A DNA stretch of 64,000 bases from an uncultured Nitrospiraceae bacterium. GTDB taxonomy: Bacteria > Nitrospirota > Thermodesulfovibrionia > Thermodesulfovibrionales > SM23-35. Made by a program: the position numbers and the translations under genes. The stretch is from positions 430,014-494,013 of the forward strand of contig CAVRAA010000009.1 of assembly GCA_963718855.1 (NCBI GenBank), written 5' to 3'. The stretch's first letter is position 1. Each line of letters begins with the position of its first letter. Positions 1-64,000 of the stretch are shown here, piece by piece. The notes under the pieces are model-generated. The model was not told where the DNA came from, ran no database searches, and saw only the letters and a list, made by a program, of their open reading frames with translations.

Positions 1-807
1 ATCTTTCAGTTCCTCCCGCAACGGCTCTTTCTTTTCGGGTTTTTTCACCTCGGACGAAACCCCGTGCCCGCTCCGGGTATAACACTGTATTTCAGAGCTC
101 TGGTAATCAATGACGATATGGGAGTCCTTTTGAAACACCTTGAGCTTCCGCTGTTTTTGGGGAGATAAACGGCTCACCGTAGCAAGCGCCGCACAGCCGT
201 TCTGAAACTCAAGCCATGCCTTTGCAACATCGATCTTGTCGGTGAGGACCTTCGCGCCCGTCGCCCATATCCTTTTGATCGGCTGGGCAACAAGGCTCAG
301 CATGATGTCGATGTCATGAATCATGAGATCGAGGGTAACGTCAACGTCGGTCCCTCTTCCAAGAAAAGGCGAGAGCCGCTCGGACTCGATAAACACCGGC
401 GCGTGGATCAAGTCGGAAGCCGCTATTATTGCGGGGTTATATCGCTCAAGGTGACCTACCTGAATAAGACAGCCTGATTTTTTTGCATCTCTTATCAGCG
501 TATCTGCTTCTTTGACCGTCGTTGTTATCGGCTTCTCTATAAGAATATCCTTCCCTGCCTTCAGGCAGTCGCGGGCGACAGCATAATGGGTTGTCGTAGG
601 GGTAACAATGCTGAGGGCGTCGGTGCTATCAATAAGGTCTTTATAAAGGGAGAACGCCTTGCAGCCGTATTTCGCCGCGATTTCATCAGCCCTTGCCGTA
701 TCACTGTCGGCAACGCCGACAAGCACAGCGCCCTCAAGATCGGAATAAATCCGCGCGTGGTGCTGCCCCAGATACCCGACCCCGATAACCCCTACCCTAA
801 CAGCCAA
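1..807 (-). CDS. Gfo/Idh/MocA family NAD(P)-dependent oxidoreductase (3' end lies outside the window)
   Basis: My own minus-strand translation. TTG start at 807 is preceded by AGGAGG. The N-terminus MAVRVGVIGVGYLGQHH is a Rossmann GxGxxG, followed by ILIEKP, typical of the family. Absent from the ORF track because it is open at the window edge. Confidence 0.8.
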   Translation of the reverse strand, partial: MAVRVGVIGVGYLGQHHARIYSDLEGAVLVGVADSDTARADEIAAKYGCKAFSLYKDLIDSTDALSIVTPTTTHYAVARDCLKAGKDILIEKPITTTVKEADTLIRDAKKSGCLIQVGHLERYNPAIIAASDLIHAPVFIESERLSPFLGRGTDVDVTLDLMIHDIDIMLSLVAQPIKRIWATGAKVLTDKIDVAKAWLEFQNGCAALATVSRLSPQKQRKLKVFQKDSHIVIDYQSSEIQCYTRSGHGVSSEVKKPEKKEPLREELKD

Positions 808-874
808 CCGTCCTCCTGTTATGAACTGCTTCTGGATCTTTGTCATTCCCCATTCGAACATGTTCGCTACGGAT

Positions 875-985
875 GACGGGATGGAATTGTATTTTCGCGG
901 ATTTAGCCCGATGCAATCGGGGGACCTCGGAGGTCCCGATGAATATCGGGACCGAGAATGAGCGAAAAGACAGTTCCATCCTGTC
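875..985. repeat. MITE/REP-like element: 16-bp terminal inverted repeat enclosing three short GC hairpins
   Basis: gacgggatggaattgt (875-890) matches the reverse complement of acagttccatcctgtc (970-985) at 14 of 16 positions. Internal hairpins are cccgatgcaatcggg, gggacctcggaggtccc and cccgatgaatatcggg. Confidence 0.4.
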
Positions 986-1002
986 AGTTCTTTTTTTCGG
1001 CA

Positions 1003-2013
1003 TCATAGGGAATTACTCACCTTTTTTATCTCTTCCAGTTTTTTCAGCGCCATGCCCGAATCAATCGACTCCGCCGCAATGCTGAAGGCATCCTTGAAAT
1101 CTTCTGTCTTTCCTCCAACCACAAGAGCGACAGCGGAATTCATGAGGACGATATCGCGCTTCGGGCTTTTTTCACCCTTGAGAATCGAGAGGGTAATAGC
1201 TGCATTATCATTTTTGTCGCCTCCGCGGATATGCTCGATCGTTGTCCTCCATATCCCGAAATCCTCGGGTGCTATTACGAAGTTGTCAACTTCCGAATCT
1301 TTCCAACGTGAAACTTTTGTTTTATCGGTAACGCTCACCTCATCGAGACCGTCCTCGCCATGGACAACCATTGCATGAATGGCTCCGAGATTACCGAGGA
1401 CCATGGCAAGCGTCTCCGTAAGCTTATCAGCAAACACTCCGAGAATCTGCCTTTTCGCGCCTGCGGGATTTGTAAGGGGACCGAGGATGTTGAAGATCGT
1501 CCGTATTCCCATCTCGCGGCGCGGTCCGATAGCGTACTTCATCGCCGGATGGAATAACGGAGCAAAGAGAAAACCGAATCTGGTATCGAAAAGGCATTGT
1601 TCAACCTTCCCCGGAGGCAAATCTATTTTCACACCCAAAGCCTCAAGAACATCAGCGCTTCCCGAGCGGCTCGATACGGAGCGGTTGCCGTGCTTCGCAA
1701 CCGGCAATCCTGTACCTGCAACCACAAAAGCAACCGTAGTAGAGATATTGAAGGTATGAGACATATCACCGCCTGTCCCGCAGGTATCGAGAACGCCTTC
1801 AGGTGCCCTGATAGTGGTCGCCTTCTCCCTCATGATCTTCGCCGCCCCTGTTATCTCCTCGACGGTTTCTCCCTTCACCCTGAGTGCGGAAAGAAACGCT
1901 CCAATCTGGGCATCCGTAGCCTTCCCCTCCATGATTTCCCGCATGCATTCCGCCATCTCGCTTTCGGAAAGGTTGATGTTGTTCACAAACATATGGATCG
2001 CTTCTTTGATCAT
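1003..2013 (-). CDS. trpD: anthranilate phosphoribosyltransferase
   Basis: 336-aa ORF with the GTGGD motif (DTCGTGGDMSHTFNISTT) and KHGNRSVSSRSGSADVLEALG. Sits in trpE-trpG-trpD order. Confidence 0.95.
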   Translation of the reverse strand: MIKEAIHMFVNNINLSESEMAECMREIMEGKATDAQIGAFLSALRVKGETVEEITGAAKIMREKATTIRAPEGVLDTCGTGGDMSHTFNISTTVAFVVAGTGLPVAKHGNRSVSSRSGSADVLEALGVKIDLPPGKVEQCLFDTRFGFLFAPLFHPAMKYAIGPRREMGIRTIFNILGPLTNPAGAKRQILGVFADKLTETLAMVLGNLGAIHAMVVHGEDGLDEVSVTDKTKVSRWKDSEVDNFVIAPEDFGIWRTTIEHIRGGDKNDNAAITLSILKGEKSPKRDIVLMNSAVALVVGGKTEDFKDAFSIAAESIDSGMALKKLEEIKKVSNSL

Positions 2014-2019
2014 CGCGTT

Positions 2020-2592
2020 CTATGACACTCTCAAACCGAGGAAATTTTTCAGAAGGTCTTTGCCGGACGTTGTGAGAATGGACTCGGGGTGGAACTGCAC
2101 TCCCTCGAGCACAAACTGTTTATGACGGACCCCCATGATTTCTCCGGCATCCGTCCATGCGGTAATGTCGAGACAATCAGGGAGGGTCTCCCTTTTTATG
2201 AGGAGGGAATGATACCGCGTTGCTTCGAACGGATTCGGCAGCCCCTTGTAGAGCGTTTTGCCGTCGTGGTGAATCGATGAAGTCTTTCCGTGCATAAGCC
2301 TTGGGGCCCGTATGATATCCCCTCCGTATGCGGCGCCTATGGATTGATGGCCAAGGCATACCCCCAGAATCGGAATCGCTCCTGCAAAATGCCTCACCAC
2401 CGCTATCGAGATCCCGGCCTCTTTCGGCGTGCAGGGCCCTGGTGAGATAACAATTCTTTCAGGGTCCAGCTTCTCTATTTCCTGAATGGTGATTTTGTCA
2501 TTCCTGAAAACCCGTATCTCCTCTCCCAGCTCGCCAAAATACTGCACGAGGTTATAGGTAAAGGAATCGTAATTGTCGATCATCAATAACAT
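2020..2592 (-). CDS. trpG: anthranilate synthase component II (class-I glutamine amidotransferase, TrpG/PabA type)
   Basis: 190-aa ORF with the catalytic triad context GVCLGHQ ... FHPES. Flanked by trpE and trpD. Confidence 0.9.
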
Positions 2593-2597
2593 GATAG

Positions 2598-2632
2598 AAG
2601 TTAAAAGTGAAAAGTTAAGAGTGAAAAGTTAT
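2598..2632. repeat. heptamer-built repeat (GAAAAGT/TAAGAGT units), left arm bracketing the four-helix-bundle gene
   Basis: gaagttaaaagtgaaaagttaagagtgaaaagtta is made of the same 7-nt units as 3013-3042 but in inverse orientation. The same unit type occurs at 4632-4714 and 24508-24542. Confidence 0.6.
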
Positions 2633-3006
2633 TACCTCTTAACATCGACAGTTCTCCTCTCTTTTGATGTTTTCACAATGGCTGATAAGATATTTTTCAG
2701 ATTTTCAGACTCCTCTAGGATTTCCTCGATATTTATATCTTTCAGGAGACCGGCATCTCTTATTAATCTCAACCAGTAATTTGACTCCCTGGCTTCTTTT
2801 AAAGCAATGTTCATCTTAAATATGAAATCATCTTTACTGAAGGCACCAGTTGCCTCTTCAACATTTGCACCAATCGACGTTCCGGACTTCATTAATTGAC
2901 GCCCAAGAACAAACCCCGCAGTATCTTTGGGCAATTTTATTGTCAGTTTTATTATATTGATTGAGAATTCGTAAGCCCTTTCTTTTATTTTCTTATCATC
3001 TTTCAT
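2632..3006 (-). CDS. four-helix-bundle protein (the family encoded in 23S rRNA intervening sequences)
   Basis: 124-aa ORF with GRQLMKSGTSIGANVEEA ... DFIFKMNIALKEARESNYWLRL, the signature of the family. Lies exactly between the trpE stop and the trpG start. Confidence 0.8.
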   Translation of the reverse strand: MKDDKKIKERAYEFSINIIKLTIKLPKDTAGFVLGRQLMKSGTSIGANVEEATGAFSKDDFIFKMNIALKEARESNYWLRLIRDAGLLKDINIEEILEESENLKNILSAIVKTSKERRTVDVKR

Positions 3007-3012
3007 AAGTCT

Positions 3013-3042
3013 TAACTTTTAACTTTCAACTTTTAACTCTTA
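3013..3042. repeat. heptamer-built repeat, right arm bracketing the four-helix-bundle gene (overlaps the trpE stop codon)
   Basis: taacttttaactttcaacttttaactctta is an inverse-orientation copy of the unit type seen at 2598-2632. Confidence 0.6.
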
Positions 3043-4563
3043 CCCTAACTCCGTTTCTGCCATTTCGACTGCCCGCATCATCCCCATCGCTTTATTGACC
3101 GTCTCTTCATATTCTTTCTCCGGGACAGAATCCGCGACAATGCCGGCGCCGGCCTGAACATATACCCGGTTGCCCTTTATAATGAGCGTTCTTATCGTTA
3201 TGCAGGTGTCCATATTCCCCGAATAGCTGAAATATCCGACAGCTCCGGCATATGGCCCTCGTTTCGTTGGTTCAAGCTCCTGTATAATCTCCATCGCCCT
3301 CACCTTCGGAGCGCCTGTCACTGTTCCCGCCGGGAAACATGCCCCCAATACATCGAAAGCATCGAGCCCCTTGCCGAGCGTCCCTTCCACATTCGAGACA
3401 AGATGCATAACATGACTGTACCGCTCGACATTCATCAGTTCCGTAACCTTCACCGATCCGGTCTCTGCAACCCTTCCGACATCGTTTCTGCCAAGGTCTA
3501 CCAGCATGATATGCTCCGCCATTTCTTTGGGATCTCTCTTGAGTTCCTCCTCAAGGGACCTGTCCTCTTCTTCGGTTTCACCACGTTTCCGGGTGCCTGC
3601 AATCGGCCGCAGAATAATTTTATTCCCTTCAAGGCGGACCAGAATTTCAGGAGACGACCCCACAAGCTTTGCATCTCCGGTGTCGATGTAATACATATAG
3701 GGGGAGGGGTTGATGACCCGAAGCGCCCTGTAAATGTTGAACGGAGGGATAGCAAATGGACGGTCGAATCGCTGTGACAAAACCACCTGGACCACATCTC
3801 CGGACATGACATACTCCTTCCCCTTGACGACCGCCTGTTCAAACGCATCCCGGGTGGTGAAGGATGACGCATATGCGGAAAGCGCCTCAGCGCTGCCTGA
3901 GTGAACGGATGACAAATCGGGCGACTCTTTTCCTTTGCCCCTTGTTTTTCGGAGAGAAGGTCTTGAACTTCTCAGTTTCTCGATAATGGCATCTATTTTT
4001 TCTTCAGCTTCCTGATATGCCTCCTCAGGAGACCTGTTGCTGAGGTCAGCATTCGAGACGACCTTTATTTTTCCTTTCAGGTTGTCGAATATAACAACCG
4101 TATCAGTGCTCATAAGGAATATATCGGGAAGTCTGAGTCCCTTCTTTTTGTCAGCGGGGATGTTCTCAAAAAATCTCACCGTGTCATAGCCGATATAGCC
4201 GACGAGGCCGCCGAAGAACCTCGGCAGGCCCGGGACATCAACCGGGCGGTACGCCTTGATTTCCTTTTTTATCACTTCAAAAGGATTCTCCGACTCAAAT
4301 ATCCGGGACCCTGCAACGCGGTCTTTTATCTCGACTTTTTTCCCCCAACTCCGGATCACCCGCGATGGTTTCGACCCCAGAAAAGAATAGCGCGCCCACT
4401 TTTCGCCTCCCTCAACGCTCTCGAGCAGGAATGAAGGTGAACCGCCGAGTTTCATGGCAGCTGATACAGGGGTATCAGTATCGGCAAGTATCTCCCGGTA
4501 GACAGGGACAAGGTTCCCCCGGGAAGAGAGGGATATAAAATTCTTCAGGTCCGGGATCAGCAT
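3040..4563 (-). CDS. trpE: anthranilate synthase component I
   Basis: 507-aa ORF with the N-terminal LLESVEGGEKWARYSF motif and a chorismate-binding C-terminal half (GAPKVRAMEII, YAGAVGYFS). Confidence 0.95.
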   Translation of the reverse strand: MLIPDLKNFISLSSRGNLVPVYREILADTDTPVSAAMKLGGSPSFLLESVEGGEKWARYSFLGSKPSRVIRSWGKKVEIKDRVAGSRIFESENPFEVIKKEIKAYRPVDVPGLPRFFGGLVGYIGYDTVRFFENIPADKKKGLRLPDIFLMSTDTVVIFDNLKGKIKVVSNADLSNRSPEEAYQEAEEKIDAIIEKLRSSRPSLRKTRGKGKESPDLSSVHSGSAEALSAYASSFTTRDAFEQAVVKGKEYVMSGDVVQVVLSQRFDRPFAIPPFNIYRALRVINPSPYMYYIDTGDAKLVGSSPEILVRLEGNKIILRPIAGTRKRGETEEEDRSLEEELKRDPKEMAEHIMLVDLGRNDVGRVAETGSVKVTELMNVERYSHVMHLVSNVEGTLGKGLDAFDVLGACFPAGTVTGAPKVRAMEIIQELEPTKRGPYAGAVGYFSYSGNMDTCITIRTLIIKGNRVYVQAGAGIVADSVPEKEYEETVNKAMGMMRAVEMAETELG

Positions 4564-4608
4564 ATTGACAAAATCTGTCCTTTCTTAGTATTTTTAAAGG
4601 TGACGTTT

Positions 4609-4638
4609 ATTATAGCCTATTGCTTTCTTACAAGTTAA
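4609..4638 (-). promoter_or_regulatory. candidate sigma70-type promoter of the trp operon
   Basis: On the minus strand there is a perfect TATAAT (4614-4609), 18 nt downstream of TTAACT (4638-4633). The trpE ATG is about 45 nt further on, after AAAGGA. Confidence 0.35.
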
Positions 4639-4714
4639 GAGTTGAAAGTTAAAAGTTAAAAGTTTACAATTCCTTGCCTCACACTTCTAACTCTTAACTT
4701 TTAACTTTTCACTT
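4632..4714. repeat. long imperfect hairpin built from GTTAAAA/GTTGAAA heptamers (an empty version of the cassette arms)
   Basis: The left arm 4632-4663 matches the reverse complement of the right arm 4683-4714 at 27 of 32 positions (hand count). The loop is about 19 nt. Confidence 0.6.
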
Positions 4715-4719
4715 ACCGT

Positions 4720-4795
4720 GCGGGAATAGCTCAGCTGGTAGAGCACAACCTTGCCAAGGTTGGGGTCGCGGGTTCGAGTCCCGTTTCCCGCTCCA
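4720..4795 (+). tRNA. tRNA-Gly (anticodon GCC)
   Basis: Cloverleaf folded by hand: acceptor GCGGGAA/TTCCCGC, D arm GCTC-AGCTGGTA-GAGC, anticodon arm CAACC-TTGCCAA-GGTTG, T arm GCGGG-TTCGAGT-CCCGT, encoded CCA. Confidence 0.9.
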
Positions 4796-4811
4796 TCTTT
4801 CTAAACATAAG

Positions 4812-4915
4812 AGTAGTAAGTAGGTAGTAGTAGTAGGTAGTAGGTAGTAGGTAGTAGGTAGTAGGTAGTTCCCTACATTCTATCTACTACCTACTACCTA
4901 CTGTTTACTGTCTAC
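4812..4915. repeat. tandem GGTAGTA heptamer tract folding back on its complement (long imperfect hairpin between the two tRNAs)
   Basis: (ggtagta) is repeated about six times at 4830-4869, followed at once by ctactacctactacctact in inverse orientation. Confidence 0.6.
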
Positions 4916-4924
4916 TTTCTCAAG

Positions 4925-5000
4925 GGCGGCGTACCCAAGTGGCTAAGGGGGAGGTCTGCAAAACCTTTATGCAGCGGTTCAAATCCGCTCGCCGCCTCCA
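4925..5000 (+). tRNA. tRNA-Cys (anticodon GCA)
   Basis: Acceptor GGCGGCG/CGCCGCC, anticodon arm GAGGT-CTGCAAA-ACCTT, T arm AGCGG-TTCAAAT-CCGCT, encoded CCA. Confidence 0.85.
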
Positions 5001-6817
5001 ATCAGCAACGATTCAAGCAGTGCCGGATCAATTTTCCTGCGCTGAAAATATTCCTTCTCGAGCGTTTCTATATAGAATCTGTCGAGCCCGCTGTTGTTGA
5101 GAAAGTCCTCCCTCAATGAGCCGTCTTTGTTTTCAAGGATCAGGGGTAACAGATGATTGAGATACAGCGATTCTTTTCTCAGATCAATAAACACCTTATC
5201 GAACAGTTTTTTCGTCACACCGCCGGCAACCCCTTTCTCTGCAAGTTCCCGTGATATGTCCTCCCGTGTCTTTTCACGTCCTTTGGCAGTATCCAGCCCC
5301 GGGAAGAAACTCCGCATCCTTTCTTTAAGGGCAGCATACACATACCGATAAATCTTTTCTTCATCCGCGATGGCCTTGATCTCTGAAATGACGTCCCGCA
5401 GGGATGCATCGCCCGCAGAAATCTTTTTCATTCCCTTCGACAGTGCGCTGATCTTTCTTTTGCCGTAGCTCGTAACGTATTTATTGCGGAGCAGTTCTTT
5501 GATAAAGAGATCGTCAAAGAGTTTTGCATCAAATGCATCGAATTCCTTTTTATTCCCCATGAGGCTCCTCAGGGCGTCTTCCGTAAATTCGATATTTTCC
5601 ATAAAGGCTATCTGGCTCAATAAGGTGGAGACATTGTCATACCTGTCGAAGTAGGTCGCGATGGATGTAAATTCCTCAAAGAGGTTGAAATCGTTTGTTT
5701 CACGGACAATCTCGTCGCATGCCCTGACAGTATCGAGAAGGATCTGCTCAAAACCTTTGTCCCCCTTTGAATCCGCTATCTGTTTCGCCTTGATCAACCG
5801 GACAATATCTTCATTGATGATGTGTCTTTTCAGGCTGGGGTCCTTAAAAAAAAGGCTCTGGAGTATTGCCCGCGTTTCCTTGAGGTAATCGGGCTCTTCG
5901 ATCTCCTGAATCTTTCGCCCTTTTAGAAGAAGATCATCGAGGGTTTCGAACAGTACACTGGGGATATTATTTCTTATGCCGAGAGTTTTCAGCCTCCCGA
6001 GCTTCGCATATTCTGACTGCGGAAGGGTATCCTTCAAAATTCCGCTGAGCAGGATATCGCGGTACTCATCGACCACACGCTTGTTCTCAGGGTGTCGGTA
6101 CATGATGTCGATCTTCATACGTTCCTGTTGGTAACGGTCAATGCGGCAGCGTGCAACGATCTCCTCCATATAGAGTTCCTCATTCGAAGAGAGGGACCTT
6201 TCCCCTGCGTAGAGTCCGGAATACGCCTTGTAGAACTCCTGGTTTCCTGCATGGATAAGCTTGAAGATCAGCACCTGCGAGTGCTTTTCGTCCAATTCGG
6301 ATAAAAAATGTGCGAGGAGAGAGGTGTCCATATTTTCGGTGATAAAATACGTCCGCTTGAGGAACTTCCCGACGGCCCCGAGGATGTCCTGCTGCCTCTT
6401 TTTGTACTCACCGCTGAAATCCGATGAAACGAAGAAATAGTAATTCTTGACCGCATGCCCCTGCAGAAAAAGACGGTAAAAAGACTCCCGTCCTTCGACA
6501 TCGTTCGTGAAAACCACCCGTTCGCCCGCATCGAGGAACGCCCCGAACATGATAAGCCTGTTGGCTATTTCCCTCTTCATCAGGTCCTTGAACGGTTTTT
6601 CCACGCCGAACATGTATTCGCAGAAACTTCCGCCGATCCCTTTGTAATGGAGCCCTTCTTCCGTAATGGTGAATTCGTTCCCCCTGGAGAAGAACCTTAC
6701 CCCTTGCGGGCTCTCTTCATAAAAATAGGTTTTATAGGCCCCTTCACCGCCGAGGAAGGCGAAATATTCTACCGGGCCGATATTTCCATGCAGTCTCACA
6801 TCGCTGATCATGAACAA
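4979..6817 (-). CDS. hypothetical protein (612 aa, soluble, no motif I can place)
   Basis: A long uninterrupted ORF with ordinary composition. Its last ~22 nt overlap the 3' end of tRNA-Cys on the opposite strand. Confidence 0.6.
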   Translation of the reverse strand: MFMISDVRLHGNIGPVEYFAFLGGEGAYKTYFYEESPQGVRFFSRGNEFTITEEGLHYKGIGGSFCEYMFGVEKPFKDLMKREIANRLIMFGAFLDAGERVVFTNDVEGRESFYRLFLQGHAVKNYYFFVSSDFSGEYKKRQQDILGAVGKFLKRTYFITENMDTSLLAHFLSELDEKHSQVLIFKLIHAGNQEFYKAYSGLYAGERSLSSNEELYMEEIVARCRIDRYQQERMKIDIMYRHPENKRVVDEYRDILLSGILKDTLPQSEYAKLGRLKTLGIRNNIPSVLFETLDDLLLKGRKIQEIEEPDYLKETRAILQSLFFKDPSLKRHIINEDIVRLIKAKQIADSKGDKGFEQILLDTVRACDEIVRETNDFNLFEEFTSIATYFDRYDNVSTLLSQIAFMENIEFTEDALRSLMGNKKEFDAFDAKLFDDLFIKELLRNKYVTSYGKRKISALSKGMKKISAGDASLRDVISEIKAIADEEKIYRYVYAALKERMRSFFPGLDTAKGREKTREDISRELAEKGVAGGVTKKLFDKVFIDLRKESLYLNHLLPLILENKDGSLREDFLNNSGLDRFYIETLEKEYFQRRKIDPALLESLLIGGGERI

Positions 6818-6886
6818 AATATATCACAGGATCGGGGGAATATGCTATGAGATGAACGAACGTCAGGCAACAGGAGCAGGGTTAAT

Positions 6887-6976
6887 GAAGAACCCCGCAG
6901 CAGAGCTGCGAGGTATCTTATCGTAAGGAGTTACTATTTTCATATTCGCTCGCTAAACCCGCAGCTAGCTGCGAGG
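6887..6976. repeat. two copies of a ccgcagc-NNN-gctgcg(a)gg hairpin; the first belongs to a family also present at 45467-45493
   Basis: Compare gaagaaccccgcagcagagctgcgagg (6887-6913) with gaagaaccctgcggcagagaccgcaggg (45467-45493). The second hairpin, cccgcagctagctgcgagg (6958-6976), overlaps the stop of the 452-aa gene. Confidence 0.45.
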
Positions 6977-8323
6977 AATGCGCTCGCTATCCGATTCAGG
7001 CGGGTTGACGGAATCGGTCCGGCCTTTTGAGAGCGTCTTCAGGTCTGCGAAGATATCCTTAATGCCCTGATACCGGTCTTCTCTCACTTTTCTGAGACAC
7101 CTGATAACAATTTCATCGAGCCAGTCAGGAACGTCTTCCACGAGATCGGCAACACTGACTGATCCAATGCCCTCAAGGCTTCCGGTGAGCATTTCATAAA
7201 GAATTACTCCTGCTGAATAGATATCCGCACTCTCGTCCGGGGCAATCCCTCTGACAATTTCGGGCGGGGCGTAGGGAGGAGACTGACGCCTTTTGAGAAA
7301 TGAGATATTGTTCCGCGCATCGACAGCGATATTGTCAGGGCTTAAAAGCCCGTATTGCAGGCCGTTCTTGTATGCCTCCTGAAGACCCCTCAGTATCTGT
7401 ACCCAGAGCTTCAGGCCAAGTCTCGCCTCTATTTTTCCATTCCGGATAAAACCCCTCAGCGCTGTTTTCCCTGCCGGCATTTCTTCCTCCTCAAATTGAG
7501 GTTGCAGAGAAAGCGCCAGAGACTGCAGTCTCTTGTTTACATCCTTATAAACGGGGGAAACAGACTCTATCTCCCTGAAAACATCCATCGCTTTTTGCGG
7601 CTGCCCTGTTTCTTCAAGGAGCATGGCATATAAATAGAAGTCTTCAAGCGTAGCACGGTCCGGTTTCTTTTCGAAGAGATGAATCTGCAGCATTTCAGCG
7701 GCTTCGCTGAACATGCCTTCCTGTTTGAGAAGCATGGCAGCTTTTTTATATTCACCGGCTTCCCTGTAAGCCTTCACTGCATACATTGTTTTCCCTGCCT
7801 GCTCCATCACTTTTGCCACATCGATTTTCTTCCCCGCCTTATCATAGAGGGTTGCCGCCTCATCGAACTCACCTTCCAGCATCGCCACTTCCGCAGCGTC
7901 ATCGAAACTGCCCGCCTTTGCATACATCTCCTTGGACTTATCGGTCATCCCTAACGCATCATAAAGCAGGGCAGCCTGACGGTAATCTCCGCCCTTCTCA
8001 TAAAGCGCTGAAGCCTTCCGATAGTCTTTCAGCTTTTTTTCATAGACACGCGCTGCCGAGACAAAACTACCCGTTTTTTCGAGCCCTTCAGCTTCTTTCC
8101 GGTAATCCTCAATCACAGTGGTCTTCAGCTTCTTTGCAATGGTCTGTTTGTAGATGAATCTGATCAGAAAAAATAAAGCGACGAGGACAGGAACAATGAT
8201 GATGAGAGACAGGGCAAAAAGCCCTTTGCTCGCCCCTTCGGGCAAAGGCTCATTGAAGGCTGGTTGCCCGACAGACGGGATGCCGAAGCGAAATACGAAA
8301 TCAATCAGCAGGGCGGTAATCAA
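6965..8323 (-). CDS. membrane-anchored protein with TPR-like helical repeats and a C-terminal Ser/Thr-kinase C-lobe remnant (predicted pseudokinase)
   Basis: One TM segment (LFALSLIIIVPVLVALFFLI), then repeated A/K/E-rich helical pairs, then YGLLSPDNI ... APPE ... DIYSAGVILYEMLTG ... R. This is a kinase C-lobe without a Gly-loop, VAIK Lys, HRD Asp or DFG. Confidence 0.6.
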   Translation of the reverse strand: MITALLIDFVFRFGIPSVGQPAFNEPLPEGASKGLFALSLIIIVPVLVALFFLIRFIYKQTIAKKLKTTVIEDYRKEAEGLEKTGSFVSAARVYEKKLKDYRKASALYEKGGDYRQAALLYDALGMTDKSKEMYAKAGSFDDAAEVAMLEGEFDEAATLYDKAGKKIDVAKVMEQAGKTMYAVKAYREAGEYKKAAMLLKQEGMFSEAAEMLQIHLFEKKPDRATLEDFYLYAMLLEETGQPQKAMDVFREIESVSPVYKDVNKRLQSLALSLQPQFEEEEMPAGKTALRGFIRNGKIEARLGLKLWVQILRGLQEAYKNGLQYGLLSPDNIAVDARNNISFLKRRQSPPYAPPEIVRGIAPDESADIYSAGVILYEMLTGSLEGIGSVSVADLVEDVPDWLDEIVIRCLRKVREDRYQGIKDIFADLKTLSKGRTDSVNPPESDSERIPRS

Positions 8324-8364
8324 GAAATACCTCCGCGTTCATCTATTTTGTATATTATCATAAC

Positions 8365-8401
8365 CCCCTCACCCTTGCCCTCTCCCGCCAGGGGAGAGGG
8401 A
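8365..8401. repeat. REP-like hairpin ccctcacccttgccctctccc-N-gggagaggg (family also at 45394-45429)
   Basis: A near-identical 30-mer occurs at both sites. It translates as SPLPSPARGEG in the spurious 5' extension of the ORF. Confidence 0.55.
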
Positions 8402-8455
8402 TACACTTTCCCTGCTCATATTGCCGAAAAGAGCCATTTTGGCTATGATAGGGTT

Positions 8456-10387
8456 ATGAGAAAGCTTTTTATTTGTATCTTCTTTGTTGCTTCCTGCATG
8501 TCCGTCCATAGCAGCGAGACTGACGGCAAGTCGCTGCTGAAGAGAGGCAAACACGAACTCGACCAGAAACAGTTCCAGAGCGCTATTGGCCATTTATCCG
8601 CTGCTGAGCGGGAGTTTCCTTTACTCGGGGATTATGCCCTGTTATGGCTCTCAGATGCCTATCATGAAACGAACAATCACGGAGAGGCATTGAACACAGT
8701 CCGGGCTTTGCTGAAAGAATATCCCCGCTCCCCGCTAGTCCAAAAAGCGCGCATCAGGGAGATTACAGAAGGACAAGAGCTTGAAGAAGACGTCCTTCGA
8801 TTGTTCGAAGCATATCTGAAAGATTACCCTGACGATGCCGATATGAAATATCTGTTTGCCCAATGGCTGAAGAAAAATGGACAGGAAGAAAAGGCTAAAA
8901 AACTATTTAAAGATATCTATATCGCTGCAGGGCCTTTCGCCAAATCCGCGTACGATGAATTGTCTGCTTCAGATATCAGTGCCAACGACATGGTCAGGCG
9001 GGCCTCGAATCTTATCGACAGGATGAATTATAAAACCGCTGAGTCCGCCTTAAGGGGTGCGCTGACTGAAGATGACGGGACATTGGAGAAAGAAATCTTC
9101 CGGAACCTCGGCCTGACACTCTTCAGGCAGAAGAGATATCAGGAAGCAGCAGAGATCTATAAAAAGGTGAACGACAGATACTGGGAGGTGCGTTCCCTGT
9201 ATCGTGCCGGGCAAAAAGACGTCATCAATGATGCAATGGATGACCTCCTCAAAAGCAAAGACAAACGGATTGGCTCTGTTCTCACTGCAGTCGCCGCTGA
9301 TAAGAGGAGGGAGGGGGACACCGACGACGCTGTCCGTCTCTACCGGAAGATTATCGACCGCTATCCTTCGGACAAAGAAGATGCGCTCTGGGGCATAGGA
9401 TGGACGTACTTTATGAATGGAGATTACAAGGAAGCGCACGAGGTTTTTGCAAGGCTTTATTCCTCCTACGAAAACCGGAAATACCTTTACTGGAAAGCCC
9501 GCAGTCTGGAAGCCGGCGGTGAGGATGCAACAGATATATATTCGGCTCTCCTGAACAATGAACGGGATTTCTACAGCCTCATGACCTATAAAAAACTTAA
9601 AGGCGGCGGCGGAAAATTGGTGAAAAGCCAGTCGCAGAAGATGTTCAAATCCGTCATGACTGCCGGAACCATTTCCGGAAAGCAGAAAAAGAACGACAGA
9701 ATAGAGGCCCTCCTGGATCTCGGTTTCTCCCGGGAGGCATTATCCGAGCTGATTGCGCTGTCCAGGAATATCAATTCGATGGAAGACATCGTCTATGCCT
9801 GTTCGAAATTCCAGGAACTCGGAAGTTATGACTATTCTGTCAGGCTCGCAAAAAAACTACCCCCTACGGAAAGCCTGCATCAGTTTCTCTACCCCCGCGC
9901 ATACTGGACCACAGTCGAGGGACTTGCTCAACGGCACGACATCGATCCGCTCCTGGTCCTTGCGATTGTCAGGGAAGAAAGCAGGTTCGATGCTGACGCG
10001 CGCTCGGTTGCAGGGGCATTGGGTCTCATGCAGCTCATGCCAAAGACCGCATACCGGCTGGACAACCATCTTGGGCTGGGGATAGACAATTCCTACGAGA
10101 TATTGAATACAAAGAATAACCTCCATCTCGGCACCTACTACCTGAGTTCCCTGGTAAAGGAATTCGGCTCGTACACGTATGCAATTGCAGCCTATAACGC
10201 CGGGGAGGAAATAGTGAAAAAATGGCGCAAACAGAGGAGATACCGTTCTGCGGACGAATTCATTGAGGATATCCCGTATGAGGAAACCCGGAACTATGTA
10301 AAACGGGTACTGACCTCCCTGTTTGAATATAAACGCATCTCATCAGCCGGAGACGACGCGATAGAGATCTCGATCGAAAAGCTATAG
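8456..10387 (+). CDS. soluble lytic murein transglycosylase (Slt70-like: TPR/superhelical N-domain + SLT catalytic domain)
   Basis: Start moved to MRKLFICIFFVASCMSVHS (signal peptide). Catalytic region ESRFDADARSVAGALGLMQLMP ... AYNAGEE. Confidence 0.85.
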   Translation: MRKLFICIFFVASCMSVHSSETDGKSLLKRGKHELDQKQFQSAIGHLSAAEREFPLLGDYALLWLSDAYHETNNHGEALNTVRALLKEYPRSPLVQKARIREITEGQELEEDVLRLFEAYLKDYPDDADMKYLFAQWLKKNGQEEKAKKLFKDIYIAAGPFAKSAYDELSASDISANDMVRRASNLIDRMNYKTAESALRGALTEDDGTLEKEIFRNLGLTLFRQKRYQEAAEIYKKVNDRYWEVRSLYRAGQKDVINDAMDDLLKSKDKRIGSVLTAVAADKRREGDTDDAVRLYRKIIDRYPSDKEDALWGIGWTYFMNGDYKEAHEVFARLYSSYENRKYLYWKARSLEAGGEDATDIYSALLNNERDFYSLMTYKKLKGGGGKLVKSQSQKMFKSVMTAGTISGKQKKNDRIEALLDLGFSREALSELIALSRNINSMEDIVYACSKFQELGSYDYSVRLAKKLPPTESLHQFLYPRAYWTTVEGLAQRHDIDPLLVLAIVREESRFDADARSVAGALGLMQLMPKTAYRLDNHLGLGIDNSYEILNTKNNLHLGTYYLSSLVKEFGSYTYAIAAYNAGEEIVKKWRKQRRYRSADEFIEDIPYEETRNYVKRVLTSLFEYKRISSAGDDAIEISIEKL

Positions 10388-10493
10388 ACTTTCGTTTTGC
10401 CGTTTTGGTATTTTAGGTACGATGGTTTTTAACAGGACCCTCTTTGATGACGACCAGGTTATAGATCAACCACAAAATGGGAAAAAGGAGGCT

Positions 10494-10721
10494 ATGCCGT
10501 TGGAAAAATTGAAGACTTTGGAAGATAAAATCACCTCAGCGATTGAGCGGGTCAAGACCCTTAAGGAAGAAAAAGCAGTCACCGACAGAAGGATAAAAGA
10601 ACTCGAACAGCTGCTCAACGAGAAGAATGAGGAGGTGGAACAGCTGAAGGGAGAAAAGAATTCGATCAAAAGCCAGCTCGAATCCCTCCTTCACGAGATC
10701 GAAACGCTCGAATTAGCGTAA
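10494..10721 (+). CDS. zapB: coiled-coil cell-division protein, ZapB-like
   Basis: Start moved to MPLEKLK, after AAAGGAGG. The protein is 75 aa of uninterrupted heptad coiled coil, immediately upstream of zapA. Confidence 0.5.
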   Translation: MPLEKLKTLEDKITSAIERVKTLKEEKAVTDRRIKELEQLLNEKNEEVEQLKGEKNSIKSQLESLLHEIETLELA

Positions 10722-10732
10722 AGCATACGGAC

Positions 10733-10999
10733 ATGGGAAGCACCGAGGTCTACATCTTAGGTCAGAAATATACGATAAAGGGAGACGCGCCTGAGGAGTA
10801 TATCAGGGAAATCGCTTCCTTTGTCGATAAAAAGCTGAAAGAAGTGCATAACTCCATACCGAATATCACGCCTGTGAAGGCGTCAATTCTGGCCGCCCTC
10901 GACATCGCAGACGAACTCTTCAAACTCAGGAGCGAACAGGAAGTGATGACGAAAACCATCGAAGAAAAAGCGGAACGACTGGCCTCGCTGTTTGATTAG
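10733..10999 (+). CDS. zapA: cell division protein ZapA
   Basis: 88 aa. Matches the ZapA pattern: V.I.G..Y.I.....EEY+..+A..VD.K+ ... A+L.AL.+ADEL. Confidence 0.8.
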   Translation: MGSTEVYILGQKYTIKGDAPEEYIREIASFVDKKLKEVHNSIPNITPVKASILAALDIADELFKLRSEQEVMTKTIEEKAERLASLFD

Positions 11000-11064
11000 A
11001 CTCAGATATTTCCCGCCTTCGCCGGTCCCGATAAGACAGTTGTAACCCTCAAAAAAAGCATTTT

Positions 11065-11097
11065 TGTAATATTCCTGTAATATTTCTTTGCTATAGT
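11065..11097 (+). promoter_or_regulatory. Pho-box-like operator + -10 (TGTAATattccTGTAAT, 10 nt, TATAGT)
   Basis: Half-sites start at 11065 and 11076 (11-bp register). The -10 is at 11092-11097 and the ATG at 11104, 6 nt later, with no SD. Confidence 0.6.
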
Positions 11098-11103
11098 ACC
11101 TCC

Positions 11104-11538
11104 ATGGCAAGCGACAAAATAAAGGTCCTTTTTGTCTGTGTTCATAATTCAGCAAGAAGTCAAATGGCCGAAGCATTTCTAAACCATTACGGCGGAAATG
11201 TATTTGAAGCAGAAAGCGCGGGGTTGTCACCCGGCGAGCTGAATCCAGCGGTAGTAAACGTGATGAAAGAAGAAGGGTTCGATATTTCAGCCAATAAAAC
11301 AAAACGCGTATTTGATTTTGTGAAATCGGGAAAGACGTTTCATTATGTGATTACCGTCTGCGATCAGGCAACTGCCCAAAAGTGTCCGGTATTTCCCGGG
11401 ATAACCAAACGTCTCCACTGGTCGTTTGAAGATCCGTCTTCGTTTGCGGGAACATATCAGGAAAAGATGTCAAAAACCCGCGACGTGCGGGATAAGATAA
11501 AGTCCAGCGTACTCGAATTTATCAGGTCACTTTCATAA
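11104..11538 (+). CDS. arsC: arsenate reductase / low-molecular-weight phosphotyrosine phosphatase family (thioredoxin-coupled ArsC type)
   Basis: P-loop [16 protein letters not shown] (CX5R) plus the downstream Cys pair context ([14 protein letters not shown]). Paralogue at 56193-56627. Confidence 0.85.
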
Positions 11539-11715
11539 TTTGTCCAATTATTCGTTGAAGGAATCTACACGTCTCGTTCTTCCTCCGTATCTGAAAGATG
11601 CCTCTAAAGGCAGATGGTTCAGCCAGAAAATTCCAAATAACTCCTTATTGTTCTTCTATTGACAGCTTCCCATAAATATATTAATGTATATACAAAACTA
11701 CATACGAGGTAATTT

Positions 11716-11976
11716 ATGAAATTTGCAAATGTGAAAGAACTCCAGAAAGATGCATCTCGCATTATCAGTCTTGTTGAAAAGGGAGAGGATGTTATCATCA
11801 CCAAACGAGGCAAACCTGCTGCCGTTATATATCCGCTCAGTGAAGATACGATTGAGGATTATATGATTCAGCATAGCCCCAGCATCCGAAAAAAGATTGA
11901 AGAAGGGCTGAAAGACAGCAGAGAGGGGAAAATTATACCCCTGAGAGATATCATAAAGGCAAGAAAGCGTGCCTGA
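11716..11976 (+). CDS. type II antitoxin, Phd/YefM family
   Basis: 86 aa, N-terminal MKFANVKELQKDASRIISLVEKGEDVIITKRGKPAAVI. Overlaps the downstream toxin by 8 nt. Confidence 0.8.
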   Translation: MKFANVKELQKDASRIISLVEKGEDVIITKRGKPAAVIYPLSEDTIEDYMIQHSPSIRKKIEEGLKDSREGKIIPLRDIIKARKRA

Positions 11977-12235
11977 ATTCAGGGTCGTCTTTACTGTAAA
12001 AGCACAGAAGGACTTATCTGATTTACCTGAACACGAGATAGACCAAATCCTTTCATCTTGTTTGAGACTCGAAAGAAATCCTCATCCAGACGGTAAGCAT
12101 ATCAAGAAACTCAAAGGATACAAGGATCTGTATCGCCTCAGGATAGGGGATTACAGGGCAGTCTTTGAATGGCAAAGGAATACTGTTACCGTTGTTAGGT
12201 TGTTGACCAGGCAGGATTTCGGGAAAAGGTATTAA
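11969..12235 (+). CDS. relE: type II toxin, RelE/ParE family
   Basis: 88 aa with LKGYKDLYRLRIGDYRAVFEWQRNTVTVVRL, the RelE/StbE core pattern. Confidence 0.8.
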   Translation: MPEFRVVFTVKAQKDLSDLPEHEIDQILSSCLRLERNPHPDGKHIKKLKGYKDLYRLRIGDYRAVFEWQRNTVTVVRLLTRQDFGKRY

Positions 12236-12336
12236 TGAATCAATATCTTCCTCCTCCTTTTTCAAAGCTGACATAATGGTACAGAGTACAAACCATAATC
12301 AGAACAGATAATTCTGTACTTGATGTCAGCCGTTGC

Positions 12337-12367
12337 TGTCATTGCGAGCCGAAGGCGAAGCAATCTC
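12337..12367. repeat. half-copy of the cattgcgag...gcaatctc REP family
   Basis: tgtcattgcgagccgaaggcgaagcaatctc. A full palindromic copy lies at 15605-15681 and another half-copy at 14693-14720. Confidence 0.5.
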
Positions 12368-12432
12368 ATCTTCTATTCTTTACTATGTATCATAGCTGTC
12401 CAAGATATTCAGGACAGCTTCATTCGAGACAA

Positions 12433-14439
12433 TTAACCCATCCTCCGCAGGTTGCCCCTGATTTTGATAAAAAAGGGAAGGTGATCAGTGTCTATGTCGC
12501 GTCACTGTTTGATGTCCGAAAGGAGTGAGAAGTAAAAGCGCATGTAGTGCCGACTACCCCCTTGAAAACCTTGCGTTGAACTGCAATAATTTCGCACGAT
12601 GTATTTACGAAGACGTTGCCGCATCAAGGACGGGGTAAAGTATGAATCATGGGCACTGGTAGAATCCGTGCGGACGGCGCGAGGGCCACGTCAAAGGACA
12701 GTGGTAACAGTCGGTAAACTTCCCGGCCTGGATGAAGAGGAGAAGATTGGCTGGGAAGAGATAGGCCGTGTGCTTGATGGCAAGCCGGCGCCAACAGCGA
12801 CTCTGTTTAGGCAAGAGCCCGATATCCCTTCCTGGGCTACAGTCAATATCAAGGGCATACAAGTAGAGCGGCTTCGACATTTTGGAGATGTCTACCTCGG
12901 CCTTGCTCTTTGGAAGAGGCTGGGTCTTGAAAAGTTCTGCGAACAACATATACCTTCCGGCAGAGAAGATATTCCCTGGTCGGTAATGGCAGCTGTTCTT
13001 GGTCTCGCCAGATTCTGCGTCCCGTCGTCAGAACTGCAGATAGCAGATTCATGGTACGGCAAGACGGCACTTGATGATCTTCTTGGGGTGCCTGCCGAGA
13101 AGATTAACGATGATCGGTTATATCGTGCACTGGATGCGCTTCTTCCTCACAAGGACGCATTGTGCAAGCATTTACAGAAAAGATATGGGGAGCTGTTCGG
13201 CGTCAAATTCGATTTTCTTATTTATGACATTACTTCCACATATTTTGAGGGATCTGGGAAAGCCAACATCCAGGCAAAGAGAGGTTACAGCAGAGACGGC
13301 CGGCCTGACTGCGTGCAGGTCTGCATCGGACTGGTGGCCAGCGTCGAGGGGTTACCCCTTGCCTTTGAAGTTTTTGACGGAAACCGTACTGATGTAACCA
13401 CGGTCGAAGAGATGGTTGAGCTTATGCAGAACAAATACGGGAAAGCGGAGCGAATATGGGTAATGGACAGGGGGATGGTAAGCGAAGAAAACATAGAGTC
13501 CTTACAGAGCTGTGGCGCCCGCTACCTTGTTGGCACACCTAAATCCATGCTCAGAAAATTCGAGCATGAGCTTATTGATAAAGACTGGCAGGAGGTTCAG
13601 CCAGGGGTAGAGGTCAAACTTTGTTCTGCCCCCGATGGCACGGCGGAAAGTTTTGTTGTGTGCCGCTCGGAAGGGAGAAAAGATAAAGAAACAGCCATTC
13701 TGAACCGGTTCATTACACGATTGGAAGCGGGGCTTGATAAACTTAAGCAGCAGGCTGATCAGGGAAGACTCCGGGACCGGCAGAAGGCAGACCGCAGGAT
13801 CGGGCGTCTTCTGGAGAGAAACAGCCGGGCCGCATCTCTCTTTGACATCACGGTAGAAGAACAGGGAACGGGCATTGAGAAACGCCTGAAGGTAATCATC
13901 AAAAAACACGAAGACCGCTATGAGTGGCTCCTTTCCACCAGCGGCAGCTACCTTCTTCGCACTAACTGGACAGAGAAATATCCCAGGGAGATATGGAAAA
14001 CATATATTCAGCTTACTCAGGTAGAAGATGCCTTCCGGACCGCCAAGAGCGAGCTGGGGATGAGGCCGATCTATCATCATAAAGCGGATCGCACACAGGC
14101 TCATATCCTCGTGTGCTTTCTGGCACTGGTGCTGTGGCGGACACTTCAGCAGTGGATGGAGTGTTCAGGGCTGGGCACTGCTCCGAGGAAACTCCTTGAG
14201 GAACTGCGTGAGGTAAAGTCTCTCGATGTGCTTTTGCCTTCACGTGAAAACAAAACAATCCGGCTGCGAGTTGTGAGCACTGCGCCTCCTGGTCTGAAAA
14301 TTTTGCTTCAGCATTTGAAGCTGCCGCTGCCTAGCAGACCAAAGATCGTTGAAAATGTAGTGCCGACTTTGGCCGGGTGATCGAGCTAACTTATTGATTT
14401 GTAAAAACTTTGAATTTCAAACTGCGGAAAATGGGTTAA
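12433..14439 (+). mobile_element. IS1634-family (IS4-like) insertion sequence, about 2.0 kb
   Basis: The terminal inverted repeat ttaacccatcctccgcaggttg (12433-12454) matches the reverse complement of 14418-14439 at 19 of 22 positions (hand count). It contains a single DDE transposase ORF. I could not find a clear target-site duplication. Confidence 0.7.
12599..14380 (+). CDS. IS1634-family DDE transposase
   Basis: 593 aa: YDITSTYFEG ... GYSRDGRPDCVQVCIGL ... VMDRGMVSEEN ... YLLRTN ... YIQLTQVEDAFRTAKSELGMRPIYHH. Confidence 0.85.
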   Translation: MYLRRRCRIKDGVKYESWALVESVRTARGPRQRTVVTVGKLPGLDEEEKIGWEEIGRVLDGKPAPTATLFRQEPDIPSWATVNIKGIQVERLRHFGDVYLGLALWKRLGLEKFCEQHIPSGREDIPWSVMAAVLGLARFCVPSSELQIADSWYGKTALDDLLGVPAEKINDDRLYRALDALLPHKDALCKHLQKRYGELFGVKFDFLIYDITSTYFEGSGKANIQAKRGYSRDGRPDCVQVCIGLVASVEGLPLAFEVFDGNRTDVTTVEEMVELMQNKYGKAERIWVMDRGMVSEENIESLQSCGARYLVGTPKSMLRKFEHELIDKDWQEVQPGVEVKLCSAPDGTAESFVVCRSEGRKDKETAILNRFITRLEAGLDKLKQQADQGRLRDRQKADRRIGRLLERNSRAASLFDITVEEQGTGIEKRLKVIIKKHEDRYEWLLSTSGSYLLRTNWTEKYPREIWKTYIQLTQVEDAFRTAKSELGMRPIYHHKADRTQAHILVCFLALVLWRTLQQWMECSGLGTAPRKLLEELREVKSLDVLLPSRENKTIRLRVVSTAPPGLKILLQHLKLPLPSRPKIVENVVPTLAG

Positions 14440-14515
14440 CCTATTGAAATCGTAGTGTTTTGGAACGGTTTTGCTGTCGCTTTGAAATCAGGCTCCCTAT
14501 GCTGTCCAAAAAACG

Positions 14516-14612
14516 CTGGATATTGTCATACCGGCGAAAGCCGGTATCCAGTGACGTTAGCAATTCAATAAGGCTAAAAGTCGCTGGATTCCGGGTCGAG
14601 CCCGGAATGACA
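14516..14612. repeat. paired REP hairpins (ctggat-attgtcataccggcgaaagccggtatccag / ctggattccgggtcgagcccggaatgaca)
   Basis: The same two-hairpin architecture recurs at 39096-39185. It underlies the spurious ORF 14460-14777. Confidence 0.5.
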
Positions 14613-14692
14613 CCAAAAATTTACGGGTTTCACTTCTCTCAAATGCTGTCCAAGAAATTTATTTTGAACAAGAGTGACTATGTATATAAGGA

Positions 14693-14720
14693 GAGATTGC
14701 CGCGCTTCGCTCTCAATGAC
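14693..14720. repeat. half-copy (opposite arm) of the cattgcgag...gcaatctc REP family
   Basis: gagattgccgcgcttcgctctcaatgac. Confidence 0.45.
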
Positions 14721-14960
14721 GACCGAAATCCCAAGAACTGGTACTGTCTATTACCTACGGTAACTATTGGTTTTTGAATATTACCGATTTTCACTCTTCG
14801 CAGGTGTTGTTCGCACCTATATACAAATGTTTCCCCCTGTTGCTTTCATAAAGAAACCAGAATCTAAAGCAAATCGTACCAGGGCTTGACATATGACGTA
14901 GGCAATAAGATTATTTACACATAATATTGTGTTATAATTATGTGTAAATGGAGGTGTGAT

Positions 14961-15158
14961 ATGGCTACGAATCTCGCATTAGACGATGGACTGATTGCTG
15001 AGGCCCAAAAGGTCGGGCATCATAAAACAAAAAAAGACGCGGTAACAACTGCATTGAAAGAATACGTTGCGAGGAAAAAACAGATTGAAGTAATCGGCTT
15101 GTTCGGCAAAATCGATTTCGACAAAACCTATGACTATAAAAAAGCAAGAACGAGATGA
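14961..15158 (+). CDS. vapB: type II antitoxin, VapB family
   Basis: Start moved to MATNLALDD, after GGAGGTG. 65 aa. The stop overlaps the start of the PIN toxin (ATGA). Confidence 0.7.
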   Translation: MATNLALDDGLIAEAQKVGHHKTKKDAVTTALKEYVARKKQIEVIGLFGKIDFDKTYDYKKARTR

Positions 15159-15547
15159 AAGTCCTCGTTGATACGTGCGTTTGGTCTAAGGTCCTCAGAT
15201 ATAAAGCTTCAGACCTGGAGACAGCAGAGAGAATCAAGGAACTCATAAAGAACGGCACAGTAGTCATGATTGGGCCGATCCGACAGGAACTTCTCTCCGG
15301 AATATCCAATCTCTCACAATTCAACAAATTGAAAGAGGTGCTTTCTGCATTTCAGGATATTCCGCTTGAAAGCAAACACTTTGTGAAGGCTGCTGAATTC
15401 AGCAATATATGCCGAAAAAATGGCATTCAGGGTTCAACGATTGATTTTCTGATCTGCGCTGTAGCAACCATTCAAAACCTAATTATTTTTACCACCGATA
15501 AAGACTTCGAAAATTACAAAATATATTTGCCGATAAAATTGCTCTGA
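15155..15547 (+). CDS. vapC: type II toxin VapC (PIN-domain ribonuclease)
   Basis: 130 aa. Has the N-terminal acidic residue in MKVLVDTCVW and a C-terminal FTTDKDF, the PIN acidic quartet context. Confidence 0.85.
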   Translation: MKVLVDTCVWSKVLRYKASDLETAERIKELIKNGTVVMIGPIRQELLSGISNLSQFNKLKEVLSAFQDIPLESKHFVKAAEFSNICRKNGIQGSTIDFLICAVATIQNLIIFTTDKDFENYKIYLPIKLL

Positions 15548-15604
15548 GAAAATTTTTATTTTTTCATAGACGCCTAATATTTCTCAAATCCAACGGTAAA
15601 CCCC

Positions 15605-15681
15605 TGTCCTTGCGAACGAAGTGAAGCAATCTCGCATCTCAGGGTTGAGATTGCCACGGTCGCATCGACCTCGCAATGACA
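15605..15681. repeat. complete palindromic copy of the cattgcgag...gcaatctc REP family
   Basis: tgtccttgcgaacgaagtgaagcaatctc ... gagattgccacggtcgcatcgacctcgcaatgaca. Confidence 0.55.
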
Positions 15682-15770
15682 CGTGTATCAAACCTGCAAG
15701 AGAGTTATCGTCGGATTTCGTATTTATTGCCTTGAACCTTACCGTCTTGCATGGATATAATCACTCCATC

Positions 15771-16601
15771 ATGAAAAACCTCTGGAGCATACGGATGAGA
15801 GCATCCAAAAGAGTAGAGAGTAGTAAGCATGAAGCAGGTAGGGGAAAAGAAATCCATATCTCCGGCGCAGAGGGGCTTTATGAAGCATCGAATATTCAAA
15901 AGGCAGTAACGCGCTCAATCGAAAGGGCGCTCACCCATCCGAAAGGCAAGGCAGATAAAATCACCGTCACGATTGAAGAAATAAAGCGGAAACCGCTCGA
16001 AATATCATCGCTGCCTGTTGCAACGCTCGATTGTGATACACCGACCGAAGCAGAACATCAGATACTGCATATCCTTCTTTCTCTGGGGATTTCAAAAAAG
16101 GCGGTTAATGCAGCTTTCACGGCGATTAAAAATGGAGGGATGCGGGGCGCGACAATCATAACCTCTCAAAAGGGCATACAGCTTGAACCCGACAAAAAAA
16201 GAGGCGTGCGGGCATCGAGACTTGGGGTTACGAAAACAGCATCAACAAGCCTCTCGCTGCGACTTTCGCGGCATGGTATTAATACCGATGTGGTGAAAGA
16301 GGCATTGATTCTTGCATCAAAGGTCATGGCACACAGATACATCGTTGCGGAATTGTGCATCTCCGATGACCCCGGGTATACCACCGGGTATGTGGCTTCA
16401 AAAAAATACGGGTATGTCCGGATACCGCATATAAAAAAGAAGGGAAGCAGACACGGAGGAAGGGCTTTTTTTATACAGAAATCGGCTGATGCCGGAGATA
16501 TTATCCATTACCTTGAAGAGACTCCTGTCATGGTGGTAAATGCTGCAGCATGCAAAGGTATTCTATCGATTGATGAAATCCTCGATCATACTCATCTGTA
16601 A
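15771..16601 (+). CDS. bioW: 6-carboxyhexanoate--CoA ligase (pimeloyl-CoA synthetase)
   Basis: Start moved to MKNLWSIRMRAS. Shows HISGAEGL, KRGVRASR, KEALILASKV and ELCISDDPGYTTGYVA, which line up with my recollection of Bacillus BioW. Confidence 0.8.
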   Translation: MKNLWSIRMRASKRVESSKHEAGRGKEIHISGAEGLYEASNIQKAVTRSIERALTHPKGKADKITVTIEEIKRKPLEISSLPVATLDCDTPTEAEHQILHILLSLGISKKAVNAAFTAIKNGGMRGATIITSQKGIQLEPDKKRGVRASRLGVTKTASTSLSLRLSRHGINTDVVKEALILASKVMAHRYIVAELCISDDPGYTTGYVASKKYGYVRIPHIKKKGSRHGGRAFFIQKSADAGDIIHYLEETPVMVVNAAACKGILSIDEILDHTHL

Positions 16602-17457
16602 CCCTGCTGCAAAAAGCATGTCCGAATCTAAAATCGAGCGGGCCCGCCGCCTTCTCGAACAAAAGGATTATCGCGTAGAACTGCTTCTTACGAAACAGCG
16701 CGGAGAGGCCGAACAGCTGGCAAAAGATGCAACGAAAAGTGCGCCCCATATGATCATTGCAGCAGGCGGCGACGGTACATTCAATGAGGTTGCGAACGGT
16801 ATTGCAGGCTCTGAAATACCTATGGCGATCCTTCCGATGGGGACCACCAATGTTCTTGCAAAAGAGCTCGGCATACCGGACACCGTCGAAGGCGCCCTTG
16901 AAGCGGCGCTGAACAACAAACCGAAAAGCGTTTCGCTCGGCAGAATCGTTATCGTTCGTGATGCGACTCCGGTCGCGCGTTATTTCATTTTAATGGCTGG
17001 GATCGGGTTTGACGGAGAGGCGGTCTACGGGATAAATGAAACATTCAAAAAAATTTCCGGGAAGGGCACCTATCTTTATAGCGGAATAAAGACGCTCTTG
17101 CGGTTCGATCCCGATAATCTTGCGGTGACCGTCGATGGGAAAACATATACCGCTTTTTCCGTTATTGTGGGGAACGCGTCCAAATATGGCGGGAATTTCA
17201 AAGTTACTCCCGACGCCCGGCTTACCGAACCCACCTTTGATGTCTGCCTGTTTAAGGGGAAAAAACGTGTTGACACGTTCCGTTATATACTTGGCATCGT
17301 AACGGGAAGCCATCTGAAGTTTGGCGATGTGGAATATCTCAAGGCCAGACACATTGCAATAAAAGGCCACGCTCATATTCAGATCGACGGCGATTACTTT
17401 GGCATGACGCCTGCAGAGATATCGATTGTCCCCAACGCCCTCAGACTCATTTTTTAA
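16573..17457 (+). CDS. diacylglycerol-kinase-family lipid kinase (YegS/BmrU type)
   Basis: Start moved to [13 protein letters not shown]. Motifs [16 protein letters not shown] and [14 protein letters not shown]. Confidence 0.8.
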
Positions 17458-18684
17458 TCACTCCGCCGCCGATTACGGTCTCCCCGTCATAGAAGACAGC
17501 GCTCTGGCCCGGTGCAGGCGCCCACTGAGAAGCATCAAACATGACTCGAACAACATCGATTGGTAATCCCCCCATCCCCCCTTTCCGCACCCCGGCGGAT
17601 TCGCAGAGGCGAAAGTAAAGTGGGGTGAGAGAGGATTTGCCTCTAAGAATAATGTCGCCGGTTCTTCCTTCATCGTTGAGCGAACCTTTACCGATGCTCT
17701 GAATGCCAAGCCTATTTCATCCGAACTTCCTAAGGATGGCACGAGGGGGTTAATCCAGTTGAGATCGCCAACGGAAAACTCTTTCTTCATTGCAGTATCG
17801 CGGGGACCTACGTATAGGGTGTTTGACGGGACATCGATATCGGCAACATAGAGCGGCTCTGGAGACGCGATACCCATCCCCTTTCTCTGGCCGATGGTAT
17901 ACCCGAATATTCCTTTATGAGTCCCTATCACTTTGCCATTCATATCGACAATCGGCCCCGGTTTTCCGGCAGCAGAAGCATGTTTCTCAATAAACGCAAG
18001 GTAGTTGTTGTCTTCTATAAAACATATTTCCTGGCTTTCAGTACTGTCTGCTGCAGGCAGCCTAAGTTGTTGTGCCAGTTGCCGGACCTCTTCTTTTTTA
18101 TAGAACCCCAGAGGCAATAACAGCCTTTTCAATTCTTCCTGTTGCAAGGCATACAGGAAATAGGACTGGTCCTTCTTCGGATCAATCCCTTTCTTAAGAA
18201 TGAAATAATGAGCAAGGCGTTCAAATCCCCCCTTACCCCCCTTTTCTAAAGGGGGGGCTGAACGGGTTAATTGATGGGTTGTTGTGGTCTCTGCTTCCAC
18301 TCTCGCATAATGTCCGGTTGCAATGAATTCAGCTCCCTGCTCGTCTGCCTTTGCTATAAGGTATGGGAACTTGATGAAGCGGTTGCAGAGTATGCATGGA
18401 TTCGGGGTCAGACCTTTCATGTATGCATCGATAAACGGTTCGATCACTTTTGTGTGAAAAGCATCCCTTACATCAATGGTACTGTGTGGTATGCCCAGTG
18501 CCCGTGCGTTTCTCGCCGCAGATTCGATTGAATCGAGGGAACAGCACAGTCTGCATGAAGTTTCCCCGCTTGCGTTCCGCATCAAAAACGAAACCCCCTC
18601 AACTTCATATCCCTGTTTTTTCAGGAGATATGCTGCTACAGAAGAATCCACCCCTCCGCTCATTCCAACAACAACCTTAGCCAT
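17447..18684 (-). CDS. mnmA: tRNA 2-thiouridine(34) synthase MnmA, reading frame broken near the 3' end by a repeat insertion
   Basis: PP-loop [10 protein letters not shown] and DQSYFLY are present. The conserved C-terminus ([34 protein letters not shown], stop at 17447) is in a different frame from the upstream part. The switch falls inside the repeat at about 17565-17640. Confidence 0.75.
17565..17640. repeat. G-rich hairpin repeat (KGGxGG family) inserted in the mnmA coding sequence, not a multiple of 3
   Basis: Minus-strand ...gcggaaaggggggatggggggatt. Related to 18222-18262 and 26358-26432. Translates as [13 protein letters not shown] in the ORF track. Confidence 0.5.
18222..18262. repeat. 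G-rich hairpin repeat (KGGxGG family) inserted in frame in mnmA
   Basis: Minus-strand cagccccccctttagaaaaggggggtaaggggggatttg. Adds about 20 aa ([14 protein letters not shown]) between the conserved ATGHYARV and KDQSYFLY blocks. Confidence 0.5.
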
Positions 18685-18701
18685 AGTAACAATATAACAG
18701 A

Positions 18702-18730
18702 TTGACCTGCTACCCTGTAATTATTACAAT
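18702..18730 (+). promoter_or_regulatory. candidate sigma70 promoter of aroK (TTGACC, 17 nt, TACAAT)
   Basis: -35 at 18702-18707, a 17-nt spacer, -10 at 18725-18730. The ATG at 18742 has no SD in between. Confidence 0.5.
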
Positions 18731-18741
18731 ACTCTTCAGCC

Positions 18742-19258
18742 ATGAAAAATATTGTCCTCACCGGCTTTATGGGAGCCGGCAAAACAGCTGTCGGAAAAGA
18801 GCTTGCTCATATCCTCGGCATAAAGCTCATCGATGTTGACACGGAGATAGAGAAATCTGAACAGATAACGATTAACGAGATTTTCAGTGAGTTCGGAGAG
18901 CCGAGGTTCAGGGAAATTGAAACGATGATGATAAAGACAGCTTGCCGCCGGGAAAAATCTCATCATCTCTACCGGAGGCGGTGCTGTCCTGAAGCAGGAA
19001 AATATGGATACACTGCGTGAAAACGGAGTCATTGTATGTCTCATGGCTTCACCCGAAACGATACTTAAGAGGACCAGCACGAGCAATGACAGGCCTCTGC
19101 TGAAGGTAGAAAACCCTTTAGAGAAAATCAACCAGCTTCTGACCTTCAGAAAGCCGTTTTACGAAAAAGCGGATATCATGATTGATACAGAGAATAAAAC
19201 TCCCCTGCAGATTGCAGAGGAAATCATTGGGAAAATCCGGGAGACAACTGCGGGATGA
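18742..19258 (+). CDS. aroK: shikimate kinase, split by a +1 frame change near 18934-18940
   Basis: ORF 18742-19020 carries the Walker A motif GFMGAGKT. ORF 19004-19258 carries the C-terminal half. In the second frame, AGKNLIISTGGGAVLKQENMDTLRENG reads through from 18938, restoring a normal AroK. Confidence 0.75.
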
Positions 19259-19260
19259 TC

Positions 19261-19315
19261 GTAGCCGCAGGCTTTAGCCTGCGTAGACCCTGCGCAAACT
19301 AAAGTTTGCGGCTAC
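19261..19315. repeat. REP family gtagccgcaggcYttagcctgcg...cgcaaactaaagtttgcggctac
   Basis: Two nested hairpins inside an outer gtagccgc/gcggctac stem. Further copies at 20525-20579 and, degenerate and inverted, at 34814-34868. Confidence 0.6.
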
Positions 19316-19385
19316 AATATATTAGGGTTAATAATCGCGGCAGACCAACCTGATCGGGGAATCCAGACATTAAGGGATATACACC

Positions 19386-20465
19386 ATGGAAAAAATAAGG
19401 GTTGAACTTGGGGAAAGAAGTTACGACATTATCATAGGGAGCAATATCCTCGATAACCTCGGAGAGAACCTCAAGGCATTAAACCTAAGCCCCAGAGCAG
19501 CCATTGTAAGCAACCCGACTGTATTTTCGCTCTATGGGGAACGTGTAGCAGAAGCTGTCAGAAAGTCGGGGTTCAATGTTGTAACGGTTACTGTCCCGGA
19601 CGGTGAGGAATATAAAGACCTCCTCCGGATACAGCAAATATATGATAACCTCCTTGCACACAAACTCGACAGGTCTTCAGCGCTGATCGCATTGGGTGGA
19701 GGGGTAATCGGCGACATGACCGGTTTTGCTGCATCCACCTATATGAGAGGGATTTCCTACATCCAGGTTCCTACCACGCTGCTTGCCCAGGTAGACAGTT
19801 CCGTCGGCGGCAAAACAGGGGTAAACCATAGTCTCGGGAAGAACATGATAGGGACGTTCTGGCAGCCGGGGCTCGTATGGATTGATGTGGAAACTCTGCA
19901 AACCTTGCCGAAAAGAGAAGTCCTGGCCGGCCTTGCCGAGGTGATCAAATACGGCATTATTTATGACAAAGGGTTGTTCGATTTTATCGAGACCAACAGG
20001 GACATGATTCTCAACCTCGACCATAATGCGCTGACTCACATCATCAAACGCTCATGCAAAATAAAGGCAGAAGTCGTAGCAAAGGATGAGAGAGAGTCGG
20101 GTTTACGGGCGATACTGAATTACGGACATACCATAGGACATGCAATAGAGACAGTTACCGGCTATACACACTTTCTCCACGGAGAGGCCGTCGCAATCGG
20201 GATGTACCGTGAGGCTGTGCTCTCTCACCTGCTCGGGTTTGTCGGGAAAGAGCAGGTTGTGAGAATTAAAACGGTGATAGACGCATTCGGCCTCCCCTCG
20301 GAAATGCCCCCGGAGGTCGGCGTCGACAGTTTGCTTGCCTCGATGCAGCTCGATAAAAAAACGGTTGCAGGTCAGTTGAAATTCATCCTCCCCGAGAAAA
20401 TAGGAGCTGTCCGCATACACAGGGGAATAAGTGAAAAGGCTATAAGAGAATCATTGCTATCCTGA
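19386..20465 (+). CDS. aroB: 3-dehydroquinate synthase
   Basis: 359 aa: GGGVIGDMTGFAA, VPTTLLAQVDSSVGGKTG, and the metal ligand context GHTIGHAIE ... HGEAVAIG. Confidence 0.9.
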   Translation: MEKIRVELGERSYDIIIGSNILDNLGENLKALNLSPRAAIVSNPTVFSLYGERVAEAVRKSGFNVVTVTVPDGEEYKDLLRIQQIYDNLLAHKLDRSSALIALGGGVIGDMTGFAASTYMRGISYIQVPTTLLAQVDSSVGGKTGVNHSLGKNMIGTFWQPGLVWIDVETLQTLPKREVLAGLAEVIKYGIIYDKGLFDFIETNRDMILNLDHNALTHIIKRSCKIKAEVVAKDERESGLRAILNYGHTIGHAIETVTGYTHFLHGEAVAIGMYREAVLSHLLGFVGKEQVVRIKTVIDAFGLPSEMPPEVGVDSLLASMQLDKKTVAGQLKFILPEKIGAVRIHRGISEKAIRESLLS

Positions 20466-20524
20466 AGAACGCTCGTCGAACAATATCAATGAATTACCTG
20501 CAGCGTGCAGACTGTCCGTCAATG

Positions 20525-20579
20525 GTAGCCGCAGGCTTCAGCCTGCGCAAATACAACGCAAACTAAAGTTTGCGGCTAC
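20525..20579. repeat. second copy of the gtagccgcaggc...gcggctac REP
   Basis: gtagccgcaggcttcagcctgcgcaaatacaacgcaaactaaagtttgcggctac. Confidence 0.6.
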
Positions 20580-20595
20580 ATTATGGGGAACCCTG

Positions 20596-21591
20596 CTAAT
20601 CGAGAATCAGATGCAGCAGCTTGCAGATGATCCATGCAAGGATAAGGCATGCGGGAAGTGTAAGAAACCAGGCTAATACGATACTCTTGCCTATCCCCCA
20701 CCTTACTGCAGAAAACCTCTTCGACGCACCAACCCCCATTATCGTGGATGAAATAACATGGGTGGTTGACAAAGGAAGCCCTATTCTTGATGCAACTTCT
20801 ATTACTGTAGCGGCGGCAGTCTCTGCAGCAAACCCATGAATCGGCCTGAGTTGCACAAGCTTTACCCCGAGGGTCTTGATGATTCTCCACCCTCCTGCTG
20901 CGGTACCGAACGCCATCGCTGTCGCGCAGAGTACGATGACCCAGATCGGGACATGAAAATCAGGGAGGTGGTAATAACTGACCAGCGCCATTGTTATGAT
21001 ACCCATTGTTTTCTGGGCATCGTTGCTGCCGTGGCTGAATGCCATATAGGCTGCAGACACGATCTGAAGCCTTCCAAAAATATTACTGACTAATGTCGGT
21101 GTGGATTTTTTGAAAAGCCACATGAGAAAGTACATCAATAAAATACTCAAGGCAAACCCGATGAGAGGAGAGAGGAACAGCCCTATGAGGACCTTATACA
21201 CCCCTTTCGAAATAATAACGCTGAATCCTGATGTGGCAATTGCCGCGCCAACCACACCCGACAGGATCGCATGGCTTGAAGAGGTGGGAAGCCCGAGATA
21301 CCATGTGATTAAATCCCAGACAATGGCAGCTATCAAGGCGGCAATAATGGTGACCTGTGTAATAGAAACAGCCTGAACAAGACCGGATCCTACGGTTTTT
21401 GCAACTGCTGTGCCTGACAGCGCACCCACCATATTTAATCCAGCTGCCATTAAGACGGCAACCTTAGGCGTTAGAACCCTCGTGGATACTGATGTGGCAA
21501 TCGCATTCGCGGTATCGTGAAAGCCATTGATAAAATCGAAAATAAGGGCAAGGACGATAACGCAGAGGAGTAAGAAAAATGTTTCAGGCAT
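20596..21591 (-). CDS. pit: inorganic phosphate transporter, PiT family
   Basis: 331 aa, polytopic. Duplicated GFHDTANAIATSV / GSNDAQKTMGII signature of PiT/PHO4 carriers. Confidence 0.9.
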   Translation of the reverse strand: MPETFFLLLCVIVLALIFDFINGFHDTANAIATSVSTRVLTPKVAVLMAAGLNMVGALSGTAVAKTVGSGLVQAVSITQVTIIAALIAAIVWDLITWYLGLPTSSSHAILSGVVGAAIATSGFSVIISKGVYKVLIGLFLSPLIGFALSILLMYFLMWLFKKSTPTLVSNIFGRLQIVSAAYMAFSHGSNDAQKTMGIITMALVSYYHLPDFHVPIWVIVLCATAMAFGTAAGGWRIIKTLGVKLVQLRPIHGFAAETAAATVIEVASRIGLPLSTTHVISSTIMGVGASKRFSAVRWGIGKSIVLAWFLTLPACLILAWIICKLLHLILD

Positions 21592-22201
21592 TTTTGAGGA
21601 CTATCGCTTCCAGTATGTTGGCAACATCCTCACATTTGTCTGATGCGTCTTCGAGGTGTTCATAAATCTCTTTCCATTTAATAATGAGGATTGGGTCTTT
21701 TATTTCTTCAAACAAATGTCCGAGGGCGTCTCTGAACCCTCTGTCTATCCTGTTTTCGAGCTTATTGATCTCGATGCAGTATTCCTGGATATGGGAGTAA
21801 TTCTTTTCTCTCAGTTTCTTTATCGCCTTTTCAACAAACTCAACGGTTGTAAGGAGGTCCTTCGACATGGTAATCGCCCATTTCGTTGATTCCTTCAATT
21901 TAAATACCGTGAGCCTGTCGGCTGCGCCCCAGATAAGGTCAAGGATATCGTCTATTGATGAGGCAAGGGAATGAATGTCTTCCCTGTCTATGGGGGTTAC
22001 GAATGTCTTATTCAGTTTTTTGATGATATCATGGGTAAGAACGTCGCCGTCCTGCTCCAGTTCATGTATCTCTCTTGCCCAGGCATCCAGCGTAGTGAAA
22101 TGCTCCATAATGCCGACCAGGAGGGTTGCCGCATGGGTCACATTTGCCGCAGCATTCTCAAAAATCACAAAAAAATCTGTTTCTTTCGGAAATATTTTCA
22201 T
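21584..22201 (-). CDS. DUF47-family PhoU-like protein (Pit accessory / phosphate transport regulator)
   Basis: 205 aa, helical: E..GD.+.H.I...L...F+TP+DRED. Overlaps the pit start by 8 nt. Confidence 0.8.
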   Translation of the reverse strand: MKIFPKETDFFVIFENAAANVTHAATLLVGIMEHFTTLDAWAREIHELEQDGDVLTHDIIKKLNKTFVTPIDREDIHSLASSIDDILDLIWGAADRLTVFKLKESTKWAITMSKDLLTTVEFVEKAIKKLREKNYSHIQEYCIEINKLENRIDRGFRDALGHLFEEIKDPILIIKWKEIYEHLEDASDKCEDVANILEAIVLKNA

Positions 22202-22236
22202 TACTTGCCTATTTAAGTACCTTAGAATATATAAAA

Positions 22237-22254
22237 ATTGATTTTAAAGTCAAT
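22237..22254. promoter_or_regulatory. 18-bp near-perfect palindrome ATTGATTTTAAAGTCAAT in the pit / phoB divergent intergenic region
   Basis: One non-complementary pair in nine (hand count). Lies between the two divergent starts at 22201 and 22307. Confidence 0.3.
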
Positions 22255-22270
22255 AAATGAACTCTTATCG

Positions 22271-22300
22271 TTGCATTAGAATAAAAAATAATGCTATAAG
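22271..22300 (+). promoter_or_regulatory. candidate phoB promoter (TTGCAT, 18 nt, TATAAG) abutting the start codon
   Basis: -10 at 22295-22300, then 6 nt, then ATG at 22307. No SD. Confidence 0.45.
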
Positions 22301-22306
22301 TAGTAT

Positions 22307-23005
22307 ATGGATGCACCGATACATATCCTTGTTGTCGATGATGAGGCCGACCTTTTAGAACTGGTATCGTATAACCTCAGGAAAGAGGGCTTCATTGTTG
22401 ATACCGCCGCTGACGGGGAGAAAGCTCTCAGTCAGATAAAGAAAGGCGCCTTTGCCTTATTGATCCTCGACCTTATGCTCCCGGGAATTCAGGGCATGGA
22501 ACTCTGCCGCATCGTGAGAAATGATCCGAAAACTGCCCGCCTGCCTATTATCATGCTGACCGCAAAAGGCGAGGAAGTCGACAGGGTATTGGGTCTTGAG
22601 ATGGGGGCCGACGATTATATGTCAAAACCCTTCAGCCCGAGGGAACTGATCGCACGGGTAAAAGCAGTCCTGCGGAGGTCAGTCGAAAAACCATTTTCAG
22701 AAAAGATCCTGAAGGTCGGCGAACTTGAAATCGACAGGGAACGGTATACTGTTTCCCTCAAAGGAGAGCCGGTAAAACTGAGCGCAACAGAATTCAAGCT
22801 GCTCCTTTTTCTCGCTGAACGAAAAGGTAAAGTCTTCAGCAGGGATCAGCTTCTTGACGCAGTATGGCGGGATGAGGCCTTTGTCGAGCCGAGGACAGTC
22901 GATGTGCACGTCAGGAGGTTACGGTCCCAGATCGAAGATGACCCTGCGCACCCCAGATACGTTAAAACAATGCGCGGCATCGGCTACTCATTCAGTGAAA
23001 AATAA
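22307..23005 (+). CDS. phoB: OmpR-family response regulator, PhoB-like (canonical receiver)
   Basis: VVDDE, ILDLMLPG, MLTAK and SKPF are all present. Winged-helix C-terminus RTVDVHVRRLR ... MRGIGYSF. Translationally coupled to the kinase (ATGA overlap). Confidence 0.85.
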   Translation: MDAPIHILVVDDEADLLELVSYNLRKEGFIVDTAADGEKALSQIKKGAFALLILDLMLPGIQGMELCRIVRNDPKTARLPIIMLTAKGEEVDRVLGLEMGADDYMSKPFSPRELIARVKAVLRRSVEKPFSEKILKVGELEIDRERYTVSLKGEPVKLSATEFKLLLFLAERKGKVFSRDQLLDAVWRDEAFVEPRTVDVHVRRLRSQIEDDPAHPRYVKTMRGIGYSFSEK

Positions 23006-24792
23006 TGAAACATGTCCTTTTCAGGAGGATTTTTCTCGCCTATCTCATCACAGCCCCCCTCCTTCTTCTGTTTCTTGAGCTGTATCTCTCAAGCTCTATA
23101 AAAGACAACTACATAGCAAACCTCAGATCGGGGCTTATAATACAGGCAAGCCTGATCGCCGACCAGATACCGACTGCCTCTCCGGCTGACCTTGACGATT
23201 TCTGCAAACGATTCAAAGAAAAAACAGACGCACGGATTACCATCATCGACGATTCAGGCCGTGTTCTGGGAGACTCCGACGAACCATCCGTAATGATGGA
23301 GAACCACTCCGACCGGCCTGAAATTAAGGAAGCCGCCATCAGCGGCGTGGGGACCTCCATCAGGCGAAGCAAGACCCTGCAGAAGGACCTCTTCTATCTC
23401 GCTGTCTCGACCACACAGGATTCACGGGAAAGGTTCCTGCGCCTGTCTATCCCCCTGCATGACGTAGAGAATGCCATGAATACGATACGGTTCAGGATAA
23501 TCATCGCTTCCCTGGCAGTCTCGTTCGTGGTCATCGTATTTGGGCTCATTCAGGTGAGAAGGATCACAAAATCGATCGAGGAAATCACCGACTTTTCGAA
23601 AGAGGTTGCTGCCGGCAATTTCAAAAGAAGATTATTGCTTGCGGGAAAAGACGAACTTGGTGAACTGGGGAAGAACATCAGTAATATGGCCAGGGAATTA
23701 CACGAAAGGCTCACCCTGAGCGAAGAAGAAAAACGCAGGTTCGAAGCGATCCTCAAAAATATGTCGGACGGGCTCATTCTGGCCGACACAAAAGGGAAGA
23801 TTATCCTCGTGAATGACGCCTTGAAGAATCTCTTCGGCATCCCGCACGCCATTGAAGGCAAAACAGTCATGGAAGCCCTGCGAAAAGGAGAACTGATGGA
23901 AGTCATCGAGGAAGTCGCAATAAGCAGGGAAAGAATATCGCGCGGAATAGAGATAGCCACCCCGAGAGATCTCTATCTCCTGATGACCGCCGCCCCATTC
24001 TACTCTCAGGACTTTGGAGGGGATTTATCCGGAATCGTTCTGACATTTCATGATATTACGAGGCTCAAGAAACTCGAAGAGGTGAGAAAGGATTTTGTCG
24101 CGAATGTCTCCCATGAGATAAAGACCCCCATCACTGCGATAAAAGGCTTTGCCGAAACACTCATCGAGGGCGCGCTCGACGATAAAGAAAACGCGAAGAA
24201 GTTTCTTGAAACGATCAAGAACCACAGCGAACGTTTGAATTCTCTCGTGAGCGATCTTCTGACCCTCTCAGGCATAGAACTCGGGGACATCCAGATAGCG
24301 AAACAGGACGTCAATATTGAGGAAGTGATCGATTCTGTTTTTACCACCCTCGGAGAAAAGGCGCGGAGCAAGGGATTGTATCTCAAAAAACAGATTGCAG
24401 CGGAGATCAGCGTCATGAGAGCGGACAGGGACAGATTGATACAGATACTGCTGAACCTGGCTGATAACGGCATCAAGTTTACGGAAAAAGGTGGGATAAC
24501 AATAGGAGTGAAAAGTGAAAAGTTGAAAGTTGAAAGTGAAGGAGAAAAAGACTTCATTCAACTGACTGTGAACGATACCGGAACCGGCATCCCCCAAAAA
24601 CACCTCTCCCGTCTCGGGGAGCGTTTCTATAGAGTCGACCGGGCGCGCTCAAGAGAGCTCGGGGGAACAGGCCTCGGACTCGCGATCGTCAAGCATCTCG
24701 TAAAGGCGCATGGCTGGGAAATGAAAATCGAAAGTGAAGAGGGGAAAGGCACAGCAGTACATATTCTCTGTCCCATCAAGGAAACAGCATAA
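23005..24792 (+). CDS. phoR: sensor histidine kinase, PhoR-like (2 TM + extracytoplasmic domain, HAMP, PAS, HisKA, HATPase_c)
   Basis: H-box FVANVSHEIKTP, N-box NLADNGIKFT, G1 DTGTGI, G2 GGTGLGLAIV. Confidence 0.85.
   Translation: MKHVLFRRIFLAYLITAPLLLLFLELYLSSSIKDNYIANLRSGLIIQASLIADQIPTASPADLDDFCKRFKEKTDARITIIDDSGRVLGDSDEPSVMMENHSDRPEIKEAAISGVGTSIRRSKTLQKDLFYLAVSTTQDSRERFLRLSIPLHDVENAMNTIRFRIIIASLAVSFVVIVFGLIQVRRITKSIEEITDFSKEVAAGNFKRRLLLAGKDELGELGKNISNMARELHERLTLSEEEKRRFEAILKNMSDGLILADTKGKIILVNDALKNLFGIPHAIEGKTVMEALRKGELMEVIEEVAISRERISRGIEIATPRDLYLLMTAAPFYSQDFGGDLSGIVLTFHDITRLKKLEEVRKDFVANVSHEIKTPITAIKGFAETLIEGALDDKENAKKFLETIKNHSERLNSLVSDLLTLSGIELGDIQIAKQDVNIEEVIDSVFTTLGEKARSKGLYLKKQIAAEISVMRADRDRLIQILLNLADNGIKFTEKGGITIGVKSEKLKVESEGEKDFIQLTVNDTGTGIPQKHLSRLGERFYRVDRARSRELGGTGLGLAIVKHLVKAHGWEMKIESEEGKGTAVHILCPIKETA
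24508..24542. repeat. GAAAAGT/TGAAAGT heptamer tract lying in frame inside the phoR ATP-binding domain
   Basis: gtgaaaagtgaaaagttgaaagttgaaagtgaagg encodes VKSEKLKVESEG between the N-box and G1-box. It is the same unit type as the arms at 2598-2632, 3013-3042 and 4632-4714. Confidence 0.55.
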
Positions 24793-24826
24793 GTCACCTG
24801 ATTGTCTCATTCTTTCCATAATGCAG

Positions 24827-24881
24827 TGTAACCGAAATTTAATCTTCCCTTAATATTCCTGTAACATTCCTACAGTAAATT
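24827..24881 (+). promoter_or_regulatory. Pho-box-like array, 4-5 half-sites in 11-bp register (TGTAAC, TTTAAT, CTTAAT, TGTAAC, TACAGT)
   Basis: Half-sites start at 24827, 24838, 24849, 24860 and 24871. A TAAATT -10 candidate follows at 24876-24881. Confidence 0.55.
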
Positions 24882-25006
24882 AATTCAATGCATTTTTGGT
24901 GCTCATTGCGGAAAACGATAAACCAATTACGACATCCAAAGATACATCATTGAGCGTAAAAGTTAATGCAATGGCATTAATAACTTATTCAGAAGGAGGA
25001 AAGAGG

Positions 25007-26164
25007 ATGAAGAGAAAGTTTTCAGTATTCGCAGTAATCCTGTGCTGCATGACGTTGTTGATAAGTTCATCAATAGTGTCGGCCGCAGAGGAAAAGGCAG
25101 TGGAGCAGACAGATATCGATAAGGTTGTCAAGGCGTTGAAAGGGTTCAAATTCGGAATGTTATATTATCTGTCGTACCAGAATGGGGAGACGGGGGACCT
25201 GGATAACGGCACAGGCTACAGCCAGTTCACCATCAAAAGAGGATATTTCAGGGTAACAAAGGAAATTCTTCCCTGGTTCGATGCGCACGTAACGTTCGAT
25301 GTGACTACAATCAAGGATCCGGAAGATGTAGGTGATCCCGCGAACAATTACGACGGGTCTATCGCCGTGAGGATCAAATATGCATACGGCAAAATCAAGC
25401 TTCCCGACTTCGCTTTCTTCACCAAGCCGTTCGTCGAAGTCGGCGTGGTCCATATGCCATGGCTCGACTTCGAAGAGCATATCAACATGTACCGGGCCCA
25501 GGATACGATGTTTATGGAAAGAAACAGCCTCTTCAATTCCGCAGACCTCGGCGTTACCTTCGTCTCTCTCTTCGGCGGAGAAATGCCCAAGGAATATCAG
25601 GAGAAGGTGAGCAGTTATTATCCGGGACGTTATGGAAGCATGTCCGTTGGAATTTACAACGGCGCAGGATATCATGCATCGGAAAAGAATCAGAACAAGC
25701 CTGTTGAGGCGCGGCTGACAGTAAGGCCCCTACCTGACATCGTTCCCGGTCTCCAGCTCTCTTATTTCGGTCTCTGGGGGAAAGGCAATAAAGATACCGA
25801 TCCGGACTGGACTGTGAATAACGGAATGGTGAGCTTTGAGCATGAATATGTTGCAGTGGCCGGACAGTATTACGAGGGCAAAGGCAATCAGAAGGGCGAC
25901 GACGAATTCGACAAAGACGGATATTCGATCTTCGCGGAAATTAAACCGCTCAATAAATTCAGCATCATCGGCCGTTATGACCAATTTGATCCGAACGACG
26001 ATGCCGACGACGATGAGAACACGCGTTATATCATCGGCGCCGCATACCACATAGACAAACGGCACAAGAATATGGTCATTCTTGATTATGATACCGTCGA
26101 TTATGAGCAGAAAGATAAAACCGACGATAAAAGAATACAGCTGACATTACAGGTAGCTCTTTAA
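25007..26164 (+). CDS. outer-membrane beta-barrel porin (possibly phosphate-selective OprO/P type, from context)
   Basis: Start moved to MKRKFSVFAVILC (signal peptide, AGGAGGA upstream). Alternating beta-strand pattern, many D/N/G turns, C-terminal strand QLTLQVAL. Lies directly downstream of phoBR. Confidence 0.55.
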   Translation: MKRKFSVFAVILCCMTLLISSSIVSAAEEKAVEQTDIDKVVKALKGFKFGMLYYLSYQNGETGDLDNGTGYSQFTIKRGYFRVTKEILPWFDAHVTFDVTTIKDPEDVGDPANNYDGSIAVRIKYAYGKIKLPDFAFFTKPFVEVGVVHMPWLDFEEHINMYRAQDTMFMERNSLFNSADLGVTFVSLFGGEMPKEYQEKVSSYYPGRYGSMSVGIYNGAGYHASEKNQNKPVEARLTVRPLPDIVPGLQLSYFGLWGKGNKDTDPDWTVNNGMVSFEHEYVAVAGQYYEGKGNQKGDDEFDKDGYSIFAEIKPLNKFSIIGRYDQFDPNDDADDDENTRYIIGAAYHIDKRHKNMVILDYDTVDYEQKDKTDDKRIQLTLQVAL

Positions 26165-26192
26165 GCCAAATAAAGAGCTTGCTACCCCTCTG

Positions 26193-26222
26193 CCCTCCCG
26201 CCCCCCGGGAGGGTTTTTTTTT
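26193..26222 (+). terminator. rho-independent terminator after the porin gene
   Basis: 8-bp GC stem ccctcccg/cgggaggg, 5-nt loop, then 9 T. Confidence 0.75.
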
Positions 26223-26357
26223 CATGAGCATTAAGAAAAGGTGGGGTCTCAATTTCTGAAGCCGGATCACGGATAATCCCGACGAGGCTGCAGACGAAGC
26301 GGAAGCCTCGCCTCCGAATTATCAAGGCGTTCATAAGTATGAAGACATTGATTATGA

Positions 26358-26432
26358 AATCCCTCCTAACCTCCCTTTGCCAAAGGGAGGAAATACGCCC
26401 CTCTTTGGCAAAGAGGGGATGGGGAGATTTTT
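26358..26432. repeat. double hairpin of the KGGxGG repeat family
   Basis: ctccctttgccaaagggag and cccctctttggcaaagagggg, followed by atggggagattt. Underlies the spurious ORF 26352-26711. Confidence 0.5.
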
Positions 26433-26589
26433 CAATAATGAGGCCTTACTTATGCACTCCTTAGTAAGTAAAAACAGTATAATCGGAAAGAAGGCACATA
26501 CAATGGACAAAGGTAGTTTATCCGGCTTCAGAAATTGAGCCCGGTTCCTGTAGAAGATATTTTCCAAGGAAAGTGAAATAGAATATCCA

Positions 26590-27831
26590 ATGCAACCGAA
26601 AAATAATTTCCTCTGGGGAGTCGCAACTTCCGCCTTCCAGCTTGAAGGATCACCGCATGCTGACTGGACGTCCTGGGACGCCATTCTGGATACGACTCCG
26701 AATGTAACCAATCATTACGTCCTCTACAGAGAAGACCTTGAGCTCCTGAAAGAGCTCGGCGTCAACGCATACCGGTTCTCGATAGAATGGAGCAGGATAC
26801 AGCCAAGGGAGAATGTGTGGGACGAGAAGGCAATCGAGCATTATCAGGAGATCATCAATATCCTCAATGAAAACCATATTGAGCCTATGGTTACGCTGCA
26901 CCATTTTACCCATCCGCTATGGTTCATCAAAAAATATCCCTGGCATAGCGATGCATCTGTCGACAAGTTCCTCGAATATACGGAGAAAATAGTATCCGCG
27001 ATCAAAGGGGTCCGGTACTGGATTACATTCAATGAGCCGTATGTTCTCCTTTTAGGCGGATACCTCGAAGGGTGCATGCCACCCGGCATCAGCAATCCTT
27101 CGCTGGCACTCAAAGCGCTGGAGAACATTCTCATATGCCATGGAAAGGCGTTCGACATGATCCATGCCAAAGTGCCCGGCGCCATGGTGAGTGTTGCGCA
27201 CAACATGGCGGCCCTTGCACCATGGGACAGATGGAACCCTTTCGACAGGCTGATTGCTGATATCGCAAAATATTTTTACAACCATTCGCTCCTCGACGCC
27301 TTTTTGACCGGCAGATTATACGTCAAATTCCCTTTCAGAAAACCGATCGAGCTCACTGTGCCGATTAAAGACAAACTCGACTTTTTCGGGGTGAATTACT
27401 ACACGAGGGTGCACATGCGATTTAACCCGTTCAAAAAGATGGGGGTCGAACTGAGGCACAGGGACATCGACGGATACGGCCTCACCGACATGGGATGGGA
27501 AATACACCCGCGCGGCCTCGCAAAGGTCCTGAGATATGCTTCGAAGCTGAACGTTCCCCTGCTCATCACCGAGAACGGCATCGCGACGCACAATGACCGG
27601 AAAAAAATAAAATTCATAAAGAGGCATATCGACACCATTGAACAGTGCATTCAGAACGGAATCGATGTGAGAGGCTATTTCTACTGGTCATTGATCGACA
27701 ACTACGAATGGCTGCAGGGACTTGATGCCCGGTTCGGCCTCTATCAGGTGGATTTCAATACCCTTGAGCGCAAACCCACCAAAGCAGCTTTATACTATTC
27801 ATATCTCATCAAAAGCAGAGCCCAGTTGTAA
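26590..27831 (+). CDS. glycoside hydrolase family 1 (beta-glucosidase type)
   Basis: 413 aa. Acid/base TFNEP and nucleophile ITENG motifs. N-terminal FLWGVATSAFQLEG. Confidence 0.9.
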   Translation: MQPKNNFLWGVATSAFQLEGSPHADWTSWDAILDTTPNVTNHYVLYREDLELLKELGVNAYRFSIEWSRIQPRENVWDEKAIEHYQEIINILNENHIEPMVTLHHFTHPLWFIKKYPWHSDASVDKFLEYTEKIVSAIKGVRYWITFNEPYVLLLGGYLEGCMPPGISNPSLALKALENILICHGKAFDMIHAKVPGAMVSVAHNMAALAPWDRWNPFDRLIADIAKYFYNHSLLDAFLTGRLYVKFPFRKPIELTVPIKDKLDFFGVNYYTRVHMRFNPFKKMGVELRHRDIDGYGLTDMGWEIHPRGLAKVLRYASKLNVPLLITENGIATHNDRKKIKFIKRHIDTIEQCIQNGIDVRGYFYWSLIDNYEWLQGLDARFGLYQVDFNTLERKPTKAALYYSYLIKSRAQL

Positions 27832-27848
27832 CAATAATTTCACACTTC

Positions 27849-27881
27849 CTTCATACTCCTGTAATTAATAAAACTTATCAT
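27849..27881 (+). promoter_or_regulatory. Pho-box-like operator + -10 (CTTCATactccTGTAAT, 10 nt, TATCAT)
   Basis: Half-sites at 27849 and 27860, -10 at 27876-27881, ATG at 27889 (7 nt later, no SD). Confidence 0.5.
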
Positions 27882-27888
27882 AGTATTA

Positions 27889-28581
27889 ATGTTATTGTGT
27901 GATTTTCATATTCACACGACGTACTCTGACGGCGCAGTGGAGTTGAGAAAAACTGTTGACCTCTTCGGACAGGCCGGGTTCGACGCCATTGCCATTACAG
28001 ACCATGTGGTCAACGGCGACAGCTCGTTCGGAAAGCTGGCCCACCGCTTCCGCTTCACGGTAAACGAAGATAACTTTGAGGCATACGCCTCTCACGTCAG
28101 GCAGGAGGCCGAACGGGCATGGGACAAGTACGGTATGCTCATCATCCCCGGCGTAGAGATCAGCAAAAACTATATTTCTTCTGATAAGTCAGCGCATTTC
28201 CTTATCCTCGACATTAAGGAGTTCATCCCTGCCTGCTGGAGTTACGAAAAGATATTTCTCGAGGCAAAGGCGCAGAAGGCTCTCATTATCGCCTGCCATC
28301 CGCATCACAGTTCAGAGATGGCGACAAGGGATACGCTCTTCCTCTGGAACAACAGGGAGAAGTACGCCAAATATATCGACGCCTGGGAGGTTGCGAACAG
28401 GGACGATGTCTTCAATGTGATAAGCCTGAAAAAATACCCGTATATCGCGAACAGCGATTTCCACAGGGTCCGGCATCTCTACTCATGGAAGACGCTCCTG
28501 AACTGTGAAAAGAATGCGGAATCCATAAAGCAGTGCATACGGCATAACAAGGGAGTGGCTATAACGCTGTTCCGGAACTGA
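27889..28581 (+). CDS. PHP-domain metal-dependent phosphoesterase
   Basis: CDFHIHTTYSDG at the N-terminus, ITDH, and later H-containing motifs (ACHPHH, NSDFH). Confidence 0.8.
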   Translation: MLLCDFHIHTTYSDGAVELRKTVDLFGQAGFDAIAITDHVVNGDSSFGKLAHRFRFTVNEDNFEAYASHVRQEAERAWDKYGMLIIPGVEISKNYISSDKSAHFLILDIKEFIPACWSYEKIFLEAKAQKALIIACHPHHSSEMATRDTLFLWNNREKYAKYIDAWEVANRDDVFNVISLKKYPYIANSDFHRVRHLYSWKTLLNCEKNAESIKQCIRHNKGVAITLFRN

Positions 28582-28592
28582 AAGGAGAAACG

Positions 28593-29811
28593 ATGGAGAT
28601 ATTTTATTTTTTTGCGGGGCTGTCAATGATAGGATTAGTGGCGTACGGATTCCAGATATGGGCAATCCGGTCGGCAATGAAAGCGAACGGCAAAGGGCCG
28701 GACACAGACAAGGCATCTTTGCCTTCAGCTCAACCCGGCGTTTCAGTTCTCAAGCCCCTGAAAGGGCTCGATGATAATTTGTTCGACAATATCGAGAGCA
28801 TCTGTCTGCAGGAGTACCCTGCATATGAAATCATTTTTTCATTGCAGGATTATAATGACCCTGCCTACAAAGTCGCCAGGAAGGTGAAGGAGAAATATCC
28901 GGAGAAAGATATCTCGATCATTATTGAACAGTGTAATGCAGGGCTGAATCCGAAGGTGAATAATCTTATTCCGGCATATACCGCTGCAAAATATGAGCAC
29001 ATCCTGATCAGCGACAGCAACGTGATGCCTGAAAAGGGTTACATAACAGAGATAATGAAACATATGGCAGATCCGCAGGTAGGGCTTGTCAGCAACCTGA
29101 TAAAGGGCGTCGGCGGAAGATCGGTCGGATCTATACTCGAAAATATTCATTTGAACTCCTTTATTATGGGCAGCGTCTGCTTCCTCGATTCGTTCCTTAA
29201 AATGCCGTGTGTCGTGGGCAAATCAATGCTTATGCGGAAAAAAGACCTTGAGGAGATCGGAGGCTTCAGGGCGGTGAAAGACGTCCTTGCCGAAGATTAT
29301 ATCATCGGCAAGAAGGATACAGGAGACCGGTAAAAAAGTTGTCCTGTCAAGCCACATGATAAAAAACGTGAATCATTATTGGGGCCTGCGGAAGTTCATC
29401 AACAGGCATACGAGATGGGGAAAGCTTCGGTGGAAAATAGGCGGGATAAAATACCTTTCTGAACTGCTCGGCAACGCAGTCTTCATGTCCTTTCTGCCGA
29501 TGATCCTGTGGGAATTGTCGGCAAGAACGATAGCTCTGGCGGCCTTTGTCAGCACGATGAAAATAGCGGGAGATGTCTATGTGGGCAGGCAGATCAAAAC
29601 GGAAATGAACCGCCTCCTCTATGTATTCTCCCCGATGAAAGATCTCGTCATAGGGGTCATCTGGTTTATCCCCCTTCTCAGCAACACGGTAGTATGGAGA
29701 GGAAACAAATATATCATAGGCAGGGATTCGAAATTGTCCCCATGCCCTGAAACAGGCTTGTGGTCATGGCGATACAGGCTTGTGGATTCGATAAGAACGA
29801 GATTTGCATAA
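28593..29811 (+). CDS. GT21-type (ceramide-glucosyltransferase-like) lipid glycosyltransferase, interrupted by a 1-nt frame change near 29311-29318
   Basis: VLKPLKGLD, ISDSN and LAEDY lie in ORF 28593-29333. The INRHTRWGKLRW ((Q/R)xxRW) motif lies in ORF 29287-29811. Removing one base in aagaaGgatacag gives ...AEDYIIGKKIQETGKKVVLS... Confidence 0.75.
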
Positions 29812-29820
29812 GACCTGAAA

Positions 29821-29864
29821 TGTAACATCTCTTTCATATTCCTGTAATATGCGTCTGCTAAGAT
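29821..29864 (+). promoter_or_regulatory. Pho-box-like operator + -10 (TGTAAC, TTTCAT, TGTAAT in 11-bp register; TAAGAT)
   Basis: Half-sites at 29821, 29832 and 29843. -10 at 29859-29864. Confidence 0.5.
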
Positions 29865-29886
29865 GAAATCAGAAAGGAGATTGAGA

Positions 29887-30084
29887 ATGAATATGTCAAC
29901 TGCAAACCAGGAGCTCACAAAGTTACACAGACACGAAACAGCATGCCCCTATAACGGGATCACGGTCTGCACCGCTTCTTTGTCGGCAATGGCAATCGAT
30001 GCGTATCGGCAAAATATCTGCTGCAGCACCGACAACTTTGACAACTGCCCTATTTTCCTTGCAAAGGTGTTGAGAAAACTCTGA
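29887..30084 (+). CDS. small 4-Cys protein (65 aa), paralogue of 30183-30416
   Basis: Start moved to MNMSTANQ, after AAAGGAGA. Pattern CPY-x5-C ... CC-x7-C-x-I-F. Has its own operator. Confidence 0.5.
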   Translation: MNMSTANQELTKLHRHETACPYNGITVCTASLSAMAIDAYRQNICCSTDNFDNCPIFLAKVLRKL

Positions 30085-30107
30085 ACATGCCTTTGCAACC
30101 CGGTTCC

Positions 30108-30164
30108 GGTAACAAAAACTTCATCCGTTTGTAACAGTCCTGTAACAGACAATGTGTTATTGTT
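30108..30164 (+). promoter_or_regulatory. Pho-box-like operator (GGTAAC at 30108; TGTAACagtccTGTAAC at 30130/30141) + TGTTAT/TATTGT -10 candidates
   Basis: Offsets are 22 and 11 bp. The gene start at 30183 has AAAGGAGG. Confidence 0.55.
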
Positions 30165-30182
30165 AAAAGAAAGGAGGTACCG

Positions 30183-30416
30183 ATGCATTTTAGCCGTATT
30201 TTCACATTATGTCCCTATCTCTCAGGCAGTCTTGAAGGCATTGTATGCAACGCCGCTCTGACATTGGTAAGAAACATCAGCGATATCGACCCTGACATGT
30301 GTATCACCAGGCATTTCGAACTCTGCCATATCTATATCTCCAAGCTTGGGGAGATGAACGCATTTCCGGCTTTCACCGAGACCGGGTGCGGACAGATTCC
30401 TTTAACCGAAATGTAA
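30183..30416 (+). CDS. small 4-Cys protein (77 aa), paralogue of 29887-30084
   Basis: CPY-x9-C ... C-x7-C-x-I-Y. Same order and spacing class as the upstream gene. Confidence 0.5.
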   Translation: MHFSRIFTLCPYLSGSLEGIVCNAALTLVRNISDIDPDMCITRHFELCHIYISKLGEMNAFPAFTETGCGQIPLTEM

Positions 30417-30455
30417 CATTCCCGTCATAACGCTGTAACACTGCCCTCGTATGAT
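30401..30455 (+). promoter_or_regulatory. Pho-box-like array of four half-sites (TTTAAC, TGTAAC, CGTCAT, TGTAAC) + TATGAT
   Basis: Half-sites start at 30401, 30412, 30423 and 30434. -10 at 30450-30455. ATG at 30462 (6 nt later, no SD). Confidence 0.6.
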
Positions 30456-30461
30456 AGTAGC

Positions 30462-30779
30462 ATGGTAACTCTTAACGATAACCATGGGCAGAACATTCAA
30501 TGCCCATTCTGCAACTCCGAAGCCCTCTACAAATATGGAAAAATCAGGACAGGCAAGCAGCGTTATCTGTGTATCATGTGCGGGAAACAGTTCACTCCTT
30601 CAAGCCGGAGATGCATCGTGAAAAACAGACCTGTCTGCCCGGAATGCGGCGGATTAATGCATCTTTACAAAAGAGAAGGCGATACAGTGAGATTCAGGTG
30701 TGCATGCTATCCGAAATGCAGAACATATTTCAAGAAAATGGAAATACAGGAGGTCCCTCGTGAGCTATTACATGCATAA
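30462..30779 (+). CDS. double zinc-ribbon protein (IS1 InsA-like CxxC...CxxC ribbon + topoisomerase-type C4 ribbon)
   Basis: CPFCNS ... GKQRYLCIMCGKQF, then CPECGG ... FRCACYPKCRTYF. Confidence 0.55.
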   Translation: MVTLNDNHGQNIQCPFCNSEALYKYGKIRTGKQRYLCIMCGKQFTPSSRRCIVKNRPVCPECGGLMHLYKREGDTVRFRCACYPKCRTYFKKMEIQEVPRELLHA

Positions 30780-31131
30780 TGTTCCCGGAAGGCTGAGAAT
30801 TAAGACTCCCTTTATCAAAGGCAGGGAAAAGTCCGCGCAGCATGTAGAAGTATTTCTGCGGCAGATACGGGGAGTATTTTCGATCTCTACAAACACCGTT
30901 ACCGGAAGTGTTGTTATCAATTACGACCAGAACAGGATCACTGTCGGCGAGTTGCTGAAGATTCTTCAGACAAGAGGCATATTTGATCCCTCGAAGGCCG
31001 TAACGAACGAACAGTACATACACAATACTGCTTCCAAGGCCGGCAATATTGTCTATAAGGCTTTTCTGGGTACAATCGTGGAGCAGACCCTTCAGGGTTC
31101 TCCACTCGCACTCCTCGGCCTGCTTATTTAG
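30760..31131 (+). CDS. HMA2-like (Cys-less ferredoxin-fold) domain protein
   Basis: GTG start after CAGGAGG. VPGRLRIKTPFIKG ... VFSISTNTVTGSVVINYD is the same N-terminal pattern as in 62834-63313, the ATPase N-terminus and 63847-64000. Confidence 0.5.
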   Translation: MSYYMHNVPGRLRIKTPFIKGREKSAQHVEVFLRQIRGVFSISTNTVTGSVVINYDQNRITVGELLKILQTRGIFDPSKAVTNEQYIHNTASKAGNIVYKAFLGTIVEQTLQGSPLALLGLLI

Positions 31132-31236
31132 GCAATCACCCCTTAGCCCGCCTAGTTATCTTTTTATTCTTAATTTATTCTTTGCAGCGTCGTCAGGCAG
31201 TGCCTTGGAGAAATTGAGGATATACTCCGTCCATGG

Positions 31237-31653
31237 ATGCAGCCCATCTTTGACAACCTTGATGTCATCGTAAAGACGCCTTTTGAAAGAAAGGACGATA
31301 CCAATGTCTCAAAATACCGCAGTCTTGACTACCTTATCGAATCGGGGATCGTGCATATTGAACCGCTCATGTACATACGCGGGAGGAGCTTGCCCGGGAA
31401 ATTCCTTATTATCGATGAAGCTCAGAACCTGAGGCCCCTCGACGTAAAAACGATCCTTACCCGGGCCGGAGAAGGGACAAAAGTAGTGCTTACCGGCGAC
31501 CTCCATCAGATCGACACACCCTATCTTGATACCTACAGCAATGGGCTTGCCTACCTAATCAGCAAATTCATTAACGAACGTTTTTTCTGTTACCTGAATC
31601 TCAGGAAAAGCGCCCGATCTGCCCTTGCAGAGCGGTCCGCCGAGCTCCTGTGA
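31237..31653 (+). pseudogene. 3' remnant of a PhoH-like ATPase gene
   Basis: Only the C-terminal ~140 aa are present (LIIDEAQNL Walker B, VVLTGDLHQID). There is no Walker A and no N-terminal domain upstream. Confidence 0.6.
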
Positions 31654-31873
31654 GATGAGAGAGGCTGCTTTTGCCAGACCGTCTTTGATGCATTCGAGGG
31701 CTTGGAGGGCCAGCAGTTTTCTGTCTTGCGAATGTCTGGACACCGCTGCGATATCATTGATGATCGGGCTAAAAAACAGGACTGCACGGATAGGCCGCAT
31801 TCCAAGGAGATTCCAGAAGATACGTCGGCGGATGCGGCTCCGGCAGAACGTCCCTACACTACCTCGCCCGGGT

Positions 31874-31895
31874 CCGAACCGCTCATGCGGTTCGG
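31874..31895 (-). terminator. hairpin 20 nt downstream of the TonB-dependent receptor stop
   Basis: Perfect 9-bp stem ccgaaccgc/gcggttcgg with a 4-nt loop. No clear U-tract. Confidence 0.4.
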
Positions 31896-31915
31896 CTGCT
31901 GTGTAGTTTCCGCGG

Positions 31916-34720
31916 TTATATGCCGTACGATATGCTGAAAGCAACGCTCATGCCTTCCTTATACCGCTGATAGGTTTTTCCTCCCTGGGTAAACAGGACT
32001 TCTTCATCAAGCAGGTTCTTGGCTGCAAGTTTCATTCCCCAGTTGCCAAAGCGCTTGATCATGATAAGATCAAGCCAATTCGTCGGCTCCTCAATGATGT
32101 CAGGCAGACCAAGAACGCCGACATCGCTTATCCTTTCACCCACGTAATTATAGAGGAGACGGGTGGTGAGGTCCCAGTTCTTGAGGGTGTATTCCAAAAC
32201 AAGATTGGCTATGTGGTCCGACTGTCCCTGAAGGGACCGCGACTGTGAGGTCATATTTACTGTGTGAATTCCCGCAGGCTTTATATCGACACTGGAATCG
32301 ATATAGGAATAGTTGGCAAAGATGCTGAAAGGAGTCAGAAAAGAATGGACAAACCCCAAATTCTTTCTCACCTCAAGCTCAATACCGTAATTTTCCGCCT
32401 GTAACGAATTTTGGTAGGTGCTTCTGAACACGGTACTGCTGCTGATCTCCCTTGTCCTCTCGATCGGATCATCGATATCCTTGTAGAAAAGGCTTACGGC
32501 AAGAAGATCTTCCGGACTCAGGAACCATTCCCATCTAAAGTCGTAACTGGTGATAAGGGCGCGTTGCAGGTCCGGGTTCCCGATTGTTTCAATGCCGGTA
32601 GCAGAGTCCCTGAATAGAAATGGCGCGATCTCCCTGAACTCAGGCCGGTTGACAGTGCGGGCAAAGCCAAGGCGCAGATTCATATCTTTGGTCAGACTGT
32701 AAATAAGGTTGACAGAAGGAAAATAATCCGTATCCTTATTGCTCACATTTACCGGGGTAAAAGGCGGAGAGGTATCCTCGTGATCAAATCCATCAAGCGT
32801 CTGGTCTGATTTTTCGATTCTGAGACCGCCGACGAAACGCAGATTTTCCAAAAAGAACTTGGAAGTATCTGCCATAAGATACCCGGCGGTAATTTGGTGG
32901 TCCGCCTCATAATGGTCTGAGGGGTGGGTATTCTCCTGAATCTGTATGCCATTCTGATAGATATTTCTTGGGATAAAAATACTCTCAGGGTCCTGGGTAA
33001 GGTCAATACCTGCATAACTGCCCGCAAACTGGAAACTCCGGTAGTCGAATGTCCTGTCACGATAGGATACAGCGGGACCGAACTTTGCTTTCAAGGGATG
33101 ACCGATTAATCCCCCAAAATCCAATTCCCAGTCAAACCCGGCCTCATAACTGTCTTCTTCGAGCTCTGTATACGATCGGGACCCGCTCTTCCCGGACGGA
33201 TAGAACATAAATTCATAAGGAGGAGTCCTGTTAACCGTATAGATCACCTCCCTCAAATCCGGCTCATCAAGGGTCGAATTGCCGTAGCCCAGCCTCCATT
33301 TTATGGTGCTGTCGAGCCCCTTAATCGGGGTGGCAAAAGGAAGCCCTGCAAAGTAATGGCTGCCGGAAAGCTGGCCCGAATAGATCCCCTCCTCGCTCCA
33401 GTAAAGACGTTCTGTCTTTGTATTCAGTTCATCTGTAGGTGCAGGATCGCCATATTTATTTTCATCGACAAAGCCCGCTGACGACCTTACCTGGTCTTTA
33501 GCCTTTCTCGTATAAAGATTCTTGAATGATACTTTGTGTTCAGGGGTAAATTCATAGCCCATATTCAGTATGCCGCTCCAGTTATAGGTCTCTTCCCAAT
33601 AGGTAAAATCCTGATTTTTCTGTATTTCCAGGCCGGTGTCCTGCGGAGTATAGCTGAAGAGTTCCTCATCCCTTGTCTGATAATCTGCGTCGTACGTGAG
33701 ATCGAAAACAAAACCGAATTTATCGAATTTATTGCCGATATGAAAATTCGCTCCATACGCGGGCGGAGCTGTTTTGGTATTTGTATTCCATATGTTGGGG
33801 AATGATTCGCCGAAATTCTCCAGTTCCTGCGGGGTATAATTCCCGCCGATAACCTTCTTATCCGGTATACTGTCAGGCAGTTCACGCGCTCCATCGTCAA
33901 AACCAAGCCAATCGAGGTCTCCACCTTTATAGGTTTTGAAATCCTTCCCCGTTGTCTCGGCGTTATACTCTGTTGAAGCAGAAATCTTCACCTCAAAGGT
34001 ATCAGGATAATCTTTCGTGGTTATCTGTACAACCCCGGCGGTAAACTCCCCCGGCAGGTCTGGAGTATAGGATTTAACAACATTCACCGATTCGACCACA
34101 TCGGCAGAGAAGAGGTCCAGAGGCACCACTTTCTTTTCTGTCTGGGTTGACGGCAGCGCGGTGTCATTGAGCGACGCCGAGGTATACCGCTCACCAAGTC
34201 CACGTATATAAACAAATTTATCGTCTACAATGGTAATGCCGGGCGCTCTTTCAATAACCGAGGCCACGTCCGAATCCGGCTGCTTCGCAATCGTTTCAGC
34301 GCTCACACTGTCTGTAACCGCCGGAGCTTTCTTTCTGATAAGAAGCTGGGTGGCCTCAGTCGCTTTCACCGCTTCCACCACAACCTCTACCACGGTCACA
34401 TCGGCTTCTTTGGGATTCAGCGAAAGATCAATGCGCGTTGGTTTGCCCGGCGTTACGGTAATGTCTTTCACACGCTGTCCCTGATACTGCGGATAGAAGA
34501 CCCTGATTTCGTATTTCCCTGGCGGCAAGGAAACACCGTATTTCCCGTCAACATCGGTAAAGGCCTTCTTGCCCGACTCCAAAACCTCTATGCCGGCATC
34601 GATCAGGGGCTCGCCTGTTTTGCTGTCTATGATGACTCCGCTGATGACCCCTGTTGACTCTGCAAAAACAAAAGAAGGAAGGAACAGACATACTACGATT
34701 AAAAAAAGCAGTTTCTTCAC
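31916..34720 (-). CDS. TonB-dependent receptor with N-terminal carboxypeptidase-regulatory-like domain
   Basis: Start moved to GTG (VKKLLFLIVVCLF signal peptide) after GGAGG. GVISGVIIDSKTGEPL...GKYEIRV, then the plug (VYIRGLGERYTSASLND), then a long beta-barrel. Confidence 0.85.
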   Translation of the reverse strand: MKKLLFLIVVCLFLPSFVFAESTGVISGVIIDSKTGEPLIDAGIEVLESGKKAFTDVDGKYGVSLPPGKYEIRVFYPQYQGQRVKDITVTPGKPTRIDLSLNPKEADVTVVEVVVEAVKATEATQLLIRKKAPAVTDSVSAETIAKQPDSDVASVIERAPGITIVDDKFVYIRGLGERYTSASLNDTALPSTQTEKKVVPLDLFSADVVESVNVVKSYTPDLPGEFTAGVVQITTKDYPDTFEVKISASTEYNAETTGKDFKTYKGGDLDWLGFDDGARELPDSIPDKKVIGGNYTPQELENFGESFPNIWNTNTKTAPPAYGANFHIGNKFDKFGFVFDLTYDADYQTRDEELFSYTPQDTGLEIQKNQDFTYWEETYNWSGILNMGYEFTPEHKVSFKNLYTRKAKDQVRSSAGFVDENKYGDPAPTDELNTKTERLYWSEEGIYSGQLSGSHYFAGLPFATPIKGLDSTIKWRLGYGNSTLDEPDLREVIYTVNRTPPYEFMFYPSGKSGSRSYTELEEDSYEAGFDWELDFGGLIGHPLKAKFGPAVSYRDRTFDYRSFQFAGSYAGIDLTQDPESIFIPRNIYQNGIQIQENTHPSDHYEADHQITAGYLMADTSKFFLENLRFVGGLRIEKSDQTLDGFDHEDTSPPFTPVNVSNKDTDYFPSVNLIYSLTKDMNLRLGFARTVNRPEFREIAPFLFRDSATGIETIGNPDLQRALITSYDFRWEWFLSPEDLLAVSLFYKDIDDPIERTREISSSTVFRSTYQNSLQAENYGIELEVRKNLGFVHSFLTPFSIFANYSYIDSSVDIKPAGIHTVNMTSQSRSLQGQSDHIANLVLEYTLKNWDLTTRLLYNYVGERISDVGVLGLPDIIEEPTNWLDLIMIKRFGNWGMKLAAKNLLDEEVLFTQGGKTYQRYKEGMSVAFSISYGI

Positions 34721-34813
34721 GTGGACCTCCGCAATAGTATCGATATTTAATGAAAACCCTGAGTCAAAAGCGCAGGGCCTCAATGCACAGGAAAAAGACC
34801 GTCGGAATATGTT

Positions 34814-34868
34814 GTAGCCGCGAACTTTAGTTTGCGCAGCATATACACAGGCGAAAGCCTGCGGCAAC
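34814..34868. repeat. third, inverted and degenerate copy of the gtagccgc...gcggctac REP
   Basis: gtagccgcgaactttagtttgcgcagcatatacacaggcgaaagcctgcggcaac. Confidence 0.5.
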
Positions 34869-34939
34869 CATCGTGACACAGCCTTCACGTCGGGCAACAC
34901 CATTCGTCTCCTGGAACGATTTTCCAGTGACGCGCTGTA

Positions 34940-35359
34940 TCAGTTCTGCTTCAGTTGTTTGGTCAGCAATGAAATAGTGACGGCCCGACCCTCTCTGGCG
35001 CGGTCCATCGCCTGCACTGCGAACCCGTAGCGTGCATCGTCTTTGATATCAACAAACAGGGTGTGGTCATTTTTTGCCGCGAACATCCTTTTCAGTCTTT
35101 CAGGAAGCTGATCTATCGGGACCTCGGTTTTATTCACGAACACCCTGTCTTTCGACAGAACCTGCAACACCAAAGGCTCCTGTTTGCTTGAGGACTGCAC
35201 TTCCTTTTTTTCCTGCTTTGGCAGGTGTGTCCAGAATTCCCTCATCAGCAGTGGAGTAACCACCATGAATATGATGAGCAGGACAAGTACAACATCCACA
35301 AGCGGTGTGACGTTCATTTCCGGAGCTTTTCTTTTTCCTGAAGCAATATTAAATGCCAT
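34940..35359 (-). CDS. exbD: biopolymer transport protein ExbD/TolR
   Basis: 139 aa: NVTPLVDVVLVLLIIFMV, one TM segment plus a periplasmic domain. Confidence 0.85.
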   Translation of the reverse strand: MAFNIASGKRKAPEMNVTPLVDVVLVLLIIFMVVTPLLMREFWTHLPKQEKKEVQSSSKQEPLVLQVLSKDRVFVNKTEVPIDQLPERLKRMFAAKNDHTLFVDIKDDARYGFAVQAMDRAREGRAVTISLLTKQLKQN

Positions 35360-35780
35360 GGAGTGACTCCGCCTCCTGTCTGTGCTTTGCTCCTACCATA
35401 AAGCCTGTTCCCTGAAATCCAAGGTCCTGTGCCTTATCGAGGACAGGACGTATCTTGACAAACTCCAGTGAAGCATCGGCATTGATGAGAAGCCGCCTTT
35501 CAGGGTTCTCGTTGTGCAGGAGGGCGAGCGCATTGCCAAGGGCATCAATGCCGTCTTGCTGCTGGTCATCCATGAAGTACTGCCCGTCAGCCGTTATGCT
35601 GATTTTCATCGGCTCCTGTTTATACTTCACTTTCGGATCAGGATTAAACACCCCGGGCAGGGTCACGGGAATCTGTTCGAGCATCCTCGGTATCACAACC
35701 ATAAAGATAATCAGGAGCACCAGGCAAACGTCCACGAGCGGTGTAACGTTTATGTTCGGACTAATTTCTCTCCTTTGCAA
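35349..35780 (-). CDS. exbD: biopolymer transport protein ExbD/TolR (second copy)
   Basis: 143 aa: NVTPLVDVCLVLLIIFMV. Confidence 0.85.
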   Translation of the reverse strand: MQRREISPNINVTPLVDVCLVLLIIFMVVIPRMLEQIPVTLPGVFNPDPKVKYKQEPMKISITADGQYFMDDQQQDGIDALGNALALLHNENPERRLLINADASLEFVKIRPVLDKAQDLGFQGTGFMVGAKHRQEAESLHGI

Positions 35781-36414
35781 CGCTCTCCTCCATCTTCTCT
35801 ATGAGTTCTCCTGCTATTGTCTTGAGAATCCTCTCTTCCCTGTCGAACTGCGAAGCGAGAAAATAAAAAATCATAACTGCGGGGATCGCGACAAAAAGAC
35901 CGAGGGCTGTCTCGACAAGCGCTTCGGAAATTCCGGCAGAAACCGCCGTCAGGCCACCGGTTCCTGATGCGGCTATTCCCCTGAACGCGGAAACGATACC
36001 GATAACCGTGCCGAGCAGTCCGATAAAAGGAGCGGTTGAGCCTACTGTTGAGAGGACGGTGAGCCCCCGCCTCATCTCCTGCGTGAGCGCTTCAAAATAC
36101 CGCTCAAGTTTGTTGCTCACCTTCTTCGGATCTTTGTCTTTCAGGAAATCCCCTATCCCCTTTCCGACCACTTTCGCAGCATAACTTGAGGGGAACTGCA
36201 GGCTTAAATCAAACGTTGCCTGATATTTGGGGTTGCTGAGAAGCACCTCAGCCTGTTTAATGAATTCCCGTGAGGTCTTGCGGTGCCGGGATAGCACAAT
36301 AAACCTTTCGATAAAAACAGCAAGCGACAGCAGTCCCATGATAATCAAAACTACAGCCACCCCTTTTGCGAGGGGACTCATTGCGCTCCACATCTGAATC
36401 CAGTTAAATTCCAT
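35761..36414 (-). CDS. exbB: MotA/TolQ/ExbB proton-channel protein
   Basis: 217 aa, 3 TM segments: APFIGLLGTVIGIVSAF ... GISEALVETALGL. Confidence 0.9.
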   Translation of the reverse strand: MEFNWIQMWSAMSPLAKGVAVVLIIMGLLSLAVFIERFIVLSRHRKTSREFIKQAEVLLSNPKYQATFDLSLQFPSSYAAKVVGKGIGDFLKDKDPKKVSNKLERYFEALTQEMRRGLTVLSTVGSTAPFIGLLGTVIGIVSAFRGIAASGTGGLTAVSAGISEALVETALGLFVAIPAVMIFYFLASQFDREERILKTIAGELIEKMEESVAKERN

Positions 36415-36464
36415 GACGTTCCTCCTTAGTACGTTTCTCTTCCTTCATTCTTACGACGAACAGC

Positions 36465-37175
36465 CTATGCCGCCACCTTAAACGGAATCTTGACAATGTG
36501 ATATATAGTTATGGGTTTGTTGTTGTAATATGCAGGTTTAAATTTCCATTTTTTCACCGCATCCGTTGCTGCGCTGATGAATGGCTCTTCTCCCTTCATC
36601 ACTTCGACCTTTCCAACATTCCCCTGTGTATCAATTATTATTTTTAGAACTACCATTCCCATCAGTCCTTTGTTCCTTGCCTCAGACGGATATTTTGGTA
36701 TCGGATTATTCTCAAGGGGTTGCGGAGGTATTGCTTCTTCAGGCAACCGGATAGGCTCAGGAGCCTGAGGCGTTTCGACCTTTCCCCCCTCTGCTCCCAA
36801 AGGGTCAAACTTATTGGGATCATATTTCCCGTAGACAGCCACTCCCTTGTCCTTGCCGGGGTCGGCTTCCTTTGGAGGAGCATCAGGCACCACGGTTGGG
36901 GCGAGAATTTCCTGAACAACGGGTTGGCTGACCTCGACCACTTTCATGTCTTTCGGAACAACAGGGGCCGGTTTCGGTTCCTCCGGTTTGACCACTTCCT
37001 CAACAAAATCCACATCCACCTGCTTCTGGCTTTCTTCCGGCAAAACCGAAACATTGCCCCTCAGTATCGAAACAGCATAAAAAAGCAGCAAATAACAGAC
37101 TACCGCCAGAAGAACAGAGACACCCCATCTCCTAAAGGAAAAGCCTTGACCTTCCTGATATACGTCGTCGAACAT
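36465..37175 (-). CDS. tonB: energy transducer TonB
   Basis: N-terminal TM anchor, Pro/Glu/Lys-rich spacer (EEPKPAPVVPKD...), C-terminal YPSEARNKGLMGMVVLKIIIDTQGNV. Confidence 0.8.
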   Translation of the reverse strand: MFDDVYQEGQGFSFRRWGVSVLLAVVCYLLLFYAVSILRGNVSVLPEESQKQVDVDFVEEVVKPEEPKPAPVVPKDMKVVEVSQPVVQEILAPTVVPDAPPKEADPGKDKGVAVYGKYDPNKFDPLGAEGGKVETPQAPEPIRLPEEAIPPQPLENNPIPKYPSEARNKGLMGMVVLKIIIDTQGNVGKVEVMKGEEPFISAATDAVKKWKFKPAYYNNKPITIYHIVKIPFKVAA

Positions 37176-37176
37176 A

Positions 37177-37752
37177 TTATTTATAGCTGAAGACCTTATA
37201 GGCGCCGTTCAATTCAAAAACAGCCCCGAACATCTTCACTTCTCCTTCCTTTCCTTCTTCATCCCGCACAGTAAGAACAGGCTCGCCATGTACTCTGGCA
37301 TCCTGATATGCTACGGGCTCCTCCGAAAAACGAACGTTGACAAACTCAAGCGGCTTCCCGCCGTACTTCACCAGCAGCCCTGCAAGCGCAAAAGAAGACT
37401 TTTGATGCAGATCGCCCCAGAAAAATTCAAAGGGCATTCTGACTTCAGGCCTGCTCCACCTGGAATACGGCCAATAATATCGTTTAAATTCATCTGCGCT
37501 CAGCGCCAGTGCCTCCAATGTTTTCACGTCTTTGTGCGCCACCTTTTCCAGAACCTCTTTGCATAATTCATCAATGGAAGGTCTTGCATTGACAAGGCCC
37601 TGTTCCTCTTGCATGTCCTGCGGTGCAACAGGAGTCAAAGGTTTGTCTACCCCGGCCATACACGAAGTTAAAAGAAAAAAAAGGAGTCCCGCCAGGGAAA
37701 GATGTTTGACGTTCCTGCGGGATAACTGATTACCGTTTTGCCTTGCCAACAC
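37177..37752 (-). CDS. hypothetical lipoprotein, first gene of the TonB operon
   Basis: Lipobox-like LLTSC after a hydrophobic segment. No other recognisable motif. Confidence 0.45.
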   Translation of the reverse strand: MLARQNGNQLSRRNVKHLSLAGLLFFLLTSCMAGVDKPLTPVAPQDMQEEQGLVNARPSIDELCKEVLEKVAHKDVKTLEALALSADEFKRYYWPYSRWSRPEVRMPFEFFWGDLHQKSSFALAGLLVKYGGKPLEFVNVRFSEEPVAYQDARVHGEPVLTVRDEEGKEGEVKMFGAVFELNGAYKVFSYK

Positions 37753-37862
37753 AGAAAACTCCTTTCATGCCATACGTTGCCACTCTATTGTTAGATCGTT
37801 GCTGATTTTTTTGGACCTGGATCATACCGCATCACCATCGGAAGTGCTTGTTGAAACACTTC

Positions 37863-37907
37863 ATGTTAACAGTTCTTTTATTACAGCAATGTTACAGAAC
37901 GATGAAA
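37863..37907 (-). promoter_or_regulatory. Pho-box-like operator on the minus strand (TTTCAT, TGTAAC, TGTAAT in register) + TAACAT
   Basis: Reverse complements of atgaaa (37902-37907), gttaca (37891-37896) and attaca (37880-37885). -10 candidate at 37868-37863. Confidence 0.5.
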
Positions 37908-37968
37908 TATCAATAAACAATTCATATGTTCCCTAAAACATTCCTTCTTGCGAGACTCGCCAACCATC

Positions 37969-38877
37969 TCATTTCTTCAACTCTGCATCGATCATCTGCT
38001 GGAAACCCTCGATGCTCCGGTTAGCGAGACGTTTGCCGTTCACAAAGATCGTTGGAGTACCGGTCACCCCGGCAGCGCTCCCGTTCTGAACGTCATTCTG
38101 GACTACTGCCTGAACAGATTGATCATTCATATCTTTCTTAAATCTATCGAGGTTGAGGTTCAGTTCCCTGGCAATATCAAGGAACTTCTGATCGCTCAGG
38201 GAACTCATATTTTCAAAAAGCTCGTGGTGATATTCCCAGAACTTCGCCTGCCGGTGTGCGGCAAGGACCGCAGATGAAGCCTTGCGGGCTAACGGATGCA
38301 TTTCGAGCGGAAAGTTCTTGAAAACGAGCTTCACTTCTTTCGGATATTTCTCCAGCACCTGCTGGAGGAGCGGCTCAAGCCGCGCGCAGTAGGGTCATTG
38401 GTAATCGCTGAAGACAGCGATTGTTACCGGTGCGTTTTCAGCCCCTTTGAAGGGCAAGCCCGAAACATCGATTCTGTGTACCAGATCGAGCTGGATGATT
38501 TTCGCAAGGTTCTGAGAGCTGCTTGTGAGAATCAACCTGTTGCTCTTGCCGGAAAAACTCAGCCTGTCAAACTCCGTTCCAATGGGAATGGTCTGGGTCA
38601 CCCTGTCCTCTGCAGCCGAATATACCGATACCGCTCCTGAGGAGAGAATAAAGGCCCATCTGCCATCGTCGGACTGGACAACGTCAAGGGGAGATCCCTC
38701 CAGCGTGAACTGTTTTTTCTCCTTCCACTCCAACTCAGCGCCCGAAAGGGCGGGAAAAGCCAGGAAGGAGATCAGGAGCAATACAAGGAGCCCGGCAACA
38801 GAAATGCTTCTGCCTTTCTGTTCCAATAACAAATACTTTCTCAGTCGTGCCAACACAAACAATTTTCTTCGTATCAT
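37969..38877 (-). CDS. DsbA-family thiol:disulfide oxidoreductase with predicted selenocysteine (UPYC active site), membrane-anchored / periplasmic
   Basis: ORFs 38395-38877 and 37969-38358 share one frame and are separated only by TGA (38397-38395). Read-through gives ...VTIAVFSDYQ-U-PYCARLEPLLQQVLEKYP... ...GTPTIFVNG, so the TGA sits at the first Cys of CxxC. Confidence 0.65.
38350..38394 (-). promoter_or_regulatory. candidate bacterial SECIS region downstream of the in-frame UGA
   Basis: The mRNA reads UGA-CCCUACUGCGC-GCGGC-UUGA-GCCGC-UC-CUCCAGC-AGGU-GCUGGAG. That gives two hairpins, the second with a GGU-containing apical loop. Confidence 0.4.
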
Positions 38878-38954
38878 GCGTTCCCTCTTTTTCCGGTGAG
38901 ATGACTTGGGTCTTCTCTCACGATTTTTGCAGCCACAAAACGAGCTACACGAAT

Positions 38955-38998
38955 ACTTTATCCGATCGATGTTACAGGGATATTACGGGCGTGTTAAG
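38955..38998 (-). promoter_or_regulatory. Pho-box-like operator on the minus strand (CTTAAC, CGTAAT, TGTAAC in register) + TAAAGT
   Basis: Reverse complements of gttaag (38993-38998), attacg (38982-38987) and gttaca (38971-38976). After 10 nt, the -10 lies at 38960-38955. Confidence 0.55.
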
Positions 38999-39095
38999 TT
39001 ATGTTAAAGATAGTGCTTCGCCTGTTGCCCAACGAAATCCCTTTGAAAGAAACGGCCAGTCATATTAACCCGGCAACTAAATACTTTAAAAAATC

Positions 39096-39185
39096 GTCAT
39101 TGTCCGGCTTGACCGGACAATCCAGAACCGAAAGCTTTCGGGATTGAAAAACCTGGATTCCCCGATCAAGTCGGGGAATGACAAG
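39096..39185. repeat. second copy of the paired ctggat...atccag REP hairpins
   Basis: tcattgtccggcttgaccggacaatccag ... ctggattccccgatcaagtcggggaatgaca. Confidence 0.5.
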
Positions 39186-39304
39186 CACAGGAGATTCATA
39201 TGTTTACTTGCCAGAGTAATAGTATCTCCGGCTTTGGGATAGAGATTGAATATCATCGTGCCACAGGAGAGTTAATGGTCTGCAGAATTTACTGATAGAT
39301 ATGT

Positions 39305-39330
39305 ATCCGCAGGGCCGAAGCCCTGCGGAT
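39305..39330 (-). terminator. strong hairpin just downstream of the pilin gene
   Basis: Perfect 11-bp stem atccgcagggc/gccctgcggat with a 4-nt loop (UUCG on the transcribed strand). Confidence 0.55.
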
Positions 39331-39346
39331 AGTTCAGGCTGTAATT

Positions 39347-39850
39347 TTAGTAGTGTACGGTCACACCGACTACGTCGTTGTAAGTTCCGGAAGATACGGA
39401 AGCGCCTGCCAGTAAGCGGGCGTTCACGGTATGCGGCTGGGCTGCGCCGTTGCCGGTATCAGCAACCGGAATGCCGAATGCATAAGTTCCGCCATATCCC
39501 ATATCACCCCATTCTTCCGGATCGCCATTAGGCGTAAAAAGCACATATGGCATGCTCTCTAGGCCCTGCGCAATCGTTCTGTACCCGGCAGCATAGTGCT
39601 GTCCTGCATCAAGGGTAATATTATAGGGCGTCAAATTCGTACAGGTAACAGAAACCCCTCCTGTCATATTGATTTCAGCCCCTGAGTAGGGGCCAAAGGC
39701 TACTGCAGTAGTTGTCACCGAGCATACTGCACCTACAGTGGCGCTCACATCGAGCGTTCCGGTGGCTGTTGCTGCATGCGCTGAACCAAAACCTGCAAGA
39801 CCGAGTGACAGCATCATTGCTGTCGTAAGTAATAGTTTCTTCACTTTCAT
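39347..39850 (-). CDS. spore-coat-U (SCPU) domain pilin, Csu-type
   Basis: Signal peptide, then ...VCSVTTTAVAFGPY ... VSVTCTN..PYNITLDAG ... GTYNDVVGVTVHY. This is the SCPU pattern with the conserved Cys pair. Confidence 0.8.
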   Translation of the reverse strand: MKVKKLLLTTAMMLSLGLAGFGSAHAATATGTLDVSATVGAVCSVTTTAVAFGPYSGAEINMTGGVSVTCTNLTPYNITLDAGQHYAAGYRTIAQGLESMPYVLFTPNGDPEEWGDMGYGGTYAFGIPVADTGNGAAQPHTVNARLLAGASVSSGTYNDVVGVTVHY

Positions 39851-39941
39851 CGTCTTTCTCCTTTTTTCATCTGTTTCAGTTTGTTAGAATCTCCTTTGAC
39901 CCTCCCCTATGGAGAGGGCCAAAGAATGTGTCATTGTTTTG

Positions 39942-42900
39942 TTACTGACAGTTTGCATCTCCAGCGTCTGCTGCGCCGTCGCAGTCATTGTCCAATGTGT
40001 CAGCGCATGTTGCATTGCCGACAGGGCCTTCTACGCCAGGCGTACCTGCCACACAGTTATTGGATGGAGCGCCGTTAGAGCAGGTGATAAGACCCGCCCT
40101 CTTGCATACTCCTACACCGCAGGTTGTCCTTACTGCCGCGATGCTCTCGTCTGTCGAGCCGTCACAGTCGTTATCCTGGCTGTCGCAGACTTCCGCTGAC
40201 GGCGTGCCAGGGGTACAGCTGTTGACCATCTGTCCGTTTGTGCAGGTTGACTGTCCTGATCTTACGCATGCGCCTACGCCGCAGGTTGTCGCTGTGGTGA
40301 GGCCATCGTCAACCGTGCCGTCACAGTCGTCGTCGATGCGGTTACAGGTTTCTGTGCCTGCTGGTTTCGGGGTGCAACTGTCGACCATCTGCCCGCCTGC
40401 ACAGGTTGCCGTGCCGCGCGCTACACATGCGCCTAAACCGCAGGTTGTCCTTACCGCCGCGATGCTCTCGTCTGTCGAGCCGTCGCAGTCATTGTCCTGA
40501 CCGTCGCAGACTTCCGCTGACGGTGAAGCCGGTGTGCAGGTATTGCCTCCCCATAGGCCTGCCGTGCAGGTTTCGGTTCCGGTCCTTGCGCAGCCGCCGA
40601 TACCACAGCTTGTCTGGCGAGTCACGCCATCGTCTACCTGTCCGTCGCAGTCGTCGTCAATGTTATTGCATGTCTCGGCTGCCGAGGCGCCCGGTGTACA
40701 GGTCTGGGCCATCGCTCCGCCGATACATTCATTGTAAGCAGCTCTCTTGCATGCGCCTTCACCGCAGGTTGTGCGGAGCATAACCGGCGCGATGCCTTCG
40801 TCTGTCTGTCCGTCACAGTCATTGTCAGCGCCGTCGCAGACTTCTTCTCCTGTAGGAATACAGGACACGATAGTGAGGCTGCCGTCTACCGATGTGCCGG
40901 GAATCTCATTGGCATTGACATCAACAAGTTCGCTGAAGGTAATATCCAGCAGAGTGCTGCCCAGGTTTGTTCCGGTTGTACATACAAGCTTTACTATGCT
41001 GCCGCTGCCCGCTCCGAGGCCGCTATTCGCCGGGTCATACCCTATAACGCTTATCTGTCCTGCAGACGGGTTGTCATCAAAAGACCACCCTGCGTTTAAC
41101 GAACCAGCGGCGGATGCTGTACAGTTGAGCATGGCAGGATTGTAGCTTACGGTAAACTGGAATGCAGCAACGCCTGCTGCATCACTAATGCTAATCGGGA
41201 TTTCGACCGGGATACCCGGAACATAGCTCACAGTGGGCGTTGAAATCAACCTTGGTTCTACACAGTCGATGTCAGAACCGTCTGCTGCGCCGTCGCAGTC
41301 GTTGTCGATTGAGTCACTGCAGGTCGCGTTTCCGAATGGCCCTTCTGTCTGCGGCGCGTTCGGCACACAGGTGCTGGCAAGCGCATGGTTCGGAAGCACG
41401 CATACCATCTCTCCCGTTGAAGCACATGCACCTACACCGCAGGTTGTCGGCGTCGGCACATAGTTTTCATCAGAGGTGCCGTTGCAGTTTTCGTCTACGT
41501 CGTCACAGTCGTTGTCGGTCCCTGTCGTGGCCCCCGGTGTGCAGTTATCCACCATCACGCCATTCTGGCAGGTTGACTGACCTGTTCTGGCACAAACACC
41601 GACGCCGCAATTTGTGGGGACAGTTGCGATTCCATCATCTACTGTTCCATTGCAATTATTGTCGATACCGTCGCAAACTTCAACGCCTGTCGGCGTACAG
41701 CTGTTGATCGTAACACTTCCGGCAGTTGCTGCACCGGGAATCACCTGTGCATTGACGTCTACAAGTTCACTGAATGTGATATTCATGGGTGTGCTGCTTC
41801 CATATGTACCGATAGCGGAACATACAAGCACAACCAGGCTTCCGCTGCCTGAAGCGATTCCATTATTTGACGGGTCGCTCCCTAAAACAGCTATCTGACC
41901 GGCAATCGGATTATCGTCAAAAGTCCATCCCGCTGTTAAAGCCCCGGTGCCTGCTGCTGTACAGTTGAGCACCGCAGGATCGTAGGTAACGGTGAACTGG
42001 AATGCCGCTATGCCGGTTGCATCGTCAACAGTGATCGGAATGTTGACTGCCGCGCCTCTGTCAGCAGATATCTCAGGGATATCAACTGCCCGAGGCTGAA
42101 CGCAGTTGACGTCTGCGCCGTCTGCTGCGCCGTCGCAATCGTTGTCGGTCGAGTCACCGCAGGTTGCATCACCAAACGGCCCTTCTGTCTGAGGAAGGTT
42201 CGGCCTGCAGGTGTCGGCAAGTGCATGGTTCGGCAGTACGCAGGCCATTTCACCGGTTGATGCACATGCGCCTACTCCGCAGGTTGTCGGAGTCGGCACA
42301 TAGTTTTCATCGGATGTGCCGTTGCAGTTTTCGTCTACGTCGTCACAGTCGTTGTCGGTCCCTGTCGTGGCGCCCGGTGTGCAGTTGTCCACCATCACTC
42401 CGCCCTGGCAGGTTGACTGTCCTGTTCTGGCGCAAACACCTGCGCCGCAGGTGGTCGGAACAGGTGCGATACCGTCATCGGCTGTGCCGTCGCAGTCATC
42501 GTCGATATTGTTGCATGTTTCTGTCGATGGGGTACCCGGTGTGCAGTTGTCCACCATCACGCCGCCCTGACAGGTTGATTCGCCTGTTGCAGCACATGCA
42601 CCCTGACCGCAATTGGTCGGGACTGCAGCGATTCCGTCATCCACCGTGCCGTCGCAGTCGTCATCAATGTTATTGCATATCTCTGTTGCGCCCGGATAAA
42701 CTGCATTGTTGTTATCATTGCAGTCAACTTCACCGCAAGCGCCGCCTTCGATGGCATACGTGTCATTATCAGCATCGGTACATGCGGAACCATTGACAGT
42801 AAATGTGCACCCACCGGTTATTGCAGGAATTGCTTCGTCTATGTACTCATCGCCGGTGTCCGGTGTTCCGTCCGGGTCTACCAGGAAGACAAAACCCTCC

Positions 42901-43322
42901 GGATACCCGCCTGCCATGCCCACTGGGGTGCTGCTTCCAGCGGTTCCCATGACAGTACAGGTAAATGTTGCGATGAGTCCGCTGCCCGGTGCGATGCCGA
43001 CACCGGTTCCATCGTTCAGCAGAATTCTGAAGTCGCCTGCCAGGTCACTGGTAGATATGCCAAATCCAGTGAACAGGCCCCCCCTTGTCGCTGCGGTACA
43101 ATCCAGCACTGCCTGATTAAAATTCAAACCGAGCTGAAGACCGGTCAGCGTGTCCGGCTCGCCGTCAAAATCCCATTCCCCGTAAACAGGGAATTGGACT
43201 GTCGCGCCCGGGTCTGCATTGGGCGGGCAGCCGTTTATCCACAGCTCGTTCGCCGCATACGCATTCGCTGAGAATACAAGAAGCAGGGCAAACAGTATCA
43301 AGAGTATTTTAGCCCTTTTCAT
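39942..43322 (-). CDS. secreted scaffoldin-like protein: three cohesin-like modules separated by MopE-type Cys-rich repeats
   Basis: Signal peptide. Cohesin-like blocks at about 43250-42780, 42100-41690 and 41270-40855 (AAFQFTVTYDPAVLNC...GSGSLVVLVC...). Between and after them lie CNNIDDDCDGTVDDGIA.VPT.CG.G.C..TG.STCQGG repeats. About one residue in ten is Cys. Confidence 0.65.
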   Translation of the reverse strand: MKRAKILLILFALLLVFSANAYAANELWINGCPPNADPGATVQFPVYGEWDFDGEPDTLTGLQLGLNFNQAVLDCTAATRGGLFTGFGISTSDLAGDFRILLNDGTGVGIAPGSGLIATFTCTVMGTAGSSTPVGMAGGYPEGFVFLVDPDGTPDTGDEYIDEAIPAITGGCTFTVNGSACTDADNDTYAIEGGACGEVDCNDNNNAVYPGATEICNNIDDDCDGTVDDGIAAVPTNCGQGACAATGESTCQGGVMVDNCTPGTPSTETCNNIDDDCDGTADDGIAPVPTTCGAGVCARTGQSTCQGGVMVDNCTPGATTGTDNDCDDVDENCNGTSDENYVPTPTTCGVGACASTGEMACVLPNHALADTCRPNLPQTEGPFGDATCGDSTDNDCDGAADGADVNCVQPRAVDIPEISADRGAAVNIPITVDDATGIAAFQFTVTYDPAVLNCTAAGTGALTAGWTFDDNPIAGQIAVLGSDPSNNGIASGSGSLVVLVCSAIGTYGSSTPMNITFSELVDVNAQVIPGAATAGSVTINSCTPTGVEVCDGIDNNCNGTVDDGIATVPTNCGVGVCARTGQSTCQNGVMVDNCTPGATTGTDNDCDDVDENCNGTSDENYVPTPTTCGVGACASTGEMVCVLPNHALASTCVPNAPQTEGPFGNATCSDSIDNDCDGAADGSDIDCVEPRLISTPTVSYVPGIPVEIPISISDAAGVAAFQFTVSYNPAMLNCTASAAGSLNAGWSFDDNPSAGQISVIGYDPANSGLGAGSGSIVKLVCTTGTNLGSTLLDITFSELVDVNANEIPGTSVDGSLTIVSCIPTGEEVCDGADNDCDGQTDEGIAPVMLRTTCGEGACKRAAYNECIGGAMAQTCTPGASAAETCNNIDDDCDGQVDDGVTRQTSCGIGGCARTGTETCTAGLWGGNTCTPASPSAEVCDGQDNDCDGSTDESIAAVRTTCGLGACVARGTATCAGGQMVDSCTPKPAGTETCNRIDDDCDGTVDDGLTTATTCGVGACVRSGQSTCTNGQMVNSCTPGTPSAEVCDSQDNDCDGSTDESIAAVRTTCGVGVCKRAGLITCSNGAPSNNCVAGTPGVEGPVGNATCADTLDNDCDGAADAGDANCQ

Positions 43323-43381
43323 GCTCCCTCCTTTTTCCGTAATTTTTCATAACGTCCTCCATTATTGTTCTATCGTTCTGG

Positions 43382-44902
43382 TTATTCCAGACAGCATGTT
43401 ATTGTTGCGTCTTTGCCCAATGCGTAACGTGTTATCTTCGCAACATCTGTGGCGTTTACGACTCCACTATTGTTTGTATCCGCACATGACTGCACGGCAT
43501 CCTTGCCCAAAGCTATTCTTGTTGCTTTGGCTACGTCAGCGGCAGTAACCGCAGCATTATAGTTAAGATCTCCTACGAGCTGCTTTGCTGCGCCGAAAGA
43601 GGTCCAGCCATATGTCCAGTCATTGTCCGGGTCAACCGCGCCGATAAAGTCAACTGCTTCAAAGAAACCGTCTGCCGGAGGAGTTGCAACCGGGATTGTG
43701 CCGTTTGCAAGCGGTGAACTGGGCGCAGGCGCAAAGTTGGGCATATATTTTTGTGTTGTAGCAACAGCACCGTAAATGTCAATCGGCAGTGGATTGCAGA
43801 GCTGGCAATCAACCGTCTGAAGATTTGTCCATAATCCGGCGGTAATCGCATTCTGGGCAGCGGTATTGTATTGTGCAGCGCCGCCTTTGTTTCCGTAGAC
43901 GCAGCCGTTGCTTAATACTAAGTTTCCGGCATTGATCTGGTTGATTGTTTCCGTATCGTCGACTCTTACGCCGAAGTCTTTGAAGCCGGTAATAACAAAA
44001 TTCTTGATCGTGCCTGCGGTGCCGCGTCTCAGTCTCATGCCAAAGGTGCTTTCCGTTCCATAGGTCGTGTTCGGATCCCCGACAAAGGTCAAATTGTAGA
44101 TCGTGGGGTTTGAGCGCGGCGTATTAGTGTGTCCGAACTCATAGTTGTCAGCCTCTATGCCGGCGTCTGCCTCGTCTGCTCTCTGCGAAACGATAACAAA
44201 CTGGGCTTTACCCTGCCATCCCTCTGTCCAGTCAAAAGAGTCGTCACGACACCAGGTGCCGATCATGTACTTCATATTGACCGTGCCGCCGAACATCTCG
44301 ATGCAGTCATCCTTATTCATAAGCACCTGAACGTGGTCAACCGTCGTGCCATTGCCGACGCCATGGAAGGCGATGCCGTTCAGCTCGCTGGTTTCGGTGA
44401 ACAGATGGCCGGCATACTCAATGCGCACATACTGGAGATGCCCTGAGTTGTCTGCAGGGTCTGATCCACCATATAACCCGGTGGTTCCTTCGATACCGGC
44501 TTCACCGCCCGGAACATTAATCGGGGCATACCCGCCGATAATAACTCCGCCCCAGAGACCTCTGTCCAGGAGCCCGCCGAATTTTACTCTCGATGTGGTA
44601 AAAACAATCGGCTGTGATGAAGTGCCGATTGCATGGATCTTTGCCCCTCTTTCAACAACCAGGGTGCCGATAGTTGACTCGTCGCCGTAAATCTTTACTC
44701 CCGGCTGAATCGTAAGTTCAGCAGGCGCCTTAACAAAAACCGTGCCGCTCAGAAGATACTCGGTATCCGCCGGGGTGCCGGTCGGTCCCAATGTCGTATT
44801 CGTTGTGATGTCGCCGCCGATTGTGGTAATCGCCGACGCGGTGTTCAACGACATAAGGATTAACGACAATGCAATTAAAAATAATGTCCATCCCTTTCGC
44901 AT
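43382..44902 (-). CDS. secreted beta-helix-like protein with C-terminal dockerin-like duplicated Ca-binding loop
   Basis: Start moved to MRKGWTLFLIAL, after AAGGAGAGG. The C-terminus is GDLNYNAAVTAADVAKATRIALG ... ADTNNSGVVNATDVAKITRYALG, i.e. two DxNxNxxxxxxD-helix segments. Confidence 0.6.
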   Translation of the reverse strand: MRKGWTLFLIALSLILMSLNTASAITTIGGDITTNTTLGPTGTPADTEYLLSGTVFVKAPAELTIQPGVKIYGDESTIGTLVVERGAKIHAIGTSSQPIVFTTSRVKFGGLLDRGLWGGVIIGGYAPINVPGGEAGIEGTTGLYGGSDPADNSGHLQYVRIEYAGHLFTETSELNGIAFHGVGNGTTVDHVQVLMNKDDCIEMFGGTVNMKYMIGTWCRDDSFDWTEGWQGKAQFVIVSQRADEADAGIEADNYEFGHTNTPRSNPTIYNLTFVGDPNTTYGTESTFGMRLRRGTAGTIKNFVITGFKDFGVRVDDTETINQINAGNLVLSNGCVYGNKGGAAQYNTAAQNAITAGLWTNLQTVDCQLCNPLPIDIYGAVATTQKYMPNFAPAPSSPLANGTIPVATPPADGFFEAVDFIGAVDPDNDWTYGWTSFGAAKQLVGDLNYNAAVTAADVAKATRIALGKDAVQSCADTNNSGVVNATDVAKITRYALGKDATITCCLE

Positions 44903-45115
44903 TTTTTCCTCTCCTTCTTTTTTTAAAGGTTCATACATCGAAAGACCATCCCCAGGAAACATCGATACGCATCACCCCTCCTTTCTGATAAGCAGACCAG
45001 GAAACACATCACCCCCCTTCAAAGCATCTTCATTTATATATGGATAGACCGGACGCAGCCTGCTTCATCGTGCGGCAAACTGATTGAGACACCGCGCACG
45101 AAGTCTTTAAGGAAC

Positions 45116-45181
45116 ATGATACCCGGATGTCTTTACATGACGATGACACTATTGTGACAATCAGGTTATCGATTCATTACC
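45116..45181 (-). promoter_or_regulatory. Pho-box-like array of five half-sites on the minus strand (GGTAAT, GATAAC, TGTCAC, TGTCAT, TGTAAA) + TATCAT
   Basis: The plus-strand hexamers start at 45176, 45165, 45154, 45143 and 45132, exactly 11 bp apart. After 10 nt, the -10 lies at 45121-45116. Confidence 0.6.
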
Positions 45182-45283
45182 ATACCTCAGAGGCGCGTGA
45201 AGCGGCTTCAGATAAGGCGGGACAAGGATTGCCTGTAATTTTACGAAAGCAGATTTATCAGGAAGGAAGCAGATGTCATCGAA

Positions 45284-45327
45284 TTTAACACGACTGTAAC
45301 ATCCCTGTAACATGACTCTGTTATTTT
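45284..45327 (+). promoter_or_regulatory. Pho-box-like operator (TTTAAC, TGTAAC, TGTAAC in register) + TATTTT, facing the chaperone-usher genes
   Basis: Half-sites start at 45284, 45295 and 45306. -10 candidate at 45322-45327. Confidence 0.55.
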
Positions 45328-45393
45328 ATGGCGTCATGGCAATTCAGCTCATTGGGCACATCTCTATGCTGCCCGCTGAATCTGCAGACATTA

Positions 45394-45493
45394 CCCTCAC
45401 CCTTGCCCTCTCCCCTCAAGGGAGAGGGAACGTAAGAATGAGGGGAGGGGATTAAGGGGAACTCGTGAAGAACCCTGCGGCAGAGACCGCAGG
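45394..45493. repeat. composite of three REP types in the 5' leader of the chaperone gene
   Basis: ccctcacccttgccctctcccctcaagggagaggg (compare 8365-8401), gaggggaggggatt (KGGxGG-like) and gaagaaccctgcggcagagaccgcaggg (compare 6887-6913). Confidence 0.5.
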
Positions 45494-45529
45494 GCGTAAT
45501 ATTTATTAATATCTCAACGGAGGTGTACC

Positions 45530-46321
45530 GTGTATCGAAATTTTATGCTTGTAACGTTCACCATATTATTCTTTCTGATGCATTCCCATGCCGTTGCAGG
45601 CTCGTTTAAGGCTGTACCGGTGAGGCTCTTCGTGGATGTGAAATCCAATACTGCTGTCCTCAAGATTATCAATCAGGGGGATGACAGGGTAACGGTGCAG
45701 CTTGACGCCAGGAGTTGGCGGCAGGATGAAACCGGGCAGGACATGTATGAGGACACCGGAGACATCATCTTCTTTCCCAAGATCGCGCATATTGAAAAAA
45801 ACGAGGAGCGGATAATTCGCATAGGATACAAAGGAAAACAGGGATCTGTCGAAAAAACATACCGGTTATTCATGCAGGAACTGCCTGTCACCAAACCAGG
45901 CGGGATGGCGCTCCAGCTGGCCTTGACGATAACAATTCCCATTTTTGTAGAGCCGGAAAAAGAAGAGAAGGCGGGCTGGACCGCGGAGACCGCAGAATTC
46001 TCAGAGGAGACACTCAGGATAAAGGTCAGAAACAGCGGCAACAGGCACATCGTGGTCAGCAAGATCACGGCGGTCGGGCTCGATGAAGCCGGCAGGGAGG
46101 TATTCTCAAAAGATGCGGCCGGATGGTATACCCTCGCGCGTACGTCAAGAATATATGCCGTCCCGATACCGTATGAAGAATGCCTGAAGGTGACAACGAT
46201 CAAGGTGAAAACCGATCTGGAGAAAGACAGCAGGACCTTCACCCTGGATGTGGGTCAAGAGATGTGCACCCGGAAACCGGAGAGTGAAAAAAACAGAATA
46301 AAGGAGAAGGCATCGCATTAG
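45530..46321 (+). CDS. periplasmic pilus chaperone (PapD/CsuC-like)
   Basis: Signal peptide, then an Ig-like N-domain pattern (F.A.PVRLF.......AVLKI.N.GD..V.VQ) and YRLFMQELP. Confidence 0.8.
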   Translation: MYRNFMLVTFTILFFLMHSHAVAGSFKAVPVRLFVDVKSNTAVLKIINQGDDRVTVQLDARSWRQDETGQDMYEDTGDIIFFPKIAHIEKNEERIIRIGYKGKQGSVEKTYRLFMQELPVTKPGGMALQLALTITIPIFVEPEKEEKAGWTAETAEFSEETLRIKVRNSGNRHIVVSKITAVGLDEAGREVFSKDAAGWYTLARTSRIYAVPIPYEECLKVTTIKVKTDLEKDSRTFTLDVGQEMCTRKPESEKNRIKEKASH

Positions 46322-46367
46322 CAAAGGTCATGATTCCGAATTGCTATGCCAGAAAAAAAGACACATC

Positions 46368-48694
46368 ATGTCCAGGCGACTTATCGCGCTCCTGATCCTT
46401 CTCTGTTTTCATTCATATTCATACGGGTCGGAACGGGCCGTTATGAGGGTGTTCCTTAATAATCAGGAAAAAGGGGACTTCTTTTGCATCATGGCTGATG
46501 GAGGCAGACTGCTCTTTTCACCGGGAGATATGCTCGCAATAGGTTTACAAAGATACCCGAAGGGGCTGAAACCGGAGAGGATGGACATGTGTATCTCGAT
46601 TCCCTTTCTCCTGGGGTAACATTCGAACTGGACAAGAATGCATCTGCTATTTACATTATTGCAGAGCCTCGTTTGCTCAAAAAGAACACGGTCGATCTCT
46701 CCTATAAAAGAGAGGAAAGGGTGTTTCACGCAACAGACGCTTCAGTATTTTTCAATTACGGCCTTGCTTACACAGCCGGCAGCGATTTTGATTTCACCTC
46801 CATGACCATCCCGATGGAATTAGGCATTCGTACTGACGGCTATCTCGGCATCTCCAACTTCATGTACGACAAAAGCGACTACGACGAGAAGTTTGTAAGG
46901 CTTTTGACCAGTGTCATACGGGATGATACGGACAGGCTCAGACGATACACGATCGGAGATTTCTATGCCTTTTCCGGCCAGCTGGGGAGTGGGGCGATTT
47001 TAGGCGGACTCAGCGTAGCCAGAAATTTCTCGATGAGTCCTTTCTTTATCAGGCATCCCGGTCTGGACATCACCGGCATGTTGAATACGACCTCGGATGT
47101 CCGGATATACGCAAATGACATGCTCGTGAAGGACACGAAGCTAACGCCCGGGGAATTCGAATTTCTGAACATTCCCAACATCCATGGAGCAGGGGAAATC
47201 TCGTTTGTTGTCAGGGACGCCTTTGGGCGGGAAGAAACGCTTCCAATACCTTACTATATATCGACCGCGCTCCTGAAACCCGGCCTGCATGATTACAGCT
47301 ATAATCTCGGGTTCAAACGAAAGGAGTTCGGCCGCGAAAGTTTTGAGTATGATGAACCAGCCTTTCTCGGGTTCCACAGGGTCGGTTTTTCGCGAACGTT
47401 TACCGGAGGAGTCAGGGCAGAGTTCGACAAAAACTGCGTGAACGCGGGACCCACTGCAGGGTTTCTGCTCGGGGACCTCGGAGAACTCGACACCTCCCTT
47501 GCCCTGAGCAATGCCGATGGACGATTCGGATACGGATTTTCTGCAAACTATTCCTATGCGGGCAGACATTTCAGCGGACGAATCTTCATGAAGGGTCTCA
47601 GCAGGGATTACGCGAATCTTGTGGTATCCCACTCTGATGACAAACCGCGCTTCGAAAGCTGGGCCAGCCTCGGTTTCAATCACAACAGGTTCGGTTCAGT
47701 ATCTGTTGCCTACTCTGCCGCAGATCGTTACAAAGGGACAGATATCGAGAGGGCTTCACTCTTTTACCACAGAAGGGTCGTCAGGAATGTATCATTGGAC
47801 GTTATAGCCAGCAGGACAGACGCGGAGGACCGTACCTACGAGGTTTTTGCCGGACTGACGTTTATCCTCGGCAAAGACACCTCAGGGAATCTGGGCTACA
47901 GAGCGCAGGATGACGCTTCGATCATGACTGCAAGACTTCAGCAGAACCCGCCCCTTGACAGAGGCTTCGGCTACAGGGTAACCGTTGACAGGAGAGACAA
48001 CGACGAGGACACCTATCAGGACAACATTGAAACCGATGCAGATGGCTTCCTGCAGTACCGGGGTCCATACGGTGTCTATTCAGCGGAATACAGGAGAGCC
48101 GCTGGAGAGAATAGTTATACAGTCGGCACATCCGGCGGCCTTGTTTTTATCAAGAACTCTCTCCATTTCACAAGACCCGTCACCGACGGCTTTGCACTTG
48201 TCAAGGTAGGAGACTTCGAAAATGCCCATGTCTACTACAATAACCAGGAAGCAGGGACAACCGACAGAAACGGTGAGATCATTATCCCCAATCTCATATC
48301 ATACTATCCCAACAGCATCTCCATTAATGATACGGATTTCCCGGTCAACTACACAATCCCGGCAATCGAAAAACTCGTCACCATTCCGTTCAGGGGCGGC
48401 GGCGTAGTCACATTCGACATCCGAAAACTGCAGGCCTTTACAGGCCGGCTGTACATCGTGGAGAAAGATGCAAAAATTGAAGCTGAATACTGGGGATTGG
48501 ATATCCAGGCCGATGACCGCGCGGTGGAAGCTGTCGTAGGCAAGAAAGGTGAGTTTTACATGGAAAATATCGCTGCAGGCAGATACCCTGCACGGCTTTT
48601 CGCAGGAGAAAAGGAATGTATTTTTACCATAACAATACCGTCAAGCGACGAGGCCATGGTAGACATGGGGGAGGTCAGCTGTGAAATGCATTAG
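46368..48694 (+). CDS. outer-membrane pilus usher (CsuD-like), frame change near 46575-46590
   Basis: ORF 46341-46619 carries the signal peptide and N-terminal domain (MSRRLIALLILLC...). ORF 46589-48694 continues with YLDSLSPGVTFELD and a ~700-aa barrel. The two are in different frames. Confidence 0.8.
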
Positions 48695-49130
48695 TGTTCT
48701 CGTTATAGTGTTTGCGTTAATTGTGGCCGCAGCGGCACAGGGCGAAGCATGCTCTATTACAACCTCACCTGCCCATTTCGGGAATTATGATCCGACGGCA
48801 TCCGCGCCTCTCGATACGGTTGGGAATATCAGCGTAACCTGTGATTCCGGCACCCCGTTCACCATAAAATTGGATTCAGGGCAGAATTCGACTGGAGGGT
48901 TTGACAGACAGATGCGCTCTTCGGCAGGTGATTTCTCGCTCGATTACAACCTCTTCAGAGATTCTGCCCGCACAGAAGTCTGGGGGGACGGCACCGGCAG
49001 CACCTTCATCCAGGCAGGCGTCGGTACCGGAATACCAGCCCAGTTCAATCTCTACGGCCGCATTTCCGGACGACAGAATGTCAAGGCAGATATCTATAAT
49101 GATTCGATCATCGTAACGGTGGAATGGTGA
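48681..49130 (+). CDS. spore-coat-U (SCPU) domain pilin subunit
   Basis: ACSITTSPAHFGNYD ... ISVTCDSGTPFTIKLDSG ... DYNLFRDSARTEVWG ... YNDSIIVTVEW. Confidence 0.85.
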   Translation: MKCISVLVIVFALIVAAAAQGEACSITTSPAHFGNYDPTASAPLDTVGNISVTCDSGTPFTIKLDSGQNSTGGFDRQMRSSAGDFSLDYNLFRDSARTEVWGDGTGSTFIQAGVGTGIPAQFNLYGRISGRQNVKADIYNDSIIVTVEW

Positions 49131-49200
49131 GAGAACAGTAAGCCAGAGCTTGCTTTGAAGGCTGGAAAAAGCTTTCCGCCCCGCACACAAGAAAAGAGAG

Positions 49201-49254
49201 TTAACAAAATATTAACCCGATCTTCATAACCACGTAACAAAAATAATGTAAGTT
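49201..49254 (+). promoter_or_regulatory. weaker Pho-box-like array (TTAACA, TTAACC, ..., CGTAAC) upstream of the atypical regulator
   Basis: TAAC cores end at 49205, 49216 and 49238 (offsets 11 and 22). TAAGTT lies 10 nt after the last. Confidence 0.35.
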
Positions 49255-49346
49255 ATCCGGCATGCTGTCAGAATCTTTGAAAGAAAACGGCTTATTGTGC
49301 GCTGGGATTCATACATCCTGTAGTGATAGGGGAAGCGTTTTTTTCT

Positions 49347-50087
49347 ATGGCTAAAGCAACCTATATCCTGCTTCTGAGTGATAACCCGCATACGGCAAAA
49401 AACCTCACCGGTACATTGGCCAGGGAGGGTTTTATTGTTGATACAGTTGCCGATGCTGAAAACGTCCTCTCAAGCATAAAAAAGAGGACGTATGATCTGA
49501 TAGTGCTGAATCCGGTGTCGCTCGGGATGAAGGGCCTGGACCTCTGCCGCACCCTGAAAAATGACACGCAAACAGCAAAAATACCGATTATCGTCATCGC
49601 TGTCACCAAAGATGAAGTCGACACAGTGCTCAGTCTCGAAATCGGCGCCGATGATTATATGACCGAACCGGTGAATATCAAGGAACTGGCAGCAAGGATA
49701 AACGCAGTAATGAGAAGAACACGGACAAAGGTGACTGATATGAAGATTCTGCAGAGAGGAGAAATTGTCATAGACACGGAAAAATGCGCAGTGCGAAAAA
49801 ACGGCAGGAAAATTGTATTAACTGCTCAGGCCTACAAACTATTATGCTTCCTTGCAGAAAGCCAGGGGAAGGTATTCAGCCGTGAACAGCTCCGGGATGA
49901 GGTCTGGAACCGGACCACCTTCGTCGGATTGAGAACGATTGACGTGCATATAAGAAAATTGAGAGAAAAACTGGAGCAAAGCCCTTCGCATCCTGAATAT
50001 ATTAAGACATTCCGTGGCATCGGATATTTCTTTGATCGTGGTCAGCCCTCTCAAAAAGACGATGAATCGCAGAATACGCTGCAATAA
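49347..50087 (+). CDS. OmpR/PhoB-family regulator with degenerate (non-phosphorylatable) receiver domain
   Basis: Aligned by eye to the PhoB at 22307: DD becomes SD, phospho-Asp ILDLMLPG becomes VLNPVSLG, T becomes A, and SKPF becomes TEPV. The winged helix is conserved (RTIDVHIRKLR ... FRGIGYFF). Confidence 0.8.
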   Translation: MAKATYILLLSDNPHTAKNLTGTLAREGFIVDTVADAENVLSSIKKRTYDLIVLNPVSLGMKGLDLCRTLKNDTQTAKIPIIVIAVTKDEVDTVLSLEIGADDYMTEPVNIKELAARINAVMRRTRTKVTDMKILQRGEIVIDTEKCAVRKNGRKIVLTAQAYKLLCFLAESQGKVFSREQLRDEVWNRTTFVGLRTIDVHIRKLREKLEQSPSHPEYIKTFRGIGYFFDRGQPSQKDDESQNTLQ

Positions 50088-50098
50088 ATTTACACAAT

Positions 50099-50142
50099 TG
50101 TAATATTCATTTCACAATCCTGCAATAAATTGCCTTTAGACT
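50099..50142 (+). promoter_or_regulatory. Pho-box-like operator (TGTAAT, TTTCAC, TGCAAT in register) + TAGACT
   Basis: Half-sites start at 50099, 50110 and 50121. -10 candidate at 50137-50142. Confidence 0.45.
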
Positions 50143-50184
50143 AGCAGAGAATGCCCCAAAGCCTTAACTTCAAATACGGAGGAA

Positions 50185-51673
50185 ATGATGAAAACAGTGA
50201 GGACATTTTTGATAATTTTCGCCCTGCTGCTCATGTCAGCGAATGCGTTTGCAGCAACCGTTTCTATTCCGGGTACATATGCAGATGCAAGTGCGCCTGT
50301 GCAACTCCCAATTAATGCACAGTGGGATTTCGCGCTGACCGCATTTCAATTTACCATTACTTACAACCCGTCGGTGCTCACTTGCACCGGAGCATCATTA
50401 GGAGATGTATTATCGGCAGCCGGAGGATGGTCTGTCAGTGTGAATACCCTTTCAGGTCAGATAGGCGTATTAGGGAATGATGCAAATGGAATCGGCATCT
50501 CACCAGGTAGTGGAAATCTCGTAAAACTTCAGTGCACCGTTGTCGGGAACGAGGGCGACAGCACATCCCTTCAATTCACGGGCACAAACGTATTGGTTGA
50601 TACTGATATAAACGAGTATGTGCCTGCAACCACTGCGGGAATACTCACAATTGGCGCATGCGTACCCTCGGAAGAACGATGCGACAGGCTGGACAATGAC
50701 TGCGATGGGCAGGTGGATGAGGAGATTGCCCCTGTGCCGACCACCTGCGGCATTGGTGCATGCTCAACTACCGGCCAAGCAACCTGTCAAAATGGTCAGC
50801 TGGTTGACAGCTGCCGACCTCCTGCTGAGGGGCCTTTTGGCGATCCGACATGCGACGATCTGGCGGATAATGACTGCAACGGATTTACCGATAGTAACGA
50901 TCCGAACTGCATTGAATGTGTCCCCTCCGAAGAACTATGCGACGGGCTGGACAATGACTGCGACGGTCAGGTGGATGAGGAGATTGCCCCTGTGCCGACC
51001 ACCTGCGGCGTTGGTGTGTGCTCCTCAGGAGGCCAGTTAATCTGCGACGGGGGACAGATGATTGATACCTGCACCCCGGGCATGCCGCAGGCTGAAGGAC
51101 CTTCCGGAAGCAGAACGTGCAGTGACAGCCAGGGACAATGACTGCGATGGTTCCATTGATTCTTCCGATCCCGGCTGCCTCGTGCAGCCAACAGGAATGG
51201 ACCGCTGGGTCGGGAAATGGTTCAGCATTAAAAGGACAATGAAGGGCAGCGCTTTTCGCGCGACTGATTCAAAATTTTTAACGGACAAAAGCAGCGGGAG
51301 TGGCTATCTATACATCTGGGGATGGGACCTGAATGCCGAACTATTGCGATTTGATTACTATGAATTCATGGAATACGACGATATCTGGCATGTGAACACC
51401 GACGCTTTTCACTTCTTTGCCGGCACTGATGACAAATTCCTCTTCTGGTACAACAGTGCAGATGCCACCTCTGAAGCAGGATTAAACGGATTGATCGACG
51501 GAAAGGTGAAAGACGGAGAATTGCAGAGCGCCAGCATCAAGACATTAGGTGGTCTGTATCTCGATGTCAGTGACGATTATACCCGTTACTCCGCCGGCGA
51601 ACAGACGCTGAACGGAAGGATGATCGATGCGTCGAAAGTACCGGTGCCATTCAGCGTAATAATACCGCGATGA
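50185..51673 (+). CDS. secreted cohesin-like + Cys-rich-repeat protein with conserved C-terminal domain; 1-nt frame change near 51130-51135
   Basis: ORF 50185-51141 ends ...TCSDSQGQ*. Removing one G from caGGGac gives TCSDSQDNDCDGSIDSSDPGC, which continues into ORF 51062-51673. Confidence 0.65.
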
Positions 51674-51722
51674 ACGATAAATACAATTTATCCAACAAAA
51701 GCATATATTGTGTGGAGGGAGC

Positions 51723-54700
51723 ATGAAAATAACTAAAATAGCATTGATTCTGTTCATTTTATTGGTAGGTTCAGCCCAAGGATTTGGAGCAAGTGTCTCA
51801 ATCTCCAACAGTGCTGCAGACGCAGGTGCAGCCGTCCAGATTCCCATTAACGGCAGTTTTGATTTTCCGCTGACATCGTGCCAGTTCACAATCACGTACA
51901 ATCCTTCCGTGCTGAATTGCACTGGTGCAGTATCAGGAGACTTAACAGGCGGTTGGACAGTTTCTACAAATGCATTGACAGGCGAGATGAGAGTGCTTGT
52001 GAACGATGGAACCGGAAATGGTATTGCTCCAGGAAGCGGTAATCTGGTTAAGCTCAATTGCACTGCTGCCAGCAATCCCGGGGCCTCCACCCCCGTAACA
52101 TTTAGCGGGGTAAATGTGTTAGTGGACATAGACATAAACGAATACATTCCTACAACAACGCCGGGAACCTTTACGATCAATGGCGGTTGCATCCCTACAA
52201 CCGAAGTATGCGATGGAGTAGACAATGACTGCGATGGCCAGATTGACGAGGGCGTAAAGAACACCTATTATCGCGATGTCGATAACGACACCTTCGGTAA
52301 CCCCAACGATACAACCCAGGCTTGCACCATTCCCCAGGGCTATGTCTCCAACAATACCGACTGCAATGACAGCAACCATGCAGTAAAGCCCGGTGCGACA
52401 GAAACCTGTAACAATATCGATGACAACTGTGATAGCACAATCGACAATGGCATCGCATCAACACCAACCACCTGTGGTGTAGGCTTTTGTGCCTCAACAG
52501 GCCAGTCGGCCTGCCAAGGAGGCCAGATGGTGGATACCTGCACTCCGGGGACTCCGCAGACAGAAGGACCCTTCGGCAACGCTACCTGCTCGGACTCATC
52601 AGACAACGACTGTGACGGTGCAACCGATGCGGCTGATTCAGGATGCATACAGCAGTGCGTGCCCTCGACCGAAGTATGCGACGGTGTGGACAATGACTGC
52701 GACCAGCAGACGGATGAAGGCATCGCTGCTGTGCCGACTACCTGCGGAATAGGCGCTTGTCAGAGGTTAGGACAGAGCACCTGCCAGTCCGGCGAGATGG
52801 TTGACAGTTGTACCCCGGGCACCTTGTCATCAGAAACCTGCAATGGTATTGACGACGATTGTGACGGAACAGTTGATGATGGGGTAAAAAACACCTATTA
52901 CCGCGACGCTGATAATGACACTTTTGGAAACCTCAATAATACAACACAGGCTTGCACTCTGCCCCAGGGCTATGTCTCCAACAATACCGACTGCAATGAC
53001 AGCAACCCTGCAGTAAAGCCCGGTGCGACAGAAACCTGTAACAATATCGATGACAATTGCGATGGCCAGACTGATAACGGGATCGCGTCAACACCGACCT
53101 CCTGTGGAACAGGCGCTTGTGCCTCAACCGGCCAGTCAATCTGCCAGGGTGGCCAGATAATCAATACCTGCACATCGGGTAACCCTCAGACTGAAGGGCC
53201 CTTTGGGAATGCCACCTGTTCGGACTCCTCGGATAACGACTGTGACGGCACAACTGATGCGGCTGATTCAGGATGTGTGGAGGTCTGCACTCCTTCCACC
53301 GAAGTCTGTGACGGTGTGGATAATGACTGTGATGATCAAGTAGATGAAGGGGTAAAAAACACTTATTACCGCGACGCTGATAATGACACCTTTGGAAACC
53401 CTAATGATACAACGCAGGCATGTACCCTTCCGCAGGGCTATGTTTCCAATAACACCGACTGCAATGACAGCAACCCTGCGGTAAAACCCGGTGCAATAGA
53501 AACCTGTGACAGCGTAGACAATAATTGCGATGGCCAGACAGACAACGGCATCGCTTCTGTACCGACCACCTGCGGCGTAGGCGCATGTGCTTCTGCAGGC
53601 CAGTCAATCTGCCAGGGTGGCCAGATGGTCGATACCTGCAAATCAGGGAACCCTCAGACTGAAGGGCCCTTTGGGAATGCGACCTGTTCGGACTCAACGG
53701 ATAACGACTGTGACGGCTCGACCGATGCATCTGATTCAGGGTGCGCTCAACAGTGTACTCCTTCTACTGAAGTATGTGATGGCGTAGACAACGACTGTGA
53801 CAGTCAGATTGATGAGGACATCGCTGCTGTGCCGACTACCTGCGGCGTAGGCGCTTGTGCTGCAAATGGCCAGAGCACCTGTCAGGCCGGACAAATGGTT
53901 AACAGTTGCATTCCGGGGACTCCTCAGGCCGAGGGTCCGTTCAGCAATGCTACCTGCTCGGATTCATCAGATAATGACTGTGATGGCTCAACTGACACTG
54001 CCGATTCAGGATGCGTTCAGCAGTGCACTCCTTCCACAGAGGTCTGCGATGGGGCAGATAACGACTGTGACGGTCAGATTGATGAAGACATCGCTGCTGT
54101 ACCGACCACCTGCGGCGTAGGCGCATGTGCTTCTACAGGCCAGTCAGTCTGCCAGGGTGGTCAGATGATCAATACCTGCACACCAAGTAACCCTCAGACT
54201 GAAGGGCCGTTTGGCAATCCGACCTGTGCAGACTCCTCGGATAACGACTGTGACGGCACAACCGATGCATCTGATTCAGGATGTGTTGAGGTCTGCACTC
54301 CTTCTACTGAAGTATGTGATGGCGTAGACAACGACTGTGACGGTCAGATTGATGAAGACATCGCTTCTGTACCGACGACCTGCGGCGCAGGCGCTTGTGC
54401 TTCTGCAGGCCAATCAATCTGCCAAGGGGGCCAGATGGTCAATACCTGCACCCCGGGTGACCCTCAGACTGAAGGTCCGTTTGGTAATCCGACCTGTTCG
54501 GACTTATCCGACAACGACTGCGATGGTGCAGTTGACACGGCTGATTCTGGATGTGTAGAGGTCTGCGCTCCTTCCACCGAAGTCTGTGACGGTCTGGATA
54601 ATGACTGTGATGGCCAAGTTGATGACGACATCGCTGCCGTACCGACCACCTGTGGAGTGGGCATCTGTGCTGCAAATGGCCAGAGCACCTGTCAGGCCGG

Positions 54701-56054
54701 ACAAATGGTTAACAGTTGCATTCCGGGGACTCCTCAGACCGAGGGTCCGTTCGGCAATCCGACCTGCTCGGATTCATCAGATAATGACTGTGATGGCTCA
54801 AGCGATGCATCTGATTCAGGATGCGGTCAGCAGTGCACTCCTTCCACAGAGATCTGCGATGGGATAGACAATGACTGTGACAGTCAGATTGATGAAGACA
54901 TCGCTGCCGCGCCGACTACCTGCGGCGTAGGCGCTTGTGCTTCTACAGGCCAATCAATCTGCCAGGGTGCCCAGATGGTCAATACCTGCACACCGGGTAA
55001 CCCTCAGACTGAAGGTCCGTTTGGTAATCCGACCTGTTCGGATTCATCAGATAATGACTGTGACGGCTCGACCGACGCATCTGATTCAGGATGCGTTCAG
55101 CAGTGCACTCCTTCCACAGAGGTTTGCGATGGGGTAGATAACAACTGTGACGGTCAGATTGACGAGGATATTGCTGTTGTGCCGACAACCTGTGGGGTAG
55201 GCGCTTGCACTGCAAATGGCCAGAGCACCTGTCAGGCCGGACAAATGGTTAACAGTTGCATTCCGGGCACTCCGTCACCGGAAATATGTAACACTATCGA
55301 TGACAATTGCGACGGCACGGTCGATAACGGCGTCGCATCGACTCCGACGACCTGCGGGATAGGCGCCTGTGCTTCTACCGGCCAGATGGTCTGCCAGTCC
55401 GGCCAAATGGTTGACACCTGCACTCCGGGCGCTCCCCAGACAGAAGGGCCGTTGGGCAACCCCACCTGCTCGGATTCCGCTGACAACGACTGCGACGGCT
55501 CAACCGATGCATCTGATTCCGGATGTTTGATTCAACCGGCTGATATGAGTCAATGGACCGGAAAATGGTTCAGCATCAAGGAACGGGGGTCTCAGACTGC
55601 CGGTCGGTCGGGTCAGCAGGGGATTACCTTTAGTGTGCCTGACGCCAAGTTCGGGAAAGAGAAAAACAGCGGGAGCGGAAATGGATATATGCACATCTGG
55701 AACTGGGACCCCGGCACCAGGGCACTGCATTTCGATTACTATACCTTTATCGAAGATAAAGGCACATGGGATACCTACACCGATACTCTACAGTTTTTTG
55801 CAGGAACGGATATGAAATTTTTGTTCCTTTACCATAGATCCCATAACAATCAGGTAACCGCTTTTAACGGGGAGATTGAAGGTAAGATAAAAAAGGGAGC
55901 GTTACAAGGCGCAACTCTTAAAACATTCGGCGGATATTACTTGGATATCAGTGACGACGAAACCTCTTACTCCGCTGGGAACGAAGCCATGACCGGAAAA
56001 ATGATTGATGCATCGAAGGTGCCGGTGCCGTTCAATGTAATAATACCGCGCTAA
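51723..56054 (+). CDS. giant secreted protein: N-terminal cohesin-like module, about 1,100 aa of MopE-type / DNDCDG Cys-rich repeats, conserved C-terminal domain
   Basis: Start moved to MKITKIALILF, after GGAGGGA. Contains YYRD.DNDTFGN...DCNDSNPAVKPGA.E.C units and six consecutive 90-aa units. The C-terminus is shared with 50185-51673 (ends VPVPFNVIIPR). Confidence 0.7.
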   Translation: MKITKIALILFILLVGSAQGFGASVSISNSAADAGAAVQIPINGSFDFPLTSCQFTITYNPSVLNCTGAVSGDLTGGWTVSTNALTGEMRVLVNDGTGNGIAPGSGNLVKLNCTAASNPGASTPVTFSGVNVLVDIDINEYIPTTTPGTFTINGGCIPTTEVCDGVDNDCDGQIDEGVKNTYYRDVDNDTFGNPNDTTQACTIPQGYVSNNTDCNDSNHAVKPGATETCNNIDDNCDSTIDNGIASTPTTCGVGFCASTGQSACQGGQMVDTCTPGTPQTEGPFGNATCSDSSDNDCDGATDAADSGCIQQCVPSTEVCDGVDNDCDQQTDEGIAAVPTTCGIGACQRLGQSTCQSGEMVDSCTPGTLSSETCNGIDDDCDGTVDDGVKNTYYRDADNDTFGNLNNTTQACTLPQGYVSNNTDCNDSNPAVKPGATETCNNIDDNCDGQTDNGIASTPTSCGTGACASTGQSICQGGQIINTCTSGNPQTEGPFGNATCSDSSDNDCDGTTDAADSGCVEVCTPSTEVCDGVDNDCDDQVDEGVKNTYYRDADNDTFGNPNDTTQACTLPQGYVSNNTDCNDSNPAVKPGAIETCDSVDNNCDGQTDNGIASVPTTCGVGACASAGQSICQGGQMVDTCKSGNPQTEGPFGNATCSDSTDNDCDGSTDASDSGCAQQCTPSTEVCDGVDNDCDSQIDEDIAAVPTTCGVGACAANGQSTCQAGQMVNSCIPGTPQAEGPFSNATCSDSSDNDCDGSTDTADSGCVQQCTPSTEVCDGADNDCDGQIDEDIAAVPTTCGVGACASTGQSVCQGGQMINTCTPSNPQTEGPFGNPTCADSSDNDCDGTTDASDSGCVEVCTPSTEVCDGVDNDCDGQIDEDIASVPTTCGAGACASAGQSICQGGQMVNTCTPGDPQTEGPFGNPTCSDLSDNDCDGAVDTADSGCVEVCAPSTEVCDGLDNDCDGQVDDDIAAVPTTCGVGICAANGQSTCQAGQMVNSCIPGTPQTEGPFGNPTCSDSSDNDCDGSSDASDSGCGQQCTPSTEICDGIDNDCDSQIDEDIAAAPTTCGVGACASTGQSICQGAQMVNTCTPGNPQTEGPFGNPTCSDSSDNDCDGSTDASDSGCVQQCTPSTEVCDGVDNNCDGQIDEDIAVVPTTCGVGACTANGQSTCQAGQMVNSCIPGTPSPEICNTIDDNCDGTVDNGVASTPTTCGIGACASTGQMVCQSGQMVDTCTPGAPQTEGPLGNPTCSDSADNDCDGSTDASDSGCLIQPADMSQWTGKWFSIKERGSQTAGRSGQQGITFSVPDAKFGKEKNSGSGNGYMHIWNWDPGTRALHFDYYTFIEDKGTWDTYTDTLQFFAGTDMKFLFLYHRSHNNQVTAFNGEIEGKIKKGALQGATLKTFGGYYLDISDDETSYSAGNEAMTGKMIDASKVPVPFNVIIPR
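53750..55370 (+). repeat. six consecutive ~270-bp (90-aa) coding tandem repeats inside the giant gene
   Basis: The 50-mer ggccagagcacctgtcaggccggacaaatggttaacagttgcattccggg recurs starting at 53868, 54678 and 55218. The offsets of 810 and 540 are multiples of 270. Confidence 0.7.
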
Positions 56055-56066
56055 ACGATGATGATA

Positions 56067-56109
56067 AAGAAGCGGCAGGCCCCGGCAACGGCACGCCGCT
56101 TCTTTTTTT
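56067..56109. terminator. rho-independent terminator between the convergent giant gene and arsC-like gene
   Basis: 10-bp stem aagaagcggc/gccgcttctt, an 18-nt loop, then a T-run on the plus strand. Confidence 0.7.
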
Positions 56110-56192
56110 GCTTTTGCACAATACTTAAAGAAACGTGCAATACAAAACATCCCCGAATAATGACAATGTGAAGGTAGGTATTTGCCGGGGCA

Positions 56193-56627
56193 TTAAGAAG
56201 ACTGCTTGATAAATTCCTGCACCATGGATTTGATATTCTCTCGGATAACACGCGTCTTCGCCATTTTTTCCTCATGGCTTCCGACAAACGATGAAGGATC
56301 TTCAAATGACCAGTGGAGTCTCTTCGTTACACCCGGGAAAACCGGACATCGTTGAGCAGTTGCCTCATCACAGACACTGATTACATAGTGGTACAATTTA
56401 CCGGCCTTCACCAAATCAAACACCGTGCTCGCCTGCTTGGCTGAGATATCAATCCCTTCTTCTTTCATGGCTTCAACCGCAAGGGGATTTAATTCTCTTG
56501 CCTCAAATCCTGCACTTTCCGCCTCGAAGCGGTCTTCTCCGTAGTAATTGAGGAACGCTTCAGCCATCTGACTTCTTGCTGAATTATGAACACACACGAA
56601 TAATACCTTAATTGTATTTTCCCCCAT
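56193..56627 (-). CDS. arsC: arsenate reductase / LMW-PTP family, paralogue of 11104-11538
   Basis: [25 protein letters not shown]... is collinear with the first copy over all 144 aa. Confidence 0.85.
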
Positions 56628-56633
56628 TCTTCA

Positions 56634-56666
56634 AGAATACCAGAGAAATGTTACAGGAATATTACA
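56634..56666 (-). promoter_or_regulatory. Pho-box-like operator + -10 on the minus strand (TGTAATattccTGTAAC, 10 nt, TATTCT)
   Basis: Reverse complements of attaca (56661-56666) and gttaca (56650-56655). -10 at 56639-56634. ATG at 56627 (6 nt later, no SD). Confidence 0.6.
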
Positions 56667-56728
56667 TGCCCAACGACTAAGGCCCGTAGAATAGTACCGG
56701 CAGGGTGCCTTTCAGTTCAGGCAGCGCT

Positions 56729-57277
56729 TCACACTTTCGACAGCAGCTTAATCGCTGCGCCGATCAGCGCCGCCTGCTCTTTACTGATCTCTCCGATCTG
56801 CCCGCGCCTCTCCGTCATTCGCCGAAACCGGGTAAAATCTGTGGGCAAGTCCTCGCTATCTACCAAAAACGCGATCCTTTGGATAATTCTCCTTATGTGC
56901 TCCGGAGACTTTACTCTTCCTTTCGACTTGGCAAAATAGAGCACCTTCATCTTCCCGCGTATCCTGTCATAATCCACGTCTGTTACCCGATGGACCGCGA
57001 GGACGATGTAGTCGCCCAGCGCCTGCCAGAAGACTTCATCATATCCCTGCCATTTCGGCAGAAAGAAGCGAAGTAATGCCGGGTTTGTCTTCCCGTTTTG
57101 CGGGAGGCTTTTATAAAGCAACACCGGAAATTTCCCGACCGTCGTTTCGTCTATCTGTTCGAGCATATCGAACAAGTTACGCCTCTGCTGCTTGCGCAAT
57201 AGTTTGTCTATTTGCTCTAATGTGCTGCCCTGTCCGGGGATCATACCAACTTTGTCGATTGCATTCAGAATATCCAT
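56729..57277 (-). CDS. hypothetical protein (182 aa from the MDILNAIDK start)
   Basis: An ORF of ordinary composition, with GAAGGGG upstream of the internal ATG. I recognise no motif. Confidence 0.4.
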   Translation of the reverse strand: MDILNAIDKVGMIPGQGSTLEQIDKLLRKQQRRNLFDMLEQIDETTVGKFPVLLYKSLPQNGKTNPALLRFFLPKWQGYDEVFWQALGDYIVLAVHRVTDVDYDRIRGKMKVLYFAKSKGRVKSPEHIRRIIQRIAFLVDSEDLPTDFTRFRRMTERRGQIGEISKEQAALIGAAIKLLSKV

Positions 57278-57393
57278 ATTCGTGCCCCTTCTATTCTCTG
57301 TTCGTATTCGTTCATCCGCAGATATGTATTTTGGCAGCCACCTTGGACTGCGTTCCCGCAGTCTCGGAGCAGCATGCATTTTCAGTGGGCAAC

Positions 57394-57639
57394 CTATGTA
57401 TCTTTGAATTCATTTTCCGCTGAATGGACATTACATTGTTCCTTCATCCTCTTGATTACGAGGACAGACAGGAAATCCTTTATACGTGCATGTTCCTTTA
57501 AGGACATCAGTTCATTTTCATACAGCTGTCTGAGGAAATCCTCACGCATGCCGAGGTCTGTTGCAAGATAATGAATTGCTGACAGGTGCTGTCGTCTTTC
57601 GAATTCTGTGTCATATAAGATTGTTGTTGTCACTATCAT
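57394..57639 (-). CDS. hypothetical small protein (81 aa)
   Basis: An ORF immediately downstream of metK on the same strand. No motif recognised. Confidence 0.35.
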   Translation of the reverse strand: MIVTTTILYDTEFERRQHLSAIHYLATDLGMREDFLRQLYENELMSLKEHARIKDFLSVLVIKRMKEQCNVHSAENEFKDT

Positions 57640-57659
57640 TCCCCCATACGCATGAAATA

Positions 57660-58871
57660 TTACCGTTCGGTCCGGGCTGCAGCGTCCTGCAGAAGCGAAA
57701 CTTTATCGGTTATCTCCCAAGGGAGGCCGATATCCATGCGTCCCACATGTCCATATGAGGCAAGTTTTCTATAAAAGCCGCCTTTGATTGTTGAGGGCAG
57801 ATACCTCAAATTAAACTGCCTTACTATTGCGGCAATGCGGAAGTCAAAAGTCCATTCGACCAGCAATGCAATTTCTTCATCAGAGATTTTCCCGGTACCA
57901 AAGGTCTCTACCTGAATACTCACAGGGCCCGCGATGCCAATGGAATAGCTGAGCTGGATTTCACACTCATCGGCGATGCCGGCAGCGACAATATTCTTTG
58001 CTGCATACCGGGCAGCATATGCCCCAACCCTGTCAATACGCAAGGGGTCTTTTCCGCTCAGGGCCGCGCCGCTATGCCTTGAATACTCGCCGTAGGTATC
58101 GATTGCGTTTTTTCTGCCGGTCAGGCCTGAATGCACGGAAGGCCCTCCGGTAATGAAGGGACCATCAGGGTTCACAAATATCCTGCTTTTCTCATCAGGG
58201 GTTATCGCCTCGTCGCGGAAGACCGGGCGAATAACGTACTCCATAATATCGTCCCGGAGTCTTTTCAGTCCGGGCTCTGCAGAGTCATTCTGGCTGGCTA
58301 TAACAGTAATGGTGTGGATCCTGAATGGCCTTCGGTTCCTGAATTCGATCCCAACCTGGGTTTTTCCGTCAGGGGCGATGTAAGGCAAAATCTTCTGGAG
58401 TCTCACAGAAGTAAGTCTTCTGGCAATTTTATGCGCAAGCCAGATCGGCAACGGCATAAAGGCAGACGTCTGGTTGCAGGCAAAGCCAAATGCCGTAACC
58501 TGGTTCTTAACCGGTATACGCCCGATTTCCTCATCAGTAAGATTCTTTTCATCAAACGTGCGGTACTCCTCTGAAGGCAGTTCCTTAAGGCTGGTTACAA
58601 TGCTGCAGGTCTTGCCGCTGAAAGAGCTGCTGTCATAGCCTATTTGGCTGATCACTTTTCTTGCAACAGCGGGGAAATCTATGGTTGCGTCAGATGCGAA
58701 CCGTGCTGCTATAAAAATAATAGCGGTTGCGACCGCGCACTCCGCGATTACCCGGGAAAAAGGGTCATGTTCAAGAAACTGGTCTACAATGCCGTCACTG
58801 ATCTGATCGCAGAGTTTATCAGGATGTCCTTCTGTTACAGATTCGGATGTGAACATGAAATCTTTTTTCAT
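57660..58871 (-). CDS. metK: S-adenosylmethionine synthetase (methionine adenosyltransferase)
   Basis: FTSESVTEGHPDKLCDQISD, GDQG-region equivalents, GGPSVHSGLTGRK and GGAALSGKDP. The start overlaps the ATPase stop by 4 nt. Confidence 0.85.
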   Translation of the reverse strand: MKKDFMFTSESVTEGHPDKLCDQISDGIVDQFLEHDPFSRVIAECAVATAIIFIAARFASDATIDFPAVARKVISQIGYDSSSFSGKTCSIVTSLKELPSEEYRTFDEKNLTDEEIGRIPVKNQVTAFGFACNQTSAFMPLPIWLAHKIARRLTSVRLQKILPYIAPDGKTQVGIEFRNRRPFRIHTITVIASQNDSAEPGLKRLRDDIMEYVIRPVFRDEAITPDEKSRIFVNPDGPFITGGPSVHSGLTGRKNAIDTYGEYSRHSGAALSGKDPLRIDRVGAYAARYAAKNIVAAGIADECEIQLSYSIGIAGPVSIQVETFGTGKISDEEIALLVEWTFDFRIAAIVRQFNLRYLPSTIKGGFYRKLASYGHVGRMDIGLPWEITDKVSLLQDAAARTER

Positions 58872-61800
58872 TGGTTGCTCCTCATCGGAAGAAATTCTGC
58901 CTGTATATCATGCATTGCGGGGGCCCGCTCGCTGCTTTTTGTTGCTTCGTTTATCATAAGAGGAAGAAAAGCGCTTACTCCAATCACCAAACCGTCGATG
59001 AGACCTATGGGCGTAAGACCGAGAAGGCTTCTGAGCCCGGGGAAAGTCATCGCCGCTATCTGCAGGGCAAACGAACCCCCGAGCGCCCAATTCAGGTATG
59101 TATTCGAAGGCAATTTCTCTTTGCCAAATATCACCGCTCTATCAGCACGGCAGCTGATCGCGTGGAGGAGCTGCCCCACGGTGAGACTCGAAAAGGCAAG
59201 GGTCCCTGCCTGCGGACCAATGCCATACCGCGCTATCCCATAGCCGTATGCGCTGAGGCTCCCGGCGCTGATTACTGCCGACTCAAAGGCTATCCGCTTA
59301 AAATCCGCCGTCTGCATGATCGCTTCGTTGGGATCACGGGGCGGCCTGCTTAATACATCGGGCTCCGGCGGTTCAAGCGCAAGGGCAAGTCCCGGGAAGA
59401 TATCGGATAACAGGTTGATCCAGAGCAGCTGCATGGTATTCAGCGGCTGGCCGAGTCCAAGGGTAATGGCGGCAAACATGACCATGATTTCGCTCATGTT
59501 TGTAGCGAGTAGAAAATGCACTGATTTGCGGATATTGTTGTAAATTGTCCTTCCATGGCTGACTGCGATAATCATCGTCTGGAGATTATCATCTTCCAGA
59601 ATTACATCCGCAACCTCGCGGGCAACATCCGTGCCGGTATGCCCCATGGCGATGCCAATATCAGCGGCTTTCAATGCAGGACCGTCGTTGATGCCGTCAC
59701 CTGTCATCGCCACGATCTTTCCAGCGCTCTGCAGTGACTGTACTATCTGCAACTTGTGGGAAGGACTGACCCGTGCAAAGACGTGCGCCCTCTCGCAAAG
59801 GGCCTTGAGTATCTCCGGGGGGATATCGGCAAGATGCCGCGAGTCCAGTATTTCCAGCTGCTCACCTTTGCTCAAATTCAGTTCTCTTGCTATTGCATAG
59901 GCTGTCGGACTCTGATCTCCGGTGATCATAATCGTGTCTATGCCCGCATGATGGAAATCGCCAATCAGCTTCTTTACCCCTTTCCTGACAGGGTCTGCCA
60001 GGCCGACAATACCAAGCCATGTGAGTCCAGAGAAAAACATCTCTTCTCCGTTTTCAGGCGTAGTGTTCTCCCTGTGAGCATAGGCCAGGCCCAGCACCCG
60101 GAACGCCTTCCCTGCCATATGTTCATTTTCCAGTTCAAAAAAGAGCTTGTCCTCCTCCGACAAAGGGATCCGATCGCCGTCTTTCATATACCAGTCGCAG
60201 AGAGCAAGCACCTCCCTCGGGCTCCCTTTGACAGCGATAATTTTCCGGTTCCTAAAGTCTTCGATTATAGGTTCCTCCCCAGCGCTGTCTGCAACCGCTG
60301 ACGCATATTCATGAAGCGACATTTCTTGTATGCTGTGGGAAGTCAGCATGACATTCCTGTTTTCAGAGCGGTGGACGACCTTTAATAATGGAGCGTTTTT
60401 TCGCACCTGTCCAATATCTACCCCGGCTTCTATCGCCATGTGCATGAAAGCGTTTTCTGTCGGGCTGCCGGTAATGACATAGTCCCCGTTCTGATGAATT
60501 ATTTCACTCTCATTGCAGAGGACAGATACATGGATAAGCATCAGGAGTTCATTACAGGCATACGGGCTGACACCTGTATGATCAGAAATGAATTTCCCGT
60601 CAGAAACCTGGAAGAGTTTCGTGCCAATGAAGATCTCCCGCACGGACATCCTGTTCATCGTCAACGTTCCTGTCTTGTCCAGGCATATTGTCTGAACAGA
60701 TCCGAGGGTCTCGACAGCTTCGAGATGACGTATCAGGACATTGTGCCTCCGCATGTTTCTGATGCCGAGAGCGAGTGTTGTGGTCGCGACTGCGGGAAGA
60801 CCTTCGGGAACTGCTGCGACAGCAAGGGCTATGGACGTCTTCAGCATCTCCAGAAATCCATATCCGTAGAGAATTCCAATACAGAAAACAACCCCGCAGA
60901 CAACCCCGCTGATGAGGACAAGCTGGCCGCCCATCTGGTCAAGTTTTCTTTCCATCGGAGTCTCAGGAGGTTTTGCCTTTCCGAGGATCGTCTGTATATT
61001 GCCCATTTCCGTAAATCTGCCTGTGGCCACCACAACAGCAACTCCCTGCCCTCCTGTGACAAGCGTCCCCATAAAAACCATATTTGTTTTTTCTGCCAAT
61101 GGAACATGGTCCTGCAAAATCGGTGGTATGGTTTTTTTGACCGGCATGCTTTCACCTGTCAGGGCCGATTCATCAACGCTCAGGTGTTCAGCCTCCAGGA
61201 GTCTCGCATCGGCAGCTACATAGGTCCCGGGTCTGAGGATAAGGAGGTCGCCGGGGACGATATCCCCTGAGCTCACAGCATGTACTTTCCCTTCCCTGAG
61301 GACCAAAGCAGAAGGTCTTACAAGGGTTTTTAATGAATGGATGGTCTTTTCCGTCCCGCTTTCAGAGGCATAACCAATGAAGGCATTAACCCCTATGACA
61401 GCTACAATCACGAGTGCATCGGCAAGCCCTCCGGTAGCAAGGGAAATGACAGCTGCAACACCGAGAAGACCTACAGGGATGGACTTCAGCTGGCTGATAA
61501 AAATACTGAACCCGGAACGCGGGACTGATTCAGGAAGAATATTGGGTCCATAGTGTTTCAGGTTTTCCCTCGCGACTCCGGCTGACAACCCTGTCTCTTT
61601 GTCGGTGCAAAGGACCTCCATGACAGAGGCGGGATTCATCTGGTGCCATTGTGCGACTCTTTGCGGTGCAGCCTTAATGATACTTTGCCGGAATTTTCTT
61701 CTCGACTGCTTTGCAGCGGAAAACCCCTTGACGCCTTTTCGTTGAGAGGCGCCAGTGTGCACCTTAAGCCTCTCCGGCTGGAAAGGCACGTGCGGTTTTT

Positions 61801-62062
61801 CACAGTGCAATGCGTATTTGGATGCTATCTCATAAAGAATGACAGCAATATCAGAATGGGTTTTATCTGAATTAAAAAAAACAAGAATGTTGCCTGTCAG
61901 GGTATTGATGGAAAAGTGCTGTATGCCATCCCTGCCGGAAAGGCCGGATTCGATCCGCTGTTTAAGCAGCTCCGAACGGAAGAGCCCCTGTATATTATAG
62001 CGCGCTCTCCCTTTGACAGAGACGTGCATTGTCTTGACCACAGGCATTAACTCCGCAGGCAA
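58868..62062 (-). CDS. P2-type cation-transporting ATPase with N-terminal HMA2-like extension
   Basis: TGES, [8 protein letters not shown] (TM4), [35 protein letters not shown]. The N-terminus [16 protein letters not shown] ... [10 protein letters not shown] resembles the HMA2-like ORFs. Confidence 0.9.
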   Translation of the reverse strand: [1064 protein letters not shown]

Positions 62063-62075
62063 TCGCTGCTGTTAT

Positions 62076-62762
62076 CTATTCTCCCCCTCTTTTTCTGGAT
62101 CGCGAAATCTCCGACTTCGTTTTGGCAGTATCGGAGGCAGTCTTTGCTTTCTGAGTGCCTGAAGTTGGCTTCGCTTGCGGGACTGCAGCGCTGAGAACCT
62201 CCTTGACTCCTTCAACAACGCCGACAAGCATGTCCTTCACAGACCTTACCGCGGTATTCCCTATCAGGCCCGCAGCTTCAATCGCTCCGCCGACCGCAAC
62301 TTTTGCGACATCTTCAACGTTCCCGCCGATCTCCTTTGTGGCTTCGATGACTCCGTCAACCGCTCTTCTTGCAACCAGCCCGACATCGGCTCCGATCTCA
62401 GCAGCGCCTTTTACGGCGCCTTTCACCGTCTGCCCGGATACTGTCAAGACATCTCCGCCAACGTCGCTGATACCCATCACAATGCCCTTCGCAACGCTTT
62501 TTGTGCTGAGAATAAGCCCTGTGCCGACCTCTTCGGTTGCTGCAATAGCACCCTTTATCACATCTTTGGATAGATGCACGCCTTCGCTGGCGACCGTTCC
62601 GGTTGCCTTCAGGGTATTCGACACCGTGTTTCTCACAAGGCTGACGATTTCAGCCTCTATTTCGTTAATACCTTTGAGACTGCTTATAATGCCGTCTTTG
62701 ACAGACAAGCCCGCTTTTCCCATCGATTTTTCAGTCGTTCCTGTGGTTGCTTTCTTTGCCAT
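62076..62762 (-). CDS. repetitive Gly/Val/Ala/Lys-rich protein (amphipathic repeat pattern), function unknown
   Basis: Start moved to MAKKATTG, after AAGGAGGGG. Recurrent V.KG.+.A..E+G motifs run throughout. Confidence 0.45.
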   Translation of the reverse strand: MAKKATTGTTEKSMGKAGLSVKDGIISSLKGINEIEAEIVSLVRNTVSNTLKATGTVASEGVHLSKDVIKGAIAATEEVGTGLILSTKSVAKGIVMGISDVGGDVLTVSGQTVKGAVKGAAEIGADVGLVARRAVDGVIEATKEIGGNVEDVAKVAVGGAIEAAGLIGNTAVRSVKDMLVGVVEGVKEVLSAAVPQAKPTSGTQKAKTASDTAKTKSEISRSRKRGGE

Positions 62763-62833
62763 GAGTCCCCTCCTTTTCTTCTCAAACAATTTTCTACGGT
62801 GGTTGATATGAGCTAGTGAGTAATATTTGTCCT

Positions 62834-63313
62834 TTACACTTCTTTGGCCTGGGCCTTTAAAAAAATGTTGAGTGCATACCAGAGTGCTGTATACCACGCA
62901 GGCGCAGTGAAGTTGCCCCGGCTTATTTGAATAACGCTGAGTCCCACAAGGGTCAACAAAGCAAGATCCGGTACATTTGCAAAACCTTTGGTCGAAACAA
63001 TTACCCTGCTGTTTACATCCCTAAATGTTTCCGATACCTTTCGTGAAATGTATGTCTGTTTTTCAAAAGGTTTTACGTCTTCGATCCTGAAAAGATTGCC
63101 CTGCTCAGCGTATGCTGCGATCTTTCTGGAATTCAATTCATGAATCACCAGAACGCTCGCAGTCAGAGCATTTACCACAACCCTTGCGATTCCTTCATAT
63201 CCGGACATCTGCTTGTGCACATCGTCAAAATAACGCGCATCTCCTTTTTTTGAAGGTATCTTGACCCTGAGCCTGCCTGGGATGACATGGCTTACATACG
63301 CATCAGGCAGCAT
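62834..63313 (-). CDS. HMA2-like domain protein with C-terminal membrane segments
   Basis: VIPGRLRVKIPSKKGD ... VVVNALTASVLVIHE, then hydrophobic C-terminal segments. Confidence 0.5.
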   Translation of the reverse strand: MLPDAYVSHVIPGRLRVKIPSKKGDARYFDDVHKQMSGYEGIARVVVNALTASVLVIHELNSRKIAAYAEQGNLFRIEDVKPFEKQTYISRKVSETFRDVNSRVIVSTKGFANVPDLALLTLVGLSVIQISRGNFTAPAWYTALWYALNIFLKAQAKEV

Positions 63314-63319
63314 TTCGGT

Positions 63320-63622
63320 CTACGTTCCTTCCGGGGCAACAGACTCCGCTACTTCTTCCTGAAGGTCCTCCGTCTGGGCTTTCGCTTCAGCCAATTCGGA
63401 TTGTACTTCAGCCATAAGGTCCTCAACTACCTCTTTGGTTTCGGCAAACGTTTCTACTCCTTTTTGATACAGAAGGACACCGCTTTTCAGCGCTGCTTTC
63501 GCCAAGGGCTTAGCGATGTTTGCCAGGACCGGGATGACTGCGGGAGCAAGCACGGAAGCCCCTACGCCGATCGCAAGGCCGGTTAATATATTGCCTTTGA
63601 ACCCGTTATTAAAAAGACCCAT
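63320..63622 (-). CDS. small membrane protein with acidic coiled C-terminus (I recall similar proteins as DUF5132; unverified)
   Basis: 100 aa: GLAIGVGASVLAPAVIPVLANIAKPLAKAALK, then an E/A-rich helix. AGGGAGGA lies upstream. Confidence 0.4.
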   Translation of the reverse strand: MGLFNNGFKGNILTGLAIGVGASVLAPAVIPVLANIAKPLAKAALKSGVLLYQKGVETFAETKEVVEDLMAEVQSELAEAKAQTEDLQEEVAESVAPEGT

Positions 63623-63784
63623 AGATGATCCTCCCTTTGTTGTTGAATGGAATATGAGCTACCGATTGTGTGTACTCCTTAAACACAGAATTGTATGCCT
63701 GTCAAGGAAGTACTCAATTTAAGGATATAACCATCGGACAGCAAAGTCTACAAACTCTTTCATTACTTTCCTAAGAGGACGGAA

Positions 63785-63839
63785 TGTCATCAATACTTAA
63801 CATTTCGTTCATACTCATGTAAAAAACGTATGGTTTAAT
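63785..63839 (+). promoter_or_regulatory. Pho-box-like array (TGTCAT, CTTAAC, GTTCAT, TGTAAA in register) + TTTAAT
   Basis: Half-sites start at 63785, 63796, 63807 and 63818. -10 at 63834-63839. ATG at 63847 (7 nt later, no SD). Confidence 0.5.
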
Positions 63840-63846
63840 GAATAGC

Positions 63847-64000
63847 ATGATTAATAGGAAGAGCTGCATTCCGATGGAAAGCACAGAAATTGTGTACAAA
63901 GTAATTTTCCATACCAAAGGATATATACGACTGGAGGTGCCTTCCCTGAGGAAGCTCTCCTGGTCGTATCTTTACAGGAACTTCAAAAAGTCCCCGCCTT
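63847..64000 (+). CDS. 5' part of a gene with an HMA2-like N-terminus (continues beyond the window)
   Basis: My own translation: MINRKSCIPMESTEIVYKVIFHTKGYIRLEVPSLRKLSW... Same G(R/Y)(L/I)R(L/V) pattern as the other HMA2-like ORFs. Confidence 0.4.
   Translation, partial: MINRKSCIPMESTEIVYKVIFHTKGYIRLEVPSLRKLSWSYLYRNFKKSPP

Follow-up and report, generated by a model that had tools for sequence, protein, structure and literature searches.

Divergent 11-bp-phased half-site arrays as predicted Pho boxes of cohesin/dockerin and archaic chaperone-usher pilus genes in an uncultured Nitrospirota bacterium

E. coli PhoB has the recognition helix RTVDVHIRRLR, and an acidic loop of the protein touches sigma-70. 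The consensus for WalR is TGT(A/T)A(A/T/C)-N5-TGT(A/T)A(A/T/C), and that for Bacillus PhoP consists of TT(A/T/C)ACA repeats. In Acinetobacter, the csu operon, which encodes an archaic chaperone-usher pilus with SCPU-domain subunits, is under the control of the OmpR-family regulator BfmR. HP1043, ChxR, GlnR and JadR1 are atypical members of the OmpR family, without the phospho-acceptor aspartate. Cohesin/dockerin systems of the non-cellulosomal kind occur widely, as do archaic SCPU pili, but little is known of what either does. The E. coli PHO box consists of two 11-nt units, with 7 conserved and 4 less conserved bases and the core CTGTCAT (PMC4415409). E. coli PhoB boxes are located 10 bp upstream of a -10 element of the form TAN3T/A, while the Pho boxes of the cyanobacterial PhoB, SphR, consist of at least three tandem repeats with the consensus CTTAACCT (PMC1906773). 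A search of a literature library found no paper in which "Pho box" and "Nitrospirae" occur together, and cohesin, dockerin and phosphate starvation were found together only in one unrelated C. thermocellum transcriptome.

The locus described here is part of a 64-kb stretch of DNA (the window) from an uncultured Nitrospirota bacterium. A first-pass annotation of this DNA had proposed two arrays of hexameric half-sites in a divergent control region, with 11-bp phasing and a 10-bp gap to a -10-like hexamer; on reading the sequence, all positions proved to be exact. The flanking genes are also those that it had named, with dockerin/beta-helix and cohesin genes on one side and PapD-type chaperone, usher and SCPU genes on the other, as judged by Pfam. 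We propose, with a probability of about 0.78, that the arrays serve as Pho boxes in two PhoB-dependent promoters, which are independent of each other and placed back-to-back. The control region and the genes next to it are as follows.

45132 to 45170, minus strand: predicted Pho-box array of four half-sites in 11-bp phase, GATAAC (45165-45170), TGTCAC (45154-45159), TGTCAT (45143-45148) and TGTAAA (45132-45137)
45176 to 45181, minus strand: fifth, distal hexamer, GGTAAT, in phase with the array
45116 to 45121, minus strand: TATCAT, putative -10 hexamer in the promoter of the dockerin/cohesin operon, 10 nt past the last half-site
45284 to 45311, plus strand: predicted Pho-box array of TTTAAC (45284-45289), TGTAAC (45295-45300) and TGTAAC (45306-45311)
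45322 to 45327, plus strand: TATTTT, putative -10 hexamer in the promoter of the chaperone-usher operon, 10 nt past the last half-site
43382 to 44902, minus strand: first gene of the minus-strand operon, for a beta-helix protein that carries a type I dockerin at its C-terminus (Pfam Dockerin_1; PF28492 Beta_helix_4 by database annotation)
39942 to 43322, minus strand: second gene of the minus-strand operon, for a scaffold protein that has cohesin domains and Cys-rich repeats of the MopE type (Pfam)
45530 to 49130, plus strand: chaperone-usher pilus operon, with a PapD-like chaperone (45530-46321), an usher (46589-48694) and an SCPU-domain pilin (48681-49130) (Pfam)

The architecture of both arrays is that of a PHO box. 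Each has a box in place of the -35 element and 10 bp between this box and a -10 element of the form TAnnnT, and the direct repeats at 11 bp, of which a PHO box has at least two, number five on the minus strand and three on the plus strand. While the five hexamers of the minus strand are indeed in phase, as the first-pass annotation had claimed, only four of them are conserved, and the array matches the motif of the lineage less well than the plus-strand array does. The distal GGTAAT is kept only in the closest relative (L090) and cannot be aligned in L001-L004, and it is doubtful that it has a function. With four half-sites, the minus-strand array corresponds to two PhoB-dimer sites. Upstream of the plus-strand array, TGTCAT at 45274-45279 is a possible fourth site, at a distance of 10 bp and not 11.

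Arrays of this class are far more frequent in the window than would be expected by chance. Same-strand pairs of TGT[AC]A[CT] occurred six times at a spacing of 11 bp, and between zero and three times at any other spacing of up to 60 bp. A loose pattern gave 10 chains of at least three half-sites at period 11, as compared with 0-3 at the other periods from 6 to 20 and with 0.37 +/- 0.59 in 200 dinucleotide shuffles. With a strict pattern, [TC][GT]T[AC]A[CTA], nine chains of at least three half-sites were found at period 11 (0.033 in 300 shuffles), and none in the window at periods 8-10 or 12-14. In seven of these nine chains, TAnnnT follows at a distance of exactly 10 bp, a combination that appeared in none of the 300 shuffles, and both arrays of the divergent region are among the seven; under the strict pattern, the minus-strand array counts as three units, with the distal GATAAC and GGTAAT outside the pattern. 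Moreover, an unbiased repeat finder grouped eight arrays, including 45280-45310, into one family (D14), and a position weight matrix (PWM) scan located the motif at about 14 promoters in the window. Chance is excluded for this class of array.

These data also bear on the proposal that the arrays are functionless, being either chance periodic A/T-rich sequence or relics of a dispersed repeat or mobile promoter cassette. The repeat finder does see a 31-nt dispersed family, and the minus-strand array is borderline by PWM. However, conservation is confined to the half-site cores and the -10 hexamer, with spacers and flanks differing between copies and between orthologs, and each array inspected is upstream of an ORF and points toward it (for the array at 63793, the window ends first). 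Given, in addition, the restriction of strict chains to period 11 and the failure of shuffles to produce an array with a -10 hexamer, a lack of function is exceedingly improbable and already largely refuted.

The strength of the motif match differs between the two arrays. A first PWM gave scores of 46.4 and 28.5, which were inflated because promoters orthologous to the two under study (from L090, L091 and others) had been part of its training set. The PWM was retrained, with a training set limited to 17 promoters from the phoB neighbourhoods of other genomes. By this independent PWM, the plus-strand array is a strong match, at 31.0 bits for the sites only and 37.5 bits with the -10 hexamer, where the best shuffles reached 17.9 and 19.9; the corresponding scores of the minus-strand array, 12.8 and 16.5 bits, are borderline, the 95th percentiles of the shuffles being 16.0 and 13.7. 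It was this retraining on phoB neighbourhoods alone that brought the minus-strand array down to borderline. Across 30 related promoters, information content is high in the columns of T.TAAC and low in the spacers, and this profile and the orthologous alignments agree on a conserved core of ~6-7 nt with ~4 looser bases, as in a PHO box. The minus-strand array can be regarded as a weaker, E. coli-like TGTCA variant, for which conservation is the main support.

Conservation was assessed in orthologous loci. Four half-sites and the -10 hexamer of the minus-strand array are kept, with drifting spacers, in five loci with 63-100% protein identity (alignment A1), and the array sits upstream of the beta-helix gene in all five. 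The -10 hexamer of these loci is TATCAT, TAACAT or GATAAT, at equal distance. For the plus-strand array, the TTAAC, TGTAA and CCTGTAACA columns are invariant in five orthologous chaperone promoters (alignment A4), and TA...T is found at equal distance in L090, L006, L007 and L092. L090 has the divergent layout in common with the window, and both of its arrays are near-identical. A scan of genome contigs with PhoB as the query yielded relatives; the same kind of scan with the chaperone as the query yielded none.

Evidence for the nature of the arrays came from the genes at which they recur. An array with a -10 hexamer lies directly upstream of pstS in L004, L019, L021 and L035, the last three of which are named Nitrospirota MAGs whose pstS products are PBP_like_2 proteins. 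The same arrays are present upstream of phoX and psiE in L003, upstream of a gene for a calcineurin-type phosphoesterase in L032, and upstream of the porin gene downstream of phoR in L010, L014 and L017; in L012, an array occupies the equivalent porin position, with no ORF called downstream. The phoB gene itself is preceded by arrays in several genomes. It counts against the assignment that in the window itself the intergenic region with the phoB and pit-phoU_div promoters (22201-22306) has no array. In the window, arrays are also located upstream of the PHP, LMWPc phosphatase and TonB-receptor operons, and a four-site array (24827-24865) precedes the porin gene that follows the genes for the PhoB-like regulator and its kinase. 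Homologs of the beta-helix and cohesin genes were found within such Pho islands elsewhere. The motif is therefore associated with hallmark Pho genes, the pstS, phoX and psiE cases being from relatives only. Since they lie upstream of pstS, phoX, psiE, phosphoesterase and porin genes, the arrays are most likely the Pho boxes of this lineage, that is, predicted PhoB sites that replace the -35 element.

A candidate regulator is encoded in the same window.

22307 to 24792, plus strand: canonical PhoB-like regulator (22307-23005) and PhoR/PnpS-like kinase (23005-24792), by profile matches and context

The two genes are oriented divergently to PhoU_div and Pit genes. The top NCBIfam match of the 22307 protein was PhoB, at 273.6 bits and just under the equivalog cut-off of 296.2, and the kinase matched PnpS at 401 bits with a cut-off of 400. 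The 22307 protein has the full set of receiver residues and the recognition helix RTVDVHVRRLR; its JGI cluster name is PhoB, and its best solved relative is RegX3. A PhoB ortholog with kept DNA-contact residues and a partner kinase are thus both present, and canonical PhoB 22307-23005 is most likely the regulator of the arrays. A different proposal would be that the arrays belong to another OmpR-family regulon with TGTAAC-type repeats, such as a WalR/OmpR-like envelope regulon, unrelated to phosphate. TGTAAC-N5-TGTAAC is nearer to the WalR consensus than to E. coli CTGTCAT, and kinase 23005 also matches WalK, albeit at 369.6 bits and well under the cut-off of 725 bits. Nonetheless, this kinase is above the cut-off for PnpS, which is Pho-type, the regulator-kinase pair adjoins Pit and PhoU_div genes, and the motif is found upstream of pstS, phoX, psiE, phosphoesterase and LMW phosphatase genes. 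A regulon unrelated to phosphate is therefore very improbable.

The pilus genes are followed by a second regulator gene, RR2, and by further predicted promoters of the same kind.

49323 to 50087, plus strand: RR2, an atypical orphan OmpR/PhoB-family regulator (alignment, Pfam)
49208 to 49254, plus strand: predicted Pho-box promoter of RR2 (first PWM 35.9; independent PWM 25.2 for sites 2-4 only and 26.2 with the -10 hexamer)
50096 to 50142, plus strand: predicted Pho-box promoter of cohesin/MopE genes at 50185 and 51708 (family D14; PWM 31.1; kept in L092)

The first-pass annotation had referred to two PhoB-type regulators. While both proteins are of this type, the operon-encoded one lacks the phospho-acceptor aspartate: RR2 has Asn at this position, along with Ala for the conserved Thr and Glu for the conserved Lys, and the match to Trans_reg_C is 93 bits. 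The aspartate is present in 0 of the 12 members of the RR2 clade (RR2 and 11 others; alignment A6), which is also without the conserved Thr and Lys and has an intact winged-helix domain. These are the features of an atypical, phosphorylation-independent OmpR/PhoB-family regulator. The nearest relatives of RR2 beyond its own clade are Nitrospirota PhoBs, with 47-50% identity, and RR2 is a recent PhoB paralog.

The existence of RR2, whose recognition helix is near-identical, raises the question of which regulator acts on the arrays, as RR2 could be the true binder or a further one. One proposal is that the arrays of the locus are bound mainly or only by RR2, as a local phosphorylation-independent activator or brake, with PhoB acting at most indirectly via RR2. 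Consistent with this, RR2 is kept within the chaperone-usher-SCPU-RR-cohesin operon in L006, L007 and L092, its recognition helix, RT[IV]DVHIRKLR, and wing arginine are PhoB-like, and its closest relatives outside the clade are the PhoBs mentioned above. Moreover, RR2 has a conserved Pho-box promoter of its own (orthologous arrays at 4886-4929 in L006 and 4813-4856 in L092), which fits a cascade. However, the motif occurs at pstS, phoX and psiE, where no RR2 was seen nearby, the arrays of the locus are indistinguishable in sequence from those at classical Pho genes, and beta-helix homologs in L002, L003 and L004 have an array without an adjacent RR2. RR2 is also without the acidic residues of the loop equivalent to the sigma-70-contact loop of E. 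coli PhoB, which argues against RR2 as an activator. Control mainly by RR2 is therefore unlikely. A tentative proposal, somewhat easier to entertain although the odds are against it, is a two-tier circuit in which RR2 binds the same arrays as PhoB: phosphorylated PhoB would act first and make RR2, which would then lock the genes on or compete with PhoB as a cap or off-switch. If true, a phosphorylation-independent memory or brake would have been built onto a classical Pho promoter, and would control a non-cellulosomal cohesin-dockerin-pilus surface machine tied to phosphate scavenging.

Direct control by PhoB remains the preferred reading. The first-pass annotation had suggested that the two operons are coordinately activated via PhoB/OmpR-type half-sites, and the geometry of the arrays, their recurrence, the Pho-gene context and their conservation all argue for this suggestion. 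Because the regulator is most likely canonical PhoB 22307-23005, coordinate activation would mean induction by phosphate starvation. When phosphate is scarce, the kinase (23005-24792) would phosphorylate PhoB (22307-23005), and head-to-tail PhoB dimers would fill the 11-bp-phased half-sites, two per dimer, so that the minus-strand array would probably take up two dimers and the plus-strand array one and a half to two. The half-site nearest the promoter would stand in for a -35 element, 10 bp before TAnnnT, and PhoB would recruit the sigma-70 holoenzyme there. Leftward transcription would then express the beta-helix-dockerin and cohesin genes, and rightward transcription the chaperone-usher-SCPU pilus genes. 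Three like promoters (38955, 49254 and 50142) would add the remaining pilin, regulator and cohesin genes, such that the entire surface-assembly locus would be in the phosphate-starvation regulon. In this scheme, we infer PhoB binding, activation rather than repression, the transcription starts and the phosphate signal.

The beta-helix protein is right-handed, and its AlphaFold2 model is confident, with a pLDDT of 89. When the model was compared with the PDB by Foldseek, pectate lyases, epimerases and tailspikes were the only matches, all of them weak (E > 1e-3, TM 0.2-0.3), and in a PDB sequence search of the dockerin-bearing protein the dockerin module alone was matched. A phosphatase-like role for the dockerin cargo could not be assigned, the structure matches being only weak and generic for a beta-helix. 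The genes at 45530-49130 are classed as an archaic (Csu-type) chaperone-usher pilus operon, and the chaperone-usher-SCPU gene order is equal in L006, L007 and L092.

Both transcripts would carry a long leader, one of which contains an insertion.

44903 to 45109, minus strand: putative 5' leader of the beta-helix/dockerin gene, ~205 nt, with the start ATG at 44902 (database protein P0001)
45334 to 45529, plus strand: putative 5' leader of the chaperone-usher operon, ~195 nt, strongly structured (folding -79.9 kcal/mol, z = -3.9)
45394 to 45508, plus strand: inserted GC-rich hairpin block (REP/MITE-like), ~115 nt, with inverted repeats and with ATTA flanking it on either side

The ATG at 44902 is preceded by the ribosome-binding sequence AAGGAGAGG, and the start-codon context AAAAAATG, followed by [A/C]GAAA, is conserved in orthologs. 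The minus-strand leader also has a conserved stem-loop (45056-45082) of nine pairs, one with a compensatory change. On the plus strand, five loci share an unchanged ribosome-binding site and start codon, AACGGAGGTG..GTG at 45530. It was considered whether the plus-strand leader encodes a small ORF or sRNA; this was rejected, the sole ORF beginning within the -10 hexamer. The hairpins that the first-pass annotation had placed in this leader are real, as the inverted repeats at 45394-45494 attest: the block contains a composite CCCTCTCCC/GGGAGAGGG hairpin (45394-45450) and a terminator-like hairpin (45473-45494). Its first module has one further copy in the window (8364-8402), while its third hairpin is unique within the window. 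No Rfam family matched the control region at the gathering threshold, with only sub-threshold noise for the hairpins at E <= 1, and despite the REP-like hairpins a megablast search of the region against E. coli genomes gave no match, so the DNA is not enterobacterial. The hairpins were proposed to add a post-transcriptional layer, but the block is missing from the orthologous leaders of L090, L006, L007 and L092; because of this absence, such a layer is not a conserved part of the system. Variable presence at orthologous sites is as expected of a REP/MITE-like element, and the block is a lineage-specific insertion.

The proposed mechanism is a textbook one, and the novelty lies in the genes of the predicted regulon: those for cohesin/dockerin proteins, those for archaic chaperone-usher pili and that for a conserved PhoB paralog without the aspartate. 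The position of the locus behind at least five predicted Pho-box promoters suggests a concrete physiological cue, phosphate starvation, and implies that an uncultured Nitrospirota bacterium would make cohesin/dockerin and pilus surface machinery when phosphate is short. The predicted Pho boxes tie the locus to neighbouring phosphate-scavenging genes for a porin, a TonB-dependent receptor, PHP and LMW phosphatases, and in relatives to PhoX and PsiE. A Pho-box model for Nitrospirota/Thermodesulfovibrionia would also allow regulons to be predicted directly from MAGs.

There are parallels with the promoters of E. coli pstS, phoA and ugpB, which likewise have 11-nt repeats, at least two boxes, a box in place of the -35 element and 10 bp to TAnnnT. 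The minus-strand array carries the core TGTCA[CT], and the regulator keeps the recognition-helix residues of PhoB. Important differences from E. coli are the lineage consensus, (C)TGTAAC / TTTAAC / CTTCAT instead of CTGTCAT, the host, an uncultured Nitrospirota (Thermodesulfovibrionia-like) bacterium, and the targets, since cohesin/dockerin proteins and SCPU pili are no known members of a Pho regulon. As with cyanobacterial SphR, three to four repeats are usual, and many half-sites (CTTAAC, CTTAAT, TTTAAC) equal the cyanobacterial core, whereas here TGTAAC is the usual site next to the promoter, the bacterium is of another phylum and the arrays are predicted from the sequence. WalR/YycF and Bacillus PhoP share the hexamer repeats at 11 bp, the RTVDVHIRRLR-type helix and a half-site that is nearly TGTAAC, but the genomic context here is phosphate-related and not that of the cell wall. 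The placement of an archaic SCPU-type pilus under an OmpR/PhoB-family regulator is reminiscent of Acinetobacter csu; in contrast to csu, the signal would be phosphate starvation, the pilus is coupled to cohesin/dockerin genes and the regulator in the operon is without the phospho-acceptor Asp. Lastly, the RR2 clade resembles HP1043, ChxR, GlnR and JadR1 in lacking this residue while keeping the winged helix intact, and differs from them in that RR2 is a recent PhoB paralog, placed behind a predicted Pho box in a pilus/cohesin operon.

Reading of 44900-45700 placed every half-site and -10 hexamer where the first-pass annotation had put it:

45176, 45165, 45154, 45143 and 45132 (low coordinates), minus strand: half-sites GGTAAT, GATAAC, TGTCAC, TGTCAT and TGTAAA
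45116-45121, minus strand: TATCAT, 10-nt spacer after the last minus-strand half-site
45284, 45295 and 45306 (starts), plus strand: half-sites TTTAAC, TGTAAC and TGTAAC
45322-45327, plus strand: TATTTT, 10-nt spacer after the last plus-strand half-site

The gene content of the flanking cohesin/dockerin and chaperone-usher operons also agrees with the earlier description. The leftward operon encodes a beta-helix protein with a type I dockerin, then a 1126-aa cohesin/MopE-repeat protein; the rightward operon encodes a PapD-like chaperone, an usher, an SCPU pilin, an OmpR/PhoB-family regulator and two further cohesin/MopE proteins. For the dockerin gene the most likely start is ATG 44902, and not the ORF's first ATG, 44962: the database protein begins at 44902, AAGGAGAGG precedes this codon, and the start context is kept in all homologous loci. 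Halfway between the arrays lies a perfect palindrome (TGAAGC-G-GCTTCA, 45198-45211), kept in the related locus L090; the palindrome might be bound by a different regulator.

The 11-bp phasing stands well apart from chance. Pairs of TGT[AC]A[CT] hexamers on the same strand lie 11 bp apart six times in the window, and any other distance up to 60 bp turns up 0-3 times. A loose half-site pattern gave ten chains of at least three sites at period 11, against 0-3 at other periods from 6 to 20 and 0.37 +/- 0.59 in dinucleotide shuffles; its period-7 chains arise from D15, a family of short tandem AAAGT-rich repeats with a 7/14-nt period (GTTAAAAGT / GTGAAAAGT) at 2580-2629, 4628-4677 and 24502-24551, one site near tRNA genes and one inside the 3' end of the kinase gene. 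Since the loose pattern had been shaped by the array's own sites, the test was rerun with [TC][GT]T[AC]A[CTA], which leaves out GGTAAT and GATAAC. This stricter pattern yielded nine chains at period 11 (0.033 per shuffle) and none in the window at periods 8-10 or 12-14. Seven of the nine, both arrays among them, have TAnnnT exactly 10 bp past the last half-site, as compared with 0 in 300 shuffles. An unbiased repeat search independently placed eight arrays in one 31-nt family, D14.

The key test of array identity was whether like arrays precede hallmark Pho genes. In L004, TGTAAC-TTTAAC-TGTAAC-TGTAAC, 10 bp and TATTGT lie directly upstream of pstSCA, and in L003 psiE, phoX, a cohesin gene and a beta-helix homolog each stand behind arrays with a -10 hexamer. 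Nitrospirota MAGs have arrays ahead of PstS-family genes (L019, L021, L035), a calcineurin-type phosphoesterase gene (L032) and a gene for a MopE-repeat protein (L029). In L010, L014 and L017 an array stands before the porin gene that follows phoR; L012 has one there too, with no ORF called downstream. In several Nitrospirota genomes phoB itself is behind an array. Across the lineage the consensus approximates tTTAAC-N5-TTTAAC-N5-TGTAAT-N5-TGTAAC. At 22307-24792 in the window lie genes for a canonical PhoB-like regulator and its PhoR/PnpS-like kinase; PhoU_div and Pit genes are divergent from the pair, and a porin gene with a four-site array follows it. The 90% cluster of this regulator is named PhoB by JGI, among proteins of solved structure its best relative is RegX3, a phosphate regulator, and its nearest PhoB relatives (67-81% identity) are from Nitrospirota/Thermodesulfovibrionia MAGs, which places the source among the uncultured members of this lineage; it is not E. 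coli.

Both arrays are conserved. Across the beta-helix promoter regions of the window and of L001-L004, whose proteins are 63-72% identical to the window's, the minus-strand array keeps four half-site positions and its -10 hexamer while the spacers and 10-bp gap diverge; the fifth site, GGTAAT, has no alignable counterpart in this alignment. In five chaperone promoters (window, L090, L006, L007 and L092; 64-82% protein identity) the TTAAC, TGTAA and CCTGTAACA columns never vary, and all five have the T-A...T of the -10 hexamer as well as a AACGGAGGTG..GTG translation start. L090 has the same divergent layout, with both arrays near-identical to those of the window.

The arrays were scored with a position weight matrix trained on 17 promoters, all from phoB neighbourhoods in other genomes, with orthologs of both arrays excluded; an earlier matrix that had orthologs in training gave inflated scores of 46.4 and 28.5 bits. 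The plus-strand array reached 31.0 bits for sites only and 37.5 with the -10 hexamer (shuffle maxima, 17.9 and 19.9), and the minus-strand array a borderline 12.8 and 16.5. Phasing, -10 geometry and the phylogenetic footprint, rather than nearness to consensus, mark the minus-strand array as a predicted divergent Pho box. Taken together, the motif's position before Pho genes, its geometry and its conservation support the earlier reading of the arrays as operators activating both operons, and sharpen it to putative back-to-back Pho-box promoters.

Scans with the matrices predicted about 14 Pho-box promoters across the 64 kb, set off from lower-scoring positions by a clear gap:

11051, plus strand: LMW phosphatase (LMWPc) paralog
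24835, plus strand: porin
27835, plus strand: PHP and GT21 glycosyltransferase
29818, 30116 and 30409, plus strand: three small Cys-rich or zinc-ribbon ORFs
37910, minus strand: TonB-ExbBD-receptor operon
39001, minus strand: 160-aa protein
45162, minus strand: beta-helix/dockerin and cohesin operon
45281, plus strand: chaperone-usher operon
49208, plus strand: the operon-internal regulator RR2
50096, plus strand: downstream cohesin genes
56680, minus strand: LMWPc paralog
63793, plus strand: downstream region past the window end

The promoters at 49208 and 50096 are kept in L006 and L092. With Pho boxes both throughout the window and at the locus itself, the cohesin/dockerin/pilus locus appears both embedded in a phosphate-starvation island and tied into its control. 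Of interest are a cohesin/dockerin and archaic-pilus surface system that phosphate starvation would turn on in Nitrospirota, and RR2, a PhoB paralog without the phospho-acceptor aspartate.

At the LMWPc paralogs (11051-11106, plus strand; 56680-56625, minus strand) the -10 hexamers TATAGT and TATTCT stand just 6 nt before the ATG, and the mRNAs would be leaderless; in L002 and L004 an LMWPc gene adjoins the beta-helix homolog. The three consecutive small ORFs (29863-30084, 30183-30416 and 30462-30779), with one Pho-box promoter each, encode two Cys-rich proteins of 73 and 77 aa and an InsA-like zinc-ribbon protein of 105 aa, and L003 has a like zinc-ribbon gene beside a PHP gene. The pairing of PHP phosphoesterase and GT21 glycosyltransferase genes behind one box (27835-29811) would fit phosphate-sparing membrane-lipid remodelling.

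RR2 and its orthologs occupy these positions:

49323-50087 (promoter 49208-49254): RR2, window
5055-5753: ortholog, L006
4918-5625: ortholog, L092

The nearest relatives of RR2 outside its own clade are Nitrospirota PhoBs (47-50% identity). All 12 members of the clade lack the phospho-acceptor Asp, with Asn (as in RR2), Ser or Lys in its place, and the conserved Thr and Lys are missing from RR2 and the 11 others. The recognition helix is retained with a single Arg-to-Lys change (RT[IV]DVHIRKLR), and RR2 may bind the same boxes as PhoB, where it might either reinforce or limit PhoB action. In E. coli PhoB, the loop preceding this helix touches sigma-70; in the RR2 clade its acidic residues are gone (VWNRTTFVGL, as against VWRDEAFVEP in the PhoB clade). 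Clade members always lie within a chaperone-usher-SCPU-RR-cohesin operon with their own Pho box upstream, and no kinase gene is adjacent to RR2.

The chaperone leader (about 45334-45529) is strongly structured (z = -3.9), and the hairpins claimed for it are present. Alignment shows 45394-45508 to be an insertion of about 115 nt, missing from L090, L006, L007 and L092. ATTA on each side (45390-45508) may be a target-site duplication. The 40-nt first module recurs at 8364-8402, the last hairpin is terminator-like and unique in the window, and the insertion matches no Rfam family; the most plausible reading is a REP/MITE-like insertion specific to this genome. As to a post-transcriptional layer from the REP-laden leader, the insertion could attenuate the transcript in this genome or stabilise it, but does not belong to the conserved control elements. 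Compared with the leader hairpins, D18, a 63-nt hairpin-forming dispersed repeat at 19258-19320, 20522-20584 and 34811-34873, is the better candidate for the genome's true REP element. The long beta-helix/dockerin leader (44903-45109) has a stem-loop, CAGTTTGC...GCAGGCTG (45056-45082, minus strand), kept in five loci with one compensatory and several G-U changes and followed by two GGGGGTGAT(A/G)TG-like blocks. It matches no Rfam family and may be a cis-regulatory RNA.

The dockerin-bearing cargo (43382-44902, minus strand) is confidently modelled as a right-handed beta-helix (pLDDT 89), the model having weak fold likeness to pectate lyases, alginate epimerases and phage tailspikes and nothing stronger. 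Its homologs are very widespread (>2000 matches), often within Pho islands. The cohesin scaffold proteins (39942-43322, minus strand; 50185-51141 and 51708-56054, plus strand) carry long MopE-type Cys-rich repeat arrays, which appear in the DNA as 270-bp and 162-bp tandem repeats (families D1-D12).

PhoB-dependent promoters are built from 11-nt units, with the -35 element replaced by the box and 10 bp separating it from a TAN3T -10 hexamer (PMC4415409; PMC1906773). The window arrays share this published layout, and their half-sites draw on two cores, TGTCA of E. coli and CTTAAC of cyanobacteria. The mechanism is textbook, and the arrays would be one more case of it.
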